Virus record (IMG/VR): IMGVR_UViG_3300027708_000012
Span: 281,370 to 345,369 of that record
DNA: 64,000 bases
Reading direction: 5' to 3' (one strand)
Shown: positions 1 through 64,000 of the stretch, piece after piece
How positions within the stretch are numbered: position 1 is the first letter of the stretch
How the letters are laid out: each line of letters begins with the position of its first letter
Notes under the pieces: generated by a model
The model's input: the letters and a program-made list of their open reading frames with translations, nothing else
Database searches by the model: none
Told to the model about the DNA's origin: nothing
Translations under genes and position numbers: made by a program

Positions 1-1621
1 GCTGATAAACAACACTGACAAGACGTTCAGGTGCATAGTCAAATACTAGTACACTTTCCTTCTCACCTTTAGCCCACGGAGTTTTACAACGGAAACAGCC
101 TTGGAAGTAATCGCTAGCACTCTTGTCGTTGTTCATTTGATGCACACTCCACCATTCGGGAATACTAGTTCCTTCAAGGAAACGCCCGCAAGTTAGTGTA
201 ATAGTACCAAGCCCGCCTTCGATAGTGTCACGTTGAATCAAATCTTTAACAGTTTGAATGTCTTTAACACCTTTGCCGCTAGCATTAATAATTCGTCGCT
301 TGCCAAAAAATTGATGTTGTTTCAACATCTTTTCCAATGCGGCAATTGCAGCAACATCGTTTGGCAATACCCAAAGAGTGTGTCGGCTAACTTTGTCTGC
401 AAAACTAATAAAACGTTTTGGTGGTTTCTTGTAAGTTGTCACAGCAAATGACAAAAATTCATTTACAGCCATTGTGTTTTTAAATGTGCCTTGCTCAGTG
501 GCAAATAGTTTAGGAAATGTAAAGCCATCTTCGCCTAAGAGATCTTTAACCTTGTCTGGAACATTAACCATGGCATAGTTAATATCGGCACGATACTTGA
601 ATTGCTTGGCAAGAACTGTATCAGGAGTCAACAATGCTTGTTTACGCAACTGTTGTTCTTCAACATAGTCAAAGTTATAAATTAGATCTTGTTCATAACG
701 TCCACTAAGCACAGTCTTATAAGGTGTACCACTCAATTCAACTTTCTTACTGAATTTTAATTTGTCCCACAATCGTTGTGTGTTGTCAGTAGTGGTTGCA
801 TAATGTTGCTCATCGAATGCTACCAAATCCCAATACACATTAAAGATATCTTTAAGCAGCTTATTAGGATTATCAAAATGTTTGTTAATAAATTGCAAAC
901 TGACAAATACTACATTTACAGGTCGTTCGCACTTTAGCGTTTTAACTCGTTTGTAATCATGATATTGCCAGTCAGCATAGTTAACGTGACTTTCTTCTCC
1001 GTTAGGCAACAACGCACTCCAGCTGTCATTGACACCAACTTTGGCCGTAACTACCAGTACAGTCTTTGCTTTTTGTGCTCGAGCAATTTCATAAGTCATA
1101 AAACATTTGCCAGCCCGCATAATAGCATTGACCAGAATGTCATTTTTAGTTTTAAATTTATCAACAGCCCAGTCAACAATTTTTTGTTGGTAAGGAAATG
1201 CAGGAAAGTCTTCCAAGGCCATAACACCGTGACGAACTTCGTTAATAAGTTGTTTACCAATATTAACTACATTGTCTACACTTTCTTGTTTTGGATCAAA
1301 GAACCATTCAGATGCGGTATTATCGCTAGGTACCCACATACCCATACGTTTTTGTTTTGGGTGTAGCACACTTTGTTCTAGTTGACGGAGTTTACTCAAA
1401 CTTTCGTGCTTGTCGCCCGTTTCACATATATCACTTACATCTTCAACCCAGAGGATTTCGTAAGGATCGGCAGAATTTGCAGCTGTTAGCTGTTCTTTAA
1501 TTCGAATTTCGGCTGCCTCATGAGCACTATTGGCTTTACGTCTAGCAGAGCCATTTTTAACCTGATGCGCTTTTCGATTTAGCTTAGTAGTATACCAATA
1601 CATCACGCTATAATACTGCAT
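1..1621 (-). CDS. SF2 helicase of type III restriction (Res)-like family with probable N-terminal GIY-YIG/T5orf172-like nuclease region; runs off the left edge
   Basis: Not in ORF track. Manual translation from ATG 1621 (GGAG RBS): MQYYSVMYWYTT...SEWFF...NAIMRAGKC (Walker A)...AFDEQH (Walker B)...LSGTPY...TLTCGRFLEGTSIPEW...YFQGCFRCKTPW; open to position 1. Confidence 0.85.
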   Translation of the reverse strand, partial: MQYYSVMYWYTTKLNRKAHQVKNGSARRKANSAHEAAEIRIKEQLTAANSADPYEILWVEDVSDICETGDKHESLSKLRQLEQSVLHPKQKRMGMWVPSDNTASEWFFDPKQESVDNVVNIGKQLINEVRHGVMALEDFPAFPYQQKIVDWAVDKFKTKNDILVNAIMRAGKCFMTYEIARAQKAKTVLVVTAKVGVNDSWSALLPNGEESHVNYADWQYHDYKRVKTLKCERPVNVVFVSLQFINKHFDNPNKLLKDIFNVYWDLVAFDEQHYATTTDNTQRLWDKLKFSKKVELSGTPYKTVLSGRYEQDLIYNFDYVEEQQLRKQALLTPDTVLAKQFKYRADINYAMVNVPDKVKDLLGEDGFTFPKLFATEQGTFKNTMAVNEFLSFAVTTYKKPPKRFISFADKVSRHTLWVLPNDVAAIAALEKMLKQHQFFGKRRIINASGKGVKDIQTVKDLIQRDTIEGGLGTITLTCGRFLEGTSIPEWWSVHQMNNDKSASDYFQGCFRCKTPWAKGEKESVLVFDYAPERLVSVVYQ

Positions 1622-1650
1622 CTTCACTCCAATTTACTGTTAATGTAATT

Positions 1651-1679
1651 ATTATACACTCAATATTTAAACAAGTCAA
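1651..1679 (-). promoter_or_regulatory. sigma70-type promoter for the helicase gene
   Basis: TTGACT-17 nt-TATAAT on minus strand. Confidence 0.75.
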
Positions 1680-1683
1680 CCAT

Positions 1684-1707
1684 AAAGAAACCCGCCGAAG
1701 CGGGTTC
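1684..1707 (-). terminator. Rho-independent terminator after tmRNA
   Basis: GAACCCGC-TTCG-GCGGGTTTCTTT on minus strand. Confidence 0.8.
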
Positions 1708-1716
1708 TACTATTTT

Positions 1717-2080
1717 TGGTGACAAAGCATAGTTGCTTCGCGAGGGCAGTTTTTTAGGCTGCTAATGCAAATTCTGCATCATTGGCAGAAGCCAATGTTA
1801 CTGGAACTTGAAAATACTCGAATGTAGATGTTTTAGCATTTACTTTAATTTGCTTGATTTACAGTCATCGCCTACTGAGTTGCCGTCTTCAATATCTAAC
1901 CCCGTCGAAACCATGGCAGGCCCATCATAAACACACTCAAATCTGAAAGGTGTCGCCTGTGACGCCTTGTGTTTATAACACCACCACTCGGGACTCAAAC
2001 CCGCATGTGTTTATGGTGGACCTGGCGGGAGTCGAACCCGCGTCCGAGATTCCTTCTATCCAAAGGAATTACAACTATTT
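1717..2080 (-). ncRNA. ssrA: Circularly permuted (two-piece) tmRNA
   Basis: Minus strand order: acceptor piece ending GCGGGTTCGACTCCCGCCAGGTCCACCA (CCA at 2014), 90-nt spacer, then 5' piece GGGCCTGCCATGGTTTCGACGGG (1923). Acceptor stem GGGCCTG/CAGGTCC has G3.U70. Tag frame ends ANDAEFALAA* at 1754. Confidence 0.92.
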
Positions 2081-2092
2081 CATTTAACCCAA

Positions 2093-2296
2093 TTACTTGG
2101 GTTGAATATTTGCTGCCTGCAAGCCTTTTTGACCTTGTACCACATCAAATGTCACTGATTGATTCTCTTGCAGAACTTTGAATCCTGATGTTTGAATCGC
2201 TGAGTAGTGTGCGAAAAGATCCTCGCCGCCGCCGTCTGGAGTAATAAACCCAAAACCTTTGGTTTCATTAAACCATTTTACTTTACCTGTTGCCAT
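2093..2296 (-). CDS. cspA: Cold-shock domain protein
   Basis: [21 protein letters not shown]...DLFAHYSAI...GLQAANI; RNP1/RNP2 motifs. Confidence 0.95.
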
Positions 2297-2404
2297 TTAC
2301 TTAATTTCCTGTTAAAACACTATTATAGTGTATTTTATTTATCAGAGCAAACATTTTGGCTAGAAAAACTAAATACTAGTACATTAAACACCGGGAGCGA
2401 ATCG

Positions 2405-2995
2405 ATGGCATTAGTCGACTCAGTATTAAATTTAATTAACAAGCAACCAAAAGATCCCAACGCACCAAAGCCTCTAGTAGGATCACGTAGCGAACGTGAA
2501 GCCAAACTAAAAGACAAAGCAGGTATGGTAATCAGTGTATTTGCACTATTACTTGCTGTCAACAGCTGGTACGGTGGCACACTCAGCAGTAAGGTATTAA
2601 ACAATACCATTGCTTCAAACAATGTATGGGCATTTTATCAAGCTAAAAGTATCAAACAAACTCTAGCAGAACAAAGCCTTGACGATGCTACTTATCGCAA
2701 AGAAACAGAAAAAATGGCTAAATTACAAGCCAAGATCGATCGTTACGAAAGCGATCCTAAAACAGGCGAAGGCAAAAAAGAATTAATGGAAAAGGCACGT
2801 GCGTTAGAAGCAGAGCGTGACGAAGCTAAAAAACGTAGCCCATGGATTGGTTATGCCAGTACAATGTATCAATTGAGTATTGTGGTGTTGTCAGCAAGTA
2901 TTCTTGCTGTTAGCATGAGCATGTTCTGGGGTAGCTTCTTTGTTGCTGGTTTAGGTGTATTGTTGTCAGCACAAGGCGTATACTTATTTTTCTAA
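2405..2995 (+). CDS. DUF4337-like membrane protein
   Basis: Start likely ATG 2405 after GGGAG and TAAATA; TM helices with WAFYQAKSIKQ and YQLSIVVLSASIL motifs. Confidence 0.7.
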   Translation: MALVDSVLNLINKQPKDPNAPKPLVGSRSEREAKLKDKAGMVISVFALLLAVNSWYGGTLSSKVLNNTIASNNVWAFYQAKSIKQTLAEQSLDDATYRKETEKMAKLQAKIDRYESDPKTGEGKKELMEKARALEAERDEAKKRSPWIGYASTMYQLSIVVLSASILAVSMSMFWGSFFVAGLGVLLSAQGVYLFF

Positions 2996-3003
2996 TTTAA
3001 AGA

Positions 3004-3106
3004 ACCCACCTTAGGGCACGTTAGTCGTCACGGTTATAGGCGTCCGAGCAATTGAACTGCACCTCGTTAGTGTGCCGGGAGATAAAGTAACTCCCACTTT
3101 TTTGGG
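3004..3106 (+). ncRNA. Candidate structured RNA ending in a terminator
   Basis: GGCACGTTAG...TTAGTGTGCC stem with G-U pairs, internal hairpins, then GGGAG-ATAAAGTAA-CTCCC-ACTTTTTT. Confidence 0.4.
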
Positions 3107-3116
3107 TAAATATATA

Positions 3117-3821
3117 ATGAATCCAATTATATATACCCTGATAGTAACACATATTACTATCGTCTGTGTTACCCTATTTTTACATAGAGGTCAAGCACAC
3201 AAAGGAATAGAATTCCACCCAATTCTAAGTCATTTTATGCGATTCTGGTTGTGGTTAACAACTGGAATGATTACTCGTCAATGGGTAGCTATACATCGTA
3301 AACATCATGTGTTCAGTGATAAGGAAGGCGATCCGCATAGTCCGCATATATTTGGCATTTGGAATATAGTATTTAAGGGTGTTACATTTTACGCTCGAGA
3401 AGGACGTAACGCTCAAACTATGATGAGTTACGGAAAAGGTACTCCTAATGATTGGATTGAACGTAATTTGTATACCCCATATAATTTCTACGGAATTCTT
3501 TTAATGTTGATTATAGATCTTGTATTATTTGGTCTGTGGGGATTAGTAATATGGGGTATACAAATGGTGTGGATACCTTTTTGGGCAGCAGGAGTTATTA
3601 ACGGAATAGGACATTGGTATGGATATCGTAACGGTACTACAAGGGATGGGAGTCGTAACATTAGTAACATTGGCATACTTATTGGTGGCGAAGAGTTGCA
3701 CAATAATCACCACTTGGATCCAGCGAGTGTTAAACTAAGTCGGCGCTGGTTTGAATTAGATATAGGCTGGATGTGGTTAAGTTTATTTAGATTTTTAAGA
3801 CTAGCTAAACTTACACGTTAA
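3117..3821 (+). CDS. Membrane fatty acid desaturase (delta-9/DesA type)
   Basis: His boxes HRGQAH, HRKHH, HNNHH; GEELHNNHH and WFELDIGW; ATG 3117 directly after TAAATA. Confidence 0.92.
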   Translation: MNPIIYTLIVTHITIVCVTLFLHRGQAHKGIEFHPILSHFMRFWLWLTTGMITRQWVAIHRKHHVFSDKEGDPHSPHIFGIWNIVFKGVTFYAREGRNAQTMMSYGKGTPNDWIERNLYTPYNFYGILLMLIIDLVLFGLWGLVIWGIQMVWIPFWAAGVINGIGHWYGYRNGTTRDGSRNISNIGILIGGEELHNNHHLDPASVKLSRRWFELDIGWMWLSLFRFLRLAKLTR

Positions 3822-3822
3822 C

Positions 3823-4581
3823 TTATAGATTACTTGCGTATTTTGTTGCTGTTGGAGCACGTTTAGCGGCTTGTACTTTGGCATTAGCTGGTCTTTCAAA
3901 CTTGTGTGTCCATGCTCTACTGGCGGCATCTGCACTAGGGTACTCTCGTCCTATATATCTTGCACCGTCTGGCTCGGATAATGCAAAATCAATTTGTCCT
4001 TGCCAGTTATCTTTCCAACTTGGACCTAATTTTTGTTTTAATTGCGCAAATCGAGGACCGTTATGTTGAAATAATCCTCCACTAGGTAAGCCGTTAGAAT
4101 CAATAGTTTCAACTCCTGATCTAAAGCCAGACTCGTGTGCTATGTTAGCCATCATGCCTGCAATCTGTGTTATGCTCATATTCCATTTTTGTTTGCAATG
4201 ACGAGCGATATCCCGCCAAGGAACAGAACCTGCAACTTGTTTAATTTCAACTTTAGGTTTAGCTACTGGCGGCGCCTTTGCTGTTTGTACTGGTGGCAAG
4301 GATTTAGGCTTGGCCGCTGGTGTAGCAACTGCTGTTGCTTTGGCTTTTGCAATATCTGCAGGACCAGTCATTCTTGTGTCAACGCCCGGAGGGCCAAATG
4401 GTGCTCTGCTAGGTATAGATTTTGGATCTAGTTTACCTGATCCTATTTTAGCAATATCGTCTTCTGCTTCTAGTGCATCAGCAAACTGTTGAGCTGGCGA
4501 ATTAGTTTTTGGTGCTAGGCCTTTAGCTTGTAACAGATTGTCTAAATCGTCTTCTTTAATAGTAAATTCGTTTGCTCTCAT
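3823..4581 (-). CDS. Phage tail lysozyme (Phage_lysozyme2-like) domain protein
   Basis: AGMMANIAHESG...GLFQHNGPR...QIDF...FERPA. Confidence 0.8.
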   Translation of the reverse strand: MRANEFTIKEDDLDNLLQAKGLAPKTNSPAQQFADALEAEDDIAKIGSGKLDPKSIPSRAPFGPPGVDTRMTGPADIAKAKATAVATPAAKPKSLPPVQTAKAPPVAKPKVEIKQVAGSVPWRDIARHCKQKWNMSITQIAGMMANIAHESGFRSGVETIDSNGLPSGGLFQHNGPRFAQLKQKLGPSWKDNWQGQIDFALSEPDGARYIGREYPSADAASRAWTHKFERPANAKVQAAKRAPTATKYASNL

Positions 4582-4588
4582 ACACTAT

Positions 4589-5230
4589 TTATCGCTTTCT
4601 TAGTTCGTTGACAAAATCTAACAGTAGCGCATGATGTTTTCCATTGTGGTACTTGCCTTTCATCCAACTATAGCTATTGTACCAAAATTGTTCACTTTCT
4701 GGATGAGCGCCAATCAGTCCTATACGTCCTTTTATTATAGCCATAGGGTCGTCGTTAGCATACTTGGCAATAGTATCATAATACCCTGTACCAGTAAAGG
4801 CACAGCCATCGTACCAAAACATGTTCATTGGGGTTCCTAGCCATTCTATTTTTATGTTTTTAGCATGCGGGCGGCGAGTATCTGTATTAGGTTGTTTTAG
4901 ATACTGTACAGCATCTATATCGCCTAGTAAATTAAAATAATGTTTGCCAGCCCAATACGCCCCCATGCATATACCAAGATAATAACCACCATTAGCTATA
5001 AACTGCTTAATACGAGCACCGTTATACTTAAACGCACGATTGAAGCTACTAGCATCACCGAAGCCGCCAGGAACTGCTACAATATCTACGCCATCAAAGA
5101 AGTTGTCTTCTAATTCGTTGATGCCAAAGATTTTAAAATTATAAAAGGCACTAAGTGCCTTTATAATACCATTTCCACTCTGCACTGAACACTTAGGATC
5201 GTACAAGAATAGTGCAATTGTAGGTTTCAT
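4589..5230 (-). CDS. BPL_N / class I glutamine amidotransferase-like protein
   Basis: VPGG, YLGICMGAY, HPE motifs; start ATG 5230 overlaps upstream stop. Confidence 0.8.
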   Translation of the reverse strand: MKPTIALFLYDPKCSVQSGNGIIKALSAFYNFKIFGINELEDNFFDGVDIVAVPGGFGDASSFNRAFKYNGARIKQFIANGGYYLGICMGAYWAGKHYFNLLGDIDAVQYLKQPNTDTRRPHAKNIKIEWLGTPMNMFWYDGCAFTGTGYYDTIAKYANDDPMAIIKGRIGLIGAHPESEQFWYNSYSWMKGKYHNGKHHALLLDFVNELRKR

Positions 5231-5355
5231 TTGAATAGTGTATGTTCTGCGTTGATCCACATGATTAACAGTATTAACCATAATACTCTTAATACGTTGT
5301 CAAAAATTCGTTCGTACCAATCTAATAATGTTTTAGTTTCTTTTTGTTGTGTCAT
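5227..5355 (-). CDS. Small membrane protein (42 aa)
   Basis: MTQQKETKTLLDWYERIFDNVLRVLWLILLIMWINAEHTLFK*, ATGA overlap with next gene. Confidence 0.55.
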   Translation of the reverse strand: MTQQKETKTLLDWYERIFDNVLRVLWLILLIMWINAEHTLFK

Positions 5356-5473
5356 TTTTTACTTCTATTTGTTGTACTTCTGGCTCAATATATTTGTCCC
5401 AGACTTTCTGTCCCGAGTTCCAACCAAATACTGTACAAAATCCAATAGCAACATAAGTTAGAATAAATCCCAT
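5333..5473 (-). CDS. Small membrane protein (46 aa)
   Basis: MGFILTYVAIGFCTVFGWNSGQKVWDKYIEPEV...; AAAGGA RBS and upstream TAAATA. Confidence 0.55.
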   Translation of the reverse strand: MGFILTYVAIGFCTVFGWNSGQKVWDKYIEPEVQQIEVKNDTTKRN

Positions 5474-5515
5474 GTCTGTGTCCTTTCATTAACTACTACT
5501 ATTTAGCCGGGCCGT

Positions 5516-5538
5516 AAAAATAGGAACCAAAGTTCCTA
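5516..5538 (-). terminator. Rho-independent terminator
   Basis: TAGGAAC-TTTG-GTTCCTA-TTTTTT on minus strand. Confidence 0.7.
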
Positions 5539-5618
5539 CTGTGGATTACGGATTCCCACGACACCTTATCTTGTGCCCGATTTAAAAATGCTTCCGAAAA
5601 AATTACGGAAGCTGCTTA

Positions 5619-6263
5619 TTACTTCCCCAATAGGCTATCAACCTTTGCTTCAGCAATGTCTAAACGAGCTTCGATAGCATCTAATGCTGGATCTGCTGGA
5701 ACTGCAACTGCTTCAACAACTTGTTGAACTACTTCTGGAGCAACTTCTTCACCTGTTGCGGCTGCAATAACTTCAGCAACTGCGTCAGCGGCAGCTTGTG
5801 CTACTTCTGGAGCTGGCGTTGGCATGTCAGCAACTGCGGCGATGATAGCGGCTGTGATTGCCACTGGATCAACTACAACTTCTGGCTCTGCTACAACAAC
5901 TGCCATAACTGCGGCTGAAACAATATCAGCAACTTCTGAGTGCTCAACTGGTTCTGCTTCGTACTGTGCTGTAACAACATCAGCAACTATGTCAGCGGCT
6001 TCTGCATGATCGGCACTTGGAGATAGTGCAACTACTTCTTCAACTTCAAAAGGTGCATCATTTGCTACGGCAGCAATGATAGCATCAATGTGAGCTTCTG
6101 TTTTTTCGGCAATTAAGTGATCAACTTGAACTTCAACTAGAGACAATCGTGCGTCTAGTTCTTCGATGCTTGTGGCATTGTCTGTATTAACTGATGTACC
6201 AGTTAGTGTTGCTAACTTGGCTTCTACGGAAACTAATCTTGCGGCTAAATCTTCTAATCTCAT
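5619..6263 (-). CDS. Acidic Ala/Val/Glu-rich protein with three short coiled-coil repeats
   Basis: LxARLxxxE(A/V)(K/Q)(L/V)xxL three times; AAGGAG RBS. Confidence 0.75.
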   Translation of the reverse strand: MRLEDLAARLVSVEAKLATLTGTSVNTDNATSIEELDARLSLVEVQVDHLIAEKTEAHIDAIIAAVANDAPFEVEEVVALSPSADHAEAADIVADVVTAQYEAEPVEHSEVADIVSAAVMAVVVAEPEVVVDPVAITAAIIAAVADMPTPAPEVAQAAADAVAEVIAAATGEEVAPEVVQQVVEAVAVPADPALDAIEARLDIAEAKVDSLLGK

Positions 6264-6346
6264 GTGATGCTCCTTAAGGGTTATGAGTGTGTACCACTAC
6301 GGCACACATCTATTTAAGTGATAACCGATTACAGCAGTATTACAAG

Positions 6347-7057
6347 TTAACTCCAATATCGATTATGGTATAAACTATCCCAGTAGGCTTTGTTATTGCG
6401 ATTGATAAAATTCTTAACAAGGTACTTGCCCATGCCAAGGTATCCCATCTTTTTAAATCTACGCGAGTCTTGCCCAAGGTGGTGGCGAACAATCCTAAAC
6501 TTCCTAGGATTGTATTTTTTAGATAAAAAGTAATCTTCACTTGTTAATAAGTTCTCAGGAAACCCGCCGTACTCTTCAAACTTATCTCTGCGTGTGAGCA
6601 TAAACGCACCGACCGCAAATGGACTAAAGAATTTTAGCGTATGGTTAATTAAATTAAATGCTGTGAATCCAATCTTTGCCCTAATATCCTTATCATAGCA
6701 TTTGATATTCAATCCAATAAGGTCTAGTTTTTTACGTTCAATTAATCTAACAGCATCACGAATAACAGTGGGTTTAAAAAATCGTACATCAGCATCAATG
6801 AATAAGATATAAGGTGTAGTGACTAGTCTAGCACCATTGTTTTTAGCAATACTAACAGGGCCGCCATCGATAATTTCTACATTTAAGTTACCCTTCATCA
6901 ATTGAATAACTTCACGTGTATTGTCCGTTGAACAGTCTGCAATGATGATTCTAGTGCTACCTATCATTTGATTGCGTAGGTGTGTTAATAGATAGGGAAT
7001 ATAGTTTTCCTCATTCTTACAAGGAATTACAATAGTAATCTTATCGCTGAATATCAT
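6347..7057 (-). CDS. Glycosyltransferase family 2
   Basis: TIVIPCKNEE, IIADCSTDNT, LFIDADV, SEDYFLS motifs. Confidence 0.9.
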   Translation of the reverse strand: MIFSDKITIVIPCKNEENYIPYLLTHLRNQMIGSTRIIIADCSTDNTREVIQLMKGNLNVEIIDGGPVSIAKNNGARLVTTPYILFIDADVRFFKPTVIRDAVRLIERKKLDLIGLNIKCYDKDIRAKIGFTAFNLINHTLKFFSPFAVGAFMLTRRDKFEEYGGFPENLLTSEDYFLSKKYNPRKFRIVRHHLGQDSRRFKKMGYLGMGKYLVKNFINRNNKAYWDSLYHNRYWS

Positions 7058-7224
7058 TGTTTCTTGCATTCGCCTACTACCTTAAAACTTTTAAACTTTA
7101 GTTGCCACTTCAATGTGCTTAGGACTTGCTCGCAAGTCTTTTGATCGTGGAATGTTAGTTCTACTTTTCCTGGCTGATCCGTCGGATCGTTTACGTGTAT
7201 CGCTATTAGGATCAATAACCACAT
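7054..7224 (-). CDS. Small exported protein (56 aa)
   Basis: MWLLILIAIHVNDPTDQPGKVELTFHDQKTCEQ...GECKKQ*; AGGAG RBS; ATGA overlap with GT2. Confidence 0.6.
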   Translation of the reverse strand: MWLLILIAIHVNDPTDQPGKVELTFHDQKTCEQVLSTLKWQLKFKSFKVVGECKKQ

Positions 7225-7978
7225 TGTCTTTCTCCTGTGTCCATGTAACTATCTCCCAAGTACCGTTATGATGTTCTACTAGGGCTGTACAACTTTCAAC
7301 CCAATCGCCATCATTCATATAAACAACATCATCTATGTTTTTAATTTCAGCATGATGTATGTGCCCGCATATAACACCATCAAAGCCACGCTTTTTACAA
7401 TATCCAGCAAGGTTCTTTTCAAAGTGGAACATAAAGTCCACAGCTTTCTTTACTCGCTTCTTAAGGTACTGACTAAGGCTAAAGTACCCAAAACCAAAGC
7501 GATGGCGTAGCCAATTGAACTTGCTATTAATCGATAAAATGACATCATATGCTTTGTCTCCTAAAAATGCTATCCACGGTGCTAGTCTAGTAATGCCATC
7601 AAACAAGTCACCGTGTGTAACTAAGTAATGATTGCCGTCAGCACCTATGTGTTCTATTTGATTGTGTATCTCAACGAGTCCAAAACTGAATCCATAAGGA
7701 ATCATTGGTCTTAAAAATTCGTCGTGATTTCCTGCAATATAAACGACACGAGTACCACGTTTAGCATGACCGAGAACACGACGCACCACATTAGTGTGGC
7801 TCTGTTTCCATCTCCATTTATTTTGTTGGATTCGCCAGGCATCAATTATATCTCCTACAAGGTATAGGGTATCACAAGAGTTGTGTTTAAGAAAGTTGTT
7901 TAACTTATCTGCTTGACAATCCCTTGTGCCTAAATGCACATCACTAATGAAAATGCTACGATAAGTTTTGGTTTCCAT
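7091..7978 (-). CDS. Metallophosphoesterase, PlcP/LpxH-like phospholipase C
   Basis: FISDVHLG, LVGDIID, GNHDEFLR, HGDLFD, GHIHH, GDWVESCTALVE motifs. Confidence 0.88.
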   Translation of the reverse strand: METKTYRSIFISDVHLGTRDCQADKLNNFLKHNSCDTLYLVGDIIDAWRIQQNKWRWKQSHTNVVRRVLGHAKRGTRVVYIAGNHDEFLRPMIPYGFSFGLVEIHNQIEHIGADGNHYLVTHGDLFDGITRLAPWIAFLGDKAYDVILSINSKFNWLRHRFGFGYFSLSQYLKKRVKKAVDFMFHFEKNLAGYCKKRGFDGVICGHIHHAEIKNIDDVVYMNDGDWVESCTALVEHHNGTWEIVTWTQEKDNVVIDPNSDTRKRSDGSARKSRTNIPRSKDLRASPKHIEVATKV

Positions 7979-8022
7979 ACCATTATTTATCGTAGCATTA
8001 TGTATGCAATATTACAAGAGCG

Positions 8023-8181
8023 TTACACTTGTACTACTGTCCACTTGTGTGTGAATGGTTTGCCTTCGGCCTTGTGTTTCAAGATTTTGGCGAACTCTTT
8101 CAAGCGAAGTTCGTATTGTTTCTCGGCATCGTGGTCGACGCAAGCCTTGTACAGTTTAGCTATTAGCTTTTTCTGTTTCAT
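8023..8181 (-). CDS. Small hypothetical protein (52 aa)
   Basis: [30 protein letters not shown]...; GGAGG RBS. Confidence 0.6.
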
Positions 8182-8201
8182 GGTTGTGTCCTCCTTGATA
8201 G

Positions 8202-8801
8202 TTATTTATTCGCTAACGGATTATCAACCGCTTGTTTAATCTTGTTATCAACTTCTGCTCTTAACGCACGAATCTCAGCTTGTTGTTCTTTTTGATTCTT
8301 AACCAACTCGCGATTGATATCTTTTAGTGTAGCATCAACATCACGCTTGATTTCTTTCACAGTGCCATCGACATCGCGCTTAATTTCCTTCATTCCTGAA
8401 TCTGTTAGTCGTTGATCTGTTTTACTTGAACGCTCAACATTTTCAACAACAGCTTCTAGTCTGCGAACATCGCCTTTAAGATCGTTCTTGATGTTGTTGG
8501 TATACTCGGTCATCTTGCTAGTATTGGCATCCAACACTTCCATCTTTTTATAGATTTCAGCAAGATCAGGTGTAACATATTCCGCAATCTTTTTCTTCAT
8601 CCCCATGTAGTCTTTATACACCTCAAAGCACCCATAAAGCCCGCCCAATAATGATGACGCTAGGGTGAATGCTACCATAAGTTTGGCTGGTGTGAATTCA
8701 TAACCACCAATACTGATAACAGTATCTTTGCTGGCATACTTTTTTACAGCCGCTTCAGCTTCGTCTATTTTTGCATTGACGTCTTTAATTTCTTCTGTCA
8801 T
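8202..8801 (-). CDS. Single-TM coiled-coil protein
   Basis: One hydrophobic helix then heptad repeats ending DNPLANK. Confidence 0.8.
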
Positions 8802-8802
8802 T

Positions 8803-10893
8803 TTACTCTCCTTGCTTATATTGCATGTCTACCATTCTTTTATGTAGGCTATCGCTACTCATTTGTCGCAGTACTTGTACGTTGTCTATGACTTTTTGGC
8901 CTTTATAAACTTCTTTAGGTTCATAAAAAGCCGTATCTCTTAATACAAACGAATATGCTTCAAATCCTCTTGGTTGTGTAGCCATTGATGCAAGATCAAC
9001 ACCTGCGGCTAGATCGTTTGGTTGTACATTTCTATTAACTGTACTTGTCTGTGACTGTATATTTTCTTGCATTAACTCAAAACGCTGTTGCATCATCATT
9101 TCTGACAATGGATTGCCAGCCTTACCCATGCCGCCAAAACTAGCAACTTGCATTGGTGGTGTTTCTACTTCCATAATACGTTCTTGTAATCGTGGCTGAT
9201 ATACAGGTGCGGTTTGTGTAGGTGCTGGACTTATACTAGATAAATTTAATGACCCTAGTGGATTGTAGGCAAACGGATTTCGACTAACTGTTAATCCTGT
9301 ACCACTACTGGCTTGTTGTTGGGATTCTGTTGCTGCAGGTGCTGTAGGTTTTAACATAGCTACTGATGTTGACTGTGTTTCTTGTTGTGCTTGTTGCGGT
9401 GGTGTATATGCAGCTTGTTGAATCTGTACAACACTTCCATTAGATTGTTGTTGTACTTCTTGTTGTACTTCTTGTTGTACTTGTTGTACTACACGACTAG
9501 TCTGTTGCTGTTGCGTAGTAGTCTGTTGCTGTTGTTGCGTATTTTGACTTGTTTGAATTGCGGTCTGCTGGCTAGCTTGTGTATTTTGACTGGAGAACTG
9601 TGCGGCTGCTGTGGCACTGTTAGCACTCATATCTTGATTCATACTGATTGCAAGATTACTAGCGGCTTGTGAACTTTGTTGGGTATTTTCAAATGCTTTG
9701 GCAGCATTTTGTACGGCTGATTGTTGTATTGCTTGTTCTTTGGCCTGTGCTGATTTGACCACACTCATTGCTAATTTGCTAGGGCCACCTCCGCTGGTTG
9801 CAGAGCCTGCTTGTTGTGGGCCTGCCTGACTTGGTCCAGCACTTGGTGGAGGTGCAGATTGTGCTACTTGAGGAGGACCGCCGGCTGGTTGAGGTTGTGT
9901 TGGTGCAGGCCCAGCTTGTTGCGGGCTAGGCTGTGCCGGATTATCTTGTGCTACCGCAGGATTTTGATTTGGATCTTGCCCCGGTTGCTGAGTTGGTAGT
10001 CCTTGTTGTGCAGGTGCTTGCTGTGCAGGTTGTTGTGCTTGCTGTTGTGGACTTGCTTGAGCTAATGCAGGTGCCGCATCGGCTACAGCAGGGGGTGCCG
10101 CCGCTGGTGCAGGTGATGTATAGTTCATTGCAGGTACAAATGAAGTAGCACTTGCATTTGAAACTGTAGATCCTAGTATAGAATTTTTAACAGTAGCTAA
10201 AGCGTATCCTGGGCAAGTAGGACTTGATAATGGGTCGTTTATACACGGATCGGGCTTTACTGTATATTTCAAGCTAAAATTAACATTAATAATTTCTGGA
10301 CCATAATTGCCAGCCCAATAATTATTGTCTCGGCCTACAAAGCCTACCTGTGCATTACTAAAGCTAGTTGCTGGTACAGGACTAGAAAAAGTTTCACTGA
10401 AGTTAAAGTTAGTCCAGTTATATTTCCTATTTGTTTGACTAGTATAATCATAGTTTGCTGCTAGTCCTCCACCGCTATTATAGAACTTAACATACGCACC
10501 TAAATAATCTTGACGTCCATCATCCCAGCCGTTGCCGTTCTTAGCAGTAAACCCGAAATTAAATCCTCCAAGTTGTACACCACTTCCGCCTATAGACAAT
10601 GCCTTGTTTATACTGACAATTTGATTTAAGTCTGTAGTGCCGTATGAATAGTTAATAACACCATCTGGTCTTATACTTGGTTTAGGACCACAGTTACCAG
10701 CCTGACCGGCCTGGAAGCACAGTGTATTAACATAGACACCGTTGTTCCAAATGCTAGTCGTATCTGTAGGCGCAGTACCGTTATTAATTAAATTACCGGT
10801 AGTAGCGTCTACTTGAGCATTAGTGGAAGCCGAATATACGATAAGCAATAACGCCCAGTATACTACCGATACCAACTTTCTTATAAGTGTCAT
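8803..10893 (-). CDS. Exported protein with beta-sandwich domain and Gln/Pro-rich linker
   Basis: Signal-peptide-like N-terminus; DPCINDPLSSPTCPGY motif; long Q/P/A/S low-complexity region. Confidence 0.8.
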   Translation of the reverse strand: MTLIRKLVSVVYWALLLIVYSASTNAQVDATTGNLINNGTAPTDTTSIWNNGVYVNTLCFQAGQAGNCGPKPSIRPDGVINYSYGTTDLNQIVSINKALSIGGSGVQLGGFNFGFTAKNGNGWDDGRQDYLGAYVKFYNSGGGLAANYDYTSQTNRKYNWTNFNFSETFSSPVPATSFSNAQVGFVGRDNNYWAGNYGPEIINVNFSLKYTVKPDPCINDPLSSPTCPGYALATVKNSILGSTVSNASATSFVPAMNYTSPAPAAAPPAVADAAPALAQASPQQQAQQPAQQAPAQQGLPTQQPGQDPNQNPAVAQDNPAQPSPQQAGPAPTQPQPAGGPPQVAQSAPPPSAGPSQAGPQQAGSATSGGGPSKLAMSVVKSAQAKEQAIQQSAVQNAAKAFENTQQSSQAASNLAISMNQDMSANSATAAAQFSSQNTQASQQTAIQTSQNTQQQQQTTTQQQQTSRVVQQVQQEVQQEVQQQSNGSVVQIQQAAYTPPQQAQQETQSTSVAMLKPTAPAATESQQQASSGTGLTVSRNPFAYNPLGSLNLSSISPAPTQTAPVYQPRLQERIMEVETPPMQVASFGGMGKAGNPLSEMMMQQRFELMQENIQSQTSTVNRNVQPNDLAAGVDLASMATQPRGFEAYSFVLRDTAFYEPKEVYKGQKVIDNVQVLRQMSSDSLHKRMVDMQYKQGE

Positions 10894-12187
10894 CTTCACT
10901 CACCTCTGTTTCTTTTGGTAATTTTTCTGGATTTGATTCCCACTCTACTTTAGCTTGGGCTCCAATCTTACCTTCGTACGGGCATGGTGTGCCTGCTGCC
11001 ATCATAGCATCAAATACACGACGATCTTGACACATAGTAGCAACTGCGGCAACTTTCATCCCCATGTCGTATAATGTCTTGCTTAATTTTAATCGTTCAC
11101 AATTCATATCACGAACTGTGCCGCCTGAACTAACACCAAAGATTTGTGTTTGTACTGAACCGCTTGTGCCTGTTGTACATAGGTCAGCATTACCACCTGA
11201 CATCATTGCTGGTGCAACGGCTGTTGGTGGAGGTTGAATAACACGCTGAGTAATATCACTTGTATTAACATTGTTATTTGTCATTGAACCACTGTTAATA
11301 TTCTGATTAACGTTATTATTTGCATTAGTACTTGTACTAGCATTAGTATTATTATTGTTATTGGTCATTGTACCGTTATTGGTATTCTGATTAATATTAG
11401 TCATCGTTCCTGTGTTAATATTGTTATTAGTATTGCTAGTAGTAGCTGTTGTAGTGTTGATATTACGATTGGTCATATCACCTGTATTAACATTATTATT
11501 TGTGTTAACACTGGTACTCGTATTAACATTGTTGTTATTGTTAGTCATTGTACCATACTGGTAGTTAGTATTGGTGCTTGTACTAGTGTTAACATTGTTG
11601 TTATTGTTAGTATTAACACTAGTGCTAGAACTAACATTATTATTGTTATAAGTCATTGTACCTGAATTAATGTTATTATTGGTGTTGACATTATTGCTAG
11701 TACTTGCGCTGACATTGTTGTTATTGTACGTCATTGTACCAGTATTAATATTGTTATTGGTGTTAACATTATTGCTAGTACTGGTACTTGTATTGACATT
11801 GTTGTTATTGTTAGTCATTGTACCTGTATTAACATTATTATTATTAAATGTCTGAGTACCGCTATTAACGTTATTGTTGTTATTAGTGTAGGTTACTGCG
11901 CCACTCATAACGTTGTTATTGTTATTATTGTTGGTCATAGTACCACTATTAACGTTATTGTTGTTATTAGTGTTAGTTGTACCGCCACTTAGCACAGTAT
12001 TATTATTTGTAGTTGTAGTACCGCTATTAACATTATTTGTGTTAATTGTACTTGTGCTAACGCTTGTACTATTAGTATCTACGAGACTTTTAGAATCGTA
12101 GCCGCCTTGGTTAATCACAGTTTGAGGTAGCACGGTGGTGCTTGATAGTACCAACATTAATGCTGGCATTATATTTTTAATACGCAT
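10820..12187 (-). CDS. Exported Asn/Thr-repeat protein with Cys-containing C-terminal domain and TM anchor
   Basis: Signal-like N-terminus; repeats NNNNVN(S/T)GTMT; PPPTAVAP...CERLKLSKTL...GTPCP; C-terminal hydrophobic helix. Confidence 0.85.
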   Translation of the reverse strand: MRIKNIMPALMLVLSSTTVLPQTVINQGGYDSKSLVDTNSTSVSTSTINTNNVNSGTTTTNNNTVLSGGTTNTNNNNNVNSGTMTNNNNNNNVMSGAVTYTNNNNNVNSGTQTFNNNNVNTGTMTNNNNNVNTSTSTSNNVNTNNNINTGTMTYNNNNVSASTSNNVNTNNNINSGTMTYNNNNVSSSTSVNTNNNNNVNTSTSTNTNYQYGTMTNNNNNVNTSTSVNTNNNVNTGDMTNRNINTTTATTSNTNNNINTGTMTNINQNTNNGTMTNNNNNTNASTSTNANNNVNQNINSGSMTNNNVNTSDITQRVIQPPPTAVAPAMMSGGNADLCTTGTSGSVQTQIFGVSSGGTVRDMNCERLKLSKTLYDMGMKVAAVATMCQDRRVFDAMMAAGTPCPYEGKIGAQAKVEWESNPEKLPKETEVSEDDTYKKVGIGSILGVIAYRIFGFH

Positions 12188-12247
12188 GGCTTCGCTCCAA
12201 ATTGCATTAGTATTTAAGTGAGCAATTGTACGAGTAATACTACTGTA

Positions 12248-12934
12248 TTATTTTTTGAATTCTATTATTGCGGATTTTACCAAGCTATCAATACTGTTTA
12301 TTAATGGGATTTCTTGATATTGTTTTTCTCTGACAACTAATGGTATTTCTGTACAGCCTAAAACCACAGCTTGCGCACCTTTTTCAATTAACGATTTAAC
12401 CACAGTCATCAGCATGCCATGTGCTAATATAGGCTTGTTTGCTTTGATCAAATCTATTCCAGGCTGAACATAGTCTTCCATTTCTTTGCTAGTTGGTGTT
12501 ATGCAAGTCCATCCTAATTTGGACAAATGATTGTTATATAAGCCTAGTTGCATTGTAGCCCTAGTTCCCATTACACCAATAGTACCAGTTATGTTTTGAG
12601 CTCGTAATTCATCTGCTACACTATCTACAATATGCGTAATTGGCACACCTAGTGCTGTTAATCTGTCATACCAAAAATGTGCTGTATTGCAAGGAATTAC
12701 AATGTGATCGCAATCTGCATTTTTTAAACCTTGTATCCCACGTTTAAGTTTTTCCCAAGGCAAATCGTCTTTGTTGAGTAAACTTGTACTACGATCTGGA
12801 ACTGTAGGATCACTCCATAGTATTACTGGAATATGTTCTTGATCGCAGGTTGCTGGAGTTTGTTCAGTTAGGCGTACTAGGAATTCTGCACTGGCCGCTG
12901 GCCCCATTCCACCAAGTACACCTAGGCGTTTCAT
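12248..12934 (-). CDS. Aspartate/glutamate racemase
   Basis: GVLGGMGP, IPCNTAH, LGCTEIPL; both catalytic Cys present. Confidence 0.92.
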   Translation of the reverse strand: MKRLGVLGGMGPAASAEFLVRLTEQTPATCDQEHIPVILWSDPTVPDRSTSLLNKDDLPWEKLKRGIQGLKNADCDHIVIPCNTAHFWYDRLTALGVPITHIVDSVADELRAQNITGTIGVMGTRATMQLGLYNNHLSKLGWTCITPTSKEMEDYVQPGIDLIKANKPILAHGMLMTVVKSLIEKGAQAVVLGCTEIPLVVREKQYQEIPLINSIDSLVKSAIIEFKK

Positions 12935-13536
12935 TTTTTATTGTATAGTAAACTGGATGCCACTATCATAACAGTCTGTGCCATCTCAATATCTGAAGGT
13001 TTTTCCTTCCATCCGACACTAATTTGCCCGATAAACAAACCTGGTTCTGCTGGAACACTTATGCGACACATGTAGTTTACACCAGATGCTTTATAAGTAA
13101 ATCCAATATAGCTTTGAGGTCTGTTATAGTCTGCACAGGGAATTTTGCCTGACATTAGACCAATAACATCTTCATTGTTATTTAGATTTTTCGTTAACAG
13201 GCCAACATCTGCACCGTCGTGAGTTTTATCATGGCCGCCACTACGACTGGTTAAGTAAGTTAATTTTCTAGTGTTAAGCACAGTATTAACTTCAAACAAT
13301 GCTACTAGTTCTGCATCTGTATTTTTCAGTATAAAGTTTGCGGCTTCTTCATACTTGCCATTCATTTTGGGTAGTGCTTGTTGAGCACGATAACTGGCCA
13401 TAAAGTTATCTTTTTCGCTGTATACGATCCAGCCTCCAAAAGTAAGGAGGCATAGAAACACAACCGTAAATAGGCGAAAAGGACTTTCGCCTATGAACTT
13501 CAATAGTTCAAGCAGGAACTCTTTCAGCTTGTCCAT
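12931..13536 (-). CDS. Single-TM protein with periplasmic GAF-like domain (T4 holin T-like)
   Basis: N-terminal TM, two Cys, YMCRISVP...FIGQISVGW resembles holin T C-terminal domain. Confidence 0.5.
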   Translation of the reverse strand: MDKLKEFLLELLKFIGESPFRLFTVVFLCLLTFGGWIVYSEKDNFMASYRAQQALPKMNGKYEEAANFILKNTDAELVALFEVNTVLNTRKLTYLTSRSGGHDKTHDGADVGLLTKNLNNNEDVIGLMSGKIPCADYNRPQSYIGFTYKASGVNYMCRISVPAEPGLFIGQISVGWKEKPSDIEMAQTVMIVASSLLYNKK

Positions 13537-14788
13537 GGTCCACGTCTGCTACAAATGCTGTTACACCCATATTACCAATAACATGGCTGGCTGTGCGAAT
13601 CATATCCATTAGAGGATCAACAGCAATAAACAAGACCAATACTGCTTCGCTTGGTAGTTTTAACAAGTCACAAACAACTGCCACTGTAGCCACTGTTAGA
13701 ATACCTGTAGTACCTGCACTTGCTAGTCCTGCTAAAATGCTACCAAGCAATATAACAATCAATCCACTGGCACCTAATGATAAATCATAAATGCCAGCAA
13801 TAAACGCTGTGGCAATGGCATAGTAAACAATACTTCCAATACGGTTAACAGTAAAGCTCAAGGGAGTAGTTAGTTCTACGGCATCTTTATTATAGCCTAG
13901 TTTAACTAAAGCTTCTTGGCTGTAAGGAATACAAGCTAGGCTTGAACGACTACTAACAGCAATCATAAATGTTTCTTGTATGCCATGCATTGTGTCTATA
14001 ATACTCTTGCGAGATTTCCAGGCAATATATGCTGTAGCAATAGCAACAATAATAAATCCGCCCACAGTCTGCTGAATAATAAAATCAACCATAGTACCAA
14101 AAATGCCTACGCCTACCTTGGCTACTTGTGTTGATATCATGGCAAATAGTGCAATTGGTAAGAAGTAGTTTAAGAACTTGAAAATACTAATACTGGCCTG
14201 TTGGACACTTTTGAAGATATCAATCATAACTTCTTGTCCCACAGACTTTATGTTGCCCAGGGCAATACCGAAGATTAAACAGAAAATAACAATCTTAAGA
14301 CTTTCACCAGATTCTAAACTTTGAAAGATATTTTCTGGAATAAACTTCTGTATCATTGCACCAGCACTTGGCTTAGGTACAACTAGCATTGGCTCTTTTA
14401 GTGTAATTGACATTTCGGTCCCTTGGTCTTTGTTGTTGACCAATGCACCAAGTTGTACTTTCTTTTCGGGAGTCATTTCGCTGCCAGTTAATACTGTCGA
14501 ACCAACGCCAACGACAGAAGCCATGAACATACTAACAACAAAGCCAATGACAATCTTTTTAATCATCGACTGGCTACCTTCTTTCTGTAGCAGTCCAACT
14601 ACACCAACTAGAATAGTGGCAAATAAGAAAGGTAATACAACAACCTTTAATAAACTGATGTAGATACTACCAATAGATTCTAATGCCATAACTTCGTGAG
14701 GCAAATATACCCCGCCAGCTACAGCCAACAGAATACTGCCTAAAATAGTCCAAGGACTAGCTAAAAATTTCTTTATATCGATTTTCAT
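13508..14788 (-). CDS. Dicarboxylate/amino acid:cation symporter (DAACS/GltP family)
   Basis: About 9 TM; IPENIF, SSRSSLA, AVDPLMDMIRTASHVIGN motifs. Confidence 0.9.
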   Translation of the reverse strand: MKIDIKKFLASPWTILGSILLAVAGGVYLPHEVMALESIGSIYISLLKVVVLPFLFATILVGVVGLLQKEGSQSMIKKIVIGFVVSMFMASVVGVGSTVLTGSEMTPEKKVQLGALVNNKDQGTEMSITLKEPMLVVPKPSAGAMIQKFIPENIFQSLESGESLKIVIFCLIFGIALGNIKSVGQEVMIDIFKSVQQASISIFKFLNYFLPIALFAMISTQVAKVGVGIFGTMVDFIIQQTVGGFIIVAIATAYIAWKSRKSIIDTMHGIQETFMIAVSSRSSLACIPYSQEALVKLGYNKDAVELTTPLSFTVNRIGSIVYYAIATAFIAGIYDLSLGASGLIVILLGSILAGLASAGTTGILTVATVAVVCDLLKLPSEAVLVLFIAVDPLMDMIRTASHVIGNMGVTAFVADVDHGQAERVPA

Positions 14789-15606
14789 TTGTTTTCCTTG
14801 TATCTATTCATTAATTTTTTAACATCGATGTCACGGTATTCACTGGAAATGACAAAGTTAGCAATGCCTAATAATTGTAAGCAATTGGGTCTAACAGCCA
14901 CGCCAATTTGATCTACGCTGTCACTAATTGTGATTGTTTTTGTAGTCAAGGCCGCTTCAGGTTTTTCAAAACTAATTTTCTTAATTTCAAACTCGTCACG
15001 ATAAGCGGCATTAATTTTACCACTTGTAACATTTGCTATGACCACGCCCCAGTCATCTTCTGGTAAGAATGTAGCTTTGGGAAAGTTGATACGAGCATAA
15101 GTGTCGTAGCTGGAGTTACGTATAAAACTAATCTTACCATTGAAGTCTCGAATAACTTCATAAGGTTCACGTCCTTTAGTATTCTGACTTAACCAAAGAC
15201 GATTGATAATTATGCTTTGTTTTAGTGTTACATAAGGAGCACTGAATCTCAATGCTTGTAGTCGAGGTCCGGTAATACTTAATTTGCTAATAGCAATGTC
15301 AGCACGACCATCGCGAACTTGTTCTGCCACTTCAGCAAAGCTGGCAGCATCTCTACGGAATTCTACTGGCACGCCTAGTTGTTTGCCAATGCTACGAGCA
15401 ATGTCAACATCTAGTCCGTGTAGGTTATCGTCCTTACCACTAAAGAATGGAGGACTGTCTTTGCCGTTCATGGCCACCACTAATTTGCCTGCTTTTTTAA
15501 TAGCGGCAATGTCAGTGGGCAAAGGAACTTTAGAGTCGGGCATTTGTGCATAGCTAGGAAGTATAGCTAACACGCTGAATGTTAAGGATATTAGTAAGTT
15601 TTTCAT
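14785..15606 (-). CDS. Amino-acid substrate-binding protein (SBP family 3)
   Basis: Signal peptide; PPFF...GLDVDIARSIG..LGV; GRADIAIS..SIT.PR...FSAPY. Confidence 0.9.
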   Translation of the reverse strand: MKNLLISLTFSVLAILPSYAQMPDSKVPLPTDIAAIKKAGKLVVAMNGKDSPPFFSGKDDNLHGLDVDIARSIGKQLGVPVEFRRDAASFAEVAEQVRDGRADIAISKLSITGPRLQALRFSAPYVTLKQSIIINRLWLSQNTKGREPYEVIRDFNGKISFIRNSSYDTYARINFPKATFLPEDDWGVVIANVTSGKINAAYRDEFEIKKISFEKPEAALTTKTITISDSVDQIGVAVRPNCLQLLGIANFVISSEYRDIDVKKLMNRYKENK

Positions 15607-15701
15607 AGCAGTATTTATACTATGAAAATAAATTAAACTATCGTATTATTACAGTGATATTACTATAGTTTAAGGGTGTTGGAAAATTGACACCTTAGAA
15701 A

Positions 15702-17573
15702 TTAACGTGCTTTTTCAATTTTAGGAGATTTTGCCACAGCAAGGTATGCAGGAGTTGCACTTTGCTGATCATCGTTAAAGTGGAATCCGCCAGAAACTCT
15801 AACAGATGCTTCGCCTTTGCCCATCATTTTGTCAGCCAAGTCGTCACCGTTTTGAATAATGCTGTAATCTAGCGTTTCTGTATTCAAGAACATGATAGCT
15901 TCTACACCGTCTGCACGGTTATAACTAGCATAGGCCAATTTGGTGTATGCTTCCATCATGGCAGGTACTATAATTGTGCCGTCTTCCATAATTGCATTGC
16001 CTATCAGTTCTTCTGCGTCTACGCCAGGAAAAGCAATTTTTCCATCTGGTGTTAATTTTGGAGACTGTTTACCCTTGCCGGCATTTATCATAACTGGTTC
16101 AGCAACGTCGTCCAAATTGGTTATAAGTTTTGATATGGTACTATAAAACAAATCATATGTTTTGTTATAATCGCTATAGATCAAAACTTCATCATTTAAA
16201 CGTCCTAACATTTTATAAGACCAATTGTAATTACAAGCCTCTTTAAATCTGCCATTGGTCTTGTTGTACGTATTAGGTGAGTAATTTTCTTTGGTCATTA
16301 CTTCTTGTTCGCCGTCTTTTCTTGTTCTAATACCTAATTCTGTTCCAGAAGGGAGTTTTTTGGCTGGTGCAGTTCTGATAATCTTTGTGATTTTTTCAGT
16401 CCAGGTGGGCCATGCAGCTGGTCCTTTGAGAATCTTCTTGCTGTTCAGTCTACCGCCGGACGTTGCACCTGCTTTGATTTCCAAGTTGGTGCCAGCTACA
16501 ATCAAATCGCCACCGTGCTGTGCTTTTTGTGCAGGACTACCCATCATACTCAATGCCATTTCGCCCGGCCCGATAGCACCACTAGATTTACCAGGGCTCC
16601 ATGAGAACACTCCGTAGCTGGAGAACAAGTCCAGCATGTCTTCAAAGTTGGTATTAACATGCTGTTTTACATTTCCCACATCTTGCGATATCAACGACTC
16701 CATGTCAATAACTTGGCCGTTATAACAGGCATCTAAAAATTCCACAATACGTGCTCTGTTAAGTTCTTTATTTTGACTCAACATACGCATAATCATGCCA
16801 AAGAAGGCTTGTTTGAATACTGCGGCAAAGTTCTTTGCGTTATCATGTACTTTCTTTTCTGCTTTGGTCAGCGACTTGTATGTGCCCTCATCGATAGCAG
16901 TATAGCCTTGTACTTTATTTGCTAGGGCTTCGAGTTTGTCAAATATACTATTAGTAATCTCTTCAGCTTTTTGTTGCCATACACCTTCTAGTTTGTTAAA
17001 TTCATTACTAACTTTTTTCTTTTTAGCCACTGCCACTGCCAGTTGAGCCACATCTAAGGTTTGATCTAATTTAATCAATCCTTGCACTTCTAACTCTCTA
17101 ATTGCCGCTAAAATAACAGCTTCTCTACTAGGCGATACAATTTTAGTCGCAGCTTCAGTTAATTCAATGTCAGGCTCTAAATTGTTAATAAGTTTGATAA
17201 CTAATTCTTTAGTAGGTTCCCAGTCAGGCAAAGCATTGGCATCTGCTATTAATCTTTTTAATTTGCTAGTAACAACATTTGCAATAATTGGAACATTTTT
17301 AATTGTTGCCGGTTGCTGTTGTCTAGGTGCAGGCTGTGCTATTGGCTGCTGTTGTGCTGGTTGAATAGGTGCCGGAACTGGCTGTTGTGCAGGTTCAGCT
17401 GGTTGTTGTTCTGGAGCAGGTTCAGCTGGTTGTTGTTCTGGAGCAGGTTCGACAGGCGGCTGTTCTGGAGCAGGTTCGACAGGCGGCTGTTGCCCGGGAA
17501 AAGCGGAAAGACGTTTTTCGTCCTCTTCTGGAGTTGTAGGGGCAAATTCTTTTAAAATATCTAGTACACGCAT
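15702..17573 (-). CDS. Probable virion-internal protein with PD-(D/E)XK nuclease domain
   Basis: MRVLDILKE N-terminus, PQ repeats, GPGEMAL...GDL...LEIKAG motif. Confidence 0.65.
   Translation of the reverse strand: MRVLDILKEFAPTTPEEDEKRLSAFPGQQPPVEPAPEQPPVEPAPEQQPAEPAPEQQPAEPAQQPVPAPIQPAQQQPIAQPAPRQQQPATIKNVPIIANVVTSKLKRLIADANALPDWEPTKELVIKLINNLEPDIELTEAATKIVSPSREAVILAAIRELEVQGLIKLDQTLDVAQLAVAVAKKKKVSNEFNKLEGVWQQKAEEITNSIFDKLEALANKVQGYTAIDEGTYKSLTKAEKKVHDNAKNFAAVFKQAFFGMIMRMLSQNKELNRARIVEFLDACYNGQVIDMESLISQDVGNVKQHVNTNFEDMLDLFSSYGVFSWSPGKSSGAIGPGEMALSMMGSPAQKAQHGGDLIVAGTNLEIKAGATSGGRLNSKKILKGPAAWPTWTEKITKIIRTAPAKKLPSGTELGIRTRKDGEQEVMTKENYSPNTYNKTNGRFKEACNYNWSYKMLGRLNDEVLIYSDYNKTYDLFYSTISKLITNLDDVAEPVMINAGKGKQSPKLTPDGKIAFPGVDAEELIGNAIMEDGTIIVPAMMEAYTKLAYASYNRADGVEAIMFLNTETLDYSIIQNGDDLADKMMGKGEASVRVSGGFHFNDDQQSATPAYLAVAKSPKIEKAR
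17385..17495 (-). repeat. 27-bp tandem repeat in coding region (EQPPVEPAP / EQQPAEPAP)
   Basis: TGTTCTGGAGCAGGTTC recurs at 27-nt period on the plus strand. Confidence 0.8.
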
Positions 17574-17584
17574 AGTACTAATAT

Positions 17585-18265
17585 TTATGCTATTTCAGGG
17601 AACAAGCAATCCTGTATGAAAACCTGTACATCCTCTTCACTAAGCCCTAAGCTAACCATAACTTTAGGAGTATGTGGGTTTTTCTTCTGATTCTCACAAT
17701 AGTAATTCTGAGCGTCAGTAGTATTAGGATGTGTACGTTCGGTTTCTTTTACTGTGGCCAAATAGTGTGTTAGATTCTTACGGGCCATGGCAAGTATTTG
17801 CTCTAGTTCTGCTTCATCGCTGACATTTCCCGCGGCCACCATAGAACCTGTAAAAATACGCTCTGCCCAATCTGGTAACTTGCGAGTTTTATTCCACTCT
17901 AGACGACGAGCTTCTTCAGCAAACCAATCAATCATCGGATGTTCGCTGTCGCCTGCAGGACTAAAATCATGGAAACAGCCTGTGATTTTATTTTTACCAG
18001 CTACAACATCAAATCCAAAGATAGGTGCAGGGTTATCTGTATGCGGGAAAATACAGCAATGCATCATCCATAGACCTTTAGTCTCGCGGGCATCAACTAC
18101 ATCAATATGAGCCCTACGATAAGCACTACTTGTCCAAACTTTGTTTACCCAACCTGGTTGATTAAAACGTTCCATACCAGGCTCTTGAATAATACTACCA
18201 GTTGCATACAACTGACTTTCAAAGTATTCTTCAATTTTAATTAGTGTGTCCCAGACATTACTCAT
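17585..18265 (-). CDS. Ferredoxin-dependent bilin reductase (PcyA/PcyX-like)
   Basis: RRAHIDVVD, MMHCCIFP, PIFGFDVVAG, DFSP, RKLPDWA, QNYYCENQKKNPHT motifs. Confidence 0.88.
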   Translation of the reverse strand: MSNVWDTLIKIEEYFESQLYATGSIIQEPGMERFNQPGWVNKVWTSSAYRRAHIDVVDARETKGLWMMHCCIFPHTDNPAPIFGFDVVAGKNKITGCFHDFSPAGDSEHPMIDWFAEEARRLEWNKTRKLPDWAERIFTGSMVAAGNVSDEAELEQILAMARKNLTHYLATVKETERTHPNTTDAQNYYCENQKKNPHTPKVMVSLGLSEEDVQVFIQDCLFPEIA

Positions 18266-18806
18266 CTTTATACTCGACAATTTCCATCATTTGTTGGAAG
18301 AACCTTGTGGCGAAATCAAAACATACTTTAGCTTCGTCTGCCATGTCGTCGCTTATACGTTCTCTAATAGCTGCCTTAAGTGCTTCAGGATCTTCAAATT
18401 GGTACATGGTGCCCGACCCAGGAACACGTTTGGCAATCATCTGTCCACCAGCTAGATCACCCATGTGTCGCACATATAAGTGCGCCATTAGTTTTTTTGG
18501 ATTATCTCTGATACTCATGATATAATCCATATATTCTTGGACTATAGGAAGTAGTTCTGCATCGTCCTCATCTGTCCATAGTTCTTTATAGTCCGCATTA
18601 ATTTTTGGTGCTCTGCGAATATCAGGCATGCCGGCCAGCATACCGGTTGCCATAGCACACACTTCTAGTATCTCATATTGCGGATGTTGATTTTTTAAAT
18701 AAGTTGCATACAGTTTAGGATTTATTGTGCCTGAAAACAAAATTTTTACAAATTCCTGTCTTTCAGCATTGGTATGCGCTTCTTTAGTTAAATCTCGTAA
18801 GCTCAT
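18258..18806 (-). CDS. hemO: Heme oxygenase
   Basis: LRDLTKEAHTNAE; AHLYVRHMGDLAGGQMI; EAKVCF. Confidence 0.92.
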   Translation of the reverse strand: MSLRDLTKEAHTNAERQEFVKILFSGTINPKLYATYLKNQHPQYEILEVCAMATGMLAGMPDIRRAPKINADYKELWTDEDDAELLPIVQEYMDYIMSIRDNPKKLMAHLYVRHMGDLAGGQMIAKRVPGSGTMYQFEDPEALKAAIRERISDDMADEAKVCFDFATRFFQQMMEIVEYKDE

Positions 18807-19105
18807 TCTTCCTCCAATTTAATTTGGAGAGGAAAATTATTTTCTCTAGCTGTAGATGTTGTTTCTACGGCCTTAGCCTCGGCAATTTCAAAACTATAAA
18901 TTCCCGCTACTCCACTTCCAGTCTCGTGAATTTGAAGCATAATGTCTCTGGCCGAATCAGTTGAATGCCTAAAGATATTGGATAAAATTGATATCACAAA
19001 CTCCATCGGGGTTACATCGTCATTAAGTATAATGACCTTCCAACGTTTTGGTTCACTGATTACTACTTTAATTTTCTCGTCAATTGCGATATCTGTACTT
19101 GACAT
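18803..19105 (-). CDS. clpS: ATP-dependent Clp protease adaptor ClpS
   Basis: WKVIILNDDVTPMEFVI...MLQIHETGSGVAGIYSFEIAEAK...FPLQIKLE. Confidence 0.95.
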   Translation of the reverse strand: MSSTDIAIDEKIKVVISEPKRWKVIILNDDVTPMEFVISILSNIFRHSTDSARDIMLQIHETGSGVAGIYSFEIAEAKAVETTSTARENNFPLQIKLEEE

Positions 19106-19117
19106 TGTGTTCTCTTT

Positions 19118-19142
19118 AAAAAAGGGGGAGTTGCCTCCCCCG
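19118..19142 (-). terminator. Terminator after hsp20
   Basis: GGGGGAG-GCAA-CTCCCCC-TTTTT on minus strand. Confidence 0.75.
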
Positions 19143-19147
19143 GTTGA

Positions 19148-19579
19148 TTATTTAACTGTAATGATACGTGGCTTCAGTGATTCTGGTACAATACGTTCAA
19201 TCCTAATGATTAACATACCGTCCTTTACTTCAGCGTCTTTGATTTCCATGTACTCAGCAAGAGTCCATGTCTGTTCAAAGTTACGGCTAGCAAGACCTCG
19301 ATGTAAATACTCTTTGTCTTCTGCTGAAATATCAGTTTGCATACCGCGAACAACTAATTGATCTTGGTCTACTTCAACTGTAATTTGATCTTTGCTGAAA
19401 CCTGCTACAGCTACTTCAATTGCATAATCTGTGTCACTATATTTTACAATATTATGTGGCGGATAATTATTTGATTGTTGCTGTAATCTTTGATTAAAGA
19501 TTTGATCAAATCCAACTAAAGCTCTACTTAGTTGTGCAAAGTCCGCTGGACTCACTGTTTTTAATTGCATTGTTGCCAT
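19148..19579 (-). CDS. Small heat-shock protein Hsp20/IbpA
   Basis: YPPHNI, IEVAVAGF, YLHRGLASRNF, DGMLII, VPE motifs. Confidence 0.95.
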   Translation of the reverse strand: MATMQLKTVSPADFAQLSRALVGFDQIFNQRLQQQSNNYPPHNIVKYSDTDYAIEVAVAGFSKDQITVEVDQDQLVVRGMQTDISAEDKEYLHRGLASRNFEQTWTLAEYMEIKDAEVKDGMLIIRIERIVPESLKPRIITVK

Positions 19580-19584
19580 TTTTT

Positions 19585-19635
19585 ATCTCCTTATATTAAG
19601 CAAGAATGTATGGGGCCCCATAATGGGCACCCCAT
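19585..19635 (-). promoter_or_regulatory. ROSE-like RNA thermometer in hsp20 leader
   Basis: UCUUGCU-UAAUAUA-AGGAGA hairpin with bulged G opposite the SD, preceded by GC-rich hairpin. Confidence 0.7.
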
Positions 19636-19647
19636 GTTTGTATTATA

Positions 19648-21555
19648 TTACTTTTTGTCAGTAGGGTCAACCTCTGTGAAAGCCGCATTAACTGACTGGC
19701 CTTCTTCAGGTTGTACTGGTGCTGATTGCGCTGCACTTTCTGCAGCTTGCTTCTTGGCCATAACTGGACCTGCTGCCTCAAAAAATGTTTCAACTGATTT
19801 TTGAATAACATCTTTGTCGTCCCCTGCGCAAGCAGTTTCTACTGCTTTAACAGCATCGTCAAACTTAGTCTTTTCTTCTTCAGTCAATTGATCTTTGTAT
19901 GTATCATAGTCTTTCTTGATACTGTGTGTAGTACCTTCAGCATTGTTACGTGCTGTGATTAATTCTGCTTGTTTCTTATCTGCTTCGGCATTTTCCTCAG
20001 CTTCTTGAACCATGCGTTTGATCTCAGCTTCTGTCAATCCGCTATCTGACTTGATAGTGATTTTGTTTTCTTTGCCGGTCTTTTTATCCCTGGCACTTAC
20101 ATTTAAAATACCGTTTGCATCGATATCTAATGTAACTTCAATCTGTGGCATGCCACGTGGTGCAGGATCAATACCTTCCAAGTTAAACTCGCCAAGCGAT
20201 TTATTGTACTTGAATAAGTCACGTTCGCCCTGAGCAACCTTAATAGTTACTGCTGGCTGATTGTCATCTGCTGTACTAAATGTTTGGCTATGTTTGGTCG
20301 GGATAGTTGTGTTTTTAGCAATCAGCTTGGTAAACACACCGCCCATTGTTTCAATACCTAGTGTCAATGGAGTAACGTCCAACAACAATACGTCTGTCTT
20401 GTCGCCAGCTAGAACAGCGCCTTGTACTGCGGCACCAGCGGCAACTGCTTCGTCTGGGTTAACGTCTTTACGTGGAGCCTTACCAAACAGTTTCTCAACT
20501 GCTTCTTGTACTTTAGGCATACGTGTTTGACCACCAACTAGAATAACTTCGTCGATGTCTGCGGCGCTAACTTTAGCATCTGCCATAGCAACTTTACATG
20601 GCTCAATTGAACGCTGGATCAGTCCGTCTACCATTGCTTCAAACTTAGCACGGCTGATAGTTACATTCATGTGCTTAGGACCGTTTGCATCTGCTGTAAT
20701 GTAAGGCAAGTTAACACTTGTACTTGCGGCTGTAGATAATTCAATCTTGGCTTTTTCAGCAGACTCTTTCAAACGTTGTAATGCAAGAACGTCTTGCTTC
20801 AAATCAACTCCGTTGTCTTTCTTGAACTCGTCTACCAAATAGTCCATGATAGCTTGGTCAAAGTCTTCACCGCCTAGGAATGTATCGCCGTTTGTTGACA
20901 ATACTTCAATTTGCTTGTCGCCATCAATGTTAGCGATTTCAATGATTGAAATATCAAATGTACCACCACCCAAGTCATAGACTGCAATCTTGCGATCTTT
21001 CTTGTCTGCTTTGTCAACACCATAAGCCAATGCGGCCGCTGTCGGCTCGTTGATAATACGTAGAACTTCTAAGCCTGCAATACGTCCGGCATCTTTAGTA
21101 GCTTGACGCTGGCTATCGTTGAAGTAAGCTGGAACTGTAATAACAGCTTGGGTCACTGTTGTACCTAAATAGTCTTCAGCAGTTTTTTTCATTTTGCGAA
21201 GTACTTCAGCTGATACTTGCTGTGGTGCAAGTTTTTCGCCGTTTGCTTCGATCCAAGCATCACCGTTGTCTGCTTTAATAATGCTGTAGGGCATCAAGTC
21301 AATATCTTTTTGCACAGCAGCTTCGTCAAACTTGCGACCAATAAGGCGCTTGCTGGCGTAAATTGTATTTTTTGGGTTTGTGACTGCTTGTCGTTTTGCT
21401 GTTGCACCAACTAGGATTTCGTCCTTTGTATATGCAATGATTGATGGTGTTGTTCTTGCGCCTTCGCTATTTTCAATAACTTTTGCTACTCCATTTTCTA
21501 GGATAGCTACGCAACTGTTTGTTGTACCTAAATCGATACCGATGATTTTACTCAT
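19648..21555 (-). CDS. dnaK: Chaperone DnaK (Hsp70)
   Basis: [35 protein letters not shown]; full length 635 aa. Confidence 0.98.
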
Positions 21556-21559
21556 AATT

Positions 21560-21630
21560 TTCTCCTTTAATTAAGCGAGTAATGCGGGCACCATGCCCTT
21601 GTACTAAACCCTTACGGCGTTTCAGCACGT
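21560..21630 (-). promoter_or_regulatory. ROSE-like RNA thermometer in dnaK leader
   Basis: CUCGCU-UAAUUAA-AGGAG hairpin plus two upstream hairpins, downstream of TAAATA at about 21634-21639. Confidence 0.65.
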
Positions 21631-21645
21631 AATTATTTATGTCTG

Positions 21646-21927
21646 TCAAACAGTTTCTTTGAAAATATTTGACCAGATTTTTAGTTTTTCTCGCTTGGCT
21701 TCTGCCGCTTGTTCAATGTTGGTCCAGCTAACTACATCTAGTTCTTGCAGGATTTCAATCATAGCATACAAGTCGCCCAATTCTTCTTCCAAGTGTTCCC
21801 TATTAGTTTTGGGTTTACCTGGCTTAAGATTGTCTAGGCCAAAGCGACTAATCTTACTTACCGCTTGAATAACTTCTGCACATTCTTCTTGGAGAATGTC
21901 CATTACTTCTTTAGTTTGTGAATCCAT
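21646..21927 (-). CDS. MazG-like NTP pyrophosphohydrolase
   Basis: LQEECAEVIQA...LEEELGDL. Confidence 0.85.
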   Translation of the reverse strand: MDSQTKEVMDILQEECAEVIQAVSKISRFGLDNLKPGKPKTNREHLEEELGDLYAMIEILQELDVVSWTNIEQAAEAKREKLKIWSNIFKETV

Positions 21928-21929
21928 AA

Positions 21930-22514
21930 TTACCTCTGATTTGCAAACGGAGCAATATAAGTACCTCCGCTAGTTGTACTTGTTCTTAGTGTGTTATAGA
22001 CATTTTGAATGCCTACCGCCTGGTTCCACGCATCCTCTAAAGCATGGTGGGCCGTTACCGGTGGACGTTGTGGGTTGATTCCTAAATCAAACGCTGTACG
22101 CACATCACGCACTTCCCAAAATTTCCAAGGAATAGCTCTATTGATTTTACGGAATACATGTTCACAAATGATAATATCAAAACAACTGCCATTTGACCAT
22201 ACACGTTTAGCACCCCAGCAAAATTTATAAAGACGAGCAAATGCTTCTTCAATATCAATTCTATCTTCGGGGTCAAAGGCAGCTTCCTGTGCCTCTTTGC
22301 TTTGATTAGCCCACCAAGCGATTGTGTCATCGTTAGTGGTCAATCCAATCCTATCACAACTATCTAAATCTACTTTACAGTAAAAACTATCCATATCTGG
22401 TTCTTTTAATTCGGAACCAAACGGATCAAATTTTACTGCTCCTATTGTTAAAATTGAAGCATCTGGAGTAGTATTAAGTGTCTCCAAATCTATCATTATA
22501 TCTGTTTTAGCCAT
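21930..22514 (-). CDS. DEDDh 3'-5' exonuclease (DexA/RNase AS-like)
   Basis: MIDLETL, WSNGSCFD, RDVRT, HHALEDA. Confidence 0.88.
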   Translation of the reverse strand: MAKTDIMIDLETLNTTPDASILTIGAVKFDPFGSELKEPDMDSFYCKVDLDSCDRIGLTTNDDTIAWWANQSKEAQEAAFDPEDRIDIEEAFARLYKFCWGAKRVWSNGSCFDIIICEHVFRKINRAIPWKFWEVRDVRTAFDLGINPQRPPVTAHHALEDAWNQAVGIQNVYNTLRTSTTSGGTYIAPFANQR

Positions 22515-22541
22515 TAAGTTCTTTCTTTATTGTGAACTTAT

Positions 22542-22570
22542 ATTATAACAGATTTACTATATAATGTCAA
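22542..22570 (-). promoter_or_regulatory. Consensus sigma70 promoter
   Basis: TTGACA-17 nt-TATAAT. Confidence 0.8.
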
Positions 22571-22800
22571 TAGAGTTTTGGTGGAAGTTGTTGATCACGT
22601 AGTTTTTTATTCCAACGACTTTTGGCTGCACCCTTTTTACGTTTGCGTTCAGTCGTTGGTTTTTCGTAAAACTCTTTGGCACGTAAAGCATCTAGTGTAC
22701 CTGCTTCTTCAACCTTACGTTTAAATCTTCGAAGAGAAACGTTGATATTTTCCCCGTCTTTGACAGTAATACCAGTTCCCTTACTCTTCTTGTGAATCAT
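22567..22800 (-). CDS. rpsU: Ribosomal protein bS21
   Basis: [44 protein letters not shown]. Confidence 0.92.
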
Positions 22801-23203
22801 TATCGTTTTCCTCGTCTTCGTCTTGGTTCTCCAATTGTTCAACAATCAAATCAAGATTATAAATTCGATTTTTACTAATTAGACCGTATGGAGTTATTTC
22901 GTCGCTAGTTATGTAGCTTGCATTAGGTTGGGCAATAATAAAAGTAACAAATTTTTGTGTAATGCTGTCACAGTTATCCACATCTACTATTACACAATCT
23001 GCTTGTTGGCATATACTTAAAAGCCAACCAATATCATTATCATCAGTGTCATAGATAAAAACATTTAAATCATCGATGCTTTTACTTAAAATTGTTTGAA
23101 ATTGTTCTTTAACTGATGTACTAGGTTTAATTAGTAGATAACTCAAGTTCATATTAAACAGTTTATCAGGAGGCGTTATTAATGTTATTTTTCCTAAGTT
23201 CAT
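22781..23203 (-). CDS. Hypothetical phage protein
   Basis: [13 protein letters not shown]...; acidic tail; overlaps neighbours. Confidence 0.75.
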
Positions 23204-23513
23204 ATATCTTTTCTGCAAAATAGTCTAGTTCTTCCGTGGGGTAATCGTTAAATTTCGTAGTACCAGTTTTTATATCATTTATAAACTTAACTAACTCGGG
23301 TTCTGTTTTAGAATCAAATATTAAATTGTTAAATTTATTTTCACTATATTCTATATACAATCTGTCTATTGTTTTAAATGGATCTGTGCGACTAGTATTT
23401 TTTATACGTTGCCAAAAACTTTTTGGATCTTTTTGCTCTTCGTTCTGAACATATGTTATTCTTTGTTCTTCACTTGGATTTTCCCCGTTTGATCCTTGAT
23501 CATATATGTCTTT
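23166..23513 (-). other. -1 frame extension of 23456..24604 reached via slippery site (115 codons)
   Basis: Open -1 frame KDIYDQGS...YVQNEEQ...FWQRIK...LYIEYSENKF...NNAS* starting at A_AAA_AAG. Confidence 0.65.
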
Positions 23514-24604
23514 TTTTTTGATTCTTCTTCGACTTTTGTTTCTTCGCCGTTACTATTAATATATGTTTCACCAACAGCTAAACGTTCTTCAATTGTAGAC
23601 TCTTCTAGTTTAACTTCTTCAACTACGATTGGTGTTTGATCTAATTCACTAATTACAACTGTTGAATCTGCCGTTGTAGTATTATTTGGTACTTCAAATT
23701 CTGGACCAGTTTGTATCCACTCACCACCAGGTTCTCGGACACCTTCAAAGTCTGTTTTAGTTTCTTTAGATTCCTCTACTACAATTGGAGCATTGAAAGC
23801 TTCAGTTAATTCATCTGCTTGATCATCAATCCATGTTTTTTCTTTTTGTTCTCTAGCCCAACCAAATGTCATTTGTGCGGCCAATAGCATGATAACTGCC
23901 AGCGGATCAAAGACAACAACAATTAAAATGATGATCCAAGTTACAGCACGTTCGAGCATCGACTCGTCTGGTGCTCGATCGTAGATAAATGCCGCGATAT
24001 ACTTAATTGGGCCAACTTCGGCTTCGACCTTGCGTACTTCTGCACGTATTGGGGCCGCTTCGTCGTTAAGACTTGCAATAAGTTTCTGTTGGGCTTCAAT
24101 ATCTTTGGCAAGCGCAATGCGGTCTTTCTGTTGACTCTTACGTACAGCGTTGGCTTTGTCCGCACCTTTTTCATCTGTTGAGCGACCCATAATTTGGTCC
24201 ACCGCTTCATCCATCTGTTTAAGTTGCTTCCTGTCAGCTTCGATATTCTCTTTGGCTGTTTTGATTTTCTCATCATATATCGCTATCTTACTTCCAACAT
24301 CACCACTTACTAGTGTTTGATCATTGTGTGCTTTAGAGAGGAATCCGAAGATACCCATTGATGTAATTAACATTAACACAACTACAGCAATGGTCATGTA
24401 ATACTTCATGAAACGTGGAACACGTTCCCAATTTGCTTTTAACCAAGAGGCACAAACAAGTTTACCTACTTCCAGGGCAGAGCCCATGATAATAATCGGA
24501 ATAGCGGCAGCAGAAAAAATAGCGGTGAGACCTACTACGGAATAGTAAATCGCCACCGCTGAGATTGTTAATCCTGTAAGCAGAAGCAAATAAGCTAATA
24601 TCAT
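23456..24604 (-). CDS. Membrane protein with coiled coil (4 TM) and acidic tail
   Basis: LEVGKLV, TSMGIFGFLSKAH, VEAEVGPIKYIA, VFDPLAVIMLLAAQ. Confidence 0.85.
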   Translation of the reverse strand: MILAYLLLLTGLTISAVAIYYSVVGLTAIFSAAAIPIIIMGSALEVGKLVCASWLKANWERVPRFMKYYMTIAVVVLMLITSMGIFGFLSKAHNDQTLVSGDVGSKIAIYDEKIKTAKENIEADRKQLKQMDEAVDQIMGRSTDEKGADKANAVRKSQQKDRIALAKDIEAQQKLIASLNDEAAPIRAEVRKVEAEVGPIKYIAAFIYDRAPDESMLERAVTWIIILIVVVFDPLAVIMLLAAQMTFGWAREQKEKTWIDDQADELTEAFNAPIVVEESKETKTDFEGVREPGGEWIQTGPEFEVPNNTTTADSTVVISELDQTPIVVEEVKLEESTIEERLAVGETYINSNGEETKVEEESKKKTYMIKDQTGKIQVKNKE

Positions 24605-24607
24605 TGA

Positions 24608-25216
24608 TTATGCATTAATAACTGTAGTTGTATCAATTAATGTTACAGTAACTTTACCAAGTAAAGTGGATTGTGTAACATTGGCGTTTGCTGTAACAGC
24701 TTGGTCCGTACCTTCACCAGTAGTTGGATTATAAACACGACCCATTTCTGTAGTACCGTTATACAAGCCAAATGCAACTGCGTTTCTAATCACTTTAGCA
24801 GTTGTGTCCATAGCAACATTGGCGGCATCGTTGCCCACTGTTTCAGCACCAATTTTAGCACCAGTCAATGGGATAAATGAATCTCTATCATACTTAACTG
24901 TAAAAGTTAATGAAGTTGCTTGTGCATCTGCATTAGCTTCAGTAATAGTAACATCTAAAACTTGGCAATCTGCTAGTCCAGACAATTGATTGATTACTTG
25001 TTTAAAACGCAAATTACCACGAGCACGACTCATTGCATGAGCTGTTGTGCTAGGTAAGCTACCTGCAGGGAAAAAGTCCCATGCATTTGGTGTGCATCCG
25101 CCATCTGCATGATTAATATCTGTAGTTGGGAACGCTGTTGAATTAGTCATATCAATTGCAACACGGTAAAAGTTTGGCTGTAATTGGTTTGTATCTTGTT
25201 GAAATCCTGATGGCAT
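24608..25216 (-). CDS. Hypothetical protein, probably virion structural
   Basis: AAGGAG RBS and TAAATA promoter; T/A/N-rich composition. Confidence 0.75.
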   Translation of the reverse strand: MPSGFQQDTNQLQPNFYRVAIDMTNSTAFPTTDINHADGGCTPNAWDFFPAGSLPSTTAHAMSRARGNLRFKQVINQLSGLADCQVLDVTITEANADAQATSLTFTVKYDRDSFIPLTGAKIGAETVGNDAANVAMDTTAKVIRNAVAFGLYNGTTEMGRVYNPTTGEGTDQAVTANANVTQSTLLGKVTVTLIDTTTVINA

Positions 25217-25296
25217 TATTATGCTCCTTAATTATCTAGTATTTATCGCAGTAAGCCTAATGTATTATTCTACACTAGACTATGCGCTAAATCAAG

Positions 25297-25638
25297 TTAT
25301 TTGAATACAATTAATGCTAACATTGCAGCTTGTACAAAGAACCCTAATCCGATGGTTACAATGTTTAACAAGTCCTTTTGTATAGTAGCTTTTAGAAAAA
25401 AGCAGAACAATCCAGCCCAGCTAAAAAGCACCATGTCCACAGGGGGCATTTTTTCAGTTAGCCCTGTTAGAACAGCTAGTTCTGTAGGGATTGTTGCCAA
25501 ATGCAACAAAATTACAGCAACCCAGCCCATTGTTTCTGCACTTACATGGGGGGCATGTGTTTTGACATTTTCTACCCACAAGTTCAAATCAAAAAAGTTT
25601 TGTACACCTGTTTTAATTTTTTCTACAATTGCGTTCAT
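25297..25638 (-). CDS. Small multi-TM membrane protein
   Basis: Three hydrophobic segments. Confidence 0.75.
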   Translation of the reverse strand: MNAIVEKIKTGVQNFFDLNLWVENVKTHAPHVSAETMGWVAVILLHLATIPTELAVLTGLTEKMPPVDMVLFSWAGLFCFFLKATIQKDLLNIVTIGLGFFVQAAMLALIVFK

Positions 25639-25647
25639 TTTTAATCC

Positions 25648-26178
25648 TTAATTATAAAATATATGTCGACCAATTTTTGCCACGGGTTTTTTATTCCAAC
25701 CTGGATTTATATAATCTCCGTGAAAGTAAAGTGCTTTCTTTAAATCGGGAAGTCTAAATCCTTCTAACAACACCTTTTTGGCTACTTCCATACTTTCTGT
25801 ATAAATTGGACCGTTCATAGGTTTTTTGGCGCTTGGGCCTTCGCAATACCAACTGAACTGGCAAAGTACTTTTTCATATACTATATTTTTTTGGTAAACT
25901 ACCTTGCAGATATCTCCGGGAAATTGTCCGCTTTCTGCACGGTTAATTGTTACTTGAGCCACTGCTACTTTACCTTCAAAAGGTTCGTACCCGGCTTCAT
26001 GATAGATATTACGAGCTAGACAATCTAATTGAGCTTGTCTCATTTGTGCTGTAATTGGACTCGCTGTTTCTCGAGCTTCTTCTAAATGCTGAAATTTCAG
26101 CAAAACTACGTGTTGGACTGTAAGTCCGATTGCTAGTATAACTAGTAAGTTTACTGCTAATTTGATAATCCGTATCAT
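25648..26178 (-). CDS. Cell wall hydrolase (SleB/Hydrolase_2)
   Basis: CLARNIYHEAGYE..GKVAVAQVTINR..FPGDICKVVYQ..CQFSW..IGRHIFY; AAGGAG RBS before ATG 26178. Confidence 0.92.
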   Translation of the reverse strand: MIRIIKLAVNLLVILAIGLTVQHVVLLKFQHLEEARETASPITAQMRQAQLDCLARNIYHEAGYEPFEGKVAVAQVTINRAESGQFPGDICKVVYQKNIVYEKVLCQFSWYCEGPSAKKPMNGPIYTESMEVAKKVLLEGFRLPDLKKALYFHGDYINPGWNKKPVAKIGRHIFYN

Positions 26179-26346
26179 TTTTTTCTCCTTTACGGTGGAT
26201 GAGGTATCGCTACTACCATCATTGATTATTGCTTGGCTGTGTTTGTTTCTCCTTTTAGTAGCCTTGCCCTCTAAATCTTTAGTGGACAATATATAGTTAT
26301 CCTCTGCTGACAACGGTAAACAACTATTATTATTGTCGACCATGCT

Positions 26347-26742
26347 TTAACGCCTCATACGAGCGATATCAACTGCTTCCTCATCGCTAAAAATTGGCAC
26401 GGCATTGCTTTTGTGCATGGTTGCAATACCTTTTACCTTGGTTCCTGTATAAACTTTTGGTGCAGACAAAGTAGCATTACCGCCGGTGTCTACACTTTTG
26501 AGATGAGATGTAGTATCACGACCTTCGGGAATTTTCAAACTATAATGCCCACTCAAACTGGGTGCTTTCAAAGCACGAGTACGTTTCTTTTCTTCTGCCT
26601 CGATGCCCCATTTCTTTTGGAGCTCTTTCCAAGATTCGTCCAATTCTCTAGCCTTTCGTGCGTGTTCTGCCGATGCGAATTTCTGTTTGCCCTTCTTCTT
26701 GCCATTAAGGCTAAGACTAGGGTGATGCAAATGCATACTCAA
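26347..26742 (-). CDS. Conserved T4-like phage hypothetical protein
   Basis: YTGTKVKGIATMHKSNAVPIF...ARMRR; sigma70 promoter upstream. Confidence 0.75.
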   Translation of the reverse strand: MSMHLHHPSLSLNGKKKGKQKFASAEHARKARELDESWKELQKKWGIEAEEKKRTRALKAPSLSGHYSLKIPEGRDTTSHLKSVDTGGNATLSAPKVYTGTKVKGIATMHKSNAVPIFSDEEAVDIARMRR

Positions 26743-26773
26743 AATATTCTCCAAAAGTTATAACAATACTAGT

Positions 26774-26802
26774 ATTATACTAGATTATACTATTACTGTC
26801 AA
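26774..26802 (-). promoter_or_regulatory. Consensus sigma70 promoter
   Basis: TTGACA-17 nt-TATAAT. Confidence 0.8.
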
Positions 26803-26808
26803 ACAGGT

Positions 26809-27135
26809 TTATACTCGAAAACTTTCACCGCAACCGCAACGGTCACGTTCATTTGGATTGATAAAATCAAATCCTTCATTGAGTCCATTGCGGACCCAGT
26901 CCATTGTTAGTCCGTTTAAGTAGACAAATGACTTTTCATCTACTAATACTACAAAATCATTTTGAGCAAAGTTGATTACTCCAACTTCATGTTCGTAGCT
27001 GTCTACATATTCTAGAACATATGCTAATCCGCTACATCCAGTGGTTCTAACACCTATGCGTATTCCAACGCCTTTACCACGACGTTCTAAAGTTTGTTTA
27101 ATTTTTTTACTTGCCGTGTTGGTTATATTAATCAT
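26809..27135 (-). CDS. iscA: Fe-S cluster assembly A-type carrier
   Basis: TTGCSGLAY; F.FINPNERDRCGCGESF. Confidence 0.95.
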   Translation of the reverse strand: MINITNTASKKIKQTLERRGKGVGIRIGVRTTGCSGLAYVLEYVDSYEHEVGVINFAQNDFVVLVDEKSFVYLNGLTMDWVRNGLNEGFDFINPNERDRCGCGESFRV

Positions 27136-28273
27136 TTATTAAATTATTTAATCTTGGATATAAATCTAAGTTTCCTAAATTTAATTTTAAATTCCAATAT
27201 TCCCACATTGCATATTGAATTTCAAATGCAGGGACACTTGGATCAATAATTTTTAATAACTCTCTAAACTTAGGATCTTCTGCTTTTGATAATATATGAT
27301 TGTATGCCGATAGTCTAGCATGTTTCCAAAATGCAGTATTATATTTGTTTGAACTAAAATAATGCAATAAAATTATTGTTTCAATTTCTGAAACTAGTTG
27401 GAGGAAATAATTATTAACCGCCTCAACCGGGACATTATTATTCCATTGATCATAGGCAAGTTGCTGAACTTTAGTAGAAAGCCATAATGGAGTAGTTTCC
27501 ATAGGTTCTAAAAACATACTTGCACTACCATTGTATACTATTCGTTTAGTAAAATTTTCTTTACGAAAGTAATTTTTCCAAGAAAATGTGCCAGTGTTCT
27601 CGCTAGGTATTAATTGGTATTCTTCAAAGACATTAACAACATCGTCTTTGATGTCATCGACATTATTAATATCTGTATTATATACATACCCAACAGCACA
27701 CCTGTTTTGCAACGGTACACAAAACACCCACCCGTATGGTCTAGCAATAGTCAGTGTTTCATTAAACTTAGGGTAATCCCAGTAACACTGAGTTATATAA
27801 GCGCCGTTTACTGGGATTGAACTAGTAGTCGAATAATCATCAAAATTTGTTGGCCTGCCTGAACAATCAATTACAAAGTCAGAATCTATATCTTCATTTG
27901 CAATATTTTTATCAATAAGTTTTATTCTTGGATTAGTCGATGCATAGTTAACTATATATTCTTGTAGTTTAACAGCATTAAAATGATATCCTACAGCAGG
28001 TGGTGCAAAATAATTTAAAATAGGTTTTTCTGAAAACCCAATTTTTTTAACACCTGTTTTAAAAGTACCATCTATTAAATGCAAATCACTATGTGTAAAT
28101 CCAAATAAATCGTGAAGCTGTTGTGTAAATCCAACAAAGCCGCCTTCACCTACTGGTTGCGGCTTTATATTGCTGTCAAAGTACCAGTCTATTTCCCAAT
28201 CGGTGTATTTTAGAAAATGTCCCACATTCATGCAACCTGCGGTGCCTTTTCCAACTATGGCTAATTTTTTCAT
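27128..28273 (-). CDS. Flavin-dependent tryptophan-halogenase-like protein
   Basis: GKGTAG, VGEG, TFKTGV, IDCSG, GWVFCVPLQNR, FLEPME motifs. Confidence 0.8.
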   Translation of the reverse strand: MKKLAIVGKGTAGCMNVGHFLKYTDWEIDWYFDSNIKPQPVGEGGFVGFTQQLHDLFGFTHSDLHLIDGTFKTGVKKIGFSEKPILNYFAPPAVGYHFNAVKLQEYIVNYASTNPRIKLIDKNIANEDIDSDFVIDCSGRPTNFDDYSTTSSIPVNGAYITQCYWDYPKFNETLTIARPYGWVFCVPLQNRCAVGYVYNTDINNVDDIKDDVVNVFEEYQLIPSENTGTFSWKNYFRKENFTKRIVYNGSASMFLEPMETTPLWLSTKVQQLAYDQWNNNVPVEAVNNYFLQLVSEIETIILLHYFSSNKYNTAFWKHARLSAYNHILSKAEDPKFRELLKIIDPSVPAFEIQYAMWEYWNLKLNLGNLDLYPRLNNLIND

Positions 28274-28650
28274 TTGTGTTTTTCTTTATAGTCTGCTATT
28301 GCAGCTTTGATAGCATCTTCTGCTAGAATTGAACAATGTATCTTTACAGGCGGGAGTGCAAGCTCTTCTGCGATCTGGGAGTTTTTAAGGTTAACAGCAT
28401 CATTAATATGCATACCCTTAACCCACTCTGTAACCAACGACGAACTGGCGATTGCTGAACCGCATCCATATGTCTTGAAACGAGCATCTCTAATAATACC
28501 ATCTTTGTCTACCTTTATTTGTAGTTTCATTACATCACCGCAGGCTGGTGCTCCAACCATTCCAGTTCCTATACCATCTTCATCTTTGGCAAAAGAACCT
28601 ACATTTCGGGGATTTTCGTAATGATCTATTACCTTGTCTGAATATGCCAT
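28270..28650 (-). CDS. iscU: Fe-S scaffold protein
   Basis: YSDKVIDHYENPRNVG; APACGDVM; GCGSAIASSS; LPPVKIHCS. Confidence 0.97.
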   Translation of the reverse strand: MAYSDKVIDHYENPRNVGSFAKDEDGIGTGMVGAPACGDVMKLQIKVDKDGIIRDARFKTYGCGSAIASSSLVTEWVKGMHINDAVNLKNSQIAEELALPPVKIHCSILAEDAIKAAIADYKEKHK

Positions 28651-28655
28651 TGTAA

Positions 28656-30290
28656 TTAACCTTTTGTTATTAATTTATTTACCTCGGGGAGATAAAGGTA
28701 TTTAATTCCTGATCTCCTCAAAGTGCTTAATGCATCATCAATTGTTTCTACTAAGGGTTCTCCTCCTAAATTAAAACTAGTATTAAATAAAATTGGAACA
28801 CCAGTTTGATTATTAAACTCAGTTATCAAATTATAAAAATGAAAATTTTGTTCAATATTAATTGTTTGTACTCGACACGTATTATCCACATGTACAATGC
28901 TTGGTATTTGATTTTTCTTATTTTCTAAAACATTCACAGCATACATCATAAATGGACTGTTAGACGTGTTACGCATATCAAACCATTCGTGTACATGCTC
29001 TTCTAATACAGTTCCGGCAAACGGCCTGTACCATTCTCTTCCTTTTACACGATTAACAATGTCTTTACCTTGTTGTACTCTAGGGTCGAACAAAATACTA
29101 CGATTGCCTAATGCACGAGGTCCAGCTTCTGAACCTCCTTGAAATATAGCTACTATATTTTCAGAAACTAATAGATTAACAATGTCCGAGTAACTAACTG
29201 TTTGCTCAGTTTCATTTGATTCTAATTTATAATTGTAACTAGGAGTTGGACCTAGACAAAAAGATAATTGTTTATTTGGAGTCGTATTATTAGTAGTACT
29301 ATAATAAGCCAGTTTAGCTATACCTATACTTTGCCCCCCATCGTGCGCAGGAGGGTCTATGAATACATTAACGTCTTTAGGAATGTGTTTTAAATATTCA
29401 TAATTAGCTACACAATTTAATGCATAGCCGCCTGATATTACTAAATTTTTAGAATTGGATAATTTAAGTGCGGTTAAAATTAAATCAGTGGCTACTGATT
29501 GAGTAGATTGCTGTACAGCATAACAAAGATTGGCCGCATCATATTGTTCTACTTCGTCAAGGAATGGCGCAGCATACATTGCTGTATTAGGCCTAAACAA
29601 CTGTTTGTTAGGTGTTTTTTTACCGTTAACAGTTACATATATTTGTGGAATAGTTTCATCGTTCTTTCCGTACGAACTTAATCCCATTGCCTTGCCGCAC
29701 TCTAAATTTGTATGCCCTAAAGCAATACTTAGTGCAGAGTATATACTGGCAATACCTTGCTCATTAGCAAAGACTTTTTCTTCGTGAAACTTAGTAAGTT
29801 GATTATAGTTATTTCCAAACTTTTTATATATAGATGTAAATGTTTTTGGAAATTTTGCTAGATATATGCTTTCAACTTCGTATCCGGCTTTGCCAGCTTG
29901 GTCTAATTCGATATATTTTCCAGCAGCATCTATAACTACACATACCGCTTGGTCAAAACCAGAACTATAAAATCCACTGGTTGCATGATATAGATGATGC
30001 TCACCATTATTAAACACTTGCCTGTGATTGTCAATTAATCCAAGTTTTAAGGCAAATTTAATAAACGGGCCTGCTTCATTTGTAGTATCTGATGACCCTA
30101 CAGATATGGCTAGACAATCTACTTTATTCGTGTATTCAAGAACTTTAAGTAGTCCTAAGAATGGACTATCGTCGTATTTTTTTCGACTTAGTCTTTCTTC
30201 TTCTACATAAAAAACAATATTACCATTTTTAAGTAAACAAGTAGATGCGTTATGCCCTGTACTTATACCTACAATCCAGTTGTCACGCAT
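28656..30290 (-). CDS. Carbamoyltransferase (NodU/CmcH/TobZ family)
   Basis: EEERLSRKK, HHLYHA, GPRALGNRSIL, KGREWYRPFA, NTSFNLGGEP. Confidence 0.92.
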   Translation of the reverse strand: MRDNWIVGISTGHNASTCLLKNGNIVFYVEEERLSRKKYDDSPFLGLLKVLEYTNKVDCLAISVGSSDTTNEAGPFIKFALKLGLIDNHRQVFNNGEHHLYHATSGFYSSGFDQAVCVVIDAAGKYIELDQAGKAGYEVESIYLAKFPKTFTSIYKKFGNNYNQLTKFHEEKVFANEQGIASIYSALSIALGHTNLECGKAMGLSSYGKNDETIPQIYVTVNGKKTPNKQLFRPNTAMYAAPFLDEVEQYDAANLCYAVQQSTQSVATDLILTALKLSNSKNLVISGGYALNCVANYEYLKHIPKDVNVFIDPPAHDGGQSIGIAKLAYYSTTNNTTPNKQLSFCLGPTPSYNYKLESNETEQTVSYSDIVNLLVSENIVAIFQGGSEAGPRALGNRSILFDPRVQQGKDIVNRVKGREWYRPFAGTVLEEHVHEWFDMRNTSNSPFMMYAVNVLENKKNQIPSIVHVDNTCRVQTINIEQNFHFYNLITEFNNQTGVPILFNTSFNLGGEPLVETIDDALSTLRRSGIKYLYLPEVNKLITKG

Positions 30291-30303
30291 TTACTCGCTC
30301 ATA

Positions 30304-30615
30304 TTAATTTGGTACTGCTACGATTTTTCTAGTATTAGTTTGTGGATCGATCATTTCTTCCCAATGATATCCTAATGGCGGTGTTTGCACATAGGGTTGA
30401 GGTTGTTGTATAATTACAGGCGGTTGTTGAACAACAACTTGCTGATTGGCACGATTAATTTCGTAACCAATTACTCCACCAATAATTAACGGTGCAACCC
30501 AATTACCGCCACTGTAATAACCACCACCACGATAGTAACCACCATGATGGTGCCATTGTGCGTTAGCCGACCCTACTACTGCCAATAATGACAAAGCTAA
30601 AATTAACTTTTTCAT
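30304..30615 (-). CDS. Small exported Gly/Pro-rich protein
   Basis: Signal peptide; GGYY repeats; VVVQQPPV. Confidence 0.75.
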   Translation of the reverse strand: MKKLILALSLLAVVGSANAQWHHHGGYYRGGGYYSGGNWVAPLIIGGVIGYEINRANQQVVVQQPPVIIQQPQPYVQTPPLGYHWEEMIDPQTNTRKIVAVPN

Positions 30616-30671
30616 AATATACTCCTTTAAGCGTATACTAATATAACGCCTTAGGCTAATATTTAGTTGAC

Positions 30672-30866
30672 TTACTTTGGTTCTTTACGTGCGTTTTTAA
30701 CTGCGGTAACATCGTTACGAGTTTCTTTACACAATTTTGCCAAATCTTGGCAAGCCTTACGAACACGAGTGCCAGCTGCGCCGACTTCTTTATCATAAAA
30801 CTTTTCGAAGTCTGCTTCCATTGCTTCTACGATTGCTGTAAATTCTGCGTATTTGTTTTGAGCCAT
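30672..30866 (-). CDS. Hc1 (histone H1-like) N-terminal domain protein
   Basis: DFEKFYDKEVGAAGTRVRKACQDLAKLCKETR. Confidence 0.75.
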   Translation of the reverse strand: MAQNKYAEFTAIVEAMEADFEKFYDKEVGAAGTRVRKACQDLAKLCKETRNDVTAVKNARKEPK

Positions 30867-30936
30867 TTTAATAATCCTTTATATTAAGTACGAATACTTA
30901 TGCTGTAGTATACAGCAAATTAAAATAAATGTCTAG

Positions 30937-31242
30937 TTAATTGGCAAACACGTTGCCGGATCCGGATGTTATTGCGCCGCCGTCTGTTGAGTCGCCTACT
31001 CTGGCAACACCAACTCCTCCCACAAACACAGTTCCGGATCCGGCGTTAATTGCAGCCGCATGTTGCGCTGAACAATTACGGCCACCATATCTATGGGTAA
31101 CTGTAGGATTCCCTACACATTCAATAGGAATTCCATTTGCAAAAACTTTGGCGCCTGCACCGGTTGGTCCTGTGATAGTCGTGGTACCATCACAACCATG
31201 TCCGGTTGTTGTTGGGTCACCTTGTCTTGCTATAGCTGGCAT
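30937..31242 (-). CDS. PAAR-repeat spike tip protein (gp5.4-like)
   Basis: PAIARQGD, VFANGIP, GSGTVFVGG..VARVGD, GSGNVFAN. Confidence 0.9.
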   Translation of the reverse strand: MPAIARQGDPTTTGHGCDGTTTITGPTGAGAKVFANGIPIECVGNPTVTHRYGGRNCSAQHAAAINAGSGTVFVGGVGVARVGDSTDGGAITSGSGNVFAN

Positions 31243-31250
31243 ACAAATAT

Positions 31251-31541
31251 TTATGCTAGGGCAATTCCCGTAGTGGACTCAATAAATTGATCAGCAAATT
31301 GTTTGTCAGTTGGCTCTGCTACTGTTACTGTTGATTTTTGTAATTTAATTTCTTTATCAGGACTTACCGTAAACAAGTATGGCATTAGTCCTGGTCCTTT
31401 TGGGCCCATTCCGATAACCTGTGGATTTTTTAATTTATAATGTAACGGACCGTCTTCTACTAACTTGGCAACCAGCTCTTCGCCACTTGTTAGTTTGAGT
31501 GTAACTACTTCGCCTTCTGCGAAACCTTTTGAAATAAACAT
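31251..31541 (-). CDS. Small Sm-like fold phage protein
   Basis: VVTLKLTSGEELVAKL...TTGIALA. Confidence 0.7.
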   Translation of the reverse strand: MFISKGFAEGEVVTLKLTSGEELVAKLVEDGPLHYKLKNPQVIGMGPKGPGLMPYLFTVSPDKEIKLQKSTVTVAEPTDKQFADQFIESTTGIALA

Positions 31542-31542
31542 A

Positions 31543-31770
31543 TTATACCTTTTCGAAATGTTTTTTGAGTTCTGTAAACCCGCCAATGTAATTATCGTCT
31601 AAAAATATTTGTGGCACAGTCCTGGCATCAGGTACAGCTTCTAATAATTCTTCTTTAGTATAACCGTCGCCAATTTTACGTTCGTCAATTTGATAACCCT
31701 TAGCTTGCAATAGCTTATATGCTTGATCGCAGTAAGGGCAATGATATTTAGACCACATTGTTGCTTTCAT
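31543..31770 (-). CDS. Glutaredoxin
   Basis: CPYC, TVPQIF, IGGFTEL. Confidence 0.95.
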   Translation of the reverse strand: MKATMWSKYHCPYCDQAYKLLQAKGYQIDERKIGDGYTKEELLEAVPDARTVPQIFLDDNYIGGFTELKKHFEKV

Positions 31771-31779
31771 TCTATTTCC

Positions 31780-32880
31780 TTATAGTGCCGGTAATGCATC
31801 ATAATCCAACGTTTCGCTCATAATGCCAATAACATAATTAGTTGATTCGTTTTCTTGTAATGCTGTTTGTTTTTTACTTGTATCAGTATGTTTATTAAAC
31901 CATGGGATTGGAGTTGACTTTGGTGCAATTTGTTGATATTTAATACCAATGTCCTTTAATGCACCCACTGCTGTATAGTCTACAAAGTCTTTTAAGATAT
32001 TGGCATTTAAACCAATAACAGGACCTTTCTTAAACAAATAGTCTGCCCATTCTTTTTCTTCACGAATAACGTCCATATACATAGAATAGACTTCTTGTTC
32101 GCACTCTTGTTTGGCTTCAGCAAATCTACTATCTTCCTTGACCACTTGATTAATCAAATAGGCGGTCCAACCTTTGTGTAATAGTTCGTCTTGCAAGATC
32201 AAACTAATAATATTGCCGTTACCCATAAAGATTTTATTCTCTACCATTGCTAGACTTGTAGCAAAGCTAACCATAAAACGGAAGGCTTCTAGTGCGTAAC
32301 TGGCATTTAGTGCTAACCAGATAGCTCTAATATGTAATTTTTCACCAACATCTTCACCAAGCTCTTTATGACAATTAATTACGTGCAATTGGTCATAATA
32401 ATTGCCTACACTTGAGGCCATACTGATAATCTCTTGTGTGTCGTGGATAGTGTTGAATACATCCTTAGGAACATTGTAGATATTACGAATGATATGGCTA
32501 TAACTCTTTGAGTGAATGTTTGTTTCAAAGAATCCCCAGTTGTACATTAGTGCTTCTACTTCTGGCAAACTACAGACTGGAGTAAACACTTGTGTAGGGC
32601 CGCGACCTTGCAAACTGTCCAGTGCTGTTTGTCGTAGCAAGTTACTGGTAAAGATATGTTTGACAGCATCGCTGGCATCTTTAAAATCGTTAGCATCTTT
32701 GGTCAAACTAATTTCTTCTGGTTGCCAAAAGAAACCACGTGCTGTAGCTTCAAAGTCTGCAATCTTTTTATACTTGACTTCCTCAAATCTTTGAATGGTA
32801 ACAGGACCTGCTGGGTCTAAGAACATCTTGCGATTAAGATAGTCTGTCTTTGTTTTTAAATTATATTGTTCTTTACTCAT
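31780..32880 (-). CDS. nrdB: Ribonucleotide reductase class Ia beta subunit
   Basis: FFWQPEEI, LDSLQGRGP, ETNIHSKSY, LEAFRF, DELLH. Confidence 0.95.
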   Translation of the reverse strand: MSKEQYNLKTKTDYLNRKMFLDPAGPVTIQRFEEVKYKKIADFEATARGFFWQPEEISLTKDANDFKDASDAVKHIFTSNLLRQTALDSLQGRGPTQVFTPVCSLPEVEALMYNWGFFETNIHSKSYSHIIRNIYNVPKDVFNTIHDTQEIISMASSVGNYYDQLHVINCHKELGEDVGEKLHIRAIWLALNASYALEAFRFMVSFATSLAMVENKIFMGNGNIISLILQDELLHKGWTAYLINQVVKEDSRFAEAKQECEQEVYSMYMDVIREEKEWADYLFKKGPVIGLNANILKDFVDYTAVGALKDIGIKYQQIAPKSTPIPWFNKHTDTSKKQTALQENESTNYVIGIMSETLDYDALPAL

Positions 32881-35198
32881 AGCTTACATGCCTCGCAATC
32901 TTCTTCGTTGTCAAAATCAATAGCTTCTAACATGGTAGGTGCTTCTTCGGCATCTGCTTTACTACCTTGTTTGTTAATCAAACTATAGTAGAATGTTTTC
33001 AATCCCCACACCTGTGCCTGCATTAAATTTTTAGCAATCAATGTAGTTGGCACTTTACGACCTTCAAAGTGCGCTGGGTTATAGAATGTATTAGTACTAA
33101 TTGATTGATCAACATAGGCGGCGAGAACAGAAGCTGTTTTCAAATACCCGTCGCAATCTTTCTGATCCCACATCAACTGATACTTATTTTTAAGTTTATG
33201 GTATTCAGGAACAACTTGTATAAATGATCCTGCTTTTGATTCTTTAACACTGATCAAACTCATGGGCAACTCAATTCCATTAGTGCTGTTTATAACAACA
33301 CTACTGCTTTCGACTGGGGCGATGGCCATTAGTGTAGCATTGCGTACTCCGTACTGTTTCATATTAGTACGTAGCGTTTCCCAATCAAGTTCTGGGGCAA
33401 AGTTTGCTAGTTCATTAACACCTTCTGCTCGTAATTCCCAAGGGAATATGCCTTGACCGTATCGTGTGTGTGAGCTATGCTGACAAGGACCACGCTCTCG
33501 GGCCAAATCAACTGTTGCTTCTGTCAAGTAATAGGCTTGATGCTCCATCCAACTCTTAACATCCTGTAGTGCATCTTTCTCACCATACTTAAATCCACGT
33601 TTGGCGTGCCAGTAGGCTAGATTAGTAACACCAATACCCAGTGGACTAATTTCGTCGTTACTTAATTTGCTCTGGATTGAAAGAAAATCTTGATAATCTA
33701 AAATATTGCACAGGCTACGCTGTAAGATACGGCAAGCTCGGCGCATGTCTTCTGGATTACGGAAGGCTCCCCAGTTGATTGATCCTAGTGTACATAACGC
33801 TATGCGGCCTTCAGCGTCATCCAGACGTTTGAAAGATTTTGTAGGTAATAGGATTTCACAACACAAATTGCTTTGGTAGATAGTGTGATACTCTGGGTCA
33901 AACGGACCCTGGTTCATTACATTGTCAATGAACACTAGATAGATACGTCCTGTATCAGTACGCTCTTTCAATATGCCCGACTTGAATACTTCTTCAGCGG
34001 ACATAGTTTTTGTACGCAGGTCTTTGCGTTTTTCATATTTTACATATAGCTCTTCAAATAGTGCTGTGTTACTATAAAAAGCTTCGTACAAGTCAGGTAC
34101 TTCGTTAGGATCAAAGAATGTTATAGTCTCTTTGTTCTTAAATCGTCTCCAGAAAAATTTAGATAACACAACTCCGTAGTCCATGTGTCTAACTCGAGTT
34201 TCCTCTGTGCCTTGGTTGTTTTTAAGAACAATAAGGTCATCAAACTGATGATGCCAGATTGGATAGAACACAGTAGCACTAGCATTACGAATACCACCTT
34301 GACTACAACTACGCAAGTCACCGAACCATTTCTTTAAGAAAGGGATCATACCAGTATGCATGATTTCGCCACCGCGAATTGGGGAGCCCAATGGGCGAAG
34401 TCGACCGATTTCCAATCCAATCCCCGCACGTTTACTGGCATACTTTGCCATCATTTCACCACTAGCAAATATACTATCGAGGTCATCATCGCTACGTATG
34501 AGAACACAAGAACTAAACTGCTTAGTAGGAGTGCCAAGTCCGGCCAGCACAGGAGTAGCAAGAGTAAACAAACCATCAGAAGCCGCATTGTAATACTCCT
34601 TTATATAACGCATCCTTGCGCTGTTTGGTTCTTCACGATGAAAGACAGTAGCGGCCGCAACCATATATCTAATCTGTGGAGTTTCATAAGTTTCTTTTGT
34701 AGCACGATTACGTACTAGATATTTTTCAATTAGTTGTTCAATAGCTGCGTAACTGTATTGCTCGTCCTTTTCGTGATCGAGCATTGCATCCATTTTGTTC
34801 CAGTCTTCTTCGCTATACCACTCTAGCAGTTCTTTAGAGTACAGACCAATTTTAACATTTTTTTGTACAATAGAAAAAAGGCTTGGAGGTTTGTATGAAC
34901 CGTAAACATCTTTACGCAACATTGACAAACGCTGTTTACCTGCAACATATTGATAGTTTGTATGTCCAATATCAGGATTTGATTCTACGTCTATCAAATC
35001 AACAACAGCACGTAATGTAATCTCGTCAATTTCTTTTGTTGTGATACCATCGTAAAAGTGCGGCTGACTTTTGATCTCAATCATACTCTGACTGACGTCA
35101 GCTATTCCCTTGCATACTTTGGCAATTTGAGCTTGCCATTTTTCTACAGCTAGCAACTCTGTAGTTCCATTTCTTTTTATTACCGTTATGTTGTTCAT
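32877..35198 (-). CDS. nrdA: Ribonucleotide reductase class Ia alpha subunit
   Basis: ATP cone, QFSSCVLI, SNLCCEI, LCTLG, C-terminal CEACKL. Confidence 0.97.
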   Translation of the reverse strand: MNNITVIKRNGTTELLAVEKWQAQIAKVCKGIADVSQSMIEIKSQPHFYDGITTKEIDEITLRAVVDLIDVESNPDIGHTNYQYVAGKQRLSMLRKDVYGSYKPPSLFSIVQKNVKIGLYSKELLEWYSEEDWNKMDAMLDHEKDEQYSYAAIEQLIEKYLVRNRATKETYETPQIRYMVAAATVFHREEPNSARMRYIKEYYNAASDGLFTLATPVLAGLGTPTKQFSSCVLIRSDDDLDSIFASGEMMAKYASKRAGIGLEIGRLRPLGSPIRGGEIMHTGMIPFLKKWFGDLRSCSQGGIRNASATVFYPIWHHQFDDLIVLKNNQGTEETRVRHMDYGVVLSKFFWRRFKNKETITFFDPNEVPDLYEAFYSNTALFEELYVKYEKRKDLRTKTMSAEEVFKSGILKERTDTGRIYLVFIDNVMNQGPFDPEYHTIYQSNLCCEILLPTKSFKRLDDAEGRIALCTLGSINWGAFRNPEDMRRACRILQRSLCNILDYQDFLSIQSKLSNDEISPLGIGVTNLAYWHAKRGFKYGEKDALQDVKSWMEHQAYYLTEATVDLARERGPCQHSSHTRYGQGIFPWELRAEGVNELANFAPELDWETLRTNMKQYGVRNATLMAIAPVESSSVVINSTNGIELPMSLISVKESKAGSFIQVVPEYHKLKNKYQLMWDQKDCDGYLKTASVLAAYVDQSISTNTFYNPAHFEGRKVPTTLIAKNLMQAQVWGLKTFYYSLINKQGSKADAEEAPTMLEAIDFDNEEDCEACKL

Positions 35199-35407
35199 TT
35201 CTTCGCTTTAAATTTGGTTATGCTTTATTATATACTTAATATTGATTAGGAAGTATTTAGTGATGTGAAACACTCGAAGAAATCTATTCGCAGTCAACGA
35301 TTTAAGCGTGATTTTTAATAAATTGTTTTATTAAATATTATTATCACAGGCATGAACTAAATTATATACGCATTTATTAGCGTTGTCTATATAATTTGAA
35401 AGTTAAC

Positions 35408-37129
35408 TTAATTGGTATATACCGTTGCCGAATATGAGTAGTTAAGTTTGCCTTGGTCATTTTGTAACGTATTGGTGTAATAGATTGCAACACTGGCAAT
35501 TACTTGACCTACAGCGCCAGTGTACACGTTGCCGCGAGCATCCAAAAATTTTCCATAAAATGCTAATTTTGTAGATACACCAAGCGCAGTATCAACTCCT
35601 GCAAAATCATATTCATCACTTAGTTGCAAATACTTTTGATTAATATCTGTTGATAAGTGTATAGAACCTGTTCTGGTAAAGTTTCCTGTTGTTATACTCT
35701 TATACACATAATTAATTTTATACGATGCGCTACCAGTTACAATTCCATATGCATCAGTAGAGATTGGTAATCTAAATGCTAATACATTGTTTTGCTGTCC
35801 GAGATCTAGTTGTTCTACACCAAATGAACTATAAGAAACATTACCCGAGACAACAGGAATATATCGAGTGGTTAAATTGAAATTTGATAAATTGGCGCTA
35901 CGGTCACTTTGATTGTTTTCAACGCTATTATTTGTATTTTTAAAATAAATTTGTGGGTATATTGCAAATGCGTTTCCTGCATTGTTATTTCCAACATCGT
36001 ATAATTTACAATTAATAACAGTATTGTATGTACCTCTTTCTATGTATACAGCTTGTTGTTTTACTTTATAAAATTTTACACTAGAAATTGTTGTTTGTCT
36101 TGGACCAAATTGTTCTCCAGTGCTACTACCGTCTGATCCTACGCCAAATGCAAATCCTTGCAATGCGTCATTAACTAAACAATCTTCAAAAGTATTGTTA
36201 AGTATATCTTGTTTGGCTAGTACCGCTGTAGTAACATTTAAAAATTGAATATTTTTAAATATATTATTAAGACATGTAACCACATTGCTCAATGCATTCA
36301 TTGACATGCCAATGTTTGTACTGTTATATGTTGTATAGTTTGATGTATTACCGGATATTTTTATATTTTCAAAACTACTATCTCTTACAGCATCTAGTTG
36401 CATTCCTGAATTTACACCAGAAGGTAAACTTATTGTGATATCGTTAAGTTTAATATTTCTAGGTTGATTTGTAGATTGAGAACTGGAAATTACACTTGCT
36501 ACAGATATTGTAGTAGTATCATTTACAAATCGAAACGCTGATAAAGTATTTCCTGTCGCTGGGAGAAATTTAATAATTGTTTTATCGATTCCCGACCCAA
36601 CAATTGTTGCAAAACTTGGAATGTATACAGGTCTAGTAATTAAATAAGTTCCCGGTAGGATCATTAAAGTTAATCTTGACAAGATTCCGCTACTAGTAGT
36701 AGAATGAGCTAAATTGCTTGGATTTAAAAATAACTGATAGATAGCATTTTGTAACGCATCTGTATCGTCAGTTATGCCATCGCCTATCATTCCAAAATCA
36801 GCACTTGTAATCTGATCGTCTAGCCTTGTTTGAACTGATCTAAATATTGGGCTACTTGCGTCAGCACCAGTGATTATTGTAGAATCACCTTGTTTATAAG
36901 AATATTGTGTTAACGCTAATAAGTTACCCTCTGCCTTTAAATCATTTAAAGTTAAGAGGCGAGTATTTCCAACAGCTGGCGCACCTTCTGCAACACTACC
37001 GTTGCCAATGTATAATTCTTGAGTGTCTACAGCCCATGCCATTTCTCCGCTGGCTAGCTGTGGAATTCCAGTACCCTGTTTGGCCTGGCCGCGTCGTATT
37101 TGAATTCTTGCAATTTGAAAAACAGCCAT
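35408..37129 (-). CDS. Virion structural protein with Mtd-N-like head and pectate-lyase-like beta-helix
   Basis: RIQIRRG..PQLASGEMAWAVDTQELYIGNG; DFGMIGDGITDDTDALQNAI. Confidence 0.8.
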   Translation of the reverse strand: MAVFQIARIQIRRGQAKQGTGIPQLASGEMAWAVDTQELYIGNGSVAEGAPAVGNTRLLTLNDLKAEGNLLALTQYSYKQGDSTIITGADASSPIFRSVQTRLDDQITSADFGMIGDGITDDTDALQNAIYQLFLNPSNLAHSTTSSGILSRLTLMILPGTYLITRPVYIPSFATIVGSGIDKTIIKFLPATGNTLSAFRFVNDTTTISVASVISSSQSTNQPRNIKLNDITISLPSGVNSGMQLDAVRDSSFENIKISGNTSNYTTYNSTNIGMSMNALSNVVTCLNNIFKNIQFLNVTTAVLAKQDILNNTFEDCLVNDALQGFAFGVGSDGSSTGEQFGPRQTTISSVKFYKVKQQAVYIERGTYNTVINCKLYDVGNNNAGNAFAIYPQIYFKNTNNSVENNQSDRSANLSNFNLTTRYIPVVSGNVSYSSFGVEQLDLGQQNNVLAFRLPISTDAYGIVTGSASYKINYVYKSITTGNFTRTGSIHLSTDINQKYLQLSDEYDFAGVDTALGVSTKLAFYGKFLDARGNVYTGAVGQVIASVAIYYTNTLQNDQGKLNYSYSATVYTN

Positions 37130-37155
37130 GAAAATATCCTCTTATCGAATATTTA

Positions 37156-37872
37156 TCAGTTCTGTTTGTAGTACTGCTCCACACGTTGCCACCATTGATC
37201 TTCCCAGTAGCTAAAATCCTCAGGTTTTAGGATAAATTCCTGGTAAGCAGGTTCTCCCCATACCATAGGCGTAATTTCTGGCGGTTTTACACACATTAAT
37301 ACAACACCTTTACGTATGTTTGTACCATATATTTTATTATGTGCCAGTGCATAAGCTGTTAGCTGTAAGTAGTACCCAGTAATCCACTCTAGTTTTTTAG
37401 GTTTATTAGTTTGCTTGTAATCTAGAATAGACTCTTCATTCATGTGTAGACCGCAACCGTCAGAAGTTCCTGCATATAAACCCGGATAGTATAAGGGTAC
37501 TTCAACACCCCATACTTCGTTTACATTTACCAACCCTTGTTCAATAACATGTTTAGCCATTTTGTGACTTTGTACACTATAAGGGTTTGAGCCAGGATCT
37601 CTTAATATGCCGTCTTTAACATAGTCCTCAAGATACTTGTGCATTCGTGTTCCACGATTAGCAGCTTCTGTAGTAATCTCTTGTGCTTTCTTTTCACCCA
37701 CAGCACGTCTCCATGCTTGGAGTGCGGCTTTTTCTTCTTCGGGTTTAGTTTTGTCTAGGATGGTAGTAACGCTAGGAACTTTACTACCATCTGGTGTCGC
37801 ATATAAGCGTTTGCCTTCTACACTTTCTCTACTAATAGAGGTGTAGGAATATCGTTCGTTGAGTAAAGTCAT
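37156..37872 (-). CDS. PD-(D/E)XK exonuclease (Cas4/lambda-exo-like)
   Basis: PSVTTIL, RGTRMH, YAGTSD, DYK, YYLQLTAYA. Confidence 0.88.
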   Translation of the reverse strand: MTLLNERYSYTSISRESVEGKRLYATPDGSKVPSVTTILDKTKPEEEKAALQAWRRAVGEKKAQEITTEAANRGTRMHKYLEDYVKDGILRDPGSNPYSVQSHKMAKHVIEQGLVNVNEVWGVEVPLYYPGLYAGTSDGCGLHMNEESILDYKQTNKPKKLEWITGYYLQLTAYALAHNKIYGTNIRKGVVLMCVKPPEITPMVWGEPAYQEFILKPEDFSYWEDQWWQRVEQYYKQN

Positions 37873-37877
37873 TCGTC

Positions 37878-37906
37878 ATTATACAACAACACAAGACTCG
37901 AGTCAA
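37878..37906 (-). promoter_or_regulatory. sigma70 promoter giving an apparently leaderless exonuclease mRNA
   Basis: TTGACT-17 nt-TATAAT, ATG 5 nt downstream. Confidence 0.7.
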
Positions 37907-37907
37907 A

Positions 37908-38261
37908 TTATTTGAGTTTATCAGAAACAGCGTTCATTGCTGACTGATGAATTTTATTTGGTTTAGGTTTGCCTTGCTCGGGTTCGAGTTCTTCGCCTTT
38001 GGTGTTAATAACAACACCCTGGCCGTCAAAACGAGCAACTAGTTTTTTAATAACAGGATCACTTTCCCAACGTGCGGCAAATCTATCATAATCGATATCT
38101 GGTGCGCCGTAGTTTTGTCCTGCTTGATTAAGTGCGTCCCAAGTCATAGGAGCGTCGATATGAGAATCACTGTCTGCACCTTGGTTGTTGGCGCTAGATT
38201 GTAGAGCCCTTAATGTTAAAATTAAGGGGTCTACGCTTTCTCTAATAGATTGAATTACTTT
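37908..38261 (-). other. -1 frame extension of 38255..39235 reached via slippery site (117 codons); includes ORF 37908..38147
   Basis: Open frame KVIQSIRESVDPLILTLRAL...APMTWDALN...DKLK* beginning at A_AAA_AAG. Confidence 0.65.
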
Positions 38262-39235
38262 TTTTTTGAGTTGAGTAGCATGCCTAGTCGACGACTGTAG
38301 TCAACACTTTCACGCTTTTCGCGGCCTGATACGCCTTCAGGGCCTGCGCCCATGTCAGCTTCGGGAGGCACTTCTGGACCTGCACCCATTGGTGCACCGC
38401 CTGCTGGAGATGCGCCAGGTAATGCTGGACCTGCACCCATTGCAGGTGCTTCTCCGCCTGAAATTAATGCCAATGCGCCTGATAAACCACCGCGGCTTGT
38501 TTCTAATGCCGCATAGATTGCTTCAAGAGCTGGCTTTACTTGTTCGGTATATTGTTGAGCAACATCGCTGCCCATTGCTTCTCTTATAGAGTCTGTTAAT
38601 TCTAAAAGCTGTTCTGCTTTCATGGCCGCTACATCTTCTAGCCAACCAGTAACACGGTCAACCATATCTTTAGTTGCCATGATAACTTCAGCTTTGTCTT
38701 CTTCGCCTTCTGCTAGATATACAATATAATTTGCTGCGTTTTCTGATAAATCATAACGTAATGTTAATTCAGCTGATAATTCTTCTTCGTCGCTTTCGCC
38801 TAATTCTACTCGCTTGATTGCGCTGTTGATCCAACTTTCTGGAACGCTGTGTTCCATGGCCTTTTCTTTTATTTTTTCAGCCTTTAGCTTTTTACGCATT
38901 TCAGCTTTTTGCTCTGCCTTTTCGTCAACGCTTTCTTCCATGCATTCGCAAGGATCTTTGTGGCAATCGCTGCACTTGCCTTCTTCACGTTCCATGATTT
39001 CTGTATTGATACAGTCTAGCATTACGCGAGTCTTTTGATAGTCAGGGCTTTCATTGATGCTATCATAGCTTTCGCTAACTTCAAACTGGCTTAACTTTGT
39101 GCGAAGTTTGTTACGTGCATCTTCTAATTGCACATCGCTAAATTGTTCTAGATTAAGTTTGTAGCCAAATTGCTTTGCTAAACTTTCGTTTAGTTTTTTA
39201 GCTGTCACTGGCTTTGATAATTCTCTTAGTTGCAT
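38255..39235 (-). CDS. Acidic coiled-coil protein, probable prohead core/scaffold
   Basis: Helical, Glu-rich, several (L/I)xE sites; ends NSKKK*. Confidence 0.7.
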   Translation of the reverse strand: MQLRELSKPVTAKKLNESLAKQFGYKLNLEQFSDVQLEDARNKLRTKLSQFEVSESYDSINESPDYQKTRVMLDCINTEIMEREEGKCSDCHKDPCECMEESVDEKAEQKAEMRKKLKAEKIKEKAMEHSVPESWINSAIKRVELGESDEEELSAELTLRYDLSENAANYIVYLAEGEEDKAEVIMATKDMVDRVTGWLEDVAAMKAEQLLELTDSIREAMGSDVAQQYTEQVKPALEAIYAALETSRGGLSGALALISGGEAPAMGAGPALPGASPAGGAPMGAGPEVPPEADMGAGPEGVSGREKRESVDYSRRLGMLLNSKKK

Positions 39236-39266
39236 GGTGGTATCCCTAAACTGTTCTTACTACTAT

Positions 39267-39722
39267 TTATACAAAACTGTACTTAAACATCTTGGAAATA
39301 GCGGCTTGATAATAGTTACTCTTATCTTCGCTATACTCTAACTTGTTTAATAAAATACAAAATCTTTCAAAATCTTTAGTTGTTTTTATGTTCTTTTTGT
39401 AAACTTGTAAATCGCTGTAACTAGCCCAATATTTGTTATCTAAATGTTTGATTTCAAAGAATTTAGTTAAATTTACATTTGAATATGCTTTAGCGGCCAT
39501 TAGCGCACATGTCTTTAGATAATAATCTTCTAACAAATAATTGCTACCTAAATTGTACAATCCCCAACCATTGTCAGTTTTTCTTATTACATACTTAGAT
39601 AGTACTACACTACCGTCTGGTTGAATAGCTATAGGTAATGTTTTTTTAAAGTCTTCCTCAAAGTGAGCTGCAAGTTCTTTAATTGCCTTTGATTGCGGTT
39701 TAAATTTCTTTGTTTTCTTCAT
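39267..39722 (-). CDS. Hypothetical phage protein
   Basis: Long ORF overlapping upstream gene. Confidence 0.7.
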   Translation of the reverse strand: MKKTKKFKPQSKAIKELAAHFEEDFKKTLPIAIQPDGSVVLSKYVIRKTDNGWGLYNLGSNYLLEDYYLKTCALMAAKAYSNVNLTKFFEIKHLDNKYWASYSDLQVYKKNIKTTKDFERFCILLNKLEYSEDKSNYYQAAISKMFKYSFV

Positions 39723-39912
39723 TTGCAACTACCGTAGGATCCTTATGGCCAATTTTAGTTATCAAAGATTTTCTAATCATGGCCTGAACTCTGACTTGCT
39801 CATGTTCGGTAAGGCTACTAATTTTGACTGGATTTTTAAGTTTCTTAAGAAGCTCAATTTCTTCGTTAGTTACCCAGATTTCAAAACTAGATATTAATTC
39901 GTTAATTTTCAT
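39700..39912 (-). CDS. Hypothetical phage protein
   Basis: MKINELIS...; ATGA overlap. Confidence 0.7.
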   Translation of the reverse strand: MKINELISSFEIWVTNEEIELLKKLKNPVKISSLTEHEQVRVQAMIRKSLITKIGHKDPTVVANEENKEI

Positions 39913-40517
39913 TTTAAACCGGCAATAGTTAGCCACTTGTATAATTCATCGTTTTCACTTAGAGGGCTCATTGTGCCTTTATGTGTGCGTTGTGAACGCT
40001 CATAACCTTTATCACGTACTTGGTTTATAAATCGATCAGTTGCATCTCCACCAACAGGATGATTTCCACTTGCAATAGTATCGTGGTGTGTTTCATCCAT
40101 ATCGTTCTCGCCGTGGAATTCACGACTTAACCTATCTGCATGACTATCTAAATCATGTGGGTGAACTTTGCCATGTAGGAAATTACGTGCTTTATGGTGT
40201 ACCGTTTTATAGTCACCACTATCATCGTCAAACGGTGCATACTCACTGTTCATCCAGCTGTCTAGGCTAATATCATGCTGTCCTTCCGCTTCATATTCTT
40301 CGCTGGTAGTTTGAATGTTAACTTGTTCGCCGGATGTTACTTTAGGTATTTCAACTGTTGGTTTGCCATCTGCACCAGTTTTAATTTGATCTGCATCGAC
40401 ATTTACAGGGTTTCCGTCCGCACCTTTGATAGTTACATTACCACCTGGTTCAACTTTGTCAACAGTGCCAGTTTGAATTGGGCCGTCTTCTTTCATTAAA
40501 ATGTCTTTAATCTTCAT
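39909..40517 (-). CDS. Hypothetical, probable head-internal protein
   Basis: MKIKDILMKE...; ends LTIAGLK. Confidence 0.7.
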   Translation of the reverse strand: MKIKDILMKEDGPIQTGTVDKVEPGGNVTIKGADGNPVNVDADQIKTGADGKPTVEIPKVTSGEQVNIQTTSEEYEAEGQHDISLDSWMNSEYAPFDDDSGDYKTVHHKARNFLHGKVHPHDLDSHADRLSREFHGENDMDETHHDTIASGNHPVGGDATDRFINQVRDKGYERSQRTHKGTMSPLSENDELYKWLTIAGLK

Positions 40518-41202
40518 TATTTTCTCCAAGGCTTAGTTTAGCACTTTCTAGTTTAGTTATGTATTTACGCAATTTGTCAATAGATCCTCTAGCTCTGAGT
40601 AGCTTAAAAGCTAGGTTTTCTACACTCTGTTCGCCACCTGTTTCAAGACCTGCTTTGCGTAGACGTTTTAGTTCGTCCATTACACTACGACATTGTTCAA
40701 TATTGTTGCTACGCATAGCAAAGTTAATCTTGCCAGCATAGTTTCGCGCCTTGGCTCGTATATCTTTAGGATCAGTAGTAGGTTCAGTATGCTCGGGCTC
40801 GGTTAACCACTTGTCATCTAGCACACTGTATATTCCTGCACTATGATGCGGCTGGTCAGCAAGTTGTACGTATAGTTCAACTGGAATATTTGAGATTGCC
40901 AAGTTATGTTCGTTATTATATAGATTCTTTTTGGCTGTAAACAATTCATCATTACCGTTAGTTTTACTTACTACTAAATGTAAGTCTATATCACTGTAGT
41001 CGCTATAATTGTAACCAGCACTTGATCCGCTAAGAGTTACGTCTTTTAAATGTAGTATCGGAACATTGAGGTACAGGGCAAAATGACGAGCTATTTTTAA
41101 TAGCTGTAAACGTACATCTTTGCGTAGTTGATTATTATCCCACAGCTTTGGGTTAAGCTCGTGATGATGTGGATTTGGATCAATGAATTCTTGAAAGTTC
41201 AT
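40507..41202 (-). CDS. Pol-beta superfamily nucleotidyltransferase
   Basis: LSGSSAGYNYSDYSDIDLHLV (hG[S]x9-13DhD) and VELYV. Confidence 0.75.
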   Translation of the reverse strand: MNFQEFIDPNPHHHELNPKLWDNNQLRKDVRLQLLKIARHFALYLNVPILHLKDVTLSGSSAGYNYSDYSDIDLHLVVSKTNGNDELFTAKKNLYNNEHNLAISNIPVELYVQLADQPHHSAGIYSVLDDKWLTEPEHTEPTTDPKDIRAKARNYAGKINFAMRSNNIEQCRSVMDELKRLRKAGLETGGEQSVENLAFKLLRARGSIDKLRKYITKLESAKLSLGENNED

Positions 41203-41218
41203 TCTGTATTTAACAGAA

Positions 41219-41620
41219 TTACAAGCCTAAGAACTTTAATATGTGTGGAAAGTTAACAGCGTTGATCCAGCCAGTGCCTGCGGCAAATGCTAGTCCTACC
41301 ATGGCATACATTGTATACTTGTTTTTAACTTTCTCTAATTCGCCAATTTTGCCAGCTAGTTCGTTGTGCTGTGCAGACTGTTGCTCATTTAGGTGATTGG
41401 CATGCTCATAGTATCTTTCAGCATTGCTACGATACTCATCAGTCATTTTGTTTAACTGTGCTAGTACTGTATCGCGAGTCTGATCTAGACATTCGTGCAT
41501 GTCTTTGACATCGCCCTTGAGATCGTCAATTTTTTCTTCAATTGCATGAATTTTTGTTTCAACTACAGCTACCCGCTCGGGTAACATAGCTATTTGTGCT
41601 ACAGCTTCTTTTGTGGCCAT
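41219..41620 (-). CDS. Coiled-coil protein with C-terminal TM
   Basis: ERVAVVETK..., hydrophobic C-terminus. Confidence 0.7.
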   Translation of the reverse strand: MATKEAVAQIAMLPERVAVVETKIHAIEEKIDDLKGDVKDMHECLDQTRDTVLAQLNKMTDEYRSNAERYYEHANHLNEQQSAQHNELAGKIGELEKVKNKYTMYAMVGLAFAAGTGWINAVNFPHILKFLGL

Positions 41621-41740
41621 CTCCGGGCTCTCCAATGTTATAAGTCTTGCGCTCGCTCCGAGCTGGGCCTATTCTATAATTGGTTGTGATTTAAAGTGCC
41701 TAGATAATGATATTTTGCCTACAACTTTATTTAGTTCAGA

Positions 41741-42130
41741 TTACTTTTTAAAAAACACTATGTTTTTACCAGGATCTTGAGTATTGAACACAGCATACCT
41801 CTGATCCATTAGCTCATCCAATCCGCTGATGTAGGGTACTAGATGAAAATCTTGTTTTAAACAGCCCACGGCATCTCCATCTGATTCGTATAAACTGTCT
41901 CTGTCTGTGGTAAAGTCAAACCGCCAAAGACGGATAAGTTCATCTGTGTCAAATCCTGCCAAGTTACCTTTGGTTTCTACAACTACAGGAGTTTGAGTGT
42001 AAGTAACATTAGCACGAATACCCAGGGTCTGTAAAACAGTTTGAAAGTTTTGTTCTTTCCAACGCTCAATGTCAGTTGTGGGTCTTTTAGTGTGTGTGAT
42101 ATCCACCAGTGTGTACAGTTTATAGTTCAT
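41741..42130 (-). CDS. Conserved phage hypothetical protein
   Basis: YTLVDIT...QNFQTVLQTLGIRAN...W.FDF...VPYISGLDE. Confidence 0.75.
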   Translation of the reverse strand: MNYKLYTLVDITHTKRPTTDIERWKEQNFQTVLQTLGIRANVTYTQTPVVVETKGNLAGFDTDELIRLWRFDFTTDRDSLYESDGDAVGCLKQDFHLVPYISGLDELMDQRYAVFNTQDPGKNIVFFKK

Positions 42131-42366
42131 TGCTTCAACAACTTTCGAGTTAAATCAATAACATCCTGTACTGTAGTAATATGTTCGTGACTGTCAGCTG
42201 GATAAACAACATTAAACCTATCTTCCAATACAATCAGCAATTCCAGTGCATCCAGACTTTCAACTCCTAGGTCGTCCTTGAGATGTTTATCTACAGTAAC
42301 TGATTCAGATTTCAATCTTAGCTCGTCGGCTAATATATTGATGACTTGTTGTGTAATATCTTTCAT
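42127..42366 (-). CDS. acpP: Acyl carrier protein
   Basis: DDLGVESLDALELLIVLEDRF...ITTVQDVID; attachment Ser present. Confidence 0.85.
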   Translation of the reverse strand: MKDITQQVINILADELRLKSESVTVDKHLKDDLGVESLDALELLIVLEDRFNVVYPADSHEHITTVQDVIDLTRKLLKQ

Positions 42367-43142
42367 GTTTTTCTATAATTTAGTAAAAGTGAATCGTCGT
42401 GGTCGTTGGGGTGAAAATCTTTTTTATAATAATCAAAATATCGGTTGGTATTTTCTCTAATCATGCCATTTTTAGCAAACAAAAATTGCCAAGCATCCTT
42501 TACAGTGGACCATTTGAAAAGTTGTCGATCTGCATGTAAAAATTGAATTGTTGTTTTACCAACTGACCACCAATATAATATTGTAGCAAATACCATGACC
42601 CATTGTCTAGTAGTTTCTTTACCACTTATGCTACGCCATAGGTCAAAACACACAGATTTGTGTTCTACTTCTTCTACACTGTGCCAGCGCCATATGTGTT
42701 CAAAATGTGGATGCATGCGTTTCATAAAAGTGCGTTTGCGTAAATTATAACCACCTGTCAATGCTGTAATGTGTTCCAAGCCAACAGTAATTGCTAAATT
42801 AGTTTCTGGGCTAAACTTTTTTTGTAACCAGTTCATTCTGTTGAGGTGTTCCTGTGCAGCCTGTTTGGCTGGTAAGCCTTGTTGTTGTAACCATTCATTA
42901 TATTGTTTATGAGCGTAGCCGTGCCAATTTTCTTGTTTGATAAATTCATTTAGTTGAGATGTTAATTCAGAACTGGTCACAGAATCCCTAAACGGTCTAG
43001 TACTATCAATAAAGTATTTTTCACCTTCAGGGAAGATAGCACTCATGGCATTGAGGAAATGAGTGCGAAATGGGTTATTATCGCACCAGTAGCGTGGCAG
43101 GTCTTGTGACCAATCTTGTTTTAATTGATAGCTTTGGAACAT
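42363..43142 (-). CDS. Ferritin-like di-metal protein (annotated family: predicted metal-dependent hydrolase)
   Basis: FPEGEKYFI, QENWH..H, LEHITA, WHSVEEVEHKSVCFD, FHPNDHD. Confidence 0.85.
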   Translation of the reverse strand: MFQSYQLKQDWSQDLPRYWCDNNPFRTHFLNAMSAIFPEGEKYFIDSTRPFRDSVTSSELTSQLNEFIKQENWHGYAHKQYNEWLQQQGLPAKQAAQEHLNRMNWLQKKFSPETNLAITVGLEHITALTGGYNLRKRTFMKRMHPHFEHIWRWHSVEEVEHKSVCFDLWRSISGKETTRQWVMVFATILYWWSVGKTTIQFLHADRQLFKWSTVKDAWQFLFAKNGMIRENTNRYFDYYKKDFHPNDHDDSLLLNYRKT

Positions 43143-43157
43143 ACAATATTTATAGAT

Positions 43158-43183
43158 AAAAAAAGGACCTTGCGGTCCTTTTT
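43158..43183. terminator. Terminator (bidirectional-looking)
   Basis: AAAAAAGGACC-TTGC-GGTCCTTTTT. Confidence 0.8.
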
Positions 43184-43197
43184 ATTTATGGAACTGT

Positions 43198-44742
43198 TTA
43201 AGCCCCTGAGTATCCGCCGTGGTATGGATTGTACAAATACTTGTTAGGCGCACCTAATAGTGCTGTACTATTGCTCCATGCATTAGTACTATTATTTGGA
43301 TTATACACTTGACTAGTTTTAGCCTGTGTTGTAATCCAAGTTTTAACTTGTGTAGGTGTTGCTGTGGGGTTGCCTTGCAAGTATAAAGCAGCTACGCCAG
43401 TAACTTGCGGAGTTGCCATACTAGTACCGGCAATTTTGCAAGCCTTGAATGTTGTTTGTTGTTGTGTGCCAAACACATACTGGAATGGACTAAAACTACT
43501 TTGATTGCTAGTACTACTTGTAATGTCAGTGCCTGGACTGATAATATTGCAACCTGGACCGCGCTCGCTGTAGTAGGCCAGTTGCTCTAAGTAACTACTT
43601 CCATTTTTAACAGTTGCACTATCGCTAGCACTTACACGGATTGTACCACTAGGACTTCCGCCTCTATGATAATATATAGGAGTGTTGGCTGGAGCAATAG
43701 CACCTGAAAAACTATGTGTATAATAGTTGTTGTAATCTGCGCCACCACTCACATCAATTTTATGACCATAGTTGCCAGCTGCTGCTATGTAGACAATACC
43801 AGCTGTTTGACCTTGAGCAATGCGTGTTTCAGTTGCTGGATCGCTAATGCAATGTTCAAACCCTACCATTCCTTTGCTGGGCAAATACTGTGTACCGCTA
43901 GCGTAATTGGTAGTTGTGCCTTCATAAACAATCTTATTGATAGTTTTTTGATTTGGACGATTTGCATTATCGCTGTAATACCAAACATATCCCCAACTCA
44001 TGTTAACAATAGTTGGACGATGATTGCCTGTGGCTATTTTTCTTAAATGCCAAGCACGGAGAATATCAAATGCTGCATAAGTATCAAAACTCTTAGTACC
44101 ACCTGGTGAATTGTCAAATATGCGCAGACTATAGATGTAAGCACCTTTTGCGGCACCGTAGGTTGTGCCAGCGGCTATGCCAGCCACATGTGTACCATGT
44201 TCGCCTTCACCGTAATTGCTGTAATCATAGTAACCAACTGGCATAGTGCCCGATAGTCCAGCTTCTGTGTACCAATTGATTTCTTTTAGTCTTGAACCAA
44301 ACTCTGGATGTCCTGATTGCACACCATCATCCATGATAACAATGTCAACACCAGTACCGTCACGAGAGGCTGCATAAGTTGTGCCCACTGTGCTTTCAGT
44401 AGTGTTAAGTGTTGCTCGGCGCAAGCCCCAATTTACATTATACAAGTCTGGATTAGTAGCACGACGGGAAAAATTGCCAGCTGTGTTATTATAAGCACGG
44501 GGAGTTTCTGTTACATCTGATACAGTATGTGGACGAGCAGCACTGGCAGGTAATTTATAGTGTATGTGTGCCACACGAGGATCAGTTGCTAGTTTGGCAG
44601 CTTCCTCGTCGGTCAACATGTAATGGTAAGTAAGTTCGTTTAAAGGAACTAGATCTGCAATTTCAGTGCCATTGGCCACTAGTTCAGCATGCAAACTATC
44701 TATATCTGCTTCGCTATGTGCGACAATGACACATTCTTTCAT
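43198..44742 (-). CDS. Subtilisin-like S8 serine protease
   Basis: IMDDG, HGTHVAG, AAAGN, GTSMATPQV; N-terminal propeptide-like region. Confidence 0.92.
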   Translation of the reverse strand: MKECVIVAHSEADIDSLHAELVANGTEIADLVPLNELTYHYMLTDEEAAKLATDPRVAHIHYKLPASAARPHTVSDVTETPRAYNNTAGNFSRRATNPDLYNVNWGLRRATLNTTESTVGTTYAASRDGTGVDIVIMDDGVQSGHPEFGSRLKEINWYTEAGLSGTMPVGYYDYSNYGEGEHGTHVAGIAAGTTYGAAKGAYIYSLRIFDNSPGGTKSFDTYAAFDILRAWHLRKIATGNHRPTIVNMSWGYVWYYSDNANRPNQKTINKIVYEGTTTNYASGTQYLPSKGMVGFEHCISDPATETRIAQGQTAGIVYIAAAGNYGHKIDVSGGADYNNYYTHSFSGAIAPANTPIYYHRGGSPSGTIRVSASDSATVKNGSSYLEQLAYYSERGPGCNIISPGTDITSSTSNQSSFSPFQYVFGTQQQTTFKACKIAGTSMATPQVTGVAALYLQGNPTATPTQVKTWITTQAKTSQVYNPNNSTNAWSNSTALLGAPNKYLYNPYHGGYSGA

Positions 44743-44936
44743 TATTTTTTTCCGTGGCGTGCTTCTACTTTAGCCTGTGTTTCTGCACTCATGGGTTTTA
44801 CTTTGACAAGCTGTTTGCCTTCCAAACCCATTTCTGATCGGATAGCTGCAGATTTTTCTTTCATTGAGTCTATTTTGGCCTGAGCGTTAGCACGGACCAG
44901 TGTAACTTTGCTTGGTGAAAATTGTGTGTTAGCCAT
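44742..44936 (-). CDS. Small basic protein
   Basis: MANTQFSPSKV...; AAGGA RBS; stop overlaps protease start. Confidence 0.65.
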   Translation of the reverse strand: MANTQFSPSKVTLVRANAQAKIDSMKEKSAAIRSEMGLEGKQLVKVKPMSAETQAKVEARHGKK

Positions 44937-44946
44937 TATTTTTCCT

Positions 44947-45735
44947 TTATAAGCTATTTGGATTAGCAAGACTCCAACCTGGGTCTCCTGCTAGTGGGCC
45001 TGGAAGGAATCCCCAACCTAAGTCTTGGCATTCCGCTATACTCCAGCCGTCGCCGTTGCCGCCCCAACCGCCTAGAGCTTCCATAGCATCGTATAATGCA
45101 CTGGCCAAGTCTGTTGGAATAGAATTCTCGTCAGCATCGTGTCCTTGTTCTGGCTCATCATAACCTTGCTCGTCATAGTCGCTAGTAGTGAGTTCATCGC
45201 TGATGGCAAATACAAAGTTACCAAAGTTATTTGTATAAGCCTCATGATCATAGTATGTTGGTGCTCCAAGATAGTACACTTCAGCTACTTTTTGTATAGC
45301 ACGAACTATGTATGAATAAAAACTATCTGCATCGTTGAATCCAGCACGGATAATATTTCCGCCAGTCACAGGCTCGCCGTCTTGAAACCAATCAACAGTT
45401 ACGCTGCTTGTTGTAGCGGCCACAACAGTAAACTCACCGTTGTATCGATAATAGTCCATGTCGTAAACATAGATAGTATCGCCAACTGCATAAGGAGCTT
45501 GAGCTTGTTCAGCAAACTCATAAGTTACTTGTCGACCATCAGCTGTACCGCCTGTGACTGCAATATTATCTTGATCGAAATAATAGTTATTAGAATATAA
45601 ATTATAATAGATACTAAAAGTAAAAAACTTTAATTTTCTAGTACCAAACAAACTGCTTGGTGCGGCTCGTTGTGTGTTAACAGCAACTTCTCTTGCGTTG
45701 CTGGGATTGTATAAATTACCTGCGTATTGTGGCAT
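44947..45735 (-). CDS. Paralog 5 of tandem FGTR-family putative virion proteins, with inserted beta domain
   Basis: PSSLFGTRKLKFF...SYIVRAIQKVAEVYYLG. Confidence 0.8.
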   Translation of the reverse strand: MPQYAGNLYNPSNAREVAVNTQRAAPSSLFGTRKLKFFTFSIYYNLYSNNYYFDQDNIAVTGGTADGRQVTYEFAEQAQAPYAVGDTIYVYDMDYYRYNGEFTVVAATTSSVTVDWFQDGEPVTGGNIIRAGFNDADSFYSYIVRAIQKVAEVYYLGAPTYYDHEAYTNNFGNFVFAISDELTTSDYDEQGYDEPEQGHDADENSIPTDLASALYDAMEALGGWGGNGDGWSIAECQDLGWGFLPGPLAGDPGWSLANPNSL

Positions 45736-45744
45736 GATTGATCC

Positions 45745-46629
45745 TTAAAAAGTTAAACCAAAACTAGGGTTTAGTCGCCATATGTATAGGCTGCTAGTAG
45801 AAAGTTCATTGTCTGTTAATACTTTTGCCACAGCTTGTACAAAGTTATACGGATAGTTACAGCTTTGAATTCTGCCGTCGCCGCAATAGCATAATGAATC
45901 TCCAGCTACACCCGAAAAGTCAACATCACCAAAGAATCCGTTACCTTCTGGAAGGAATGGTTCAGCATCATCTGCTACGGCAAATGTAAAACAGTCATAA
46001 CCAAGATCAACATACACATAACCGATTGAGGTACCGCCATCATACACTGTGGTAGTAGCTGTGCTGTTAAACTTCACATAAGTTGTTGTACATTCTGTAA
46101 CAAAGTGTTGGTCATAAAGATTGCAATTGTAACCATTTCCAACATCGGCCACACGCACTGGATCACCAACATTGAATGGCGGCGTTGGTTGTTCTACAAA
46201 TTCTAGTTTGGCAATGGTGCCGTCGCCTGTAGCTCTAGAAACATATATATTCTCACTAAAATATGTTGGCTTAAAAGCATACCAAGGACTTGCTTGATTC
46301 AATGGGCTGGTTGCTGAGTTTTGTGGTTCGCCCACATAGAACAATTCTGCTCCTCCGCCACCGCCTCCGCGGATATCGCCGTTGCCTTCTGTAGGAGCAT
46401 CAATACCCCCTATCATACCACCTTGCTGAATAGCACGAACCATTTGATAGTACAAACTGTTGCTGTCTTGCCAGTTAGCGGCAAGGCCGTAGTCTTGTTC
46501 TATATGTAAACTGTAAAATGCTAGTTTTCTTGTACCGAAGTTTGAACTTGCGGCTGTTCTGCGGTAGTTAAGGGCGGTTATGTTGTTACTGCTACCTTGT
46601 GTGATTTGATCACCTGCATATTTTGGCAT
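45745..46629 (-). CDS. Paralog 4 of tandem FGTR family, with inserted beta domain
   Basis: Start MPKYAG at 46629; LNYRR..SNFGTRKLAF...MVRAIQ...AELFYVG. Confidence 0.8.
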   Translation of the reverse strand: MPKYAGDQITQGSSNNITALNYRRTAASSNFGTRKLAFYSLHIEQDYGLAANWQDSNSLYYQMVRAIQQGGMIGGIDAPTEGNGDIRGGGGGGAELFYVGEPQNSATSPLNQASPWYAFKPTYFSENIYVSRATGDGTIAKLEFVEQPTPPFNVGDPVRVADVGNGYNCNLYDQHFVTECTTTYVKFNSTATTTVYDGGTSIGYVYVDLGYDCFTFAVADDAEPFLPEGNGFFGDVDFSGVAGDSLCYCGDGRIQSCNYPYNFVQAVAKVLTDNELSTSSLYIWRLNPSFGLTF

Positions 46630-46718
46630 TAATTTCTCCCGAATGCGTTTCAAGTATTTATGTGTTCCAGTCAACAAAAAAGGATCCTCAGATCCTTTAG
46701 TGTTCAGTCCCGTAAGGA

Positions 46719-47276
46719 TTAAGAATTGTAAAATGCTTTCAAGTTTGGATCTGGGTTGATGGGTGAATTCTCAACATATTCAAACTTGGTGTAGTACTCT
46801 TGGTAGTCAGAATCAGTAGTCCAACCATAGTCGCCGCTGACTGCTGGATTTTCTCCCAAGCCGCCCAGCAAGTACACTTCTTGCACACTAATGTCATCAC
46901 CATCCACACCAGCTAGAGCTTCTCTTAGAGCATCTTGTAGTGTGGTGGCTTTGGCATTGTAGCCGCTGCCTGGATTGCTTTCGTCCAACGCAAGATTGTT
47001 GCCGTCGTTGAATGTGTCTTCAAACACGCCCACTGTGATACGACCATGATTGTAACCCACATGTGGAGCACCAATGATGGCAATTTCAGCACGAGTTTGA
47101 ATGGTGTCGATCACTGTGTTCAGTGTTGACATAACAATATCGCTAGAGTTTGACTGGGCACTGAAGCGAATTTGTCCAATGTTGAACCATACTACTTTGC
47201 GTGAGCCAAAACGGCTGTATGGCACTTGTTGTGTGCGGTAATTGGCCGCTACACTTGTTCCGATTAATGATGGCAT
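46719..47276 (-). CDS. Paralog 3 of tandem FGTR family
   Basis: VAANYR..SRFGSRKVVWF...TIQTRAEIAIIG. Confidence 0.8.
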   Translation of the reverse strand: MPSLIGTSVAANYRTQQVPYSRFGSRKVVWFNIGQIRFSAQSNSSDIVMSTLNTVIDTIQTRAEIAIIGAPHVGYNHGRITVGVFEDTFNDGNNLALDESNPGSGYNAKATTLQDALREALAGVDGDDISVQEVYLLGGLGENPAVSGDYGWTTDSDYQEYYTKFEYVENSPINPDPNLKAFYNS

Positions 47277-47364
47277 AATAATCTCCTGTATATGCTGTTT
47301 ATATAGTATTTAGTTCAGCCAACAAAAAAGGATCCTAAGATCCTTTTTGTAGAAGCTATACTGA

Positions 47365-47889
47365 TTAATCAGTGAATAGTTCGTTTTCGTATGAGCTTTC
47401 GCCTTGATAGCTATAAGAACCATCAATTTGAATACTTTGTGGGTTAACATAGTTGATAGCACGGTTCCACTCAGCAAATCCGTTGCCGTATAATACAGCA
47501 AGATCTACGTCAGCATTGTCAACACCTAAACTGGCGTTTACTGATTGACCTAATGTACGAGCAAACGCATTTGCATATGCATAATCTTCGTCACGATTTG
47601 GATCGCTGATGTTACCGTCATTCATTGTGTCAGCATAAACACCAATCATAAATGCGCCATCACTTGGGCTACCAATAATTACTACTTCTGCTTGAGCTTG
47701 GATACCACGAACTGCCTTGGCAAAATTGCTGTTTGGCGCATTAGCGTTGAGTGCAAGATCAACACCGTTAACGTGTACTTTCAAGAATTGGATTTGTCTT
47801 GTAGCTAGGCGTGTTGTTGGTGCAACACGTAGATAGTTAGCTACCACTGTTGGATTGTTTGCGATTTGATCGCCGTTGTATTGTCCCAT
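47365..47889 (-). CDS. Paralog 2 of tandem FGTR family
   Basis: VVANYLR..TRLATRQIQF...AVRGIQAQAEVVIIG. Confidence 0.8.
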   Translation of the reverse strand: MGQYNGDQIANNPTVVANYLRVAPTTRLATRQIQFLKVHVNGVDLALNANAPNSNFAKAVRGIQAQAEVVIIGSPSDGAFMIGVYADTMNDGNISDPNRDEDYAYANAFARTLGQSVNASLGVDNADVDLAVLYGNGFAEWNRAINYVNPQSIQIDGSYSYQGESSYENELFTD

Positions 47890-47997
47890 ATTGTTCTCCT
47901 AATAGGTAATCACGCTCTGTGATTGTTGTATTGTATTTATACCAGCCAACAAAAAAGGGCTACAAGAGCCCTAGTTTGCTTCCCATCCCTTTGAGAA

Positions 47998-48576
47998 TTA
48001 ATACTCGTAACCTGGTTGTACAAGTGCTGTACCAATTGGGAATGTTGGCTGTACTGTAACACCGCTATCACCAGTTGCATCGATAACTGCCTGTTGAATT
48101 GTACGGGCATTGCCATTGGCCATGCTAGCGTGTTGCTCATCAGCGTTCATGCTGCCTGCTGTGTCAACATAGATACCTACGATAAACTTGGCTTTTTGGT
48201 TGGTACCAGCTGAGCCTGTAAAAGCAACTTTACCAACAAAGCAAACTTCAGCTGCCAATTGAACGCCGCTTACTGCTTTGTAAATTGCACTGTTTGTTTT
48301 GAAGATTTCACTTTCTGGAATTACAACATTGCCAGAAGCATCCATGATTTCGTATGTTTCACCAGTTCCGCCTGTATTGTTGTTATCGCTAACATCAACA
48401 TAGCCTTCTGCGGTGTTTGTATTTGTTGATAGGTTCTCAACAGCTAAGAAAGCAATTTGGCGTGTGCCAAAATTGCTGAATGGGCTCATTGCACGACGAT
48501 AGTTGGCTGCAACACCTGTAGCTGCTGTGCCGCCGTCTCCGGCTTGTCCGATTAAATTACCTGAATACTGTGCCAT
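47998..48576 (-). CDS. Paralog 1 of tandem FGTR family
   Basis: VAANYRR..SNFGTRQIAF...AVSGVQLAAEVCFVG. Confidence 0.8.
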   Translation of the reverse strand: MAQYSGNLIGQAGDGGTAATGVAANYRRAMSPFSNFGTRQIAFLAVENLSTNTNTAEGYVDVSDNNNTGGTGETYEIMDASGNVVIPESEIFKTNSAIYKAVSGVQLAAEVCFVGKVAFTGSAGTNQKAKFIVGIYVDTAGSMNADEQHASMANGNARTIQQAVIDATGDSGVTVQPTFPIGTALVQPGYEY

Positions 48577-48663
48577 AATTGTTCTCCTCTATATGGTATC
48601 AACCACGCTCTGTGGTCTTGGTAATGTATTTAGCTCGAAGGCCAAAATGTCCAGAGTATAGCG

Positions 48664-48921
48664 TTATATTTGATTCTTAGATTCTTGAATACGTTTGATT
48701 CCACGTTTAAACTTATTGATATCATTGGCTTTAATACTGTTGATAAAACGGCGTTCAAGTTCTGCGGCTGTTTCAATATCGTAGTTTTCACGTATCATGT
48801 CTAATAAGTTAATAGCACTTTGTATAATATTGGAACCACGGCTTTCGATGACAAGTTCAGTGTCCCGACTAAGTCCAATATCGTTTAATTCTTGTAATAT
48901 ACTACGGGTGCTTTTACGCAT
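48664..48921 (-). CDS. Conserved phage hypothetical protein
   Basis: MRKSTRSILQEL...IESRGSNIIQSAINL...ELERRFINSIK. Confidence 0.75.
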   Translation of the reverse strand: MRKSTRSILQELNDIGLSRDTELVIESRGSNIIQSAINLLDMIRENYDIETAAELERRFINSIKANDINKFKRGIKRIQESKNQI

Positions 48922-48984
48922 TATTGTTCTCTTTATACGTTATTTATTTGATTATACAGTCTAATTATCATTAGATCAATAAGG

Positions 48985-49013
48985 TTGATAAATGTTGCGG
49001 TGCAATGTATAAT
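48985..49013 (+). promoter_or_regulatory. sigma70 promoter with palindromic TTGC-N3-GCAA (PhaR-like) operator in the spacer
   Basis: TTGATA-aatgTTGCggtGCAAtg-TATAAT. Confidence 0.6.
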
Positions 49014-49083
49014 GACATAAATACTCAGTAGAAACACTGATAACGTTTTTACTGATTTACACACACCAAAGGAAAAACACAAA

Positions 49084-49239
49084 ATGTTAAAATCTATCAA
49101 AACGCTCTTACAAAGAGTATTACATCAACCAACAGGCATCGAAGCCTTTATCGCAAGTAAAAATCCTCAAAATTGTGCAGATGTTGAGCATTGGATGCGA
49201 GTATACACTCAACGCAATGGAGGTCAATATGGCTTCTAA
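49084..49239 (+). CDS. Small protein, DUF3563-like (51 aa)
   Basis: MLKSIKTLLQRV...IEAFIASKNPQNCADVEHWMRVY; AAAGGA RBS. Confidence 0.65.
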   Translation: MLKSIKTLLQRVLHQPTGIEAFIASKNPQNCADVEHWMRVYTQRNGGQYGF

Positions 49240-49330
49240 ATTCAAACAATTTTTAAACAATATGATTGATGCTTGGATTGAAGCACGTCGTATGCAAGCC
49301 GATGCTTATATTAAAAGCAGGGGGCTATAA
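49229..49330 (+). CDS. Micro-protein (33 aa)
   Basis: MASKFKQFLNNMIDAWIEARRMQADAYIKSRGL*; GGAGG RBS. Confidence 0.65.
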   Translation: MASKFKQFLNNMIDAWIEARRMQADAYIKSRGL

Positions 49331-49431
49331 TGAAAGAGTTTGCTAAAAAATGGGAAGAACGCGAGTACGGCCCTAAACTGGCAATGGCTGCTATTACAGC
49401 TATGATCGTTTATTTGGTAGTAGCACAATGA
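49330..49431 (+). CDS. Micro membrane protein (33 aa)
   Basis: MKEFAKKWEEREYGPKLAMAAITAMIVYLVVAQ*; TAATG overlap. Confidence 0.6.
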   Translation: MKEFAKKWEEREYGPKLAMAAITAMIVYLVVAQ

Positions 49432-49505
49432 CCTACTGGTGGCCCGTAAGTGACGAGGAATGGGAACGTCTAAATTTTCCAGAAAAATTCCAGGAAAACA
49501 AATGA
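49428..49505 (+). CDS. Micro-protein (25 aa)
   Basis: MTYWWPVSDEEWERLNFPEKFQENK*; ATGA overlap. Confidence 0.55.
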   Translation: MTYWWPVSDEEWERLNFPEKFQENK

Positions 49506-49603
49506 ACTTCATTGACACACTATTAATGTTGCTGCGTTGGAAACAAGATGGCTGGGATGTACATCCTATAAATCTTGACTCTGAGTTTAGCGGCTGGTTC
49601 TAA
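49502..49603 (+). CDS. Micro-protein (33 aa)
   Basis: MNFIDTLLMLLRWKQDGWDVHPINLDSEFSGWF*; ATGA overlap, AGGA RBS. Confidence 0.6.
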   Translation: MNFIDTLLMLLRWKQDGWDVHPINLDSEFSGWF

Positions 49604-49618
49604 CCAATAAATACTGGC

Positions 49619-50194
49619 ATGAAACTAGTGTATATACACGGCGCCAATGCCACCAGCGAAAGCTTCAACTATATCAAGAGTAAACTTGGTACGGGAATAG
49701 ACATTGACTACGACAGCCGCAATGGGTTTGAAAACAACCTAAAAGACATGCAGGCTGTGTTGCAAGATCATAAAGATCTAGTATTCGTTGCACACAGTTT
49801 GGGCGGTATATACGCATTGCATTTGGCCAATACTATGCCAGCCGCAATTAAGGGTGCTGTAACATTAAGCACTCCGTATGGTGGCGCTGAAGTAGCAGAT
49901 TATGCTCAATACTTTTTGCCATTCAGCAGACTGATGCGTGACATTGGTCCTAGCTCGTGGGTAATGAAGCAGGCGAGCCGTATCAAGATACAGCATCCGT
50001 GGACTAACATTGTTACTGTGAAAGGGCAAAGTCCTTTTATGCATGAGCCCAACGATGGTGTGGTGACCATTGCCAGTCAAAAGCATCATGCAGATATGGA
50101 ATTAGTAGAAGTGGATTGTAATCACTATGAAGTTGTGCTCAGTGACGTGGTTGTTAAACTTATTAAAGAAAGAGTAAACAAGTTTAAGAAATAA
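49619..50194 (+). CDS. Alpha/beta hydrolase (lipase/esterase)
   Basis: YIHGAN, AHSLGG nucleophile elbow, NDGVV, NH. Confidence 0.9.
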   Translation: MKLVYIHGANATSESFNYIKSKLGTGIDIDYDSRNGFENNLKDMQAVLQDHKDLVFVAHSLGGIYALHLANTMPAAIKGAVTLSTPYGGAEVADYAQYFLPFSRLMRDIGPSSWVMKQASRIKIQHPWTNIVTVKGQSPFMHEPNDGVVTIASQKHHADMELVEVDCNHYEVVLSDVVVKLIKERVNKFKK

Positions 50195-50290
50195 GTCATT
50201 CAGCTTTACACACAGTTTTGTATACTGTATAATAAATACATAGACAGCAATAATGCTGTTATACACAAACATACACACAAGGAGAAAAAT

Positions 50291-50506
50291 ATGTTTACAT
50301 TTGAATCAATCATCGACACCGTTACAGGTGCTCAAACTAGGTTTGTAGAAACTTATGTTACAGACAAGAAAGTTAAAGCTGAAGTTACTAAGCTAATTGA
50401 AGCACAAGCCGCTTTCACAAAAACCACCTATACTAACACATTGGAACTTGCTCAATCAGCAGTTAAGAATTTCAACGAATTAGTTTACTCTAAGAAAGGT
50501 GCTTAA
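50291..50506 (+). CDS. Small amphipathic helical protein, phasin-like
   Basis: IIDTVTGAQTRFVETYV...LIEAQAAFTK; AAGGAG RBS; promoter TTTACA-17-TATAAT at 50205-50233. Confidence 0.55.
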   Translation: MFTFESIIDTVTGAQTRFVETYVTDKKVKAEVTKLIEAQAAFTKTTYTNTLELAQSAVKNFNELVYSKKGA

Positions 50507-50507
50507 T

Positions 50508-50774
50508 ATGTCATTCGAAACACCAAAACTACCAGAAGTTAAATTCAGCAAGAACGGCTACGAAATCCGCACAGACGTGTTGTCCATGGCTAAAGATGCT
50601 GTTATGGAAGAATACCATAGCAAGTTCAAGGGCTGGGAAATGTCAGTTGCTCGTGATGAGAAGACTGGACAAGTTGTAACCCGAGTAGATATGCCAGAGT
50701 TTCCAGGTCTAGACAAGATCATGGAAGCCGCTGAAAAGTTCTATGGTTTCGTCAATACCGGAACCAAGAAATAA
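50508..50774 (+). CDS. Conserved phage hypothetical protein
   Basis: KNGYEIRTDVLSMAK...FPGLDKIMEAAEKFYGFV. Confidence 0.75.
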   Translation: MSFETPKLPEVKFSKNGYEIRTDVLSMAKDAVMEEYHSKFKGWEMSVARDEKTGQVVTRVDMPEFPGLDKIMEAAEKFYGFVNTGTKK

Positions 50775-50810
50775 GCATAGCTTGTTCGCAAGGTAAGCGT
50801 TACTTCCAAG

Positions 50811-50840
50811 CAAAAAGGACCTTAAAGGTCCTTTTTCTTT
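50811..50840. terminator. Bidirectional terminator between convergent genes
   Basis: AAAAAGGACC-TTAAA-GGTCCTTTTT. Confidence 0.8.
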
Positions 50841-50852
50841 GAGCACACTATT

Positions 50853-53204
50853 TTAAGGAGCAGGCCCGTTAGTGAACGTGTAAGTTCCAGATCCTTGTAA
50901 GATAGTTTGATCAATTGAAACAGTGAATTGGCTGTCGTTTACAATGTTTGTGATACTGGTCACTGTGGCCACATCTGATATGCCAGGTCCCGACACATAC
51001 CAACCTGCCATTTGATCTGGAGGAACAGTCGGACCCATGCCACCAAATCCTATACTAATATAGATATTGGAAGATGCTTGTCCAGCTGTAAAGTTACTGA
51101 CAAACGAGTAAGTTGTTGCCGGTGTTGGATTGAACAGTCCGGCTTGTTGTGCTGTATATAACTGTGTAACTTCACTGTTACTTAAAGCTCTACTGTAGTA
51201 GATAAAGTTGTACCAAGTACTTTCTAGAAAAGCACCTGTGCCTAACTCTCCCTCGACCAATGCACCCAAGATCATGTTAGTACCTGCATCAGTTGCAGGA
51301 AACCCGTTAGCTCCTCTTGGTGCTCCCACGTTGGCCCATGCAGTTCCGTTCACAAATATATCAATGCTACCCGTGTTTGCAATGTTGTCCAGTTTCATTC
51401 TAATGGTAAAGAAAGATGGACCATATGTGTGCCAGCCAGATCCAGTCATGTCTATGGCGGCTGTTCCAGTTCCTGGAGAAGTAATCTCAATGTGTGTGGC
51501 ATCAGTCCAATAGGCTCTCAACCCTGCATAAGCACCACTTTGACTACAGTCAAAGATACCTTGTGGGAATGTGCCTGTGGGATTCAATCTGGCTGTAAAG
51601 GCCAAGGTAAAATCGCCAGGCGTCATGTGTATTGGAGTTTGAATATAGCTGGTAGATCCGTCACCTGAATAACCAATTGTACCATTACCGCCAAGAGAAT
51701 AAGTGGCTAGATGATAAAATTTGGCCCATGAGTAACCGCTGGCTTCTGGCCATATGATCGGGTCACCACCAAACTGTCCGGCACCTGGCGCATTCCATCT
51801 TCCCACGATGTTGCCTGTTGGCACACTGGCTGGAGGTGGTGGAGGTGGTGGAGGTGGAACATGTGCAGATATTGTTGTTGTTCCTGTAACTCCATCTTGG
51901 TACGCTGAGACTGTGCCCGATTCCACAGCATTGGCAGGAATAGTTACTAAACCAGTAGAGTCGATGCTGAGGTATTCAGTATCAATGCTCCAACTTGCTG
52001 AATAAGTAAGATCTTGGTTTGAACTGTCATCATAGTAACCTGTGGCCGACATCTGTACACTGTTAGTGATGCTGGAATCAATGTCTTGATTGGCAGGACT
52101 GACATCTATACTCATTAGGGTAGGATTGAACGGAGGTGGAGGTGGTGGTGGCGGAGGAGGTGGTGTTTGGCTGGTGTCGTTTACAGTAACCGTAAATGAG
52201 GTCACCTGCGTACCCCCATATTGGCCGTAATTGCCAGTATACAAATACACACCATACTGTTGCGGATTTGCTATAGCAGTTGTGTTATCTGCTGATATAG
52301 TGATCTCAAACGATGCTGCGTTGGAGTTGATTGTAACTGTGCCAGAGCCGCCAGTAAATCTTCCACTAGTGCCTGCGTTGAAGTTGTCCGCAGTTTGCCA
52401 ATACAATGTGGTGCCATCTGCAACACTTGTTGTAGAGACATTGAATGTTAATGGTACACCTTCGTCTACACTGCTAACTGAGCCTGCTGTATCTAGAGAG
52501 TAAGTTGGAGCTGGAGGCAGAGCATATAAACTGGCTTGACTGTTGTACTGACTAACAATTTGTGATAGATTCAAAGCTGACTCTTGGTACCGTATTTGGA
52601 AAATAGTACCGTGCAACTTGTCGCCCGTGCTGCCGTATCGTGCTCCAATCCACAAGGGATTGGACCAACCTGTGTTGGCAAATGCTAGTGTACCTGATGC
52701 CGCCTGTGCACCATTGCGATAAATCACTAGGCTGGGGCCGTGATAGACAAAGTCCCACCACGCACGGCCAGCAACAGTGCCTGTATAGCTGATGCTGCCA
52801 TAGTCTAGGAATATGCCAGCTGATAGGCCTGAGCCATCGGGTGCCACGTAGCTAAAGATGCTGGTGTTGACACCGCCACTGTATAGGCTGTTCCAGCTGG
52901 GCGTTACAGGCTCAAAGTCTGCGGCAAAGCTCAGAGTAAATGTAGCGTTGGTATTTGTTATATCTTGTATTTCAATATAGCCGTCACCCGTCAGTTGCAC
53001 CCCACCGCCATAGCTGGCATCATAGTACCAAGTGCCCACTATGGCCGCAACAACACCAGAGTTGGAGTCTGCCCAGCTGCCGTAGCCATTGTTGGGCGGG
53101 TTGATCAAGGTGAACACAGTGGGTGGTGGAGGAGGTGGGGGTGGGGGCGGTGGACTGCCCGCAGAATAAGTAGTGGCCGTTATGGCAAATAGTGCGCCCG
53201 ACAT
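50853..53204 (-). CDS. Multidomain adhesin-like virion protein (two LamG/ConA-like and Ig-like domains, poly-Pro linkers)
   Basis: LVIYRNG..LWIGAR..; IFVNG..FIYYSRALSNSEV; SVDEG; three Pro runs. Confidence 0.8.
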   Translation of the reverse strand: MSGALFAITATTYSAGSPPPPPPPPPPPTVFTLINPPNNGYGSWADSNSGVVAAIVGTWYYDASYGGGVQLTGDGYIEIQDITNTNATFTLSFAADFEPVTPSWNSLYSGGVNTSIFSYVAPDGSGLSAGIFLDYGSISYTGTVAGRAWWDFVYHGPSLVIYRNGAQAASGTLAFANTGWSNPLWIGARYGSTGDKLHGTIFQIRYQESALNLSQIVSQYNSQASLYALPPAPTYSLDTAGSVSSVDEGVPLTFNVSTTSVADGTTLYWQTADNFNAGTSGRFTGGSGTVTINSNAASFEITISADNTTAIANPQQYGVYLYTGNYGQYGGTQVTSFTVTVNDTSQTPPPPPPPPPPPFNPTLMSIDVSPANQDIDSSITNSVQMSATGYYDDSSNQDLTYSASWSIDTEYLSIDSTGLVTIPANAVESGTVSAYQDGVTGTTTISAHVPPPPPPPPPASVPTGNIVGRWNAPGAGQFGGDPIIWPEASGYSWAKFYHLATYSLGGNGTIGYSGDGSTSYIQTPIHMTPGDFTLAFTARLNPTGTFPQGIFDCSQSGAYAGLRAYWTDATHIEITSPGTGTAAIDMTGSGWHTYGPSFFTIRMKLDNIANTGSIDIFVNGTAWANVGAPRGANGFPATDAGTNMILGALVEGELGTGAFLESTWYNFIYYSRALSNSEVTQLYTAQQAGLFNPTPATTYSFVSNFTAGQASSNIYISIGFGGMGPTVPPDQMAGWYVSGPGISDVATVTSITNIVNDSQFTVSIDQTILQGSGTYTFTNGPAP

Positions 53205-53205
53205 A

Positions 53206-54330
53206 TTATGCTAGCCCCACGCCTGAAAGCATCCAAGTGGTTGGAGCGATTTTGAGCAGGGTAACCATGCCACGAGGGTTGAGCGCAAATGAGTTTCCAC
53301 CACTGAAGATTGTGGTGCCAGTGCCTGCCTGTATCACTGAGTCACTGTCAACGTCTTCAATGCTAATAGTGGCTGTTGTGGCACCGTCTGTAACCAACAT
53401 GATGGTGGCACCTATGGGAAAAGCCACTGTGGAGTTGGCAGGAATCACAACATCTTGATCGCCACCTGTGATGTACACGTGATGTCCTTGATCTGCATAG
53501 CCCAAGGTGCAGGGCTCAGTGCTCATGACCACTTGCGGCAGGCCTAGATAACCCATGGTGTCACTCTGTGTGAGTTCATTGGGATCGGGCATTGTGACAT
53601 TGCTGTCAGTACTGAATGTCCAGCTGACTGGAGGATTAACTCCCACACCCGCATGAGTATTTTCATTGAATCCAATGTACAAGCCTTCATCGTTGTTCAA
53701 GTACATGGTGTGTCTAAGCACAGTGTTGCTGTGGAAATTGGCGGTGGTCAAGGTACGGTTGGCCCAATCCAACTCAACTCCACCGTGCGTACCCCCAATT
53801 CCGCCCACGCCGTCAGCTATGATTGTGGGATAAGTGTCAGTGGCCCTAATCCAAGGATGAACCTGGTAGCCACTGGGCAAGGTCAAAGTTTGATGTGTGT
53901 CAAACTCCCAACTGCTGCTGCCATTGTTGCCCCCGTGATTGCCATTGGGATAGTTGCTGATGTGTGTGCCATATTCATCTGTGTACACCCAGTTGAATGC
54001 GGTATTGTCCAAGCCCGTGTCCATGGCCTCAGCGGTTATGTCACTCACACTGTCAGTCCAAAACAACTGACTGAAGTAGTTGCTGCCAAATGAGGCGCCC
54101 ACATGGTCGTTGCCCGTAATGGCCACAATGTTACTGGCATCTATGGTGCCACCGTGCGTGAGTCCCAGGCTACCTCCGCCCACTACAAGTCCGCCTGCTG
54201 TTGATCCGTCTGATACTCTTAAACTGCCGCTAGCAGTGTCCCAAAATATAGTGCCTGGTAAGCCCACATATGTGTCTGCGTTGCCCAGGTCTGTTGTAGC
54301 AATGATTCTGCTTAATTGATTAGTTGGCAT
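53206..54330 (-). CDS. Tail fibre-associated structural protein
   Basis: GTIFWD..SLRVSDGSTAGG; VVIPANSTVAFPIGATI; TLLKIAPTTWMLSG. Confidence 0.75.
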   Translation of the reverse strand: MPTNQLSRIIATTDLGNADTYVGLPGTIFWDTASGSLRVSDGSTAGGLVVGGGSLGLTHGGTIDASNIVAITGNDHVGASFGSNYFSQLFWTDSVSDITAEAMDTGLDNTAFNWVYTDEYGTHISNYPNGNHGGNNGSSSWEFDTHQTLTLPSGYQVHPWIRATDTYPTIIADGVGGIGGTHGGVELDWANRTLTTANFHSNTVLRHTMYLNNDEGLYIGFNENTHAGVGVNPPVSWTFSTDSNVTMPDPNELTQSDTMGYLGLPQVVMSTEPCTLGYADQGHHVYITGGDQDVVIPANSTVAFPIGATIMLVTDGATTATISIEDVDSDSVIQAGTGTTIFSGGNSFALNPRGMVTLLKIAPTTWMLSGVGLA

Positions 54331-54454
54331 TGAAATGTCCTCAAAATGTTTATTATCAGTATTTAGCTCAAAATATGTCAACTAATGTCTGGGCTATGGC
54401 GTTATATATATGTAGGGATAGAAATTCTTACATAACCTAAAAGGAAACTTTAAA

Positions 54455-54682
54455 ATGAAAACTATCGCAACTCTAATCGCAACTTTGTTCGCCGCAACAG
54501 CTTTTGCCGCTGATGCACCTAAGACAGCTGAAACTAAGCCAGCTACAGCTCCTGCTGTTACAGCTTCACCTGCTCCAAACAAGACTGAGCACAAGAAAGC
54601 CGAGGCTACTAAAAGCGAAGCAGCCAAGCCTGCTGCGAAAGTCGAGCCAAAAGCTGAAGTTAAAGCCCCAGCAGCTAAGTAA
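54455..54682 (+). CDS. Small exported Ala/Lys/Pro-rich protein
   Basis: MKTIATLIATLFAATAFA signal; AAAGGA RBS. Confidence 0.75.
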   Translation: MKTIATLIATLFAATAFAADAPKTAETKPATAPAVTASPAPNKTEHKKAEATKSEAAKPAAKVEPKAEVKAPAAK

Positions 54683-54856
54683 TGTTGAAATAGACGACAA
54701 TGATGACCTCATAATAGACGATGAGGTCTCATTTGGTCGTAATAGACGAGCTGATGAATTTGGTAAGGTAGTTCACGAAGATGACGATGTTCCTCTAAGT
54801 GACTATGTTATGAATAGATTAGCTCAAGCTAGAGAATTAGCAATGGCTGCATATAG

Positions 54857-54890
54857 AAAAGCCCAGGCATAAGCTGGGCTTTTTTGTTGG
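54857..54890. terminator. Terminator
   Basis: AAAAGCCCAG-GCATAAG-CTGGGCTTTTTT. Confidence 0.75.
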
Positions 54891-54893
54891 CGA

Positions 54894-55514
54894 TTATGCG
54901 TTGTAGTCTTGGAATGGATGGTCTGAACCGTTAGGAGTTTGTCCTGTATCGCCTACACAAGTACCTTGGAACATCCAAACACCTACGCCATCAAAATCAA
55001 TGGCTTTAACTTTAACATAACTTCCGGTCTTGGCATGATGTTGTCCAAGAAAAAGATCGCAAGCTGTGCTAGTTTGTGATGTAGCTGTGTGCAGTTTGCC
55101 TGTGGTGGCATTATCTACACCCACAAAAATCGATCCACGGAACACATCTGTGGTGCCGGTAACACCAGTGTAATAACTCTGTATATGCACTTGTCCGGCG
55201 TCCACTACAAAATAGAACTCAAACTCAACGCCAAGCATATTCTCTGTCATTTGTGGTAATCTCAAAACTAATACGCCGCCAGTAATACGCAACAACTTGT
55301 TGGCATCATTGGCCACGGTCAGCTGATTGATACCAGTTGAGAATGCATCTCCAATGCCGCTTGTGCCACCGCTGACCGTTTTGCCGCCGGCCGTGCCTGA
55401 ATAAGTTCTAAGTGCAGTTGCTGCCGGATCAAACCAAACATCTCCAGGATGGCCAATATGTGTTGATGCAACTGAAGCGATGTCTTTGAAGTGTAGTTTA
55501 CGAGTGTTTGACAT
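54894..55514 (-). CDS. Virion structural protein
   Basis: Beta-rich; N-terminus like neighbouring fibre genes; AGGA RBS. Confidence 0.7.
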   Translation of the reverse strand: MSNTRKLHFKDIASVASTHIGHPGDVWFDPAATALRTYSGTAGGKTVSGGTSGIGDAFSTGINQLTVANDANKLLRITGGVLVLRLPQMTENMLGVEFEFYFVVDAGQVHIQSYYTGVTGTTDVFRGSIFVGVDNATTGKLHTATSQTSTACDLFLGQHHAKTGSYVKVKAIDFDGVGVWMFQGTCVGDTGQTPNGSDHPFQDYNA

Positions 55515-55534
55515 GATATTTCCTGTTTTTTTAT

Positions 55535-55945
55535 TTATTCTATTGAGTCTTTATCAAAGTAAGTAGGATTACGCTTGCCCCAATTACGCATGATCACAGC
55601 CGCACGGGCATTGGCTTCATTTTCCTGCGGTGATCCGGTGGAGCCAGCATCGTCGTCTTCTAGCTCGTTCTTCAAGTCTTGACTATAATGTACAAGTTCG
55701 TGTGCCAGTGTACGGCATACATCCATAATGTGACGATTCTTTACTGTGATAGTGATATGCTCGCCGCCTGGTTGATAACCGCCAAAACTCTTGTGCTGTA
55801 AGCTACGAGCATTGTCAAAACGAAAATCAAACTTTGGCAAAGTCTTTAATCCCAAGTCTTCTGCGGCAAAGCGCACAAAATCATGTAGGATATCAAAAGT
55901 ATCTCGTTTGTTTAGGCTTTCTGTGAGTAGTTCTTTAATCTTCAT
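55535..55945 (-). CDS. HEXXH metallopeptidase-like protein
   Basis: RTLAHELVHYSQ...ENEANARA; MKIKELLTE N-terminus. Confidence 0.8.
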   Translation of the reverse strand: MKIKELLTESLNKRDTFDILHDFVRFAAEDLGLKTLPKFDFRFDNARSLQHKSFGGYQPGGEHITITVKNRHIMDVCRTLAHELVHYSQDLKNELEDDDAGSTGSPQENEANARAAVIMRNWGKRNPTYFDKDSIE

Positions 55946-55963
55946 ACTATACTTATCTCGCAA

Positions 55964-58273
55964 TCAAGATCCCATAATGAGTATACTGGCCCAGAGATCA
56001 AAACTGGCACTTGTTGGACTAGTACCGCCTGCACCACCTGTACTACTGATAGTGCCATCTGCGGCAATAGTAACTCCAGTACCTGCTTTGACACCGCCCA
56101 ATCGTGATGAAGTAGCTATGGGCAAAGAGTATGGAGTAAATGTGAATACGCCTGCACTGTAACTTAGACTTTCCGTACCCGGACTATTGGTTGAAATGCT
56201 TAGACTGCCAGTTGTGATATAAGCTGCATCGTTGGTAAATGTGCTCACATTGGTAGGTGCACCAGTTAATTTGCTGTATGCCAGACTGGTTAGCCAAGTG
56301 GGATTGGCGTAACTTCCAGTGGTATAAACTCCGTTGGTAACTGTGCCAGCATTGCCTGTGGTATCTTGATTGAGTGTTGGAATGTCTGATGCCACTAGCA
56401 GTCGGAAAGTAGGAGCACCAGATGTACTGTTTGGAGCTGCTAGAACATACTTGGCTGTTTTGCTAGCATATGGATTCTGTGTGTCACCATAACCAGTTGC
56501 TAGTGCAATAGTAACAGCACTGGATCCATCAAAACTTGATCCACTTAATCCAGTACCAATTGTAAGTGAATTAGTAGTACTGGCCTTGATAGTTTTCCCA
56601 GTGTCACCCAATGTCAGTGTCACACCATTAAGTTGAATAGTAGTGTTGACTAGATATGAATTAGCAATAGCTGTTCCATTCCAAGTGCCACTGGTAATTG
56701 TACCCACGCTGGTTAAACTTGAACCAGTTACAGCACTTCCCAATGCTGTTGAACTTAATACATCTGTGCCGTTTATCTTATATGTCTTGCCACTTGCTAG
56801 GTCAACGTTTTCACTTGATGTCCAAGCAGTTGTACTCAACACCCAGTTTAATGTCTTGTCAGTTGTGCCATGTAAGGTAATGCCGCCGCCGTTGGCACTG
56901 GCATCGCTGGCTGTGGCTGGACTTACAGGTTTGGCTAATTCAATATTCTTATCGGCAAATGTGCTTGTGGTAGCATTAATAGTTTCTGTAGTGCCGTTTA
57001 CAGTCAAGTTACCACTGACTATCAAATTTCCGTTAGTTGTAGTATCTACCCCAGTTGCACCAATACTGGTCAAACTGGTCAACGCGGTAACACTGGCTGT
57101 AATATAACTGCTTAGGTCAGGCGGAGTATACTTGAACTTGCCTGTTGTATTACTATATGCTACACTACCACTACCGCTTGCGGAACCCGGAGTATCCATA
57201 CTCAAACTTGTGAGTGTTATATAATTATAACCACTCAGCGTTGAACTTGTTACATAGCTGCTCAATGTGCTTGATAAACTAGTACTAGTTACATAACTAC
57301 TTAGTGTACTAGTTAGGCTGGTACTTGTTACATAACTACTCAATGTGCTTGATAAACTTGAACTTGTTACATAGCTACTCAGTGTGCTAGTTAGACTAGT
57401 GCTAGTTACATATGAACTTAGATCTGGCGGAGTGTAGGTAAACACACCAGTTGTATTGTTATAACTTATTGCACCTGTACCACTTGCGGAATTTGGAGTA
57501 CCAGTGCTTAATGATCCATATACTAGATAATCAGTACCAGCAGTTGCTGTTGATATGACACCACTGGTACCTTTTAATAATCCTGTTAGCGTGCCAATAG
57601 CTACTGTACCGTCACTTGCAATGCTTAATGCTGTTGCTGGAGAACTTGCGCCGGCTTTAAATGTTATTGAACTTGCACTTACTGTATAAGGAACATATCC
57701 TGAGATAGTGTTATTAAGAGCATCATTAGCAATTCCATACGCATTGCTACCAGTACCAAAGCCAAATACAGCACCAGTTGTTCCATTCGCAATCTTTAAT
57801 GTATAGTTAGTGCCGCCAGATGTATCTGTAATTGTCTGACCAGTTGTACTTGGTGAAATATAATCAGTACCAGCAGTGGCCTCTGATATAGCTGTACCGT
57901 TGCCTTTTAACAAACCAGTTACTGTAGTCTGTATTGTGATAGCTGGTGTAGTGGTACTGGTTGCTACTGTTCCAGCAAACCCGTTGGTGCTTACAACACT
58001 TACGCTGGTAACTGTGCCGCTACTAGTTACACCACTTGTAACCCATATCAAGTTGCCGTATGAATCTAAAGATAGTATTTGTCCAGTAGTTCCGCCAGAA
58101 GGAAACGGTTGAAGAGCTACAACGCTTTCTGTTGATGCTACGGATTTTTTAAGATATATTCGCCCGTCATAGGTGTTTAAGGCTATTTCACCTAGTGCTA
58201 AGTCTGTAGTCGCTGGTACTTTACCTGCAACCGCACTTCGTTTAAACTTAACGACGTTTGCCGCTGTGGCCAT
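55964..58273 (-). CDS. Tail fibre protein
   Basis: KRSAVAGKVP..LALGEIALNTYDGRIY; GNLTVNGT; S/T/G-rich. Confidence 0.85.
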   Translation of the reverse strand: MATAANVVKFKRSAVAGKVPATTDLALGEIALNTYDGRIYLKKSVASTESVVALQPFPSGGTTGQILSLDSYGNLIWVTSGVTSSGTVTSVSVVSTNGFAGTVATSTTTPAITIQTTVTGLLKGNGTAISEATAGTDYISPSTTGQTITDTSGGTNYTLKIANGTTGAVFGFGTGSNAYGIANDALNNTISGYVPYTVSASSITFKAGASSPATALSIASDGTVAIGTLTGLLKGTSGVISTATAGTDYLVYGSLSTGTPNSASGTGAISYNNTTGVFTYTPPDLSSYVTSTSLTSTLSSYVTSSSLSSTLSSYVTSTSLTSTLSSYVTSTSLSSTLSSYVTSSTLSGYNYITLTSLSMDTPGSASGSGSVAYSNTTGKFKYTPPDLSSYITASVTALTSLTSIGATGVDTTTNGNLIVSGNLTVNGTTETINATTSTFADKNIELAKPVSPATASDASANGGGITLHGTTDKTLNWVLSTTAWTSSENVDLASGKTYKINGTDVLSSTALGSAVTGSSLTSVGTITSGTWNGTAIANSYLVNTTIQLNGVTLTLGDTGKTIKASTTNSLTIGTGLSGSSFDGSSAVTIALATGYGDTQNPYASKTAKYVLAAPNSTSGAPTFRLLVASDIPTLNQDTTGNAGTVTNGVYTTGSYANPTWLTSLAYSKLTGAPTNVSTFTNDAAYITTGSLSISTNSPGTESLSYSAGVFTFTPYSLPIATSSRLGGVKAGTGVTIAADGTISSTGGAGGTSPTSASFDLWASILIMGS
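57235..57420 (-). repeat. 39-bp tandem repeat (LSSYVTSTSLTST) about 5 copies
   Basis: Seen in translation and as recurring GTTACATA on plus strand. Confidence 0.8.
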
Positions 58274-58344
58274 GTGGCATCCTTTTTAATCCGCTATCAA
58301 GCGAGGAAAACTGAGTGAGTATATACCCACTCAGTATTTATATG

Positions 58345-61300
58345 TTAATAGGATCCACCGTCCAAGTCCGCCCAAACAGGAACACCGTTTTGTAACTGCA
58401 ACGTTTGTCCGTTAGTACCGGCTGCTAGTACGGTCAGTGCTGACAATGAAGAACCAGTGCTTCCAGCATACAACAAATCGCCTTTGCTGTAGCCGCCAAC
58501 TCCAGTGCCGCCGTATTGTGCGGTAATTACTGTAGCATTCCAAGTACCCAATGTAACTGTGCCAAGCCCTGTAATTCCCGTGTCAGTTAATGCAGCCCAA
58601 GTAGGTGCACCTGCGCTGTTCATGGTCAACAATGAAGTTGCTGACGGTTTTGTTAGTTTTGATAGTGTATCGCTAGCACTGGAATATAACAAATCACCAG
58701 TGGCATAAGAAGTTAACCCAGTACCACCTCGAGTGGTTGCAATAGTACTAGCACTCCAAGTACCAGTAGTAACAGTTCCAAGTGTGGTGATTGTGTTTTG
58801 TCCAACATAGCTTGCACTGATATCAATGCTGTCAGCATTTACTGTAATTCTGTTGCTGGTTCCAACAATGTCAAGTACACCACTAGTGTATGTTAAACCA
58901 GCACCTGCTACTGTGCTGGCCAGTTGTACATTATCTCCAGATATTTCAATACCGTTGGCAACATTTACATCTAGTGTGTTGCCAGTCTTACTTAATCCTG
59001 CGCCTGCGGTAATCTGTCCAGCACCGCTGAACTGCACAAACGATAAGCTCGTTGTACCTAATGTAATAGTACCGTCTGTAGTTAATACCCATCCGCTGTC
59101 AGCGTTAGTTGTACCTTCTTCAACAAAGGTAAACATTCCGCTAGTAACTTCTACTCCTGGAGCATTATCGCAATCTTCTGCACGGGTCCACGGGCCGCTG
59201 GCAACAACATAAATGCCGTTGTTTTCACCGGTTGATTGATTCTTAACTAAAACACGATTGCCAACTGCTAGAGCAACATCGTCAATTGTTTGTGTGTTAG
59301 TCAGTGTAATGTTGGCAGTTGTTGCCGCACGTACAGATGCCTTAACATCTAATCCTGAACGAGTAGCATCAACATATGCTTTAGTGGCCGCATCTTGTGC
59401 GCCGGTTGGATCAGATAAGTTAGTAATTCTAGAACTGCTTGCATTAATGGTACCAGTGCCGTTTGGGTCAAATACAATGTCCCCGTTTGTGTCAGTACTG
59501 CTAACTGTATTACCAGTTATGCGAATGTTGTTGACATCAATTTGAGTCAGACCAGCTAGTGTAGTACTAGTTGAACCTAAACTAATATCAGTTGTACCAA
59601 CTGTTACTTTACTGTTTACTAACTGTGTGTTGGTAACGCCACCAGATTTGATAGTTACATCGCCACTGCTTACTGAGAAGCTGGCTGTGTTAAATGTAGC
59701 AACACCTTTTTGTGATGATGTTGCATTACTTGCTGTGACTGTTACAGTACTGCCTGTAGCACTTGTTACAATACCCTGTGCGCTTGTACCAGCAATGGTA
59801 AATGCATTAGTAGCTGGAGTTGCTGAACCAGTATCACCGCTGATAGATTGTGCAACGTCGGTTTTTAACGCAACGTCGCCGCCAGTTACAACAAATCCGC
59901 TAGTATTAAATGTAGAAACACCTTTTATGCTTGATGTAGCTGTGGCCACACTGATTGCTATTTGATTGTCTGTTACTGCTGTGCTGATTGCACCGCTACC
60001 TGCAAATGTTAGTGTATCACTACCTAGCGCAACACCATCAGTTCCTGTGTCGCCTGCAATGTTAAGTGTAGTGCTTATAGATGCAGTTGTTACTGCTGTA
60101 ACCAAACCTTTGCCATTTACTGTGACTACTGGAATTAATGTTGTGGAACCAAATGTTCCAACATCGGTGTTTACAGTGTCTAAGGTAACTGTAATGGTTG
60201 TGTCACCCAAGTTGGTCATCGTAGAGTAACCGTCTACATCACCAGCGATAGTAATAACAGGGTCGTTTACATTAAAATCTAGTACGCCGTTTCCCGCGCC
60301 ATTATCTGTGTAGGTTACGCTAATACCACTTTCGGTATTAGAACTAACCATTGCTCCAACAATGTCTTCAATACGTTCCACATTGACTGTAACAGCACCA
60401 GTAGTTACTGTAAAGTCTGTTGAGTCAAAACTAGCAACACCTTTTACACTTGATGTGGCTGTTGCTACGCTGATGGCCACTTGATTATCTGTTACTGCTG
60501 TGCTGATTGCACCATTACCTGCAAATGTTAATGTATCACTACCCAAAGAAACTGAGTCTGTTCCTGTGCCGCCAGCAATACTAAGACTAGTGCTTATTGA
60601 CGCAGTTGTTACTGATGTAACTAGACCTTTGCCATTTACTGTGACTACTGGTATTGCTGTGGTACTACCAAATGTTCCAACTGTGGTATTAACTGTTTTT
60701 AAAGTAAAATCTAATGTGCCTGCGGGATCGTCGTATGTTGCTAATAGGTCAGTTTCTGTTCCAGAAACCATTGCACCAACAATGTCTTGTATTCTTTCTT
60801 CTTTGACTGTAACAGCGCCGCTTGCAACCGTAAAGTCAGTTGAGTCAAAACTTGCCAAACCTTTGGTGCTTGCTGTAGCGTCTGCAACAGCAACGGTCAC
60901 TGTGTTATCTGTAACAGCAACAGTGATTGGTGATGTGGCACCCGCAAATGTTAAGGTGTCACCTACTAAAGTAACAGTGTCAGTACCTGTGCTACCTGCA
61001 ATAGATAAAGTTGGAGATAACCAACTTGTTGTGCCATCTGTGTTGGCTGTAAGTACATGTCCAGTTGTTGCTGTTCTTACAGCAGGCAATGTAAAACTAT
61101 TACTGCTTGTATTGATCTGTACTTTACCAGTACCGTTGGCAGATAATATTACATTTAAGTCGCCACTAGTGGTGCTTAGAGTATTACCATTTAACGATAG
61201 ATCATCAACTAATAGTTCGTCTAGTTTTTTATTAGCATCGACGATTAAAGCTGAGCTGGCTGTTAGTACACCACGCTCGTGGTCCAGCATGTCCGTAAAA

Positions 61301-61506
61301 TACTTACCACCAATAACAATAACATCATTAGCATTGCCGGTAACACCAACACCGTTTGCACCAATGAATAATCTGTCGCCACCGTTGCTAGTAGGGTTCC
61401 CGCTAGCAGTTAAATAGCTATAGGCTAACTCGCCCAGTTTTAACGATGCTGGTGCACCACTCGTGCCCGATCGTTTAATCTTTATAATATTTGCATCATT
61501 AGCCAT
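58345..61506 (-). CDS. Long tail fibre protein with internal repeats
   Basis: IKIKRS..LKLGELAYS; DPTGAQDAATKAYVD; RVLVKNQ..NGIY; repeated GTFGSTT.IPVVTVNGKGLVT modules. Confidence 0.88.
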   Translation of the reverse strand: MANDANIIKIKRSGTSGAPASLKLGELAYSYLTASGNPTSNGGDRLFIGANGVGVTGNANDVIVIGGKYFTDMLDHERGVLTASSALIVDANKKLDELLVDDLSLNGNTLSTTSGDLNVILSANGTGKVQINTSSNSFTLPAVRTATTGHVLTANTDGTTSWLSPTLSIAGSTGTDTVTLVGDTLTFAGATSPITVAVTDNTVTVAVADATASTKGLASFDSTDFTVASGAVTVKEERIQDIVGAMVSGTETDLLATYDDPAGTLDFTLKTVNTTVGTFGSTTAIPVVTVNGKGLVTSVTTASISTSLSIAGGTGTDSVSLGSDTLTFAGNGAISTAVTDNQVAISVATATSSVKGVASFDSTDFTVTTGAVTVNVERIEDIVGAMVSSNTESGISVTYTDNGAGNGVLDFNVNDPVITIAGDVDGYSTMTNLGDTTITVTLDTVNTDVGTFGSTTLIPVVTVNGKGLVTAVTTASISTTLNIAGDTGTDGVALGSDTLTFAGSGAISTAVTDNQIAISVATATSSIKGVSTFNTSGFVVTGGDVALKTDVAQSISGDTGSATPATNAFTIAGTSAQGIVTSATGSTVTVTASNATSSQKGVATFNTASFSVSSGDVTIKSGGVTNTQLVNSKVTVGTTDISLGSTSTTLAGLTQIDVNNIRITGNTVSSTDTNGDIVFDPNGTGTINASSSRITNLSDPTGAQDAATKAYVDATRSGLDVKASVRAATTANITLTNTQTIDDVALAVGNRVLVKNQSTGENNGIYVVASGPWTRAEDCDNAPGVEVTSGMFTFVEEGTTNADSGWVLTTDGTITLGTTSLSFVQFSGAGQITAGAGLSKTGNTLDVNVANGIEISGDNVQLASTVAGAGLTYTSGVLDIVGTSNRITVNADSIDISASYVGQNTITTLGTVTTGTWSASTIATTRGGTGLTSYATGDLLYSSASDTLSKLTKPSATSLLTMNSAGAPTWAALTDTGITGLGTVTLGTWNATVITAQYGGTGVGGYSKGDLLYAGSTGSSLSALTVLAAGTNGQTLQLQNGVPVWADLDGGSY

Positions 61507-61523
61507 TTAAACCGCTCCGTTTT

Positions 61524-62435
61524 TTAAAAAAATCCGCCATCCATTTCGTCGGATCTTAAGTTGTTTACTGTATCCCATCTTTCACTGCTGGCATTATAAA
61601 TTAGCAATGCGCCGTCATTTAATGCCGCTCCGCCAGCTGTTGAATTCACATTAGAAATATCTGTTACTGTATTTATTCCAGCACCTTTTGGAACGCTGAT
61701 TGTACCATCTACAGCAACATTCACATGGGTCACAGCTGGATCGCCAGTTTTTACCACACCAAGTCTATCTGACTTAGCTTTAAGTCCTGGATCGCCTGGA
61801 TCGCCTTTAGGTCCAGTATTTCCTGGCTCACCTTGATCGCCCTTTTGTCCTGGAACACCTTGGTCACCTTGAGCAGCAAAAAGCGCCCAGAAACTTGTTT
61901 CTGTTGTTGGTACTTTGTTGGCACTTGATTGTAAGGCTGCATATGAGTTTCCTCGATAAAAAACCACATCGTTAGTGCGATAAAATGCATTGGCACTCCA
62001 TGTTCCCTTTTCAACAAATCCTGGTCCAGAAGGGCCTGGCGGGCCTGGCGGGCCTGCATCGCCTTTTGCGCCTGCTACTGTAGTAACAGCACTAACCCAT
62101 GCTCCGCCGTATCTTACGTATAAATTACCATCATTTGTATCGTACCACAGGTCGCCATCTTGTAAATTTGTAGTAGGCGGAGTTGGGCCAGCTTGACTGT
62201 AATCTGGAACACTAATAGTACCATCTGGGCCAATTGTTACGCCTGCTCCGGCTTTAACGCCGCCAATTTGGCCGGTGCTGGGTGGAGTCAACACATATGT
62301 ACTAGTTCCAGACATCGGAGGATTACCAATAAATCCTTTACCCAGCCATTTTACTCCATCCCATTTATAGGTAATATTGTTGTCGCCTATATAGGTTTGT
62401 CCTATGTAAGGACTTGGAGGAAAATTAAGTATCAT
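61524..62435 (-). CDS. Collagen-like fibre protein
   Basis: Gly-X-Y runs; GDLWYDT; carbohydrate-binding-like WSANAFY..DVVFY.G. Confidence 0.85.
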   Translation of the reverse strand: MILNFPPSPYIGQTYIGDNNITYKWDGVKWLGKGFIGNPPMSGTSTYVLTPPSTGQIGGVKAGAGVTIGPDGTISVPDYSQAGPTPPTTNLQDGDLWYDTNDGNLYVRYGGAWVSAVTTVAGAKGDAGPPGPPGPSGPGFVEKGTWSANAFYRTNDVVFYRGNSYAALQSSANKVPTTETSFWALFAAQGDQGVPGQKGDQGEPGNTGPKGDPGDPGLKAKSDRLGVVKTGDPAVTHVNVAVDGTISVPKGAGINTVTDISNVNSTAGGAALNDGALLIYNASSERWDTVNNLRSDEMDGGFF

Positions 62436-62450
62436 TCAAGTTCCTTTTAA

Positions 62451-62957
62451 TTAGAATCCCGGGCCAGCTGGGTTATAGTACAACAATCCTGTGAAGTCAT
62501 CTGTCTTGGCGGTTGAGCTGTTGCTCCAGTAAAATGTATATTCACCGCCAGCCACTCTATTACCCCATTGTATGCGTAAGGGATAAGACTGTCCACCAGT
62601 TAGTGATATAGGCGCACTGGTTTTTGGGGTTTCTCCCTCAAACTCGCGTATATCGTAATTACTGTTAGTATATGTTGAAATAGCTTTGTTACCTATCCAG
62701 AAGTAACATGCATCGTCGACATTTGAGTAAAATGTATAGCTGTCTGTAACTTTTGGTCTGAAATACCCTATGATTTGTCTGCTAAGTGGATATACGCCTG
62801 TGCCAAAACTAGTTAAATTATATCTACCAGTTGACGACGTTGGTGTTCGACTAGTAAACCAAGTACTATCGCCATTAAAATATCCACTATAGGTTGAAAG
62901 ATATAATCCAGTACCAGATGTGGCTAGATGTGTTCTATGAAAATTTGCTCTAGGCAT
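62451..62957 (-). CDS. PA14/GLEYA carbohydrate-binding domain protein
   Basis: GYFRPKVTDSYTFYSNVDDACYFWIG..YPLRIQWGN. Confidence 0.85.
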   Translation of the reverse strand: MPRANFHRTHLATSGTGLYLSTYSGYFNGDSTWFTSRTPTSSTGRYNLTSFGTGVYPLSRQIIGYFRPKVTDSYTFYSNVDDACYFWIGNKAISTYTNSNYDIREFEGETPKTSAPISLTGGQSYPLRIQWGNRVAGGEYTFYWSNSSTAKTDDFTGLLYYNPAGPGF

Positions 62958-64000
62958 TAGACAAATCCTGTTACCAAACTTGCGTAGTACACACTACCAG
63001 TGTAGGTAATGGTCAACATGTCAATGGAATCAACTGCGGTGCTTAGAGTTTTAAGTCCACCAGCAAACTTCATAGTACTAGTTAATGTGTAACTGCCACT
63101 GCCGCCTTGTGTAAGAATTAGCGTTACAGTTTGTCCAGTTTGTGGACTAGCAAATTCATTTATTGTAATGCTTCCAGTTAGTGTGACGTTTTGTATAGCA
63201 CCATTGGCCGCGTCTGGAGTAAATGTACTAGCAAACGTAGCATCATAAACTGTATCGCGAACATCTTTAACTAGTAAAGTAGGAGTAGAAATCACACCAT
63301 CAACGTTTAAACTCCTAGTAATACCAACACCACCCGCGATTATTAAGGCGCCCGTTGTACTAGAAGTTGATTGGGTATTGTTCGATACTGTTACAGCACC
63401 ACTGAATGTAGGAGCATCGTCAAATACAAGTTTACCAGTACCTGTAGCACCTGTTGAAGTAACACCTTCTACTGTGATGTGTCCGCTAAATGTTGGCGCA
63501 TTATCAAATACAAGTTTACCAGTACCTGTAGCACCTGTAGTGGTTACTCCTTCTATTGTTGGGTGTCCGCTAAATGTTGGCGCATTATCAAATACAAGTT
63601 TACCAGTACCTGTAGCACCTGTAGTGGTTACTCCTTCTATTGTTGGATGCCCACTAATAGTTAAGTTACCACTTGCAATCTCGGCAACTTTAACAGTGTT
63701 AGAATAAAACTGTATCTGTCCGTCACCTGCACTAAACATACCAGTATCAAGTCCGCCATCGCCTGTAAAGCTGTAGCCAGTAGTTCCATAGCTTCCTGCA
63801 CTGGCTAAGAACATCTTAGACGATAGCGTACCATCAGTGCCATTAAACAACCATTGCTTTGCGCTGCCTGCAGAAGTTGTCCCTGCTAATAGTTTAATGT
63901 TTCCACCTGTACTTTGAGCAAACAATACCAATGCTGTAGCAGAAAGTTCTTTAATGACAGCTTCAGTATAACTGTTTGTGGGTAATGATAATTCGCCATC
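62957..64000 (-). CDS. Tail fibre protein, 5' end outside window
   Basis: Frame stays open from 64000 to 63931; STSSTTGALIIAGGVGI; C-terminal TLILTQGGSGS..IDMLTI domain. Confidence 0.85.
   Translation of the reverse strand, partial: DGELSLPTNSYTEAVIKELSATALVLFAQSTGGNIKLLAGTTSAGSAKQWLFNGTDGTLSSKMFLASAGSYGTTGYSFTGDGGLDTGMFSAGDGQIQFYSNTVKVAEIASGNLTISGHPTIEGVTTTGATGTGKLVFDNAPTFSGHPTIEGVTTTGATGTGKLVFDNAPTFSGHITVEGVTSTGATGTGKLVFDDAPTFSGAVTVSNNTQSTSSTTGALIIAGGVGITRSLNVDGVISTPTLLVKDVRDTVYDATFASTFTPDAANGAIQNVTLTGSITINEFASPQTGQTVTLILTQGGSGSYTLTSTMKFAGGLKTLSTAVDSIDMLTITYTGSVYYASLVTGFV
63400..63655 (-). repeat. 81-bp tandem repeat x3 (SGHPTIEGVTTTGATGTGKLVFDNAPTF)
   Basis: CAAATACAAGTTTACCAGTACCTGTAGCACCTGT recurs three times. 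Confidence 0.9.

What the first reader, a model, noticed from the sequence alone, without database searches (positions are those of the whole stretch)
8202..12187. Three-gene exported module with an Asn-rich amyloid-like repeat protein
Seen: overlapping operon under one TAAATA promoter: (1) signal peptide, about 280 aa of N/T/S repeats (NNNNVNTGTMT), a Cys-containing domain and C-terminal TM; (2) signal peptide, beta-sandwich and very Gln-rich tract; (3) TM coiled coil. Known: N/Q-rich imperfect repeats typify functional amyloids and beta-solenoids. Inference: a phage-built fibre or envelope-spanning complex on the infected cell (superinfection exclusion, aggregation or receptor masking).
Basis: partly seen in the sequence, partly recalled or inferred. 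Interest (0 to 1): 0.7.

Follow-up and report, generated by a model that had tools for sequence, protein, structure and literature searches.

The report
Exported three-protein module of phage lysis cassettes
Three neighbouring genes of a 345-kb freshwater jumbo phage encode exported envelope proteins that recur together in hundreds of aquatic phages, usually inside or next to the cell-lysis genes, so they look like an undescribed accessory part of how these phages open their hosts.

Summary
Three abutting minus-strand genes (A 12187-10820, B 10893/10899-8803, C 8801-8202) follow a TAAATA motif. The same motif class heads this phage's virion-endolysin-spanin operon and its holin gene.

- A: signal peptide, about 275 aa of Asn/Thr/Ser repeats with a 26-residue period (modelled as a beta-solenoid, moderate confidence), a four-Cys domain (pLDDT above 90) and a short hydrophobic tail.
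- B: signal peptide, an FBA/CBM-like jelly roll, about 350 aa of P/Q-rich low complexity and a conserved C-terminus.
- C: one membrane segment, a coiled coil and an invariant C-terminal NPL motif.

None has a Pfam family. The trio is virus-only and widespread (at least 597 IMG/VR loci; 1,224 clusters at 50% identity). Among 62 loci with enough downstream DNA, 61 have B and 59 have C, in genomes from 32 kb to 350 kb.

In about a dozen loci the trio sits in the lysis cassette. This phage also carries a canonical holin-endolysin-Rz-Rz1 cassette, so the trio is not its only spanin.

Best reading: a new exported accessory envelope complex of the late lysis programme. The data do not support superinfection exclusion, curli-type secretion or a virion role. 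The function is inferred, not shown.

The parts
12211..12216 (-). TAAATA late-promoter-like motif, 29 nt upstream of the A start codon
   Evidence: Read directly from the sequence. The motif is about 9-fold enriched upstream of ORFs genome-wide. It also sits at -31 and -36 before the virion-GH19-Rz-Rz1 operon and the holin gene. No transcription start site was mapped.
10820..12187 (-). Gene A (455 aa): signal peptide, Asn/Thr/Ser repeat stalk, four-Cys domain, hydrophobic tail
   Evidence: ORF. It matches phrog_20531, function unknown, at 2.5e-12. There is no Pfam, NCBIfam or PADLOC hit. AF2 model.
11234..12055 (-). A residues ~45-318: imperfect 26-residue (12 + 14) Asn-rich repeats, modelled as a beta-solenoid
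   Evidence: Autocorrelation z is 9.7 at lag 26; tandem-repeat periods are 78, 36 and 42 nt. AF2 places strand pairs in residues 59-233, at pLDDT 53-76 over 59-200 and under 50 beyond. VIA-align top matches are SufBD-type beta-helices at Z 11-14.7, with the CsgA fibril at Z 7.9. The length of this region ranges from 0 to 384 aa in homologues.
10892..11230 (-). A residues ~320-432: conserved PPTAxAP hinge plus four-Cys domain (beta-hairpin and four helices)
   Evidence: pLDDT is 90-98. It is 50-59% identical to proteins of Pelagibacter phages. The family has 1,224 clusters at 50% identity. No match in PDB by fold or profile, or in named AFDB or Atlas clusters.
10823..10888 (-). A C-terminal hydrophobic tail, encoded by the same DNA as the B signal peptide in another frame
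   Evidence: AF2 models a helix at 434-452. Across the family the tail is present in 55 of 63 loci where A overlaps B by at least 50 nt, and in 0 of 14 loci without that overlap.
8803..10899 (-). Gene B (696-698 aa): signal peptide, jelly-roll domain, P/Q-rich tether with one long helix, conserved C-terminal region ending in MVDMQYK
   Evidence: ORF; start-site analysis; 1,383 homologues of the N-terminal domain; AF2 model.
10249..10812 (-). B residues ~28-215: FBA/CBM-like beta-sandwich (putative glycan-binding domain)
   Evidence: pLDDT is 90-98. Foldseek against PDB gives 1e-6 to the Fbs1/Fbs2/FBG3 sugar-binding domains and 1e-4 to CBM4, CBM6, CBM16 and CBM22. The family profile hits F-box FBA chains at 3e-4. 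Atlas feature neighbours are DUF642, FBA and CBM_4_9.
8806..9108 (-). B residues ~596-696: conserved C-terminal region with the family-wide h..MV..QY end motif
   Evidence: Alignment consensus and the end motif in nearly all 77 B homologues. It is modelled only at pLDDT 50-75.
8202..8801 (-). Gene C (199 aa): charged N-terminus, GG..FT..K box, one membrane segment (aa 41-59), coiled coil, invariant C-terminal NPL (8214-8222)
   Evidence: ORF and hydropathy. NPL and one Phe are invariant in the 37-sequence alignment. Database hits are coiled-coil noise only. Topology is not settled by the positive-inside rule.
8023..8181 (-). 52-aa basic ORF with an AAGGAGG ribosome-binding site directly after C; possibly a fourth gene of the unit
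   Evidence: ORF and sequence. It has its own TAAATA 27 nt upstream, inside the end of C. It was not followed up in other loci.

Best explanation
A, B and C are a phage-specific module exported by the Sec pathway. It belongs to the late lysis programme but is distinct from holin, endolysin and spanin.

Shown:
- The three genes are co-oriented, overlapping or abutting, and lie behind a late-type TAAATA motif.
- A and B carry signal peptides throughout the family.
- A has a confidently folded four-Cys domain, as expected for periplasmic disulfides.
- B has a lectin/CBM-like jelly roll.
- C is a single-pass membrane coiled-coil protein with an invariant C-terminal NPL.
- The trio is syntenic in nearly all related loci and repeatedly sits inside lysis cassettes.

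Inferred mechanism:
- C is anchored in the inner membrane with its coiled coil in the periplasm, as in an i-spanin.
- A is held at the inner membrane by its C-terminal tail and projects the Cys domain and the Asn-rich stalk outward.
- B binds a wall or envelope glycan through its jelly roll and reaches the membrane-proximal partners through its long P/Q-rich tether and conserved C-terminus.
- Together they form a link from the inner membrane to the wall or outer membrane. Once holin and endolysin have fired, this link either helps finish envelope breakdown alongside the spanins or sets its timing.

The Asn-rich and Gln-rich stretches are variable-length spacers, not the functional core.
For: Synteny:
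- Of 62 IMG/VR loci with at least 4 kb downstream of A, 61 have B directly downstream and 59 have C.
- The same order occurs in Pelagibacter phages HTVC115P, HTVC023P, HTVC202P, Mosig and Baldr.

Export:
- The signal-peptide rule fires on 98% of A and 91% of B homologues, against 13% of other ORFs.
- Two Cys are invariant and two nearly invariant in the A domain.

Lysis context:
- In L016, L017 and L078 the order is Rz - Rz1 - GH19 - A - B - C, followed by a two-TM ORF. One nucleotide separates the GH19 stop from the A start.
- In HTVC023P the C gene overlaps the M15 endolysin start.
- In Mosig a GTA_holin_3TM gene directly precedes A.
- In MW202481 a holin-like gene and a lysozyme gene follow the module.
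- In L063, L069, L044, L038, L079 and L086 small TM ORFs and a GH19 or Hydrolase_2 gene lie within 2 kb.
- In HTVC202P and Baldr the trio lies immediately upstream of the large terminase gene. From general knowledge, that is where lambda and T7 keep their lysis and spanin genes.
- About 20 of 85 loci have a recognisable peptidoglycan hydrolase in the fetched 14 kb.

Promoter class: the same TAAATA motif precedes this phage's own virion-GH19-Rz-Rz1 operon and its holin gene.

Virus-only distribution: there were 20 hits in 185,579 genomes, all on metagenome-assembled contigs. Atlas neighbours are viral.

Signs of transcription: exact-match contigs of A and B occur in three lake metatranscriptomes.
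Against: - In the window itself the module is not next to the lysis genes. The canonical cassette lies about 95 kb away. The nearest wall hydrolase is a Phage_lysozyme2 protein 3.6 kb downstream, beyond LpxH-like and GT2 genes.
- Neighbourhood is not function: in most of the 85 loci no lysis gene was recognised in the fetched DNA.
- No physical interaction was predicted. The complex job scored 0.00, which the tool says counts neither for nor against binding.
- The topology of C is unresolved. Flanking charges lean slightly the wrong way for an N-in orientation.
- The hydrophobic tail of A could be a by-product of its overlap with the B signal peptide.
- The metatranscriptome contigs could derive from contaminating DNA.
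- No homologue has been studied experimentally.
Confidence: 0.45

Rival explanations
1. The trio is a stand-alone spanin equivalent. C plays the i-spanin role, and A and B replace the outer-membrane lipoprotein, so the complex itself disrupts or fuses the outer membrane in the last step of lysis.
For: - C has i-spanin architecture: an N-terminal membrane segment followed by a coiled coil.
- In HTVC202P and Baldr the trio sits directly before the large terminase gene.
- A lipobox scan of nearly the whole 32-kb HTVC202P genome found no credible lipoprotein gene, so that phage has no obvious Rz1.
- Several loci place the trio between holin-like genes and an endolysin with no recognisable Rz/Rz1 nearby.
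Against: - The window's own genome carries a canonical GH19 - Rz - Rz1 (lipobox VAAGC) - holin cassette.
- L016, L017, L078 and CRP-810 carry Rz/Rz1-type pairs directly next to the trio.
- Neither A nor B has a lipobox.
- C matches no PHROG spanin family.
Confidence: 0.15
2. The trio is a lysis-timing device, a periplasmic sensor or antiholin comparable in logic to T4 RI/T. C would interact with the holin in the membrane, and the exported A and B would report the state of the wall or a superinfection.
For: - The module is embedded in cassettes that already have holin, endolysin and spanin. From general knowledge of phage lysis, regulation is the main remaining known role in such cassettes.
- Its parts resemble the T4 pair in outline: exported soluble proteins plus a bitopic membrane protein with a large extracytoplasmic part (PMC8385771 and PMC11413866, seen as abstracts).
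- It is often flanked by small holin-like TM ORFs.
Against: - There is no sequence or fold similarity to T, RI or RIII.
- The proteins are far larger and more extended than known antiholins.
- The tether lengths are highly variable, which fits an avidity or tethering role better than a switch.
Confidence: 0.15
3. One reading: a fibre or coat on the infected cell for superinfection exclusion, aggregation or receptor masking, built from an amyloid-like Asn-rich protein.
For: - All parts are exported, and B has a lectin-like domain that could bind surface glycans.
- The repeat region of A is regular and modelled as a beta-solenoid, with curli CsgA among the weaker structural matches.
- Released at lysis, such proteins could coat debris and so spare progeny phage. 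This last point is inference.
Against: - The module has a late-type promoter and is coupled to lysis genes rather than to early or lysogenic expression.
- There is no route across the outer membrane: no CsgG or CsgF in this genome or in five other carrier genomes.
- No exclusion or defence family matched.
- The repeat is absent or short in most homologues (median 54 aa, range 0-384).
- pLDDT of the solenoid is only 53-76.
Confidence: 0.12
4. The three proteins are ordinary virion parts, such as fibres or decoration proteins, whose hydrophobic N-termini are not signal peptides.
For: - CBM-like jelly rolls, beta-helices and coiled coils are common in tail fibres; fibre and tailspike entries appear among the weaker structural matches.
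- In HTVC115P and seven loci a tail-assembly-chaperone gene lies directly upstream of A.
Against: - Signal-peptide features are near-universal in A and B.
- The A domain has four conserved Cys, which suits an oxidising compartment.
- No PHROG structural family matched.
- C has a membrane segment.
Confidence: 0.04

Closest known systems
Two-component spanins (lambda Rz/Rz1, T7 gp18.5/18.7)
   Same: Both are late, envelope-directed gene sets with overlapping or abutting genes in or next to lysis cassettes. C shares the i-spanin layout of an N-terminal membrane segment plus a coiled coil. The modelled proteins are long enough to cross the periplasm.
   Different: The trio has no lipoprotein partner, since neither A nor B has a lipobox. 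It has three proteins (up to six in one clade) instead of two. There is no sequence match to spanin families. It coexists with genuine Rz/Rz1 in this genome and sits adjacent to them in L016, L017, L078 and CRP-810.
T4 lysis-inhibition set (holin T, antiholin RI, RIII)
   Same: Both combine a bitopic membrane protein that has a sizeable extracytoplasmic part with exported soluble partners. Both are associated with lysis genes.
   Different: There is no sequence or fold similarity. The proteins here are much larger, rich in low complexity and carry a lectin-like domain. No link to superinfection is shown.
Curli CsgA and other beta-solenoid functional amyloids
   Same: The repeat region of A has imperfect strand-turn-strand repeats rich in Asn. 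Its model is a stacked beta-solenoid, and CsgA fibrils appear among the structural matches (Z 6-8).
   Different: There is no Curlin_rpt match and no CsgB/E/F/G in this genome. The best structural matches are SufBD-type beta-helices rather than curli. The repeat is attached to a globular Cys domain and a membrane tail, and it is dispensable across the family.
Fbs1/FBA and CBM4/6/22 jelly-roll sugar-binding domains
   Same: The N-terminal domain of B shares the fold (Foldseek 1e-6) and gives a weak profile match (3e-4). It probably binds a glycan.
   Different: The context differs completely: an exported phage protein with no F-box and no catalytic module. The ligand and binding residues are unknown.
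Phage periplasmic exclusion proteins (T4 Sp/Imm, T5 Llp)
   Same: These too are small sets of exported or membrane phage proteins acting in the envelope.
   Different: From general knowledge those are early or prophage-expressed genes, and Llp is a lipoprotein. The trio shows no homology to them, has a late-type promoter and has lysis-gene neighbours.

Membership tests
Two-component spanin | i-spanin: N-terminal membrane segment with a periplasmic coiled coil | tested here: inconclusive
   C has one hydrophobic segment followed by a coiled coil. Its orientation is not settled by flanking charges: K+R averages 1.7 on the N side and 2.6 on the C side.
Two-component spanin | o-spanin: small outer-membrane lipoprotein with a lipobox Cys | tested here: not met
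   A and B have signal-peptidase-I-type signal peptides and no lipobox. The genome's real lipobox protein lies in the separate cassette at genome 185638-185919.
Two-component spanin | Sequence membership in Rz/Rz1 families | tested here: not met
   PHROG hits for C are coiled-coil noise only. By contrast, the genome's Rz and Rz1 hit phrog_1152 and phrog_456.
Two-component spanin | Location in the lysis cassette | tested here: inconclusive
   Met in about a dozen loci. Not met in this window, where the cassette is about 95 kb away.
Curli / type VIII secretion amyloid | Curlin repeat family (PF07012) in the subunit | tested here: not met
   No Pfam hit for A at E up to 0.1.
Curli / type VIII secretion amyloid | CsgG/CsgF outer-membrane pore encoded alongside | tested here: not met
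   PF03783 and PF10614 are absent from the own genome. PF03783 is also absent from Mosig, HTVC115P, HTVC023P, HTVC202P and a 352-kb relative.
Curli / type VIII secretion amyloid | Imperfect strand-turn-strand repeats forming a beta-solenoid | tested here: met
   26-residue period at z 9.7. The AF2 model has strand pairs and matches beta-helices at Z up to 14.7, but only at pLDDT 53-76 over residues 59-200.
Curli / type VIII secretion amyloid | Forms extracellular amyloid fibres | not testable with these tools
   This needs ThT or Congo-red binding assays and electron microscopy.
TonB (the name given to the B homologue in MW202481) | TonB C-terminal domain and an uncleaved N-terminal anchor | tested here: not met
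   No Pfam family in that protein or in window B. The name probably reflects only the Pro-rich linker.
OmpA family (the name given to the A homologue in CRP-810) | OmpA-like peptidoglycan-binding domain | tested here: not met
   No Pfam hit in CRP-810 gp53 or in window A.
FBA/CBM galactose-binding-like lectin fold (B N-terminal domain) | Jelly-roll beta-sandwich of this superfamily | tested here: met
   Foldseek against PDB gives 1.2e-6 to 7e-6 for the Fbs1/Fbs2/FBG3 domains. The family profile hits F-box FBA chains at 2.9e-4. Atlas neighbours agree.
FBA/CBM galactose-binding-like lectin fold (B N-terminal domain) | Conserved sugar-binding residues and a demonstrated ligand | not tested
   No residue-level comparison was made. 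A glycan array or wall-binding assay is needed.
Known anti-phage defence or exclusion systems (PADLOC) | Match to any component model | tested here: not met
   A and B have no hits. C has only coiled-coil-type matches (ZorA tail, LeoA, JetC) at 1e-5 to 1e-2.

The most novel reading that the evidence does not exclude
A-B-C, with three further exported proteins in one clade and a lipoprotein in some loci, is a fourth functional class of phage lysis machinery alongside holin, endolysin and spanin. It would be an exported assembly linking the inner membrane to the wall or outer membrane, built from three protein families with no described relatives. It would be used by a large share of phages of aquatic Proteobacteria, including SAR11, roseobacter and freshwater hosts. 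In carriers with no Rz/Rz1, such as HTVC202P, it would also be the missing outer-membrane step.
Probability: 0.3. Interest if true: 0.8.

Novelty: new variant of a known kind. Interest (0 to 1): 0.65.

Why it matters
Roughly one phage of Gram-negative hosts in seven has no recognisable spanin (bioRxiv 10.1101/515445, abstract seen). The lysis genes of the most abundant marine phages, such as pelagiphages, are largely unannotated.

Here are three orphan protein families that always travel together. They are exported, occupy up to about 8% of a 32-kb phage genome, and keep turning up inside lysis cassettes. That makes a concrete, testable candidate for an undescribed step or control point in host-cell opening.

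It would also give names to thousands of hypothetical proteins in marine and freshwater viromes. It would correct misleading database labels ('tonB', 'OmpA family', 'lysozyme'). The B jelly roll and the A Cys domain are new envelope-binding parts that could be characterised.

Tried and rejected
1. Spanin replacement. This was my working idea until a lipobox scan found a canonical GH19 - Rz - Rz1 - holin cassette in the same genome, and Rz/Rz1 pairs adjacent to the trio in L016, L017, L078 and CRP-810. I demoted it to a rival.

2. The missing curli subunit. Papers on Melnitz and the pelagimyophages report phage CsgGF pores without CsgA/B (PMC9004378). However, CsgG and CsgF are absent from this genome, and CsgG is absent from five other carrier genomes. 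Rejected.

3. Complex prediction. A four-chain job (B N-terminal domain, B C-terminal region, A Cys domain, C) scored 0.00. The tool states that this is no evidence either way.

4. Structure and profile searches of the A Cys domain. Foldseek against PDB found nothing below E 5. AFDB clusters returned only unnamed homologues, Atlas only viral hypotheticals, and the PDB profile search returned nothing at E up to 1.

5. Searches with C returned only coiled-coil look-alikes, including HA2 and fusion-protein heptads. The nearest named cluster was the Mu releasin family (Atlas score 0.73), and I treated it as a lead only.

6. Host chromosome or prophage edge. I suspected this at first because of the tmRNA, transporter and racemase genes. 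The record is a 345-kb virus contig, 94% complete, with phage genes throughout.

7. Length co-variation of A, B and C. Spearman correlations were 0.3-0.7. They are confounded by relatedness, so I did not use them.

8. The CRP-810 'lysozyme' as lysis context. That gene proved to be the C homologue itself, so I withdrew it as evidence.

I rebuilt the alignment without them.

Full report
WHERE THE WINDOW LIES. The window is the last 64 kb of a 345,369-bp IMG/VR virus record rated 94% complete. It carries Hsp70, ribonucleotide reductase, an Mtd_N/pectate-lyase-like fibre, a subtilase and many host-like metabolic genes. It is therefore a jumbo phage rather than a chromosome. Near-identical DNA is held in several freshwater metagenomes.

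THE OBSERVATION.
- A is 12187-10820 (455 aa).
- B is 10899-8803. Its likelier start is the ATG at 10893, which follows a GAGGTGA box.
- C is 8801-8202 (199 aa).
- A and B overlap by 74-80 nt, and one nucleotide separates B from C.

A TAAATA motif lies 29 nt upstream of A. Genome-wide it is found in 79 of 369 upstream regions, against about 9 expected, and 12 of 18 TATAAATA sites lie upstream of ORFs. The same motif sits at -31 before the operon that runs into the endolysin and spanin genes, and at -36 before the holin gene. It therefore looks like a late promoter of the T4 type.

A is the most Asn-rich ORF in the genome and B the most Gln-rich. The repeats in A have a 26-residue period made of 12 + 14 residues (z 9.7).

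THE THREE PROTEINS. None has a Pfam or NCBIfam family. A hits one PHROG of unknown function.

Protein A (AlphaFold2 with a 76-row alignment):
- The four-Cys domain (residues 338-420) is a beta-hairpin plus four helices at pLDDT 90-98.
- The repeat region contains strand pairs: residues 59-200 at pLDDT 53-76, and lower (under 50) from about 203 to 335.
- The structural aligner that does not depend on Foldseek matches the repeat region to SufBD-type beta-helices (Z 11-14.7, about 3 Å rmsd over 180 residues). Curli CsgA is among the weaker matches at Z 6-8.
- The Cys domain matches nothing named in PDB, AFDB or the Atlas.

Protein B:
- It has a signal-peptide helix and a beta-sandwich (residues 30-215) at pLDDT 90-98.
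- Next come a disordered P/Q-rich stretch, one 72-residue helix, a second disordered stretch and a weakly modelled conserved C-terminus.
- The sandwich is a lectin/CBM jelly roll. Foldseek gives 1e-6 to the sugar-binding domains of Fbs1, Fbs2 and FBG3, and 1e-4 to CBM4, CBM6, CBM16 and CBM22. The family profile also hits FBA chains at 3e-4.

Protein C:
- It has a charged N-terminus, a conserved GG..FT..K box, one glycine-rich hydrophobic segment and a coiled coil of very variable length. The C-terminal NPL is invariant.
- Its orientation could not be settled from flanking charges.

THE MODULE ELSEWHERE.
- Distribution of A: the Cys domain is 50-59% identical to proteins of Pelagibacter podophages and myophages. 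It is more distantly related to proteins of Roseobacter phages and Ralstonia phage RSP15. An exhaustive search found 1,224 clusters at 50% identity.
- Distribution of B: the N-terminal domain has 1,383 relatives.
- Loci fetched: a scan of IMG/VR found at least 597 loci, of which 80 were fetched.
- Synteny: using family HMMs, 61 of the 62 loci with at least 4 kb downstream of A have B directly downstream. It usually overlaps the end of A by 62-74 nt. Fifty-nine have C.
- Conserved end motifs: B proteins end in a conserved h..MV..QY motif, and C proteins end in NPL.
- Two layouts exist. In one, A, a long B and C are contiguous. In the other (26 loci), a short B is followed by three further exported proteins before C.
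- Export: a crude signal-peptide rule fires on 98% of A, 91% of B and 99% of those extra proteins, against 13% of other ORFs.
- Virus-only: a scan of 185,579 prokaryote genomes found only 20 hits, all on short contigs of metagenome-assembled genomes.

TWO DETAILS OF THE FAMILY.
- The Asn/Thr/Ser/Gly/Gln-rich stretch between the signal peptide and the Cys domain of A is general, but its length runs from 0 to 384 aa with a median of 54. The conspicuous Asn repeat is therefore an expandable spacer.
- The hydrophobic tail of A is present in 55 of 63 loci where A overlaps the B signal-peptide coding by at least 50 nt. It is present in none of the 14 loci without that overlap. The same DNA encodes both hydrophobic segments in two frames. 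Whether the tail is a selected membrane anchor or a by-product of the overlap is open.

GENOMIC CONTEXT. The module keeps company with lysis genes.
- In L016, L017 and L078 the order is Rz-like, lipoprotein Rz1-like, GH19 endolysin, A, B, C, then a two-TM ORF. One nucleotide separates GH19 from A.
- In HTVC023P, C overlaps the start of an M15 endolysin.
- In Mosig a GTA_holin_3TM gene precedes A.
- In MW202481 a holin-like gene and a lysozyme gene follow the module.
- In L063, L069, L044, L038, L079 and L086 small TM ORFs and a GH19 or Hydrolase_2 gene lie within 2 kb.
- In HTVC202P and Baldr the trio lies directly before the large terminase gene.
- About 20 of 85 loci have a recognisable wall hydrolase in the fetched DNA.

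Other neighbours are a mixed bag: DNA polymerase B, Hsp20, ferritin, PhoH and a class-3 lipase.

WHY IT IS NOT SIMPLY A SPANIN. A lipobox scan of the whole genome found a canonical cassette about 95 kb from the window. It contains:
- a GH19 endolysin (phrog_181, 1e-75);
- an Rz-like protein (phrog_1152);
- a 93-aa lipoprotein overlapping it by 4 nt (phrog_456, 5e-9);
- a holin (phrog_3427).

The phage thus already has all three classical functions. CRP-810 likewise has an unannotated lipoprotein ORF between a TM-coiled-coil gene and A. By contrast, nearly the whole 32-kb HTVC202P genome shows no credible lipoprotein gene. A spanin-like role in some carriers therefore cannot be excluded.

OTHER READINGS TESTED.
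- Defence or exclusion: PADLOC gives nothing for A and B, and only coiled-coil noise for C.
- Curli: published work reports CsgGF pores without CsgA/B in Melnitz and the pelagimyophages (PMC9004378). CsgG and CsgF are absent from this genome, and CsgG is absent from five other carrier genomes.
- Physical complex: a four-chain prediction gave no answer.
- Transcription: short contigs identical to parts of A and B occur in three lake metatranscriptomes. This is compatible with transcription but does not prove it.

VERDICT. The finding is a real, strongly conserved, virus-specific exported module made of three orphan protein families. The best-supported reading is an accessory envelope complex of the late lysis programme (confidence 0.45).

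The inferred model is as follows. C and the tail of A sit in the inner membrane. The B jelly roll sits on a wall or envelope glycan. Long spacers lie between them. The assembly acts with, or times, the holin-endolysin-spanin sequence.

The proposed purposes (exclusion, aggregation, masking, amyloid fibre) find no support. Everything about function rests on architecture and neighbourhood, and no homologue has been studied.

Noticed in passing
window 1663-2128 (-): A two-piece (permuted) tmRNA gene of the betaproteobacterial type lies inside the phage record (Rfam RF04321 at 126 bits and RF01850 at 106 bits; ARAGORN gives the tag peptide). Published work describes phage-borne two-piece ssrA in Melnitz and its relatives.
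   Followed up: partly
own genome G000:C1:184999-187034 (-), locus L110: This is a canonical lysis cassette: GH19 endolysin, Rz-like protein, overlapping lipoprotein Rz1-like protein and holin. It lies about 95 kb from the window. A TAAATA motif heads the operon that runs into the endolysin and spanin genes, and another precedes the holin gene.
   Followed up: yes
window 10823-10899 (-), and L008-L087: The hydrophobic C-terminal tail of A and the signal peptide of B are encoded by the same 60-80 nt in two reading frames. Across the family the tail exists only where this overlap exists (55 of 63 against 0 of 14).
   Followed up: partly
window 8023-8181 (-): A 52-aa basic ORF with a strong AAGGAGG ribosome-binding site follows C directly. 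It has its own TAAATA inside the end of C.
   Followed up: no
window 12248-15606 (-): A run of host-like genes lies just upstream of the module: a solute-binding protein (SBP_bac_3), a sodium:dicarboxylate-family symporter, a 201-aa membrane protein (phrog_31287) and a CuyB-like amino-acid racemase. This looks like a transport and metabolism set carried by the phage.
   Followed up: no
window 17585-18806 (-): Heme oxygenase and a ferredoxin-dependent bilin reductase lie side by side. This pair is best known from cyanophages, yet here it is in a freshwater jumbo phage whose tmRNA is of betaproteobacterial type. The bilin reductase also recurs near the module in relatives (L030).
   Followed up: no
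window 2207-4581 and 6347-7978: Several further envelope-related genes lie within 8 kb downstream of the module: a DUF4337 membrane protein, a fatty-acid desaturase, a Phage_lysozyme2-domain protein (3823-4581), a GT2 glycosyltransferase and an LpxH-like phosphoesterase. The LpxH-like and DUF4337 genes also recur near the module in close relatives.
   Followed up: partly
L003 (Roseobacter phage CRP-810), L006 (MW202481): Three database names are not borne out. CRP-810 gp51 'lysozyme' is the C homologue, gp53 'OmpA family' is the A homologue, and MW202481 'transport protein tonB' is the B homologue. None has the named Pfam domain. CRP-810 also has an unannotated lipoprotein ORF at L003:4651-4911.
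   Followed up: yes
L034-L083 (26 loci), e.g. L063:8222-9487: One clade inserts three extra exported proteins (about 166, 128 and 140 aa, all with signal peptides) between a short B and C, making a six-gene unit. None has a Pfam family.
   Followed up: partly
L038:10055-10420, L047:7659-8018, L086:6144-6536: A family of lipoproteins sharing a ..SFYDDNESLLAV.. motif after the lipobox Cys lies directly beside the module in three loci. It could be an outer-membrane partner in those phages.
   Followed up: no
six loci, e.g. L059:2937-3668: A class-3 lipase gene lies within 4 kb of the module in six loci. A lipase near lysis genes recalls mycobacteriophage LysB, but this was not examined.
   Followed up: no
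L016:2739-3346 and 5007-5716: One relative carries two tandem Rz/Rz1-like pairs upstream of its GH19 - A - B - C run.
   Followed up: no

Follow-up and report, generated by a model that had tools for sequence, protein, structure and literature searches.

Why would a large bacteriophage carry an amino-acid uptake operon beside a gene resembling a holin, and do the genes of such a locus act together? The question was raised by a first-pass annotation of a 64,000-nucleotide stretch (hereafter the window; positions 281,370 to 345,369 of the 345,369-bp virus record IMGVR_UViG_3300027708_000012), which described four overlapping genes for an amino-acid-binding protein, a DAACS symporter, a holin-T-like protein and an Asp racemase, following a single TAAATA promoter with an upstream AGTAAT-N5-TGTAAT repeat, and without an ABC permease or ATPase. 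It proposed either a binding-protein-assisted secondary transporter for scavenging D/L-Asp/Glu or a D-amino-acid sensing circuit linked to lysis timing. The observation was confirmed in the present analysis, whereas its interpretation was only partly supported: the transporter alternative is backed by comparative genomics, but the proposal that all four genes form one functional circuit is not supported.

Gene content, upstream motifs and genomic context

Four co-directional minus-strand open reading frames were identified at 14785-15606 (273 aa, PF00497 SBP_bac_3, E 2e-19; hereafter the SBP), 13508-14788 (426 aa, PF00375 SDF, E 1e-63), 12931-13536 (201 aa, a single-pass membrane protein with no Pfam family but a match to phrog_31287, E 8e-19; hereafter the TM protein) and 12248-12934 (228 aa, PF01177 Asp_Glu_race, E 2e-39), which overlap by 4, 29 and 4 nt. 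A T4-type late-promoter-like motif, TATAAATA, lies at 15612-15619(-), 5 nt before the SBP start codon. The count of this motif is no higher than chance, with 5 copies in the window against 6.2 expected, but its placement is not random, as all 5 window copies are on the coding strand just upstream of gene starts and 13 of the 18 copies in the whole genome lie within 60 nt upstream of an ATG open reading frame. Further, [T/C]ATAAATA or a one-base variant such as TTAAATA or CTAAATA sits 5-7 nt before the SBP start in most of about 30 sister loci whose upstream genes differ. The AGTAAT-N5-TGTAAT direct repeat is present upstream of this motif at 15648-15664(-) and is kept in about five closely related loci, but GTAAT-N5-7-GTAAT occurs 7 times in the genome against 5.75 +/- 2.5 expected, i.e. 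not above chance, so that a role as a regulator site is possible but unproven. A generic scan for sigma-70 promoters and terminators was at chance level, and the predicted fold of the 99-nt leader RNA was not significant (z = -1.65). Metatranscriptome matches were limited to a few exact 151-nt pieces without strand or 5'-end information, too sparse to show transcript ends or to exclude DNA carry-over.

The virus record is 94% complete and encodes a T4 Gp23-type capsid protein (E 2e-80) and a permuted tmRNA, and the sequence was found in freshwater metagenomes. The genome is that of a T4-like freshwater jumbo phage, of which the window is the end and whose host is probably a proteobacterium (Alpha- or Betaproteobacteria). 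A blastn search of the region against GenBank phages returned no match. Profile searches of the entire 345-kb genome revealed no ABC permease (PF00528) and no ABC ATPase (PF00005) above the Pfam cut-off, and no ABC genes were seen beside the cellular SBP-SDF pair at locus L200, although a host-encoded partner cannot be excluded.

To determine whether the gene order was a peculiarity of this genome, viral contigs were searched with the TM protein and, separately, with the SDF. The order SBP-SDF-TM-racemase was found in most of 57 loci recovered with the TM protein, while among loci recovered with the SDF, all 69 with room have the TM gene downstream and 59 of 64 have the racemase, despite flanking genes that differ between loci. 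Absence of co-occurrence in other genomes, together with the lack of a GAF or holin fold in the TM protein, had been named beforehand as grounds for rejecting the interpretation, and neither was observed.

A divergent SDF clade paired with a binding protein

The SBP carries an N-terminal signal peptide and matches PF00497 at 70 bits, but gave only weak NCBIfam hits to cystine, Lys/Arg/Orn and Gln binding proteins, and signal-peptide-like N-termini ending A-Q were seen in all orthologues. The SDF protein matches its family profile over essentially the full length (215.7 bits against a cut-off of 27.9, profile positions 3-385 of 387), with PDB profile hits to aspartate transporters at E 3e-38. 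It is, however, divergent: in alignment to solved aspartate transporters the NMDGT motif of TM7 is replaced by NRIGS, and D..DxxRT..N..GD by D..DMIRT..H..GN, such that two Na+-site aspartates are lost. The TM8 Asp and Arg that bind the alpha-amino and acidic side-chain groups of the substrate are kept, with D..DMIRT aligning to D..DMART of the aspartate transporter 9bgz. The same signature, generalised as x-R-[FIY]-G, is found in cellular relatives, in which the motif reads CRFG, GRFG or FRFG, whereas canonical alphaproteobacterial SDFs keep NMDGT or NLDGT. A word-indexed homologue search with the phage SDF returned only the phage clade, and Protein Atlas entries for the SDF and the racemase gave generic family names only.

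Among 301 sampled Alphaproteobacteria, 12 SDF loci of this clade were found, and an SBP homologue lies directly upstream in 8 of these and within 2.3 kb in 10, compared with none of 30 canonical NMDGT/NLDGT SDF loci (Fisher p = 4e-6). In bacteria, SBP orthologues at 30-42% identity lie upstream of the SDF. In four of four further genomes, comprising Magnetospirillum fulvum, two probably cyanobacterial genomes (a Lyngbya-type contig and GCA_000380225.1) and a Pseudomonadales MAG, an SBP_bac_3 gene abuts or overlaps the SDF; one also has an Asp_Glu_race gene, on a probably cyanobacterial contig, and one has a PALP enzyme closest to beta-hydroxyaspartate dehydratase. One alphaproteobacterial MAG has the SBP (41% identity), the SDF (36%) and a convergent racemase that scores 267 bits on the CuyB model, in a clearly chromosomal context, and the TM protein query found no match anywhere in that genome. 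None of the cellular modules examined shows the holin-like gene.

The racemase and its replacement in sister phages

The racemase belongs to the PLP-independent two-cysteine group containing CuyB (cysteate racemase) and aspartate racemases (PF01177, 135.8 bits), and C82 (PCNTAH) and C194 (GCTE) are invariant in 12 orthologues. It scores 216.9 bits on NCBIfam NF052483 racemase_CuyB against a cut-off of 190, compared with 159 bits on TIGR00035, and ten orthologues score 211-227 bits. The first-pass naming as an Asp racemase is refined, in that NCBIfam places the protein in the CuyB equivalog rather than with generic Asp racemases, although the closest solved structures are the aspartate racemases 3s7z and 1jfl. 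A search for CuyA/PALP enzymes returned one sub-threshold hit in the phage, and none lies beside the alphaproteobacterial module, so that a cysteate pathway would need host genes. In sister phages the racemase is replaced by a D-amino-acid-dehydrogenase-like (DadA-like) enzyme (NF009074, 431-434 bits), which points to D-amino-acid handling.

The holin-T-like protein

The TM protein has a short N-terminal helix, one transmembrane helix and a large periplasmic GAF-like C-terminal domain with two conserved cysteines, and its best structural matches in the PDB are the T4 holin T periplasmic domain, as the first-pass annotation had suggested. The resemblance does not extend to sequence: there was no Pfam hit, no PF11031 match in the genome and an hhalign probability of only 6% against T4 T, and a profile of the TM family searched against PDB sequences gave only noise. 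No canonical PF11031 holin was found either in the T4-like Cronobacter phage S13, which carries a relative. No endolysin was found near the gene, and neither of the two endolysin families searched for, T4 lysozyme (PF00959) and GH108 (PF05838), was found in the genome. Distant relatives, however, lie directly next to a GH108 endolysin, a Phage_lysozyme, a GTA_holin_3TM gene and a weak LysC hit, while another lies one small gene downstream of a gp38-like tail-fibre gene and near Peptidase_M23, and another two genes from a lysozyme. Two sister phage lineages carry the TM gene alone, at 63-71% identity, and these solitary copies are nested inside the cassette clade. The idea that the TM protein is an integral part of the bacterial module was rejected. 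A co-fold of SBP, SDF and TM protein gave a score of 0.00 without contacts, which counts neither for nor against an interaction.

Interpretation of the locus

The explanation we favour, with a probability of roughly 0.58, is that three of the four genes form an auxiliary metabolic module captured from bacteria. In this view, the secreted SBP binds an acidic alpha-amino acid in the periplasm, with aspartate, cysteate or beta-hydroxyaspartate as candidates, and hands it to the divergent DAACS-fold carrier, after which the cytoplasmic racemase interconverts D and L forms so that host enzymes can use the compound for carbon, nitrogen, sulfur or nucleotide precursors during infection. The SBP-carrier pair may be an undescribed kind of binding-protein-dependent secondary transporter. 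The fourth gene would be the phage's own holin-T-like lysis gene, with the uptake genes having been inserted directly upstream of it, between it and the late-promoter-like motif, such that all four would be transcribed together late in infection. The gene content and order, the fold, the conservation, the clade-specific SBP-SDF pairing and the placement of the motif were established by the analysis, whereas the substrate, the binding and transport activities, the dependence of the carrier on the SBP, the activity of the racemase and the direction of racemisation, the hole-forming and lysis activity, and the time of expression (from a motif alone) are inferred. In particular, the dependence of the carrier on the SBP rests only on gene neighbourhood, and the unbroken SDF-TM adjacency, in 69 of 69 loci, is more than a purely incidental insertion would predict.

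That adjacency counts in favour of two rival readings, both of which appear unlikely. The secreted SBP, free or ligand-bound, could bind the periplasmic GAF-like domain of the TM protein, as antiholin RI binds T4 holin T, such that the availability of a D/L acidic amino acid outside the cell would delay or trigger lysis; the SBP and the domain are both periplasmic, and T4 holin T is regulated through exactly this domain (T-RI complexes 6psk, 6px4 and 6pxe). Beyond adjacency, however, there is no evidence for a link between amino-acid sensing and lysis timing, and a functional link between uptake and lysis is neither shown nor excluded. Alternatively, and least likely of all, the TM protein could be a small membrane subunit that docks the SBP onto the SDF, analogous to TRAP DctQ or TTT TctB, given the strict gene order and overlapping reading frames in this phage clade and the tripartite nature of known SBP-dependent secondary transporters. 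Against both stand the cellular SBP-SDF pairs examined, none of which has such a protein, the phage lineages that keep the TM gene alone, and the relatives that lie without any transporter next to endolysins or in plain lysis cassettes.

The remaining alternatives concern the uptake genes themselves. A dedicated cysteate system, in which L-cysteate is imported and racemised to D-cysteate for a host D-cysteate sulfo-lyase (CuyA) to yield pyruvate, ammonium and sulfite, is possible but doubtful: all 11 phage racemases tested and the cellular one pass the CuyB cut-off, the characterised Bilophila wadsworthia cluster pairs an SDF transporter with CuyB (PMC11193023), and a TauE sulfite exporter adjoins one close cellular racemase relative, but the phage scores are only 20-35 bits above the cut-off, there is no CuyA/PALP gene above the cut-off in the phage or beside the alphaproteobacterial module, one cellular pair adjoins the beta-hydroxyaspartate-dehydratase-like enzyme instead, and the DadA-like replacement fits generic D-amino-acid use. 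It also appears improbable that the SBP and SDF are functionally independent neighbours, with the SBP serving a host ABC transporter or a chemosensory or cyclase pathway and the SDF being an ordinary ion-coupled carrier. All characterised DAACS carriers work without binding proteins, the SBP resembles ABC-type amino-acid binding proteins, and Cache/adenylate-cyclase genes adjoin three of the cellular pairs; however, the pairing is clade-specific, is kept across Alphaproteobacteria, Gammaproteobacteria, probable cyanobacteria and phages with overlapping stop and start codons, lacks ABC genes in the phage and beside the pairs examined, and involves a carrier that has lost Na+-site residues. A more far-reaching combination, which is not excluded but is improbable on present evidence, is that the SBP-SDF pair is a third, undescribed class of binding-protein-dependent secondary transporter and is, in these jumbo phages, also wired to lysis, with the GAF domain reading the SBP or its ligand, for example D- or L-acidic amino acids released from neighbouring lysed cells, and setting lysis timing much as T4 lysis inhibition works through holin T and RI.

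If the SBP-SDF pair works as a unit, the DAACS fold, one of the best-studied elevator carriers, would join TRAP and TTT as a third scaffold for binding-protein-dependent secondary transport, and the replacement of the NMDGT Met by Arg with loss of Na+-site aspartates gives a directly testable idea of how ion coupling was traded for SBP coupling. Ecologically, this would be a phage that brings a self-sufficient uptake-plus-conversion route for acidic, possibly D-, amino acids or cysteate into its host. For lysis biology, the TM protein enlarges the T4 holin T architecture to a wide, sequence-unrecognisable family present in many non-T4 phages, with hole formation inferred.

Relation to known systems

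Literature searches for SBP-dependent DAACS carriers and for phage aspartate racemase auxiliary genes returned nothing relevant among the searchable papers. As in the TRAP (DctPQM) and TTT (TctABC) transporters, a periplasmic binding protein is encoded with an elevator-type secondary carrier for organic or amino acids and no ATPase, but the membrane part is a DAACS/SDF protein rather than DctQM or TctAB, the binding protein is SBP_bac_3, the class used by ABC amino-acid systems, rather than DctP, TAXI or Bug, and no small membrane subunit is present in the cellular versions. Relative to the canonical DAACS carriers GltPh, GltTk, GltP and DctA, the PF00375 fold, the HP1 serine-rich motif and the substrate-binding TM8 residues are kept, while NMDGT becomes x-R-[FIY]-G, the equivalents of Asp312, Asn401 and Asp405 (GltPh numbering) are replaced, the TM3-TM4 loop contains an insertion, and an SBP gene lies upstream at the frequencies given above. 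The Bilophila wadsworthia cysteate cluster (SDF transporter, CuyB racemase, CuyA sulfo-lyase and RidA; PMC11193023) likewise encodes an SDF-family transporter with a CuyB-family racemase, but here CuyA and RidA are missing and an SBP is added. In comparison with T4 holin T and its antiholin RI, there is no detectable sequence similarity, the conserved cysteine pair sits at different positions and no RI-like partner was identified. Finally, as with phage-encoded auxiliary metabolic genes such as cyanophage PstS, a host-derived periplasmic binding protein is carried to raise nutrient uptake in the infected cell, but in this case the phage brings the carrier and a downstream enzyme as well, and so would not rely on a host membrane component.

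Genomic context of the cassette and its promoter region

The four genes lie within the last 64 kb of a 345,369-bp IMG/VR virus record, estimated to be 94% complete, which encodes a T4 Gp23-type major capsid protein (E 2e-80) and for which the public runs holding the sequence are freshwater metagenomes. The four minus-strand ORFs, which overlap by 4, 29 and 4 nt, encode an SBP_bac_3 protein (14785-15606), an SDF/DAACS carrier (13508-14788), a 201-aa protein with no Pfam family (12931-13536) and an Asp/Glu-family racemase (12248-12934). No ABC permease, and no ABC ATPase above the cut-off, was found in the phage genome. The window also holds a ribonucleotide reductase and, at 1663-2106 (-), a permuted (two-piece) tmRNA gene found by ARAGORN and, in Rfam, as tmRNA_permuted (125.9 bits) and beta_tmRNA (106 bits), which hints at an alpha- or betaproteobacterial host. 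Just upstream of the cassette, at 17585-19105 (-), lie a heme oxygenase, a ferredoxin-dependent bilin reductase (together a PcyX/PebS-like two-gene cassette) and a ClpS-like ORF, and the hemO/bilin reductase pair is also near the cassette in several sister loci. Directly downstream, at 8803-12187 (-), are two large secreted low-complexity proteins with no Pfam family, one Asn/Thr-rich (455 aa, phrog_20531) and one Gln/Pro-rich (698 aa), and relatives of the first recur near the cassette in many sister loci.

The motif TATAAATA lies 5 nt before the SBP start codon. The number of copies of this motif is at chance level, but their placement is not, as all five copies in the window sit on the coding strand just upstream of gene starts, and 13 of 18 copies in the genome lie within 60 nt upstream of ATG ORFs. 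In about 30 sister loci with unrelated upstream genes, [T/C]ATAAATA or a one-base variant was found at the same distance from the SBP start, and solitary copies of the 201-aa gene in one sister lineage also have TATAAATA upstream. In a Gp23-type phage this is best read as a T4-type late promoter, although this reading is an inference from the motif and its placement rather than from mapped transcripts. Both at 15607-15619 and genome-wide, TATAAATA often ends only 4-7 nt before the ATG with no Shine-Dalgarno sequence, possibly indicating that late mRNAs of this phage are leaderless or nearly so. The AGTAAT-N5-TGTAAT repeat described in the first-pass annotation is present at 15648-15664, but is not enriched in the genome (7 occurrences against 5.75 +/- 2.5 expected) and is conserved only among close relatives.

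Predicted structure and genomic context of the 201-aa protein

The 201-aa protein has more than 600 metagenomic relatives and belongs to a family of about 200-aa proteins extending down to 20% identity, in which C134 is invariant and C157, P162 and G170 are nearly so. An AlphaFold model built on the alignment of this family is confident (pLDDT 94.7) and comprises an N-terminal helix, a transmembrane helix at residues 19-40 and an alpha/beta domain at residues 58-201. A Foldseek search with this model returned the T4 holin T periplasmic domain (E 1e-5, TM 0.67-0.70 normalised to the target) among many GAF domains. Sequence-based methods did not detect this relationship, with no hit to PF11031 and an hhalign probability of 6%.

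One relative lies 3 nt after a GH108 endolysin, one overlaps a following Phage_lysozyme gene, one abuts a GTA_holin_3TM gene, one follows a weak LysC hit, and one lies two genes before a lysozyme. A further relative lies one small gene downstream of a gp38-like tail-fibre gene and two genes before a Peptidase_M23, close to where t lies in T4, directly after gene 38. The T4-like Cronobacter phage S13 (KC954775.1) has no PF11031 holin T match but does have a 27%-identical relative of the 201-aa protein, annotated as hypothetical, at 3908-4489 of locus L006 between gp24 and the RNase H region, which is a candidate for its missing holin. The protein was therefore interpreted as a holin-T-like lysis protein, its predicted architecture and fold matching those of holin T, with the qualifications that it is not demonstrably a member of the PF11031 family and that lytic activity is inferred rather than shown.

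Distribution of the cassette among phages

Among 57 IMG/VR loci found with the 201-aa protein, most carry the SBP, SDF, transmembrane (TM) protein and racemase genes in that order, while the flanking genes vary. Among loci found with the SDF, the TM gene follows in all 69 with room, the SBP precedes wherever there is room, and the racemase is present in 59 of 64. In at least three contigs the racemase is replaced by a protein closest to D-amino-acid dehydrogenase, an FAD enzyme scoring 431-434 bits against NF009074, just under the cut-off of 494. Examples of this replacement are at 7687-8862 of sister phage locus L029 and 1585-2760 of sister phage locus L138, with an unknown 234-aa protein lying between this enzyme and the holin-like gene in L138. 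In several loci (L013 at 7600-7665, and also L014, L016, L022, L031, L040 and L002) a conserved hydrophobic mini-ORF of about 20 aa lies between the holin-like gene and the racemase, overlapping both by ATGA, and is absent from the window, where the two genes overlap directly. One very large viral contig (IMG/VR contig 3300027749_002876, 524,565 bp) holds two copies of the cassette (loci L105 and L133) about 190 kb apart, which could represent either a true duplication or an assembly that joins two related phages.

Two groups of loci carry the TM gene alone, one next to DNA polymerase B and the other between T4-type RNase H and an RNA ligase. In a maximum-likelihood tree, with the endolysin-adjacent relatives serving as outgroup, these solitary copies are nested inside the cassette clade with strong support, which requires at least two changes of state.

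Association of SBP_bac_3 and SDF genes in bacterial genomes

To trace the origin of the racemase, one genome per species was scanned with the racemase alignment, which identified relatives at 42-56% identity, mostly in Acetobacteraceae or Rhodospirillales and some in Alcaligenaceae. One of these loci, in an alphaproteobacterial MAG, carries an SBP (41% identity) and an SDF (36%) convergent with the racemase, in a chromosomal context containing Mfd, an acyl-CoA dehydrogenase and a histidine kinase. A search of that genome with the TM protein found no match. The MAG's SDF shares the unusual motifs of the phage carrier, and when aligned to solved aspartate transporters the NMDGT motif reads NRIGS in the phage and CRFG in the MAG, while the TM8 motif keeps D..D..RT but loses the Asn and the final Asp.

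A search of 301 Alphaproteobacteria with the MAG's SDF gave 12 loci of this clade, in which an SBP homologue (30-42% identity to the phage SBP) lies directly upstream on the same strand in 8 and within 2.3 kb in 10. All but two of these loci carry an Arg at the Met position, and none has the Asp. As a control, none of 30 canonical NMDGT/NLDGT SDF loci from the same class has an SBP homologue within the same flank (Fisher p = 4e-6). In three alphaproteobacterial genomes (L200 at 5764-7992, L245 at 1748-4027 and L246 at 7286-8458) a dCache/HAMP/adenylate-cyclase membrane sensor lies next to, or between, the SBP and SDF genes, which could potentially indicate that the pair also feeds a signalling pathway.

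Named relatives of the clade occur in Magnetospirillum, Microvirga, several cyanobacteria, Pseudomonadales and Paenibacillus, and all four neighbourhoods that could be read have SBP_bac_3 abutting or overlapping the SDF. In the two probably cyanobacterial genomes (L286 at 2696-3829, inferred from neighbouring genes, and a Lyngbya-type contig) the paired SBP is fused to an N-terminal PG_binding_1 (peptidoglycan-binding) domain, which would tether it to the cell wall. Of the four neighbourhoods, one has a convergent Asp_Glu_race gene and one has a PALP enzyme closest to beta-hydroxyaspartate dehydratase, and the TM7 signature holds across these loci. No description of SBP-associated DAACS carriers was found in the searchable literature, although this is not proof that none exists. 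The SBP-SDF pair is bacterial and clade-specific, and this cross-phylum pairing, which lies partly outside the framing of the first-pass annotation and is the most interesting outcome of the analysis, may define a new kind of binding-protein-dependent secondary transporter.

Relationship between the uptake module and the holin-like gene

The arrangement of four overlapping genes proposed in the first-pass annotation was confirmed. Its interpretation was supported in part, with support for the structural prediction of a holin T/GAF fold and for the alternative of an SBP-assisted secondary transporter, while the alternative of a sensing circuit for lysis timing remains speculation. The best-supported explanation is that a bacterial SBP-SDF(-racemase) uptake module was inserted in front of a late-transcribed holin-like gene of a T4-like phage lineage. 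In this view the gene order, the clade-specific pairing and the placement of the promoter-like motif are shown by the sequence comparisons, whereas late transcription, lytic activity, SBP-assisted transport and the substrate are inferred.

A merely positional link between the uptake genes and the holin-like gene is favoured by the absence of the latter from cellular modules, by the existence of solitary copies and by the presence of relatives in ordinary lysis cassettes. A functional link is favoured by the SDF-TM junction, which is never broken although everything around it varies. A co-fold of the SBP, SDF and TM protein scored 0.00, a result that is evidence neither for nor against an interaction. 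Lake metatranscriptome runs hold a few exact 151-nt pieces of the racemase, SDF and SBP genes, which is compatible with expression but does not prove it.

Predicted substrate and comparison with characterised systems

The TM8 Asp and Arg of the carrier align with the residues that, in GltPh-type transporters, bind the alpha-amino group and the acidic side chain of the substrate. The racemase has both catalytic cysteines, and its closest solved relatives are aspartate racemases. In all 11 phage copies and in the cellular neighbour it passes the NCBI equivalog cut-off for the cysteate racemase CuyB. The alternation between a racemase and a D-amino-acid-dehydrogenase-like enzyme suggests that a D-form is involved, as substrate or as product. 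These observations lead to the conclusion, inferred from sequence, that the substrate is an acidic alpha-amino acid, namely Asp, cysteate or beta-hydroxyaspartate, without distinguishing between the three. The characterised cysteate cluster of Bilophila wadsworthia likewise pairs an SDF transporter with CuyB (PMC11193023), although no CuyA above the cut-off was found in the phage.

Follow-up and report, generated by a model that had tools for sequence, protein, structure and literature searches.

A conserved run of nine adenines (A9) near the 3' end of a membrane-protein gene in a large freshwater phage is very probably a recoding signal, from which two proteins would be made that share one membrane body and carry different tails. 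The gene lies on the minus strand of a stretch of viral DNA of 64,000 nucleotides (the window), and sequence comparison strongly supports programmed recoding into isoforms of 382 and 479 aa. The best explanation, which we hold with moderate confidence, is that this recoding most likely occurs by RNA polymerase slippage on A9. Standard decoding would give the 382-aa form ending in a conserved 17-aa tail. A fraction of expression would enter the −1 frame at TCA AAA AAA AAG and give a product of 479 aa that has, instead of the tail, a linker, then a YVQNxEQ...W motif and last a small domain of three helices. In the proposed mechanism, RNA polymerase would slip on the nine A's and leave some transcripts with one extra A, and normal translation of this A10 mRNA would yield the long form; the ribosome may also contribute by slipping −1 on the in-phase heptamer. 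A preliminary description of this DNA had proposed one gene with two products via the −1 frame at the A run, which is supported by A9 in the DNA, invariant codons and conservation of the −1 ORF. Its term, programmed −1 frameshift, describes the outcome correctly and may be wrong as to mechanism, as the evidence leans to transcriptional slippage, a possibility that the same description had also named.

The minus-strand letters of the site (site 1) are T (23521), C, A9 (23519–23511) and G (23510), in agreement with the S-K-K-K reading over TCA AAA AAA AAG reported earlier. Read as (TC)A AAA AAG in the upstream frame 0, the site contains the dnaX-type heptamer A_AAA_AAG in phase. Past the site, frame 0 encodes the tail TYMIKDQTGKIQVKNKE in 17 sense codons and ends at TAA (23458–23456); the short tail had been recognized before as a stop after 18 codons, a count that includes the stop codon itself. 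From GAC at 23510 the −1 frame remains open through 114 codons and stops at TGA (23168–23166); its first ATG, GTG or TTG is TTG at 23360. The long open −1 frame, the stops just upstream of the site and the lack of a credible start had all been claimed and were all recovered from the letters, the stops as three in succession. Recomputation also gave the same predicted product lengths, 382 aa and 479 aa (365 + 114).

Table 1. Positions of the recoding sites, reading frames and protein elements in the window.
Feature	Positions	Strand	Remarks
Frame-0 membrane-protein gene, 382 aa	23456..24604	minus	from the ORF list
Recoding site 1, TCA AAA AAA AAG (S-K-K-K)	23510..23521	minus	in the frame of ORF 23456..24604
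Three successive −1-frame stops	23550..23558	minus	13 codons upstream of site 1; the −1 frame is closed there
Dual-coding overlap	23456..23509	minus	frame 0, tail TYMIKDQTGKIQVKNKE and stop; −1 frame, linker DIYDQGSNGENPSEEQRI
−1 extension, 114 aa (linker, motif and W33, three-helix domain)	23169..23510	minus	stop 23166-23168
YVQNEEQ motif	23433-23453	minus	
W33 after the motif	23412-23414	minus	
Three-helix domain	~23178-23393	minus	
Next gene	22781..23218	minus	likely start ATG 23203; overlaps the last ~38 nt of the extension ORF
Recoding site 2, same 12-mer, TCA AAA AAA AAG TAA	38255..38270	minus	3' end of gene 38255..39235 (326 aa)

The length of the run was confirmed at the DNA level. Two contigs cross A9 with no gaps: one is from run X1, possibly the source sample, and the other, which differs by 11 substitutions, is from X6 of an independent 2022 study. 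No indel was found at the run in any compared contig of two deep samples. A true A10 misassembled as A9 was rejected on the strength of these two gap-free DNA assemblies and of the conserved frame-0 tail; A10 had been named as the outcome that would overturn the proposal, and it was A9 that independent assemblies contained. Two RNA contigs from lake metatranscriptomes, X12 (23548–23712) and X15 (23148–23298), match exactly and flank the run; neither crosses it, and both could derive from DNA in RNA libraries.

Related phages keep the 12-mer, a frame-0 tail of 16–18 aa and the −1 ORF together in ~100 distinct contigs. Among 80 loci retrieved with the membrane protein, 71 contain the 12-mer; the other nine consist of six loci of a divergent subfamily with a different C-terminus, two loci cut by contig ends and one with a rearranged run (L070). 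Retrieval by the extension domain alone gave 80 loci, all of which contain the 12-mer and none of which encodes the extension peptide as a separate gene. In one retrieval KKKTYMIK was among the six search peptides, and that set is somewhat biased towards motif-bearing loci. The divergent subfamily (L046, L052, L053, L055, L058 and L075) has A7–A8 runs that were considered as recoding sites and rejected, as they sit in the next gene, which encodes a ClpX homolog.

Selection on the nucleotides of the site and on both reading frames is apparent in these comparisons. The codons AAA AAA AAG are unchanged in 53 of 53 unique loci, with gene-wide lysine codon usage of 0.67 for AAA and 0.33 for AAG, and TCA is present in 48 of the 53 (gene-wide usage 0.31). 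On the tree, the ancestral state is A9, which also predominates. The frame-0 tail is kept in 117 of 120 homologs, with the consensus TYMIKDxxGxIQxKxRE, and the substitution pattern in the dual-coding overlap fits frame-0 selection. Codon choice in the overlap also respects the other frame: the Ile codon is never ATT, and ATT and ACT are avoided where TAA would arise in the −1 frame. The −1 frame is open in all 53 loci, compared to 6.7 expected under random synonymous recoding. Upstream of the site it is open for only 2–25 codons in the relatives, with ATG, GTG or TTG there in none of the 53 loci, and the interval from the site to YVQN is without a start codon in 48 of 53. Natural in-frame fusions of body and extension also occur (P0098, an A10 variant, and P0121–P0123). 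Conservation of the SKKK motif and of the −1 ORF in homologs had been proposed as a check, and both were found, the motif with its exact lysine codons and the ORF as a protein that is never a separate gene.

The extension family has the pattern YVQNxEQ...W, usually followed by a three-helix domain of ~70 aa. Residues Y20, Q22, N23, E25, Q26, W33, F60, F76, E104, L105 and R106 are invariant in an alignment of 44 sequences (A2), and dN/dS for the extension is ~0.34. In an AlphaFold2 model, residues 40–111 have pLDDT values of 71–89. Short variants of 38–43 codons retain only the upstream YVQNxEQ...W motif, and in relatives with such an extension (e.g. L061) the next gene lies directly 3' of it. 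Searches of Pfam, PHROGs and the ESM Atlas, and Foldseek searches against PDB and AFDB, returned no match from which a function could be assigned to the extension.

The protein encoded in frame 0 is a conserved phage inner-membrane protein with more than 8000 homologs, in which residues 1–250 are nearly invariant. It is predicted to start with three N-terminal transmembrane helices, followed by a long antiparallel coiled-coil hairpin (~64–208) and a fourth transmembrane helix (~214–255); the helices have pLDDT values of 70–91 in an AlphaFold2 model. The predicted C-terminal part consists of a disordered, acidic and variable region (270–337), the KKK site and the 17-aa tail. From the positive-inside rule we infer that the hairpin is probably periplasmic and the C-terminal region cytoplasmic. 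The Pfam match to Tetraspanin (PF00335) was below threshold (22.5 bits versus a gathering cut-off of 32.1), and the likeness is restricted to the layout of four transmembrane helices and one large loop. A fold search with the main protein returned generic coiled-coil matches only. Homologs in the cultured large phages XacN1, RsoM2USA, SCTP-2, Xoo-sp13, CM1, RAS14, Mosig and immuto are all annotated as hypothetical and are without the cassette. Neighbouring genes encode a SleB-type endolysin, small membrane proteins, S21, an exonuclease and MazG. The link with genes for peptidoglycan hydrolases is a hint of a function in lysis or at the cell envelope. A tmRNA gene is also present within the window. 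No tRNA-Lys genes, which might bear on shiftiness, were found within these 64 kb.

The same 12-mer is found at the 3' end of a second gene of the window (site 2). Its −1 frame comprises 116 codons (37911–38258) and enters an ORF annotated at 37908..38147. Among 58 unique related loci that conserve site 2, the base that follows the run is G in 49, A in five and C in four, and the run itself stays at nine or more. Homopolymer runs of at least eight bases number two in the window, compared to about seven expected from composition, and this depletion of other long homopolymers was counted in favour of slippage.

Two explanations that dispense with recoding were weighed. The least probable of all the readings is that the downstream ORF is its own gene with an odd start, or the decaying remnant of a frameshift, and that the run is kept only to encode KKK. 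TTG at 23360 could indeed open an ORF of 64 aa, and KKK is conserved at the protein level. However, conservation of the −1 peptide begins at the run and includes YVQNxEQ...W upstream of any start codon, the codon column ahead of the motif is NTA, which is imposed by the frame-0 stop and supplies no start codon, and the short-extension variants keep just that upstream motif. A pseudogene would not hold both frames over ~100 diverged loci, as the excess of open −1 frames indicates, and a need for KKK leaves the invariant synonymous sites and the third base of TCA, CCA and CTA unaccounted for. An independent downstream gene was rejected on account of the missing start codons and of the extension never standing alone. 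Phase variation at the DNA level is also very unlikely. The run would then mutate between A9 and A10 during replication, producing mixed genomes that each encode one isoform with no recoding in expression. This reading draws on the A10 assemblies, which appear as isolated tips (L084/P0098, L138, L140/143 and L150), and on the A8 deletion forms P0025 and P0034, which end in KKRPI. A true switch should show both states commonly, whereas about 90% of unique loci are A9, A10 never spreads on the tree and the run is without indels in every contig of the two deep samples. Moreover, an unbiased DNA pattern scan returned 94 A9, one A8 and no A10 matches of the membrane-protein family, the gene body being in the tail frame in 90 of the 94 A9 matches. 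The frequent run-length polymorphism among close relatives that marks a contingency locus was not seen.

With recoding in expression as the preferred reading, the mechanism could be slippage of the polymerase or of the ribosome. RNA polymerase slippage is favoured because there is no conserved RNA stimulator, because the third-position A that brings the run to nine is conserved, and because site 2 keeps its run and varies the next base. RNAalifold found no conserved pairs at site 1 among 48 loci, fold z-scores relative to shuffled sequences had means of about zero for windows −52 to −12, +4 to +44 and +4 to +64, and the purine-rich upstream codons (GAA/GAC/GGC) form no consistent Shine-Dalgarno-like element. 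The parts of a −1 frameshift cassette of the dnaX / IS3 type that are present are the in-phase heptamer and a conserved −1 ORF without a start, and the part that is missing is the stimulator. The third-position A (A8 to A9) is retained across the Ser, Pro and Leu codons TCA, CCA and CTA; the five TCT variants, which have A8, are all isolated tips on the tree and all keep the heptamer. The slippage threshold of bacterial RNA polymerase is nine A/T (PMC5009743; PMC6260861). A coding-strand A/T run of about nine or more, as is characteristic of programmed transcriptional slippage (Thermus dnaX, Shigella spa13/mxiE, some IS elements), is present at 23511–23519, and at both sites the run length is conserved beyond what the amino acids or the heptamer require. 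Seven loci have an intact tail ORF although their body shares the frame of the extension, namely the A10 loci L084, L138, L140 and L150, which may be assembly errors or recent mutations and whose intact tails therefore carry little weight, and L070, L166 and L167, of which the last two come from one sample. The tail ORF of such loci can be reached by loss of one A and not by a −1 ribosomal shift. Counted against slippage were two features that are also compatible with a ribosomal shift: retention of the heptamer in the A8 variants, and the in-phase heptamer itself, whose G is kept in nearly all site 1 loci. The exceptions are the rearranged L070 and L128, where AAG has become AAA to give A11, a change that was itself counted in favour of slippage. 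This G might equally well be conserved because the −1 frame needs it for an Asp/Glu codon, or because its loss would give A11.

Programmed −1 ribosomal frameshifting on unaltered A9 mRNA, with P- and A-site tRNA-Lys slipping back on A_AAA_AAG or by poly(A) sliding, would give the same 479-aa product and is a credible though less probable account. Ribosomes reportedly slide on lysine-coding poly(A) stretches of iterated AAA codons, and stop codons adjoining a shift site are known stimulators. A stop codon follows the heptamer immediately at site 2. The phase of the heptamer is correct, its AAG is present in 53 of 53 unique loci and in nearly all of the ~100 despite AAA being the commoner lysine codon, and it is kept in five independent A8 variants. 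In addition, few heptamers are more prone to shifting in E. coli than A_AAA_AAG (PMC5009743; PMC4066793). Against these points, neither a conserved downstream hairpin or pseudoknot nor a consistent upstream Shine-Dalgarno-like element accompanies the site, and E. coli heptamers without a stimulator shift at no more than 10-fold over a 0.055% background, i.e. below ~0.6% (PMC4066793). A ribosomal shift would also leave unexplained the conserved A beyond the heptamer, the change of the last heptamer base at site 2 to A or C in several lineages, and the loci in the extension frame that keep a tail ORF out of its reach.

Recoding at A-runs is well known; to our knowledge, there are few examples of conserved A-run recoding in phage genes beyond the tail chaperone. 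Our literature search found no published description of recoding at site 1. The comparative support is unusually strong, with ~100 diverged loci in which the run is kept together with a tail conserved in one frame and a domain conserved in the other, and these genomes have the identical 12-mer in one further gene. Gene callers see one protein of 380–470 aa in this family and miss the extension; as the family comprises more than 8000 protein clusters in metagenomes, this leaves thousands of database entries incomplete. The set of natural variants (A8, A10, A11 and a changed base after the run) can serve as a ready collection of mutants to tell polymerase slippage from that of the ribosome, and the two isoforms of a membrane protein that is nearly invariant and encoded beside an endolysin offer a handle on a conserved, uncharacterised function of large phages. 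A wider and decidedly speculative reading, which we consider improbable as a whole, is that in this widespread large freshwater phage family the 12-nt cassette (A9) might be a general slippage-based expression device used in at least two unrelated genes, with a run of nine tuned to the slippage threshold of the transcribing polymerase. The isoform ratio of the membrane protein would then be fixed and would regulate an envelope event such as lysis timing, as a C-terminal, recoding-based analogue of holin/antiholin.

Several known systems resemble site 1 in part. Thermus thermophilus dnaX, which encodes tau and gamma by slippage on A9, likewise has a coding A9, a common N-terminal body and differing C-termini, needs no RNA stimulator, and opens more than one alternative frame by slippage (PMC5009743). 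It belongs to another gene family, however, and its DNA frame encodes the long product that slippage truncates, whereas at site 1, where we infer slippage in a phage membrane protein, the DNA frame encodes the short product and the shift adds a conserved 114-aa module. E. coli dnaX shares the identical heptamer and phase and makes two C-terminally differing products from one gene, but it depends on a Shine-Dalgarno-like element upstream and a hairpin downstream. Neither is conserved at site 1, where the run reaches three A's past the heptamer, a stretch that is itself conserved. In Shigella spa13, related type III secretion genes and IS transposases, A/T slippage also joins overlapping ORFs and adds a C-terminal extension of ~110 aa to part of the product (PMC5009743); those proteins are unrelated and their slippage was shown experimentally, whereas recoding at site 1 is supported by comparing ~100 metagenomic phage contigs.

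Among phage systems, lambda G/GT is likewise a conserved recoding event that makes a short and a C-terminally extended protein in a fixed ratio. Its place is between the genes for the tail tube and the tape measure, and its ribosomal slippage is of the G_GGA_AAG type, in contrast to the A9 of a membrane protein beside peptidoglycan hydrolase genes. A G/GT pair lies immediately upstream of the tape-measure gene and has a chaperone fold; the site 1 gene instead has the neighbours named above, the SleB-type endolysin gene among them, and encodes a membrane coiled-coil protein. No similarity of the site 1 protein to the lambda holin/antiholin pair S105/S107 was found in sequence or fold. S105/S107 are nevertheless alike in being two isoforms of one phage membrane protein, made from one gene near an endolysin gene; they differ N-terminally through dual starts, whereas the site 1 isoforms would differ C-terminally through recoding. 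Only gene order suggests that the site 1 protein may have a role in lysis.

The recoding site at the end of the 382-aa membrane protein gene (site 1) lies in the minus-strand context GAA GAA GAA TCA AAA AAA AAG ACA TAT ATG ATC AAG. Past the A-run, frame 0 continues as a tail of 17 codons, TYMIKDQTGKIQVKNKE, that ends with TAA at 23458-23456, and the -1 frame encodes a longer extension. The two products would be 382 aa and 365+114 = 479 aa long, in exact agreement with the isoform sizes (382 and about 479 aa) put forward in the preliminary description. Its account of a -1 frame with stops just upstream and no credible start was also borne out, as three consecutive stops shut this frame ahead of the site and the first ATG, GTG or TTG in it is a TTG at 23360. 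Either a -1 ribosomal slip on A_AAA_AAG or the addition of one A by RNA polymerase on A9 would give the identical protein, ...SKKK-DIYDQG.... Whether the run is A9 or A10 was checked on assembled contigs. It was crossed as A9 without a gap by a contig from sequencing run X1 (perhaps the source sample) and by one from X6, an unrelated 2022 study (11 substitutions); none of the contigs aligned there, those of relatives included, was reported to have an indel in the run.

Features of the two recoding sites and their neighbourhood in the window
Feature	Position	Strand	Source
Recoding site TCA AAA AAA AAG (site 1)	T 23521, A9 23519-23511, G 23510	minus	sequence reading
Frame-0 ORF, 382 aa, holds the A-run	23456..24604	minus	ORF list
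-1 frame of site 1, 114 open codons	first GAC at 23510, TGA 23168-23166	minus	translation
Three consecutive stops shutting the -1 frame upstream of site 1	23558-23550	minus	translation
DnaK/Hsp70 (full-length, 635 aa), MazG-like protein, Rv2179c-like 3'-5' exonuclease, ribosomal protein S21	19648-22845	minus	
SleB-type endolysin with N-terminal hydrophobic segment, then 113-aa membrane protein	25297-26343	minus	
Second A9 run, TCA AAA AAA AAG followed at once by TAA (site 2)	38255-38270, run 38259-38267	minus	homopolymer scan
Site-2 gene, 326 aa, stop right after the 12-mer	38255..39235	minus	ORF list
Site-2 -1 ORF, 116 codons, takes in the ORF annotated at 37908..38147	37911-38258	minus	translation

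A protein search returned >8000 metagenome relatives of the 382-aa protein; 117 of the best 120 carried a C-terminal ...KKKTYM[IT]K..G.IQ.K.R(E), preceded by about 100 hypervariable residues. Related loci were also taken from viral contigs (n=80), a set somewhat biased towards the motif because KKKTYMIK was one of its six search peptides; the protein search and a DNA pattern scan are not subject to it in the same manner. The pattern [TC]C[AT]-A(7-9)-G-A was found at the equivalent position in 71 of the 80 loci, the other nine being six members of a subfamily whose C-terminal domain differs, two loci cut by a contig end and one (L070) with a rearranged run. In every locus with the site the tail was 16-18 codons long, the -1 frame upstream of the run was open for just 2-20 codons, and the +1 frame reached a stop within 2-3 codons. 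Both the SKKK motif and the -1 ORF proved to be conserved. The three Lys codons were AAA AAA AAG in 53/53 unique loci (gene-wide usage AAA 0.67, AAG 0.33) and the Ser codon ahead of them was TCA in 48/53 (usage 0.31). The -1 ORF was open in all 53 and conserved as a peptide. It was 103-115 codons long in 43 unique loci and 38-43 in seven; an eighth short ORF, in L044, is cut by the contig end.

A same-body subfamily of six loci (L046, L052, L053, L055, L058 and L075) has a nearly identical N-terminal body (83-91%) without the cassette and with a ClpX homolog next. Its C-terminal domain, ...GDMWLRTD..LYKFNGN.WIEVDKNVSDSYVYDEAYIDHLI..., lies ~1.4 kb after the match start, and a related insert, FKFDG.QWIG, stands ahead of SKKK in proteins P0036, P0039, P0041, P0056 and P0086.

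The -1 peptides of site-1 relatives could be aligned starting with the residue immediately past the run. Their consensus was D[LI][HY]DQG... YVQNxEQ....lWsri ... D.LY.EY...F...VD..tEPeLy.Fve.tk.Gp.F..Y..Ek.. plus further C-terminal residues, with Y20, Q22, N23, E25, Q26, W33, F60, F76, E104, L105 and R106 invariant; the short variants kept YVQNxEQ...W and then stopped. Past the overlap, the extension had a dN/dS of ~0.34. Within the overlap, the Ile codon after TYM was ATC in 30 cases, ATA in 4 and never ATT (usage 0.47); ATT followed by AAG would make TAA in the -1 frame. When tail codons were redrawn synonymously according to codon usage in the gene, 12.6% of trials left the -1 frame open, giving 6.7 of 53 expected vs 53/53 seen, a comparison that is not a formal probability as the loci are related, though the tree is deep. 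An independent start for the -1 ORF was considered and rejected, since ATG, GTG and TTG were absent from the -1 frame between the upstream stop and the run in all 53 loci, and 48 of these loci also had none from the run to YVQN. The I/V/L column before YVQN is an NTA codon, not a start codon, because the frame-0 stop TA[AG] forces it.

In 80/80 loci returned by a search of viral contigs with the extension alignment only, the extension immediately followed this gene's A-run, and in none of them was it a separate gene. Two natural fusions were also identified. In P0098 an A10 run places the extension in frame, with 41% identity to that of the window. In P0123 (L168:3001-4152, on a 375-kb contig) the variable region is fused straight to the three-helix domain in one frame, and the KKK site, tail and YVQN motif are all missing; this lineage makes the domain by ordinary decoding. 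Variability in the overlap peaked at frame-0 third codon positions (0.42 vs 0.29 and 0.28) and the tail peptide is conserved, indicating that frame 0 is translated too. With both frames supported, the overlap is best read as dual-coding with both C-termini under selection, the pattern that marks programmed recoding. From these data we conclude that the original observation is confirmed and that its interpretation as recoding is supported.

The product of the site-2 gene gave a weak PHROG match to a virion structural protein. All 58 unique relatives of this gene contained a run of at least nine A's and a conserved -1 ORF of 100-122 codons. The base following the run was G in 49, A in 5 and C in 4, and the Met that an annotator would choose as the downstream ORF start was not conserved among these loci. 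What stays constant at site 2 is the run of at least nine A's, not the heptamer. Base composition predicts ~7 homopolymers of at least 8 bases in the 64-kb window, but only two occur. Both are plus-strand T9 runs that coincide with the two recoding sites, which suggests avoidance of other long runs.

A -1 shift or sliding of the ribosome is possible as the main route, though somewhat less likely than polymerase slippage. The A_AAA_AAG heptamer is in phase at site 1, nearly all loci retain its G (not L128, in which AAG -> AAA gives A11), and the A8 variants TCT AAA AAA AAG still hold it. However, no consensus RNA structure was found around site 1 (RNAalifold, 0 pairs), nor any excess folding stability upstream or downstream (z ~0), and E. 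coli heptamers without a stimulator reach at most tenfold above a 0.055% background (PMC4066793). The variable base after the run at site 2 also argues against this route, as may loci in which the body is in the extension frame yet a family-like tail ORF is intact: the A10 loci L084, L138, L140/143 and L150, and also L070 and L166/L167. These tails could be reached by loss of one A, not by a -1 ribosomal shift.

We give RNA polymerase slippage an even chance of being the main route, and slippage and ribosomal shifting may both contribute. A run of nine A/T is known to cause slippage by bacterial RNA polymerase (PMC5009743), the E. coli enzyme requiring at least 7 T's and more than that for A's (PMC6260861). 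The ninth A of the run occupies a synonymous third position, yet it persists whether the codon is for Ser, Pro or Leu. On a tree of 73 loci each of the five A8 variants is an isolated, independent tip, and the same holds for the A10 and A11 variants; run lengths other than nine arise without spreading. The A11 run of L128 and the scarcity of other long homopolymers in the window also fit slippage. DNA-level phase variation between run lengths is unlikely, as the unbiased pattern scan of metagenome contigs returned 94 A9, one A8 and no A10 from the site-1 gene family; in 90/94 of the A9 matches the gene body was in frame with the tail.

Two arrangements among the relatives were unusual. In L166:2500-2620 and L167:2520-2640, from one sample, the body is in the extension frame at A9 (CCT AAA AAA AAA GAC), with an unbroken tail ORF (TYMIKSQGKQIVKEK) in the +1 frame; a decayed cassette duplicate lies ~30 codons upstream, with EKDLYDQG in one frame and KKISMIKEI-stop in another. 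L070:4220-4360, a single assembly, reads C-A10-T; its body continues without a change of frame into a short extension, YVQNSEQ...W, and a family-like tail (MTYIVKQADQQVKKSRQ) is open in another frame.

The AlphaFold2 model of the 382-aa protein contained helices at 2-58, an antiparallel coiled-coil hairpin (64-141 continuing into 145-208), helices at 214-255, disorder at 270-337 and, in the tail, a beta hairpin of low confidence. Because positive charges follow the second and fourth hydrophobic helices, the hairpin is predicted to be periplasmic and the C-terminal region cytoplasmic. In the extension model the first 30 residues were disordered and residues 40-111 formed a three-helix bundle (pLDDT 71-89). 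Neither model matched known folds beyond generic coiled coils, and Pfam and PHROGs gave nothing above threshold. By gene order, a peptidoglycan hydrolase is near the family gene in five contexts. The window and L084 have a SleB-type enzyme there, L168 has a DPBB-domain protein, Pelagibacter phage Mosig a glucosaminidase, and Flavobacterium phage immuto a chitinase together with a holin. In XacN1 the homolog is instead amid replication genes. An envelope or lysis role is a lead rather than a finding.

The window comes from the freshwater IMG/VR contig IMGVR_UViG_3300027708_000012, of 345,369 bp. The N-terminal 250 residues have homologs in the large phages XacN1, RsoM2USA, SCTP-2, Xoo-sp13, CM1 and RAS14, as well as in uncultured megaphages, Mosig and immuto, all labelled hypothetical; together with the neighbouring genes, these homologs indicate a large tailed phage. 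The DnaK, MazG-like, exonuclease and S21 gene order is repeated in L084, L166 and L168. The endolysin and 113-aa membrane protein genes stand two genes upstream of the recoded gene, and the latter could encode a holin. The window also carries a tmRNA gene (1663-2106, minus strand; tag peptide AKTSTFEYFQVPVTLASANDAEFALAA, ARAGORN), unusual phage cargo.

A literature search found no published description of recoding at site 1. Three features make the case stand out: deep conservation, an overlap that is dual-coding, and an identical cassette at a second site. Judged by sequence, site 1 would belong to both recoding classes, without the stimulators of the ribosomal class. The heptamer of E. coli dnaX is identical to that of site 1 but is accompanied by stimulators. 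Among the nearest known systems are also phage G/GT; Shigella spa13 and IS transposases, in both of which slippage joins overlapping ORFs; and Thermus dnaX, in which transcriptional slippage occurs on an A9 run.
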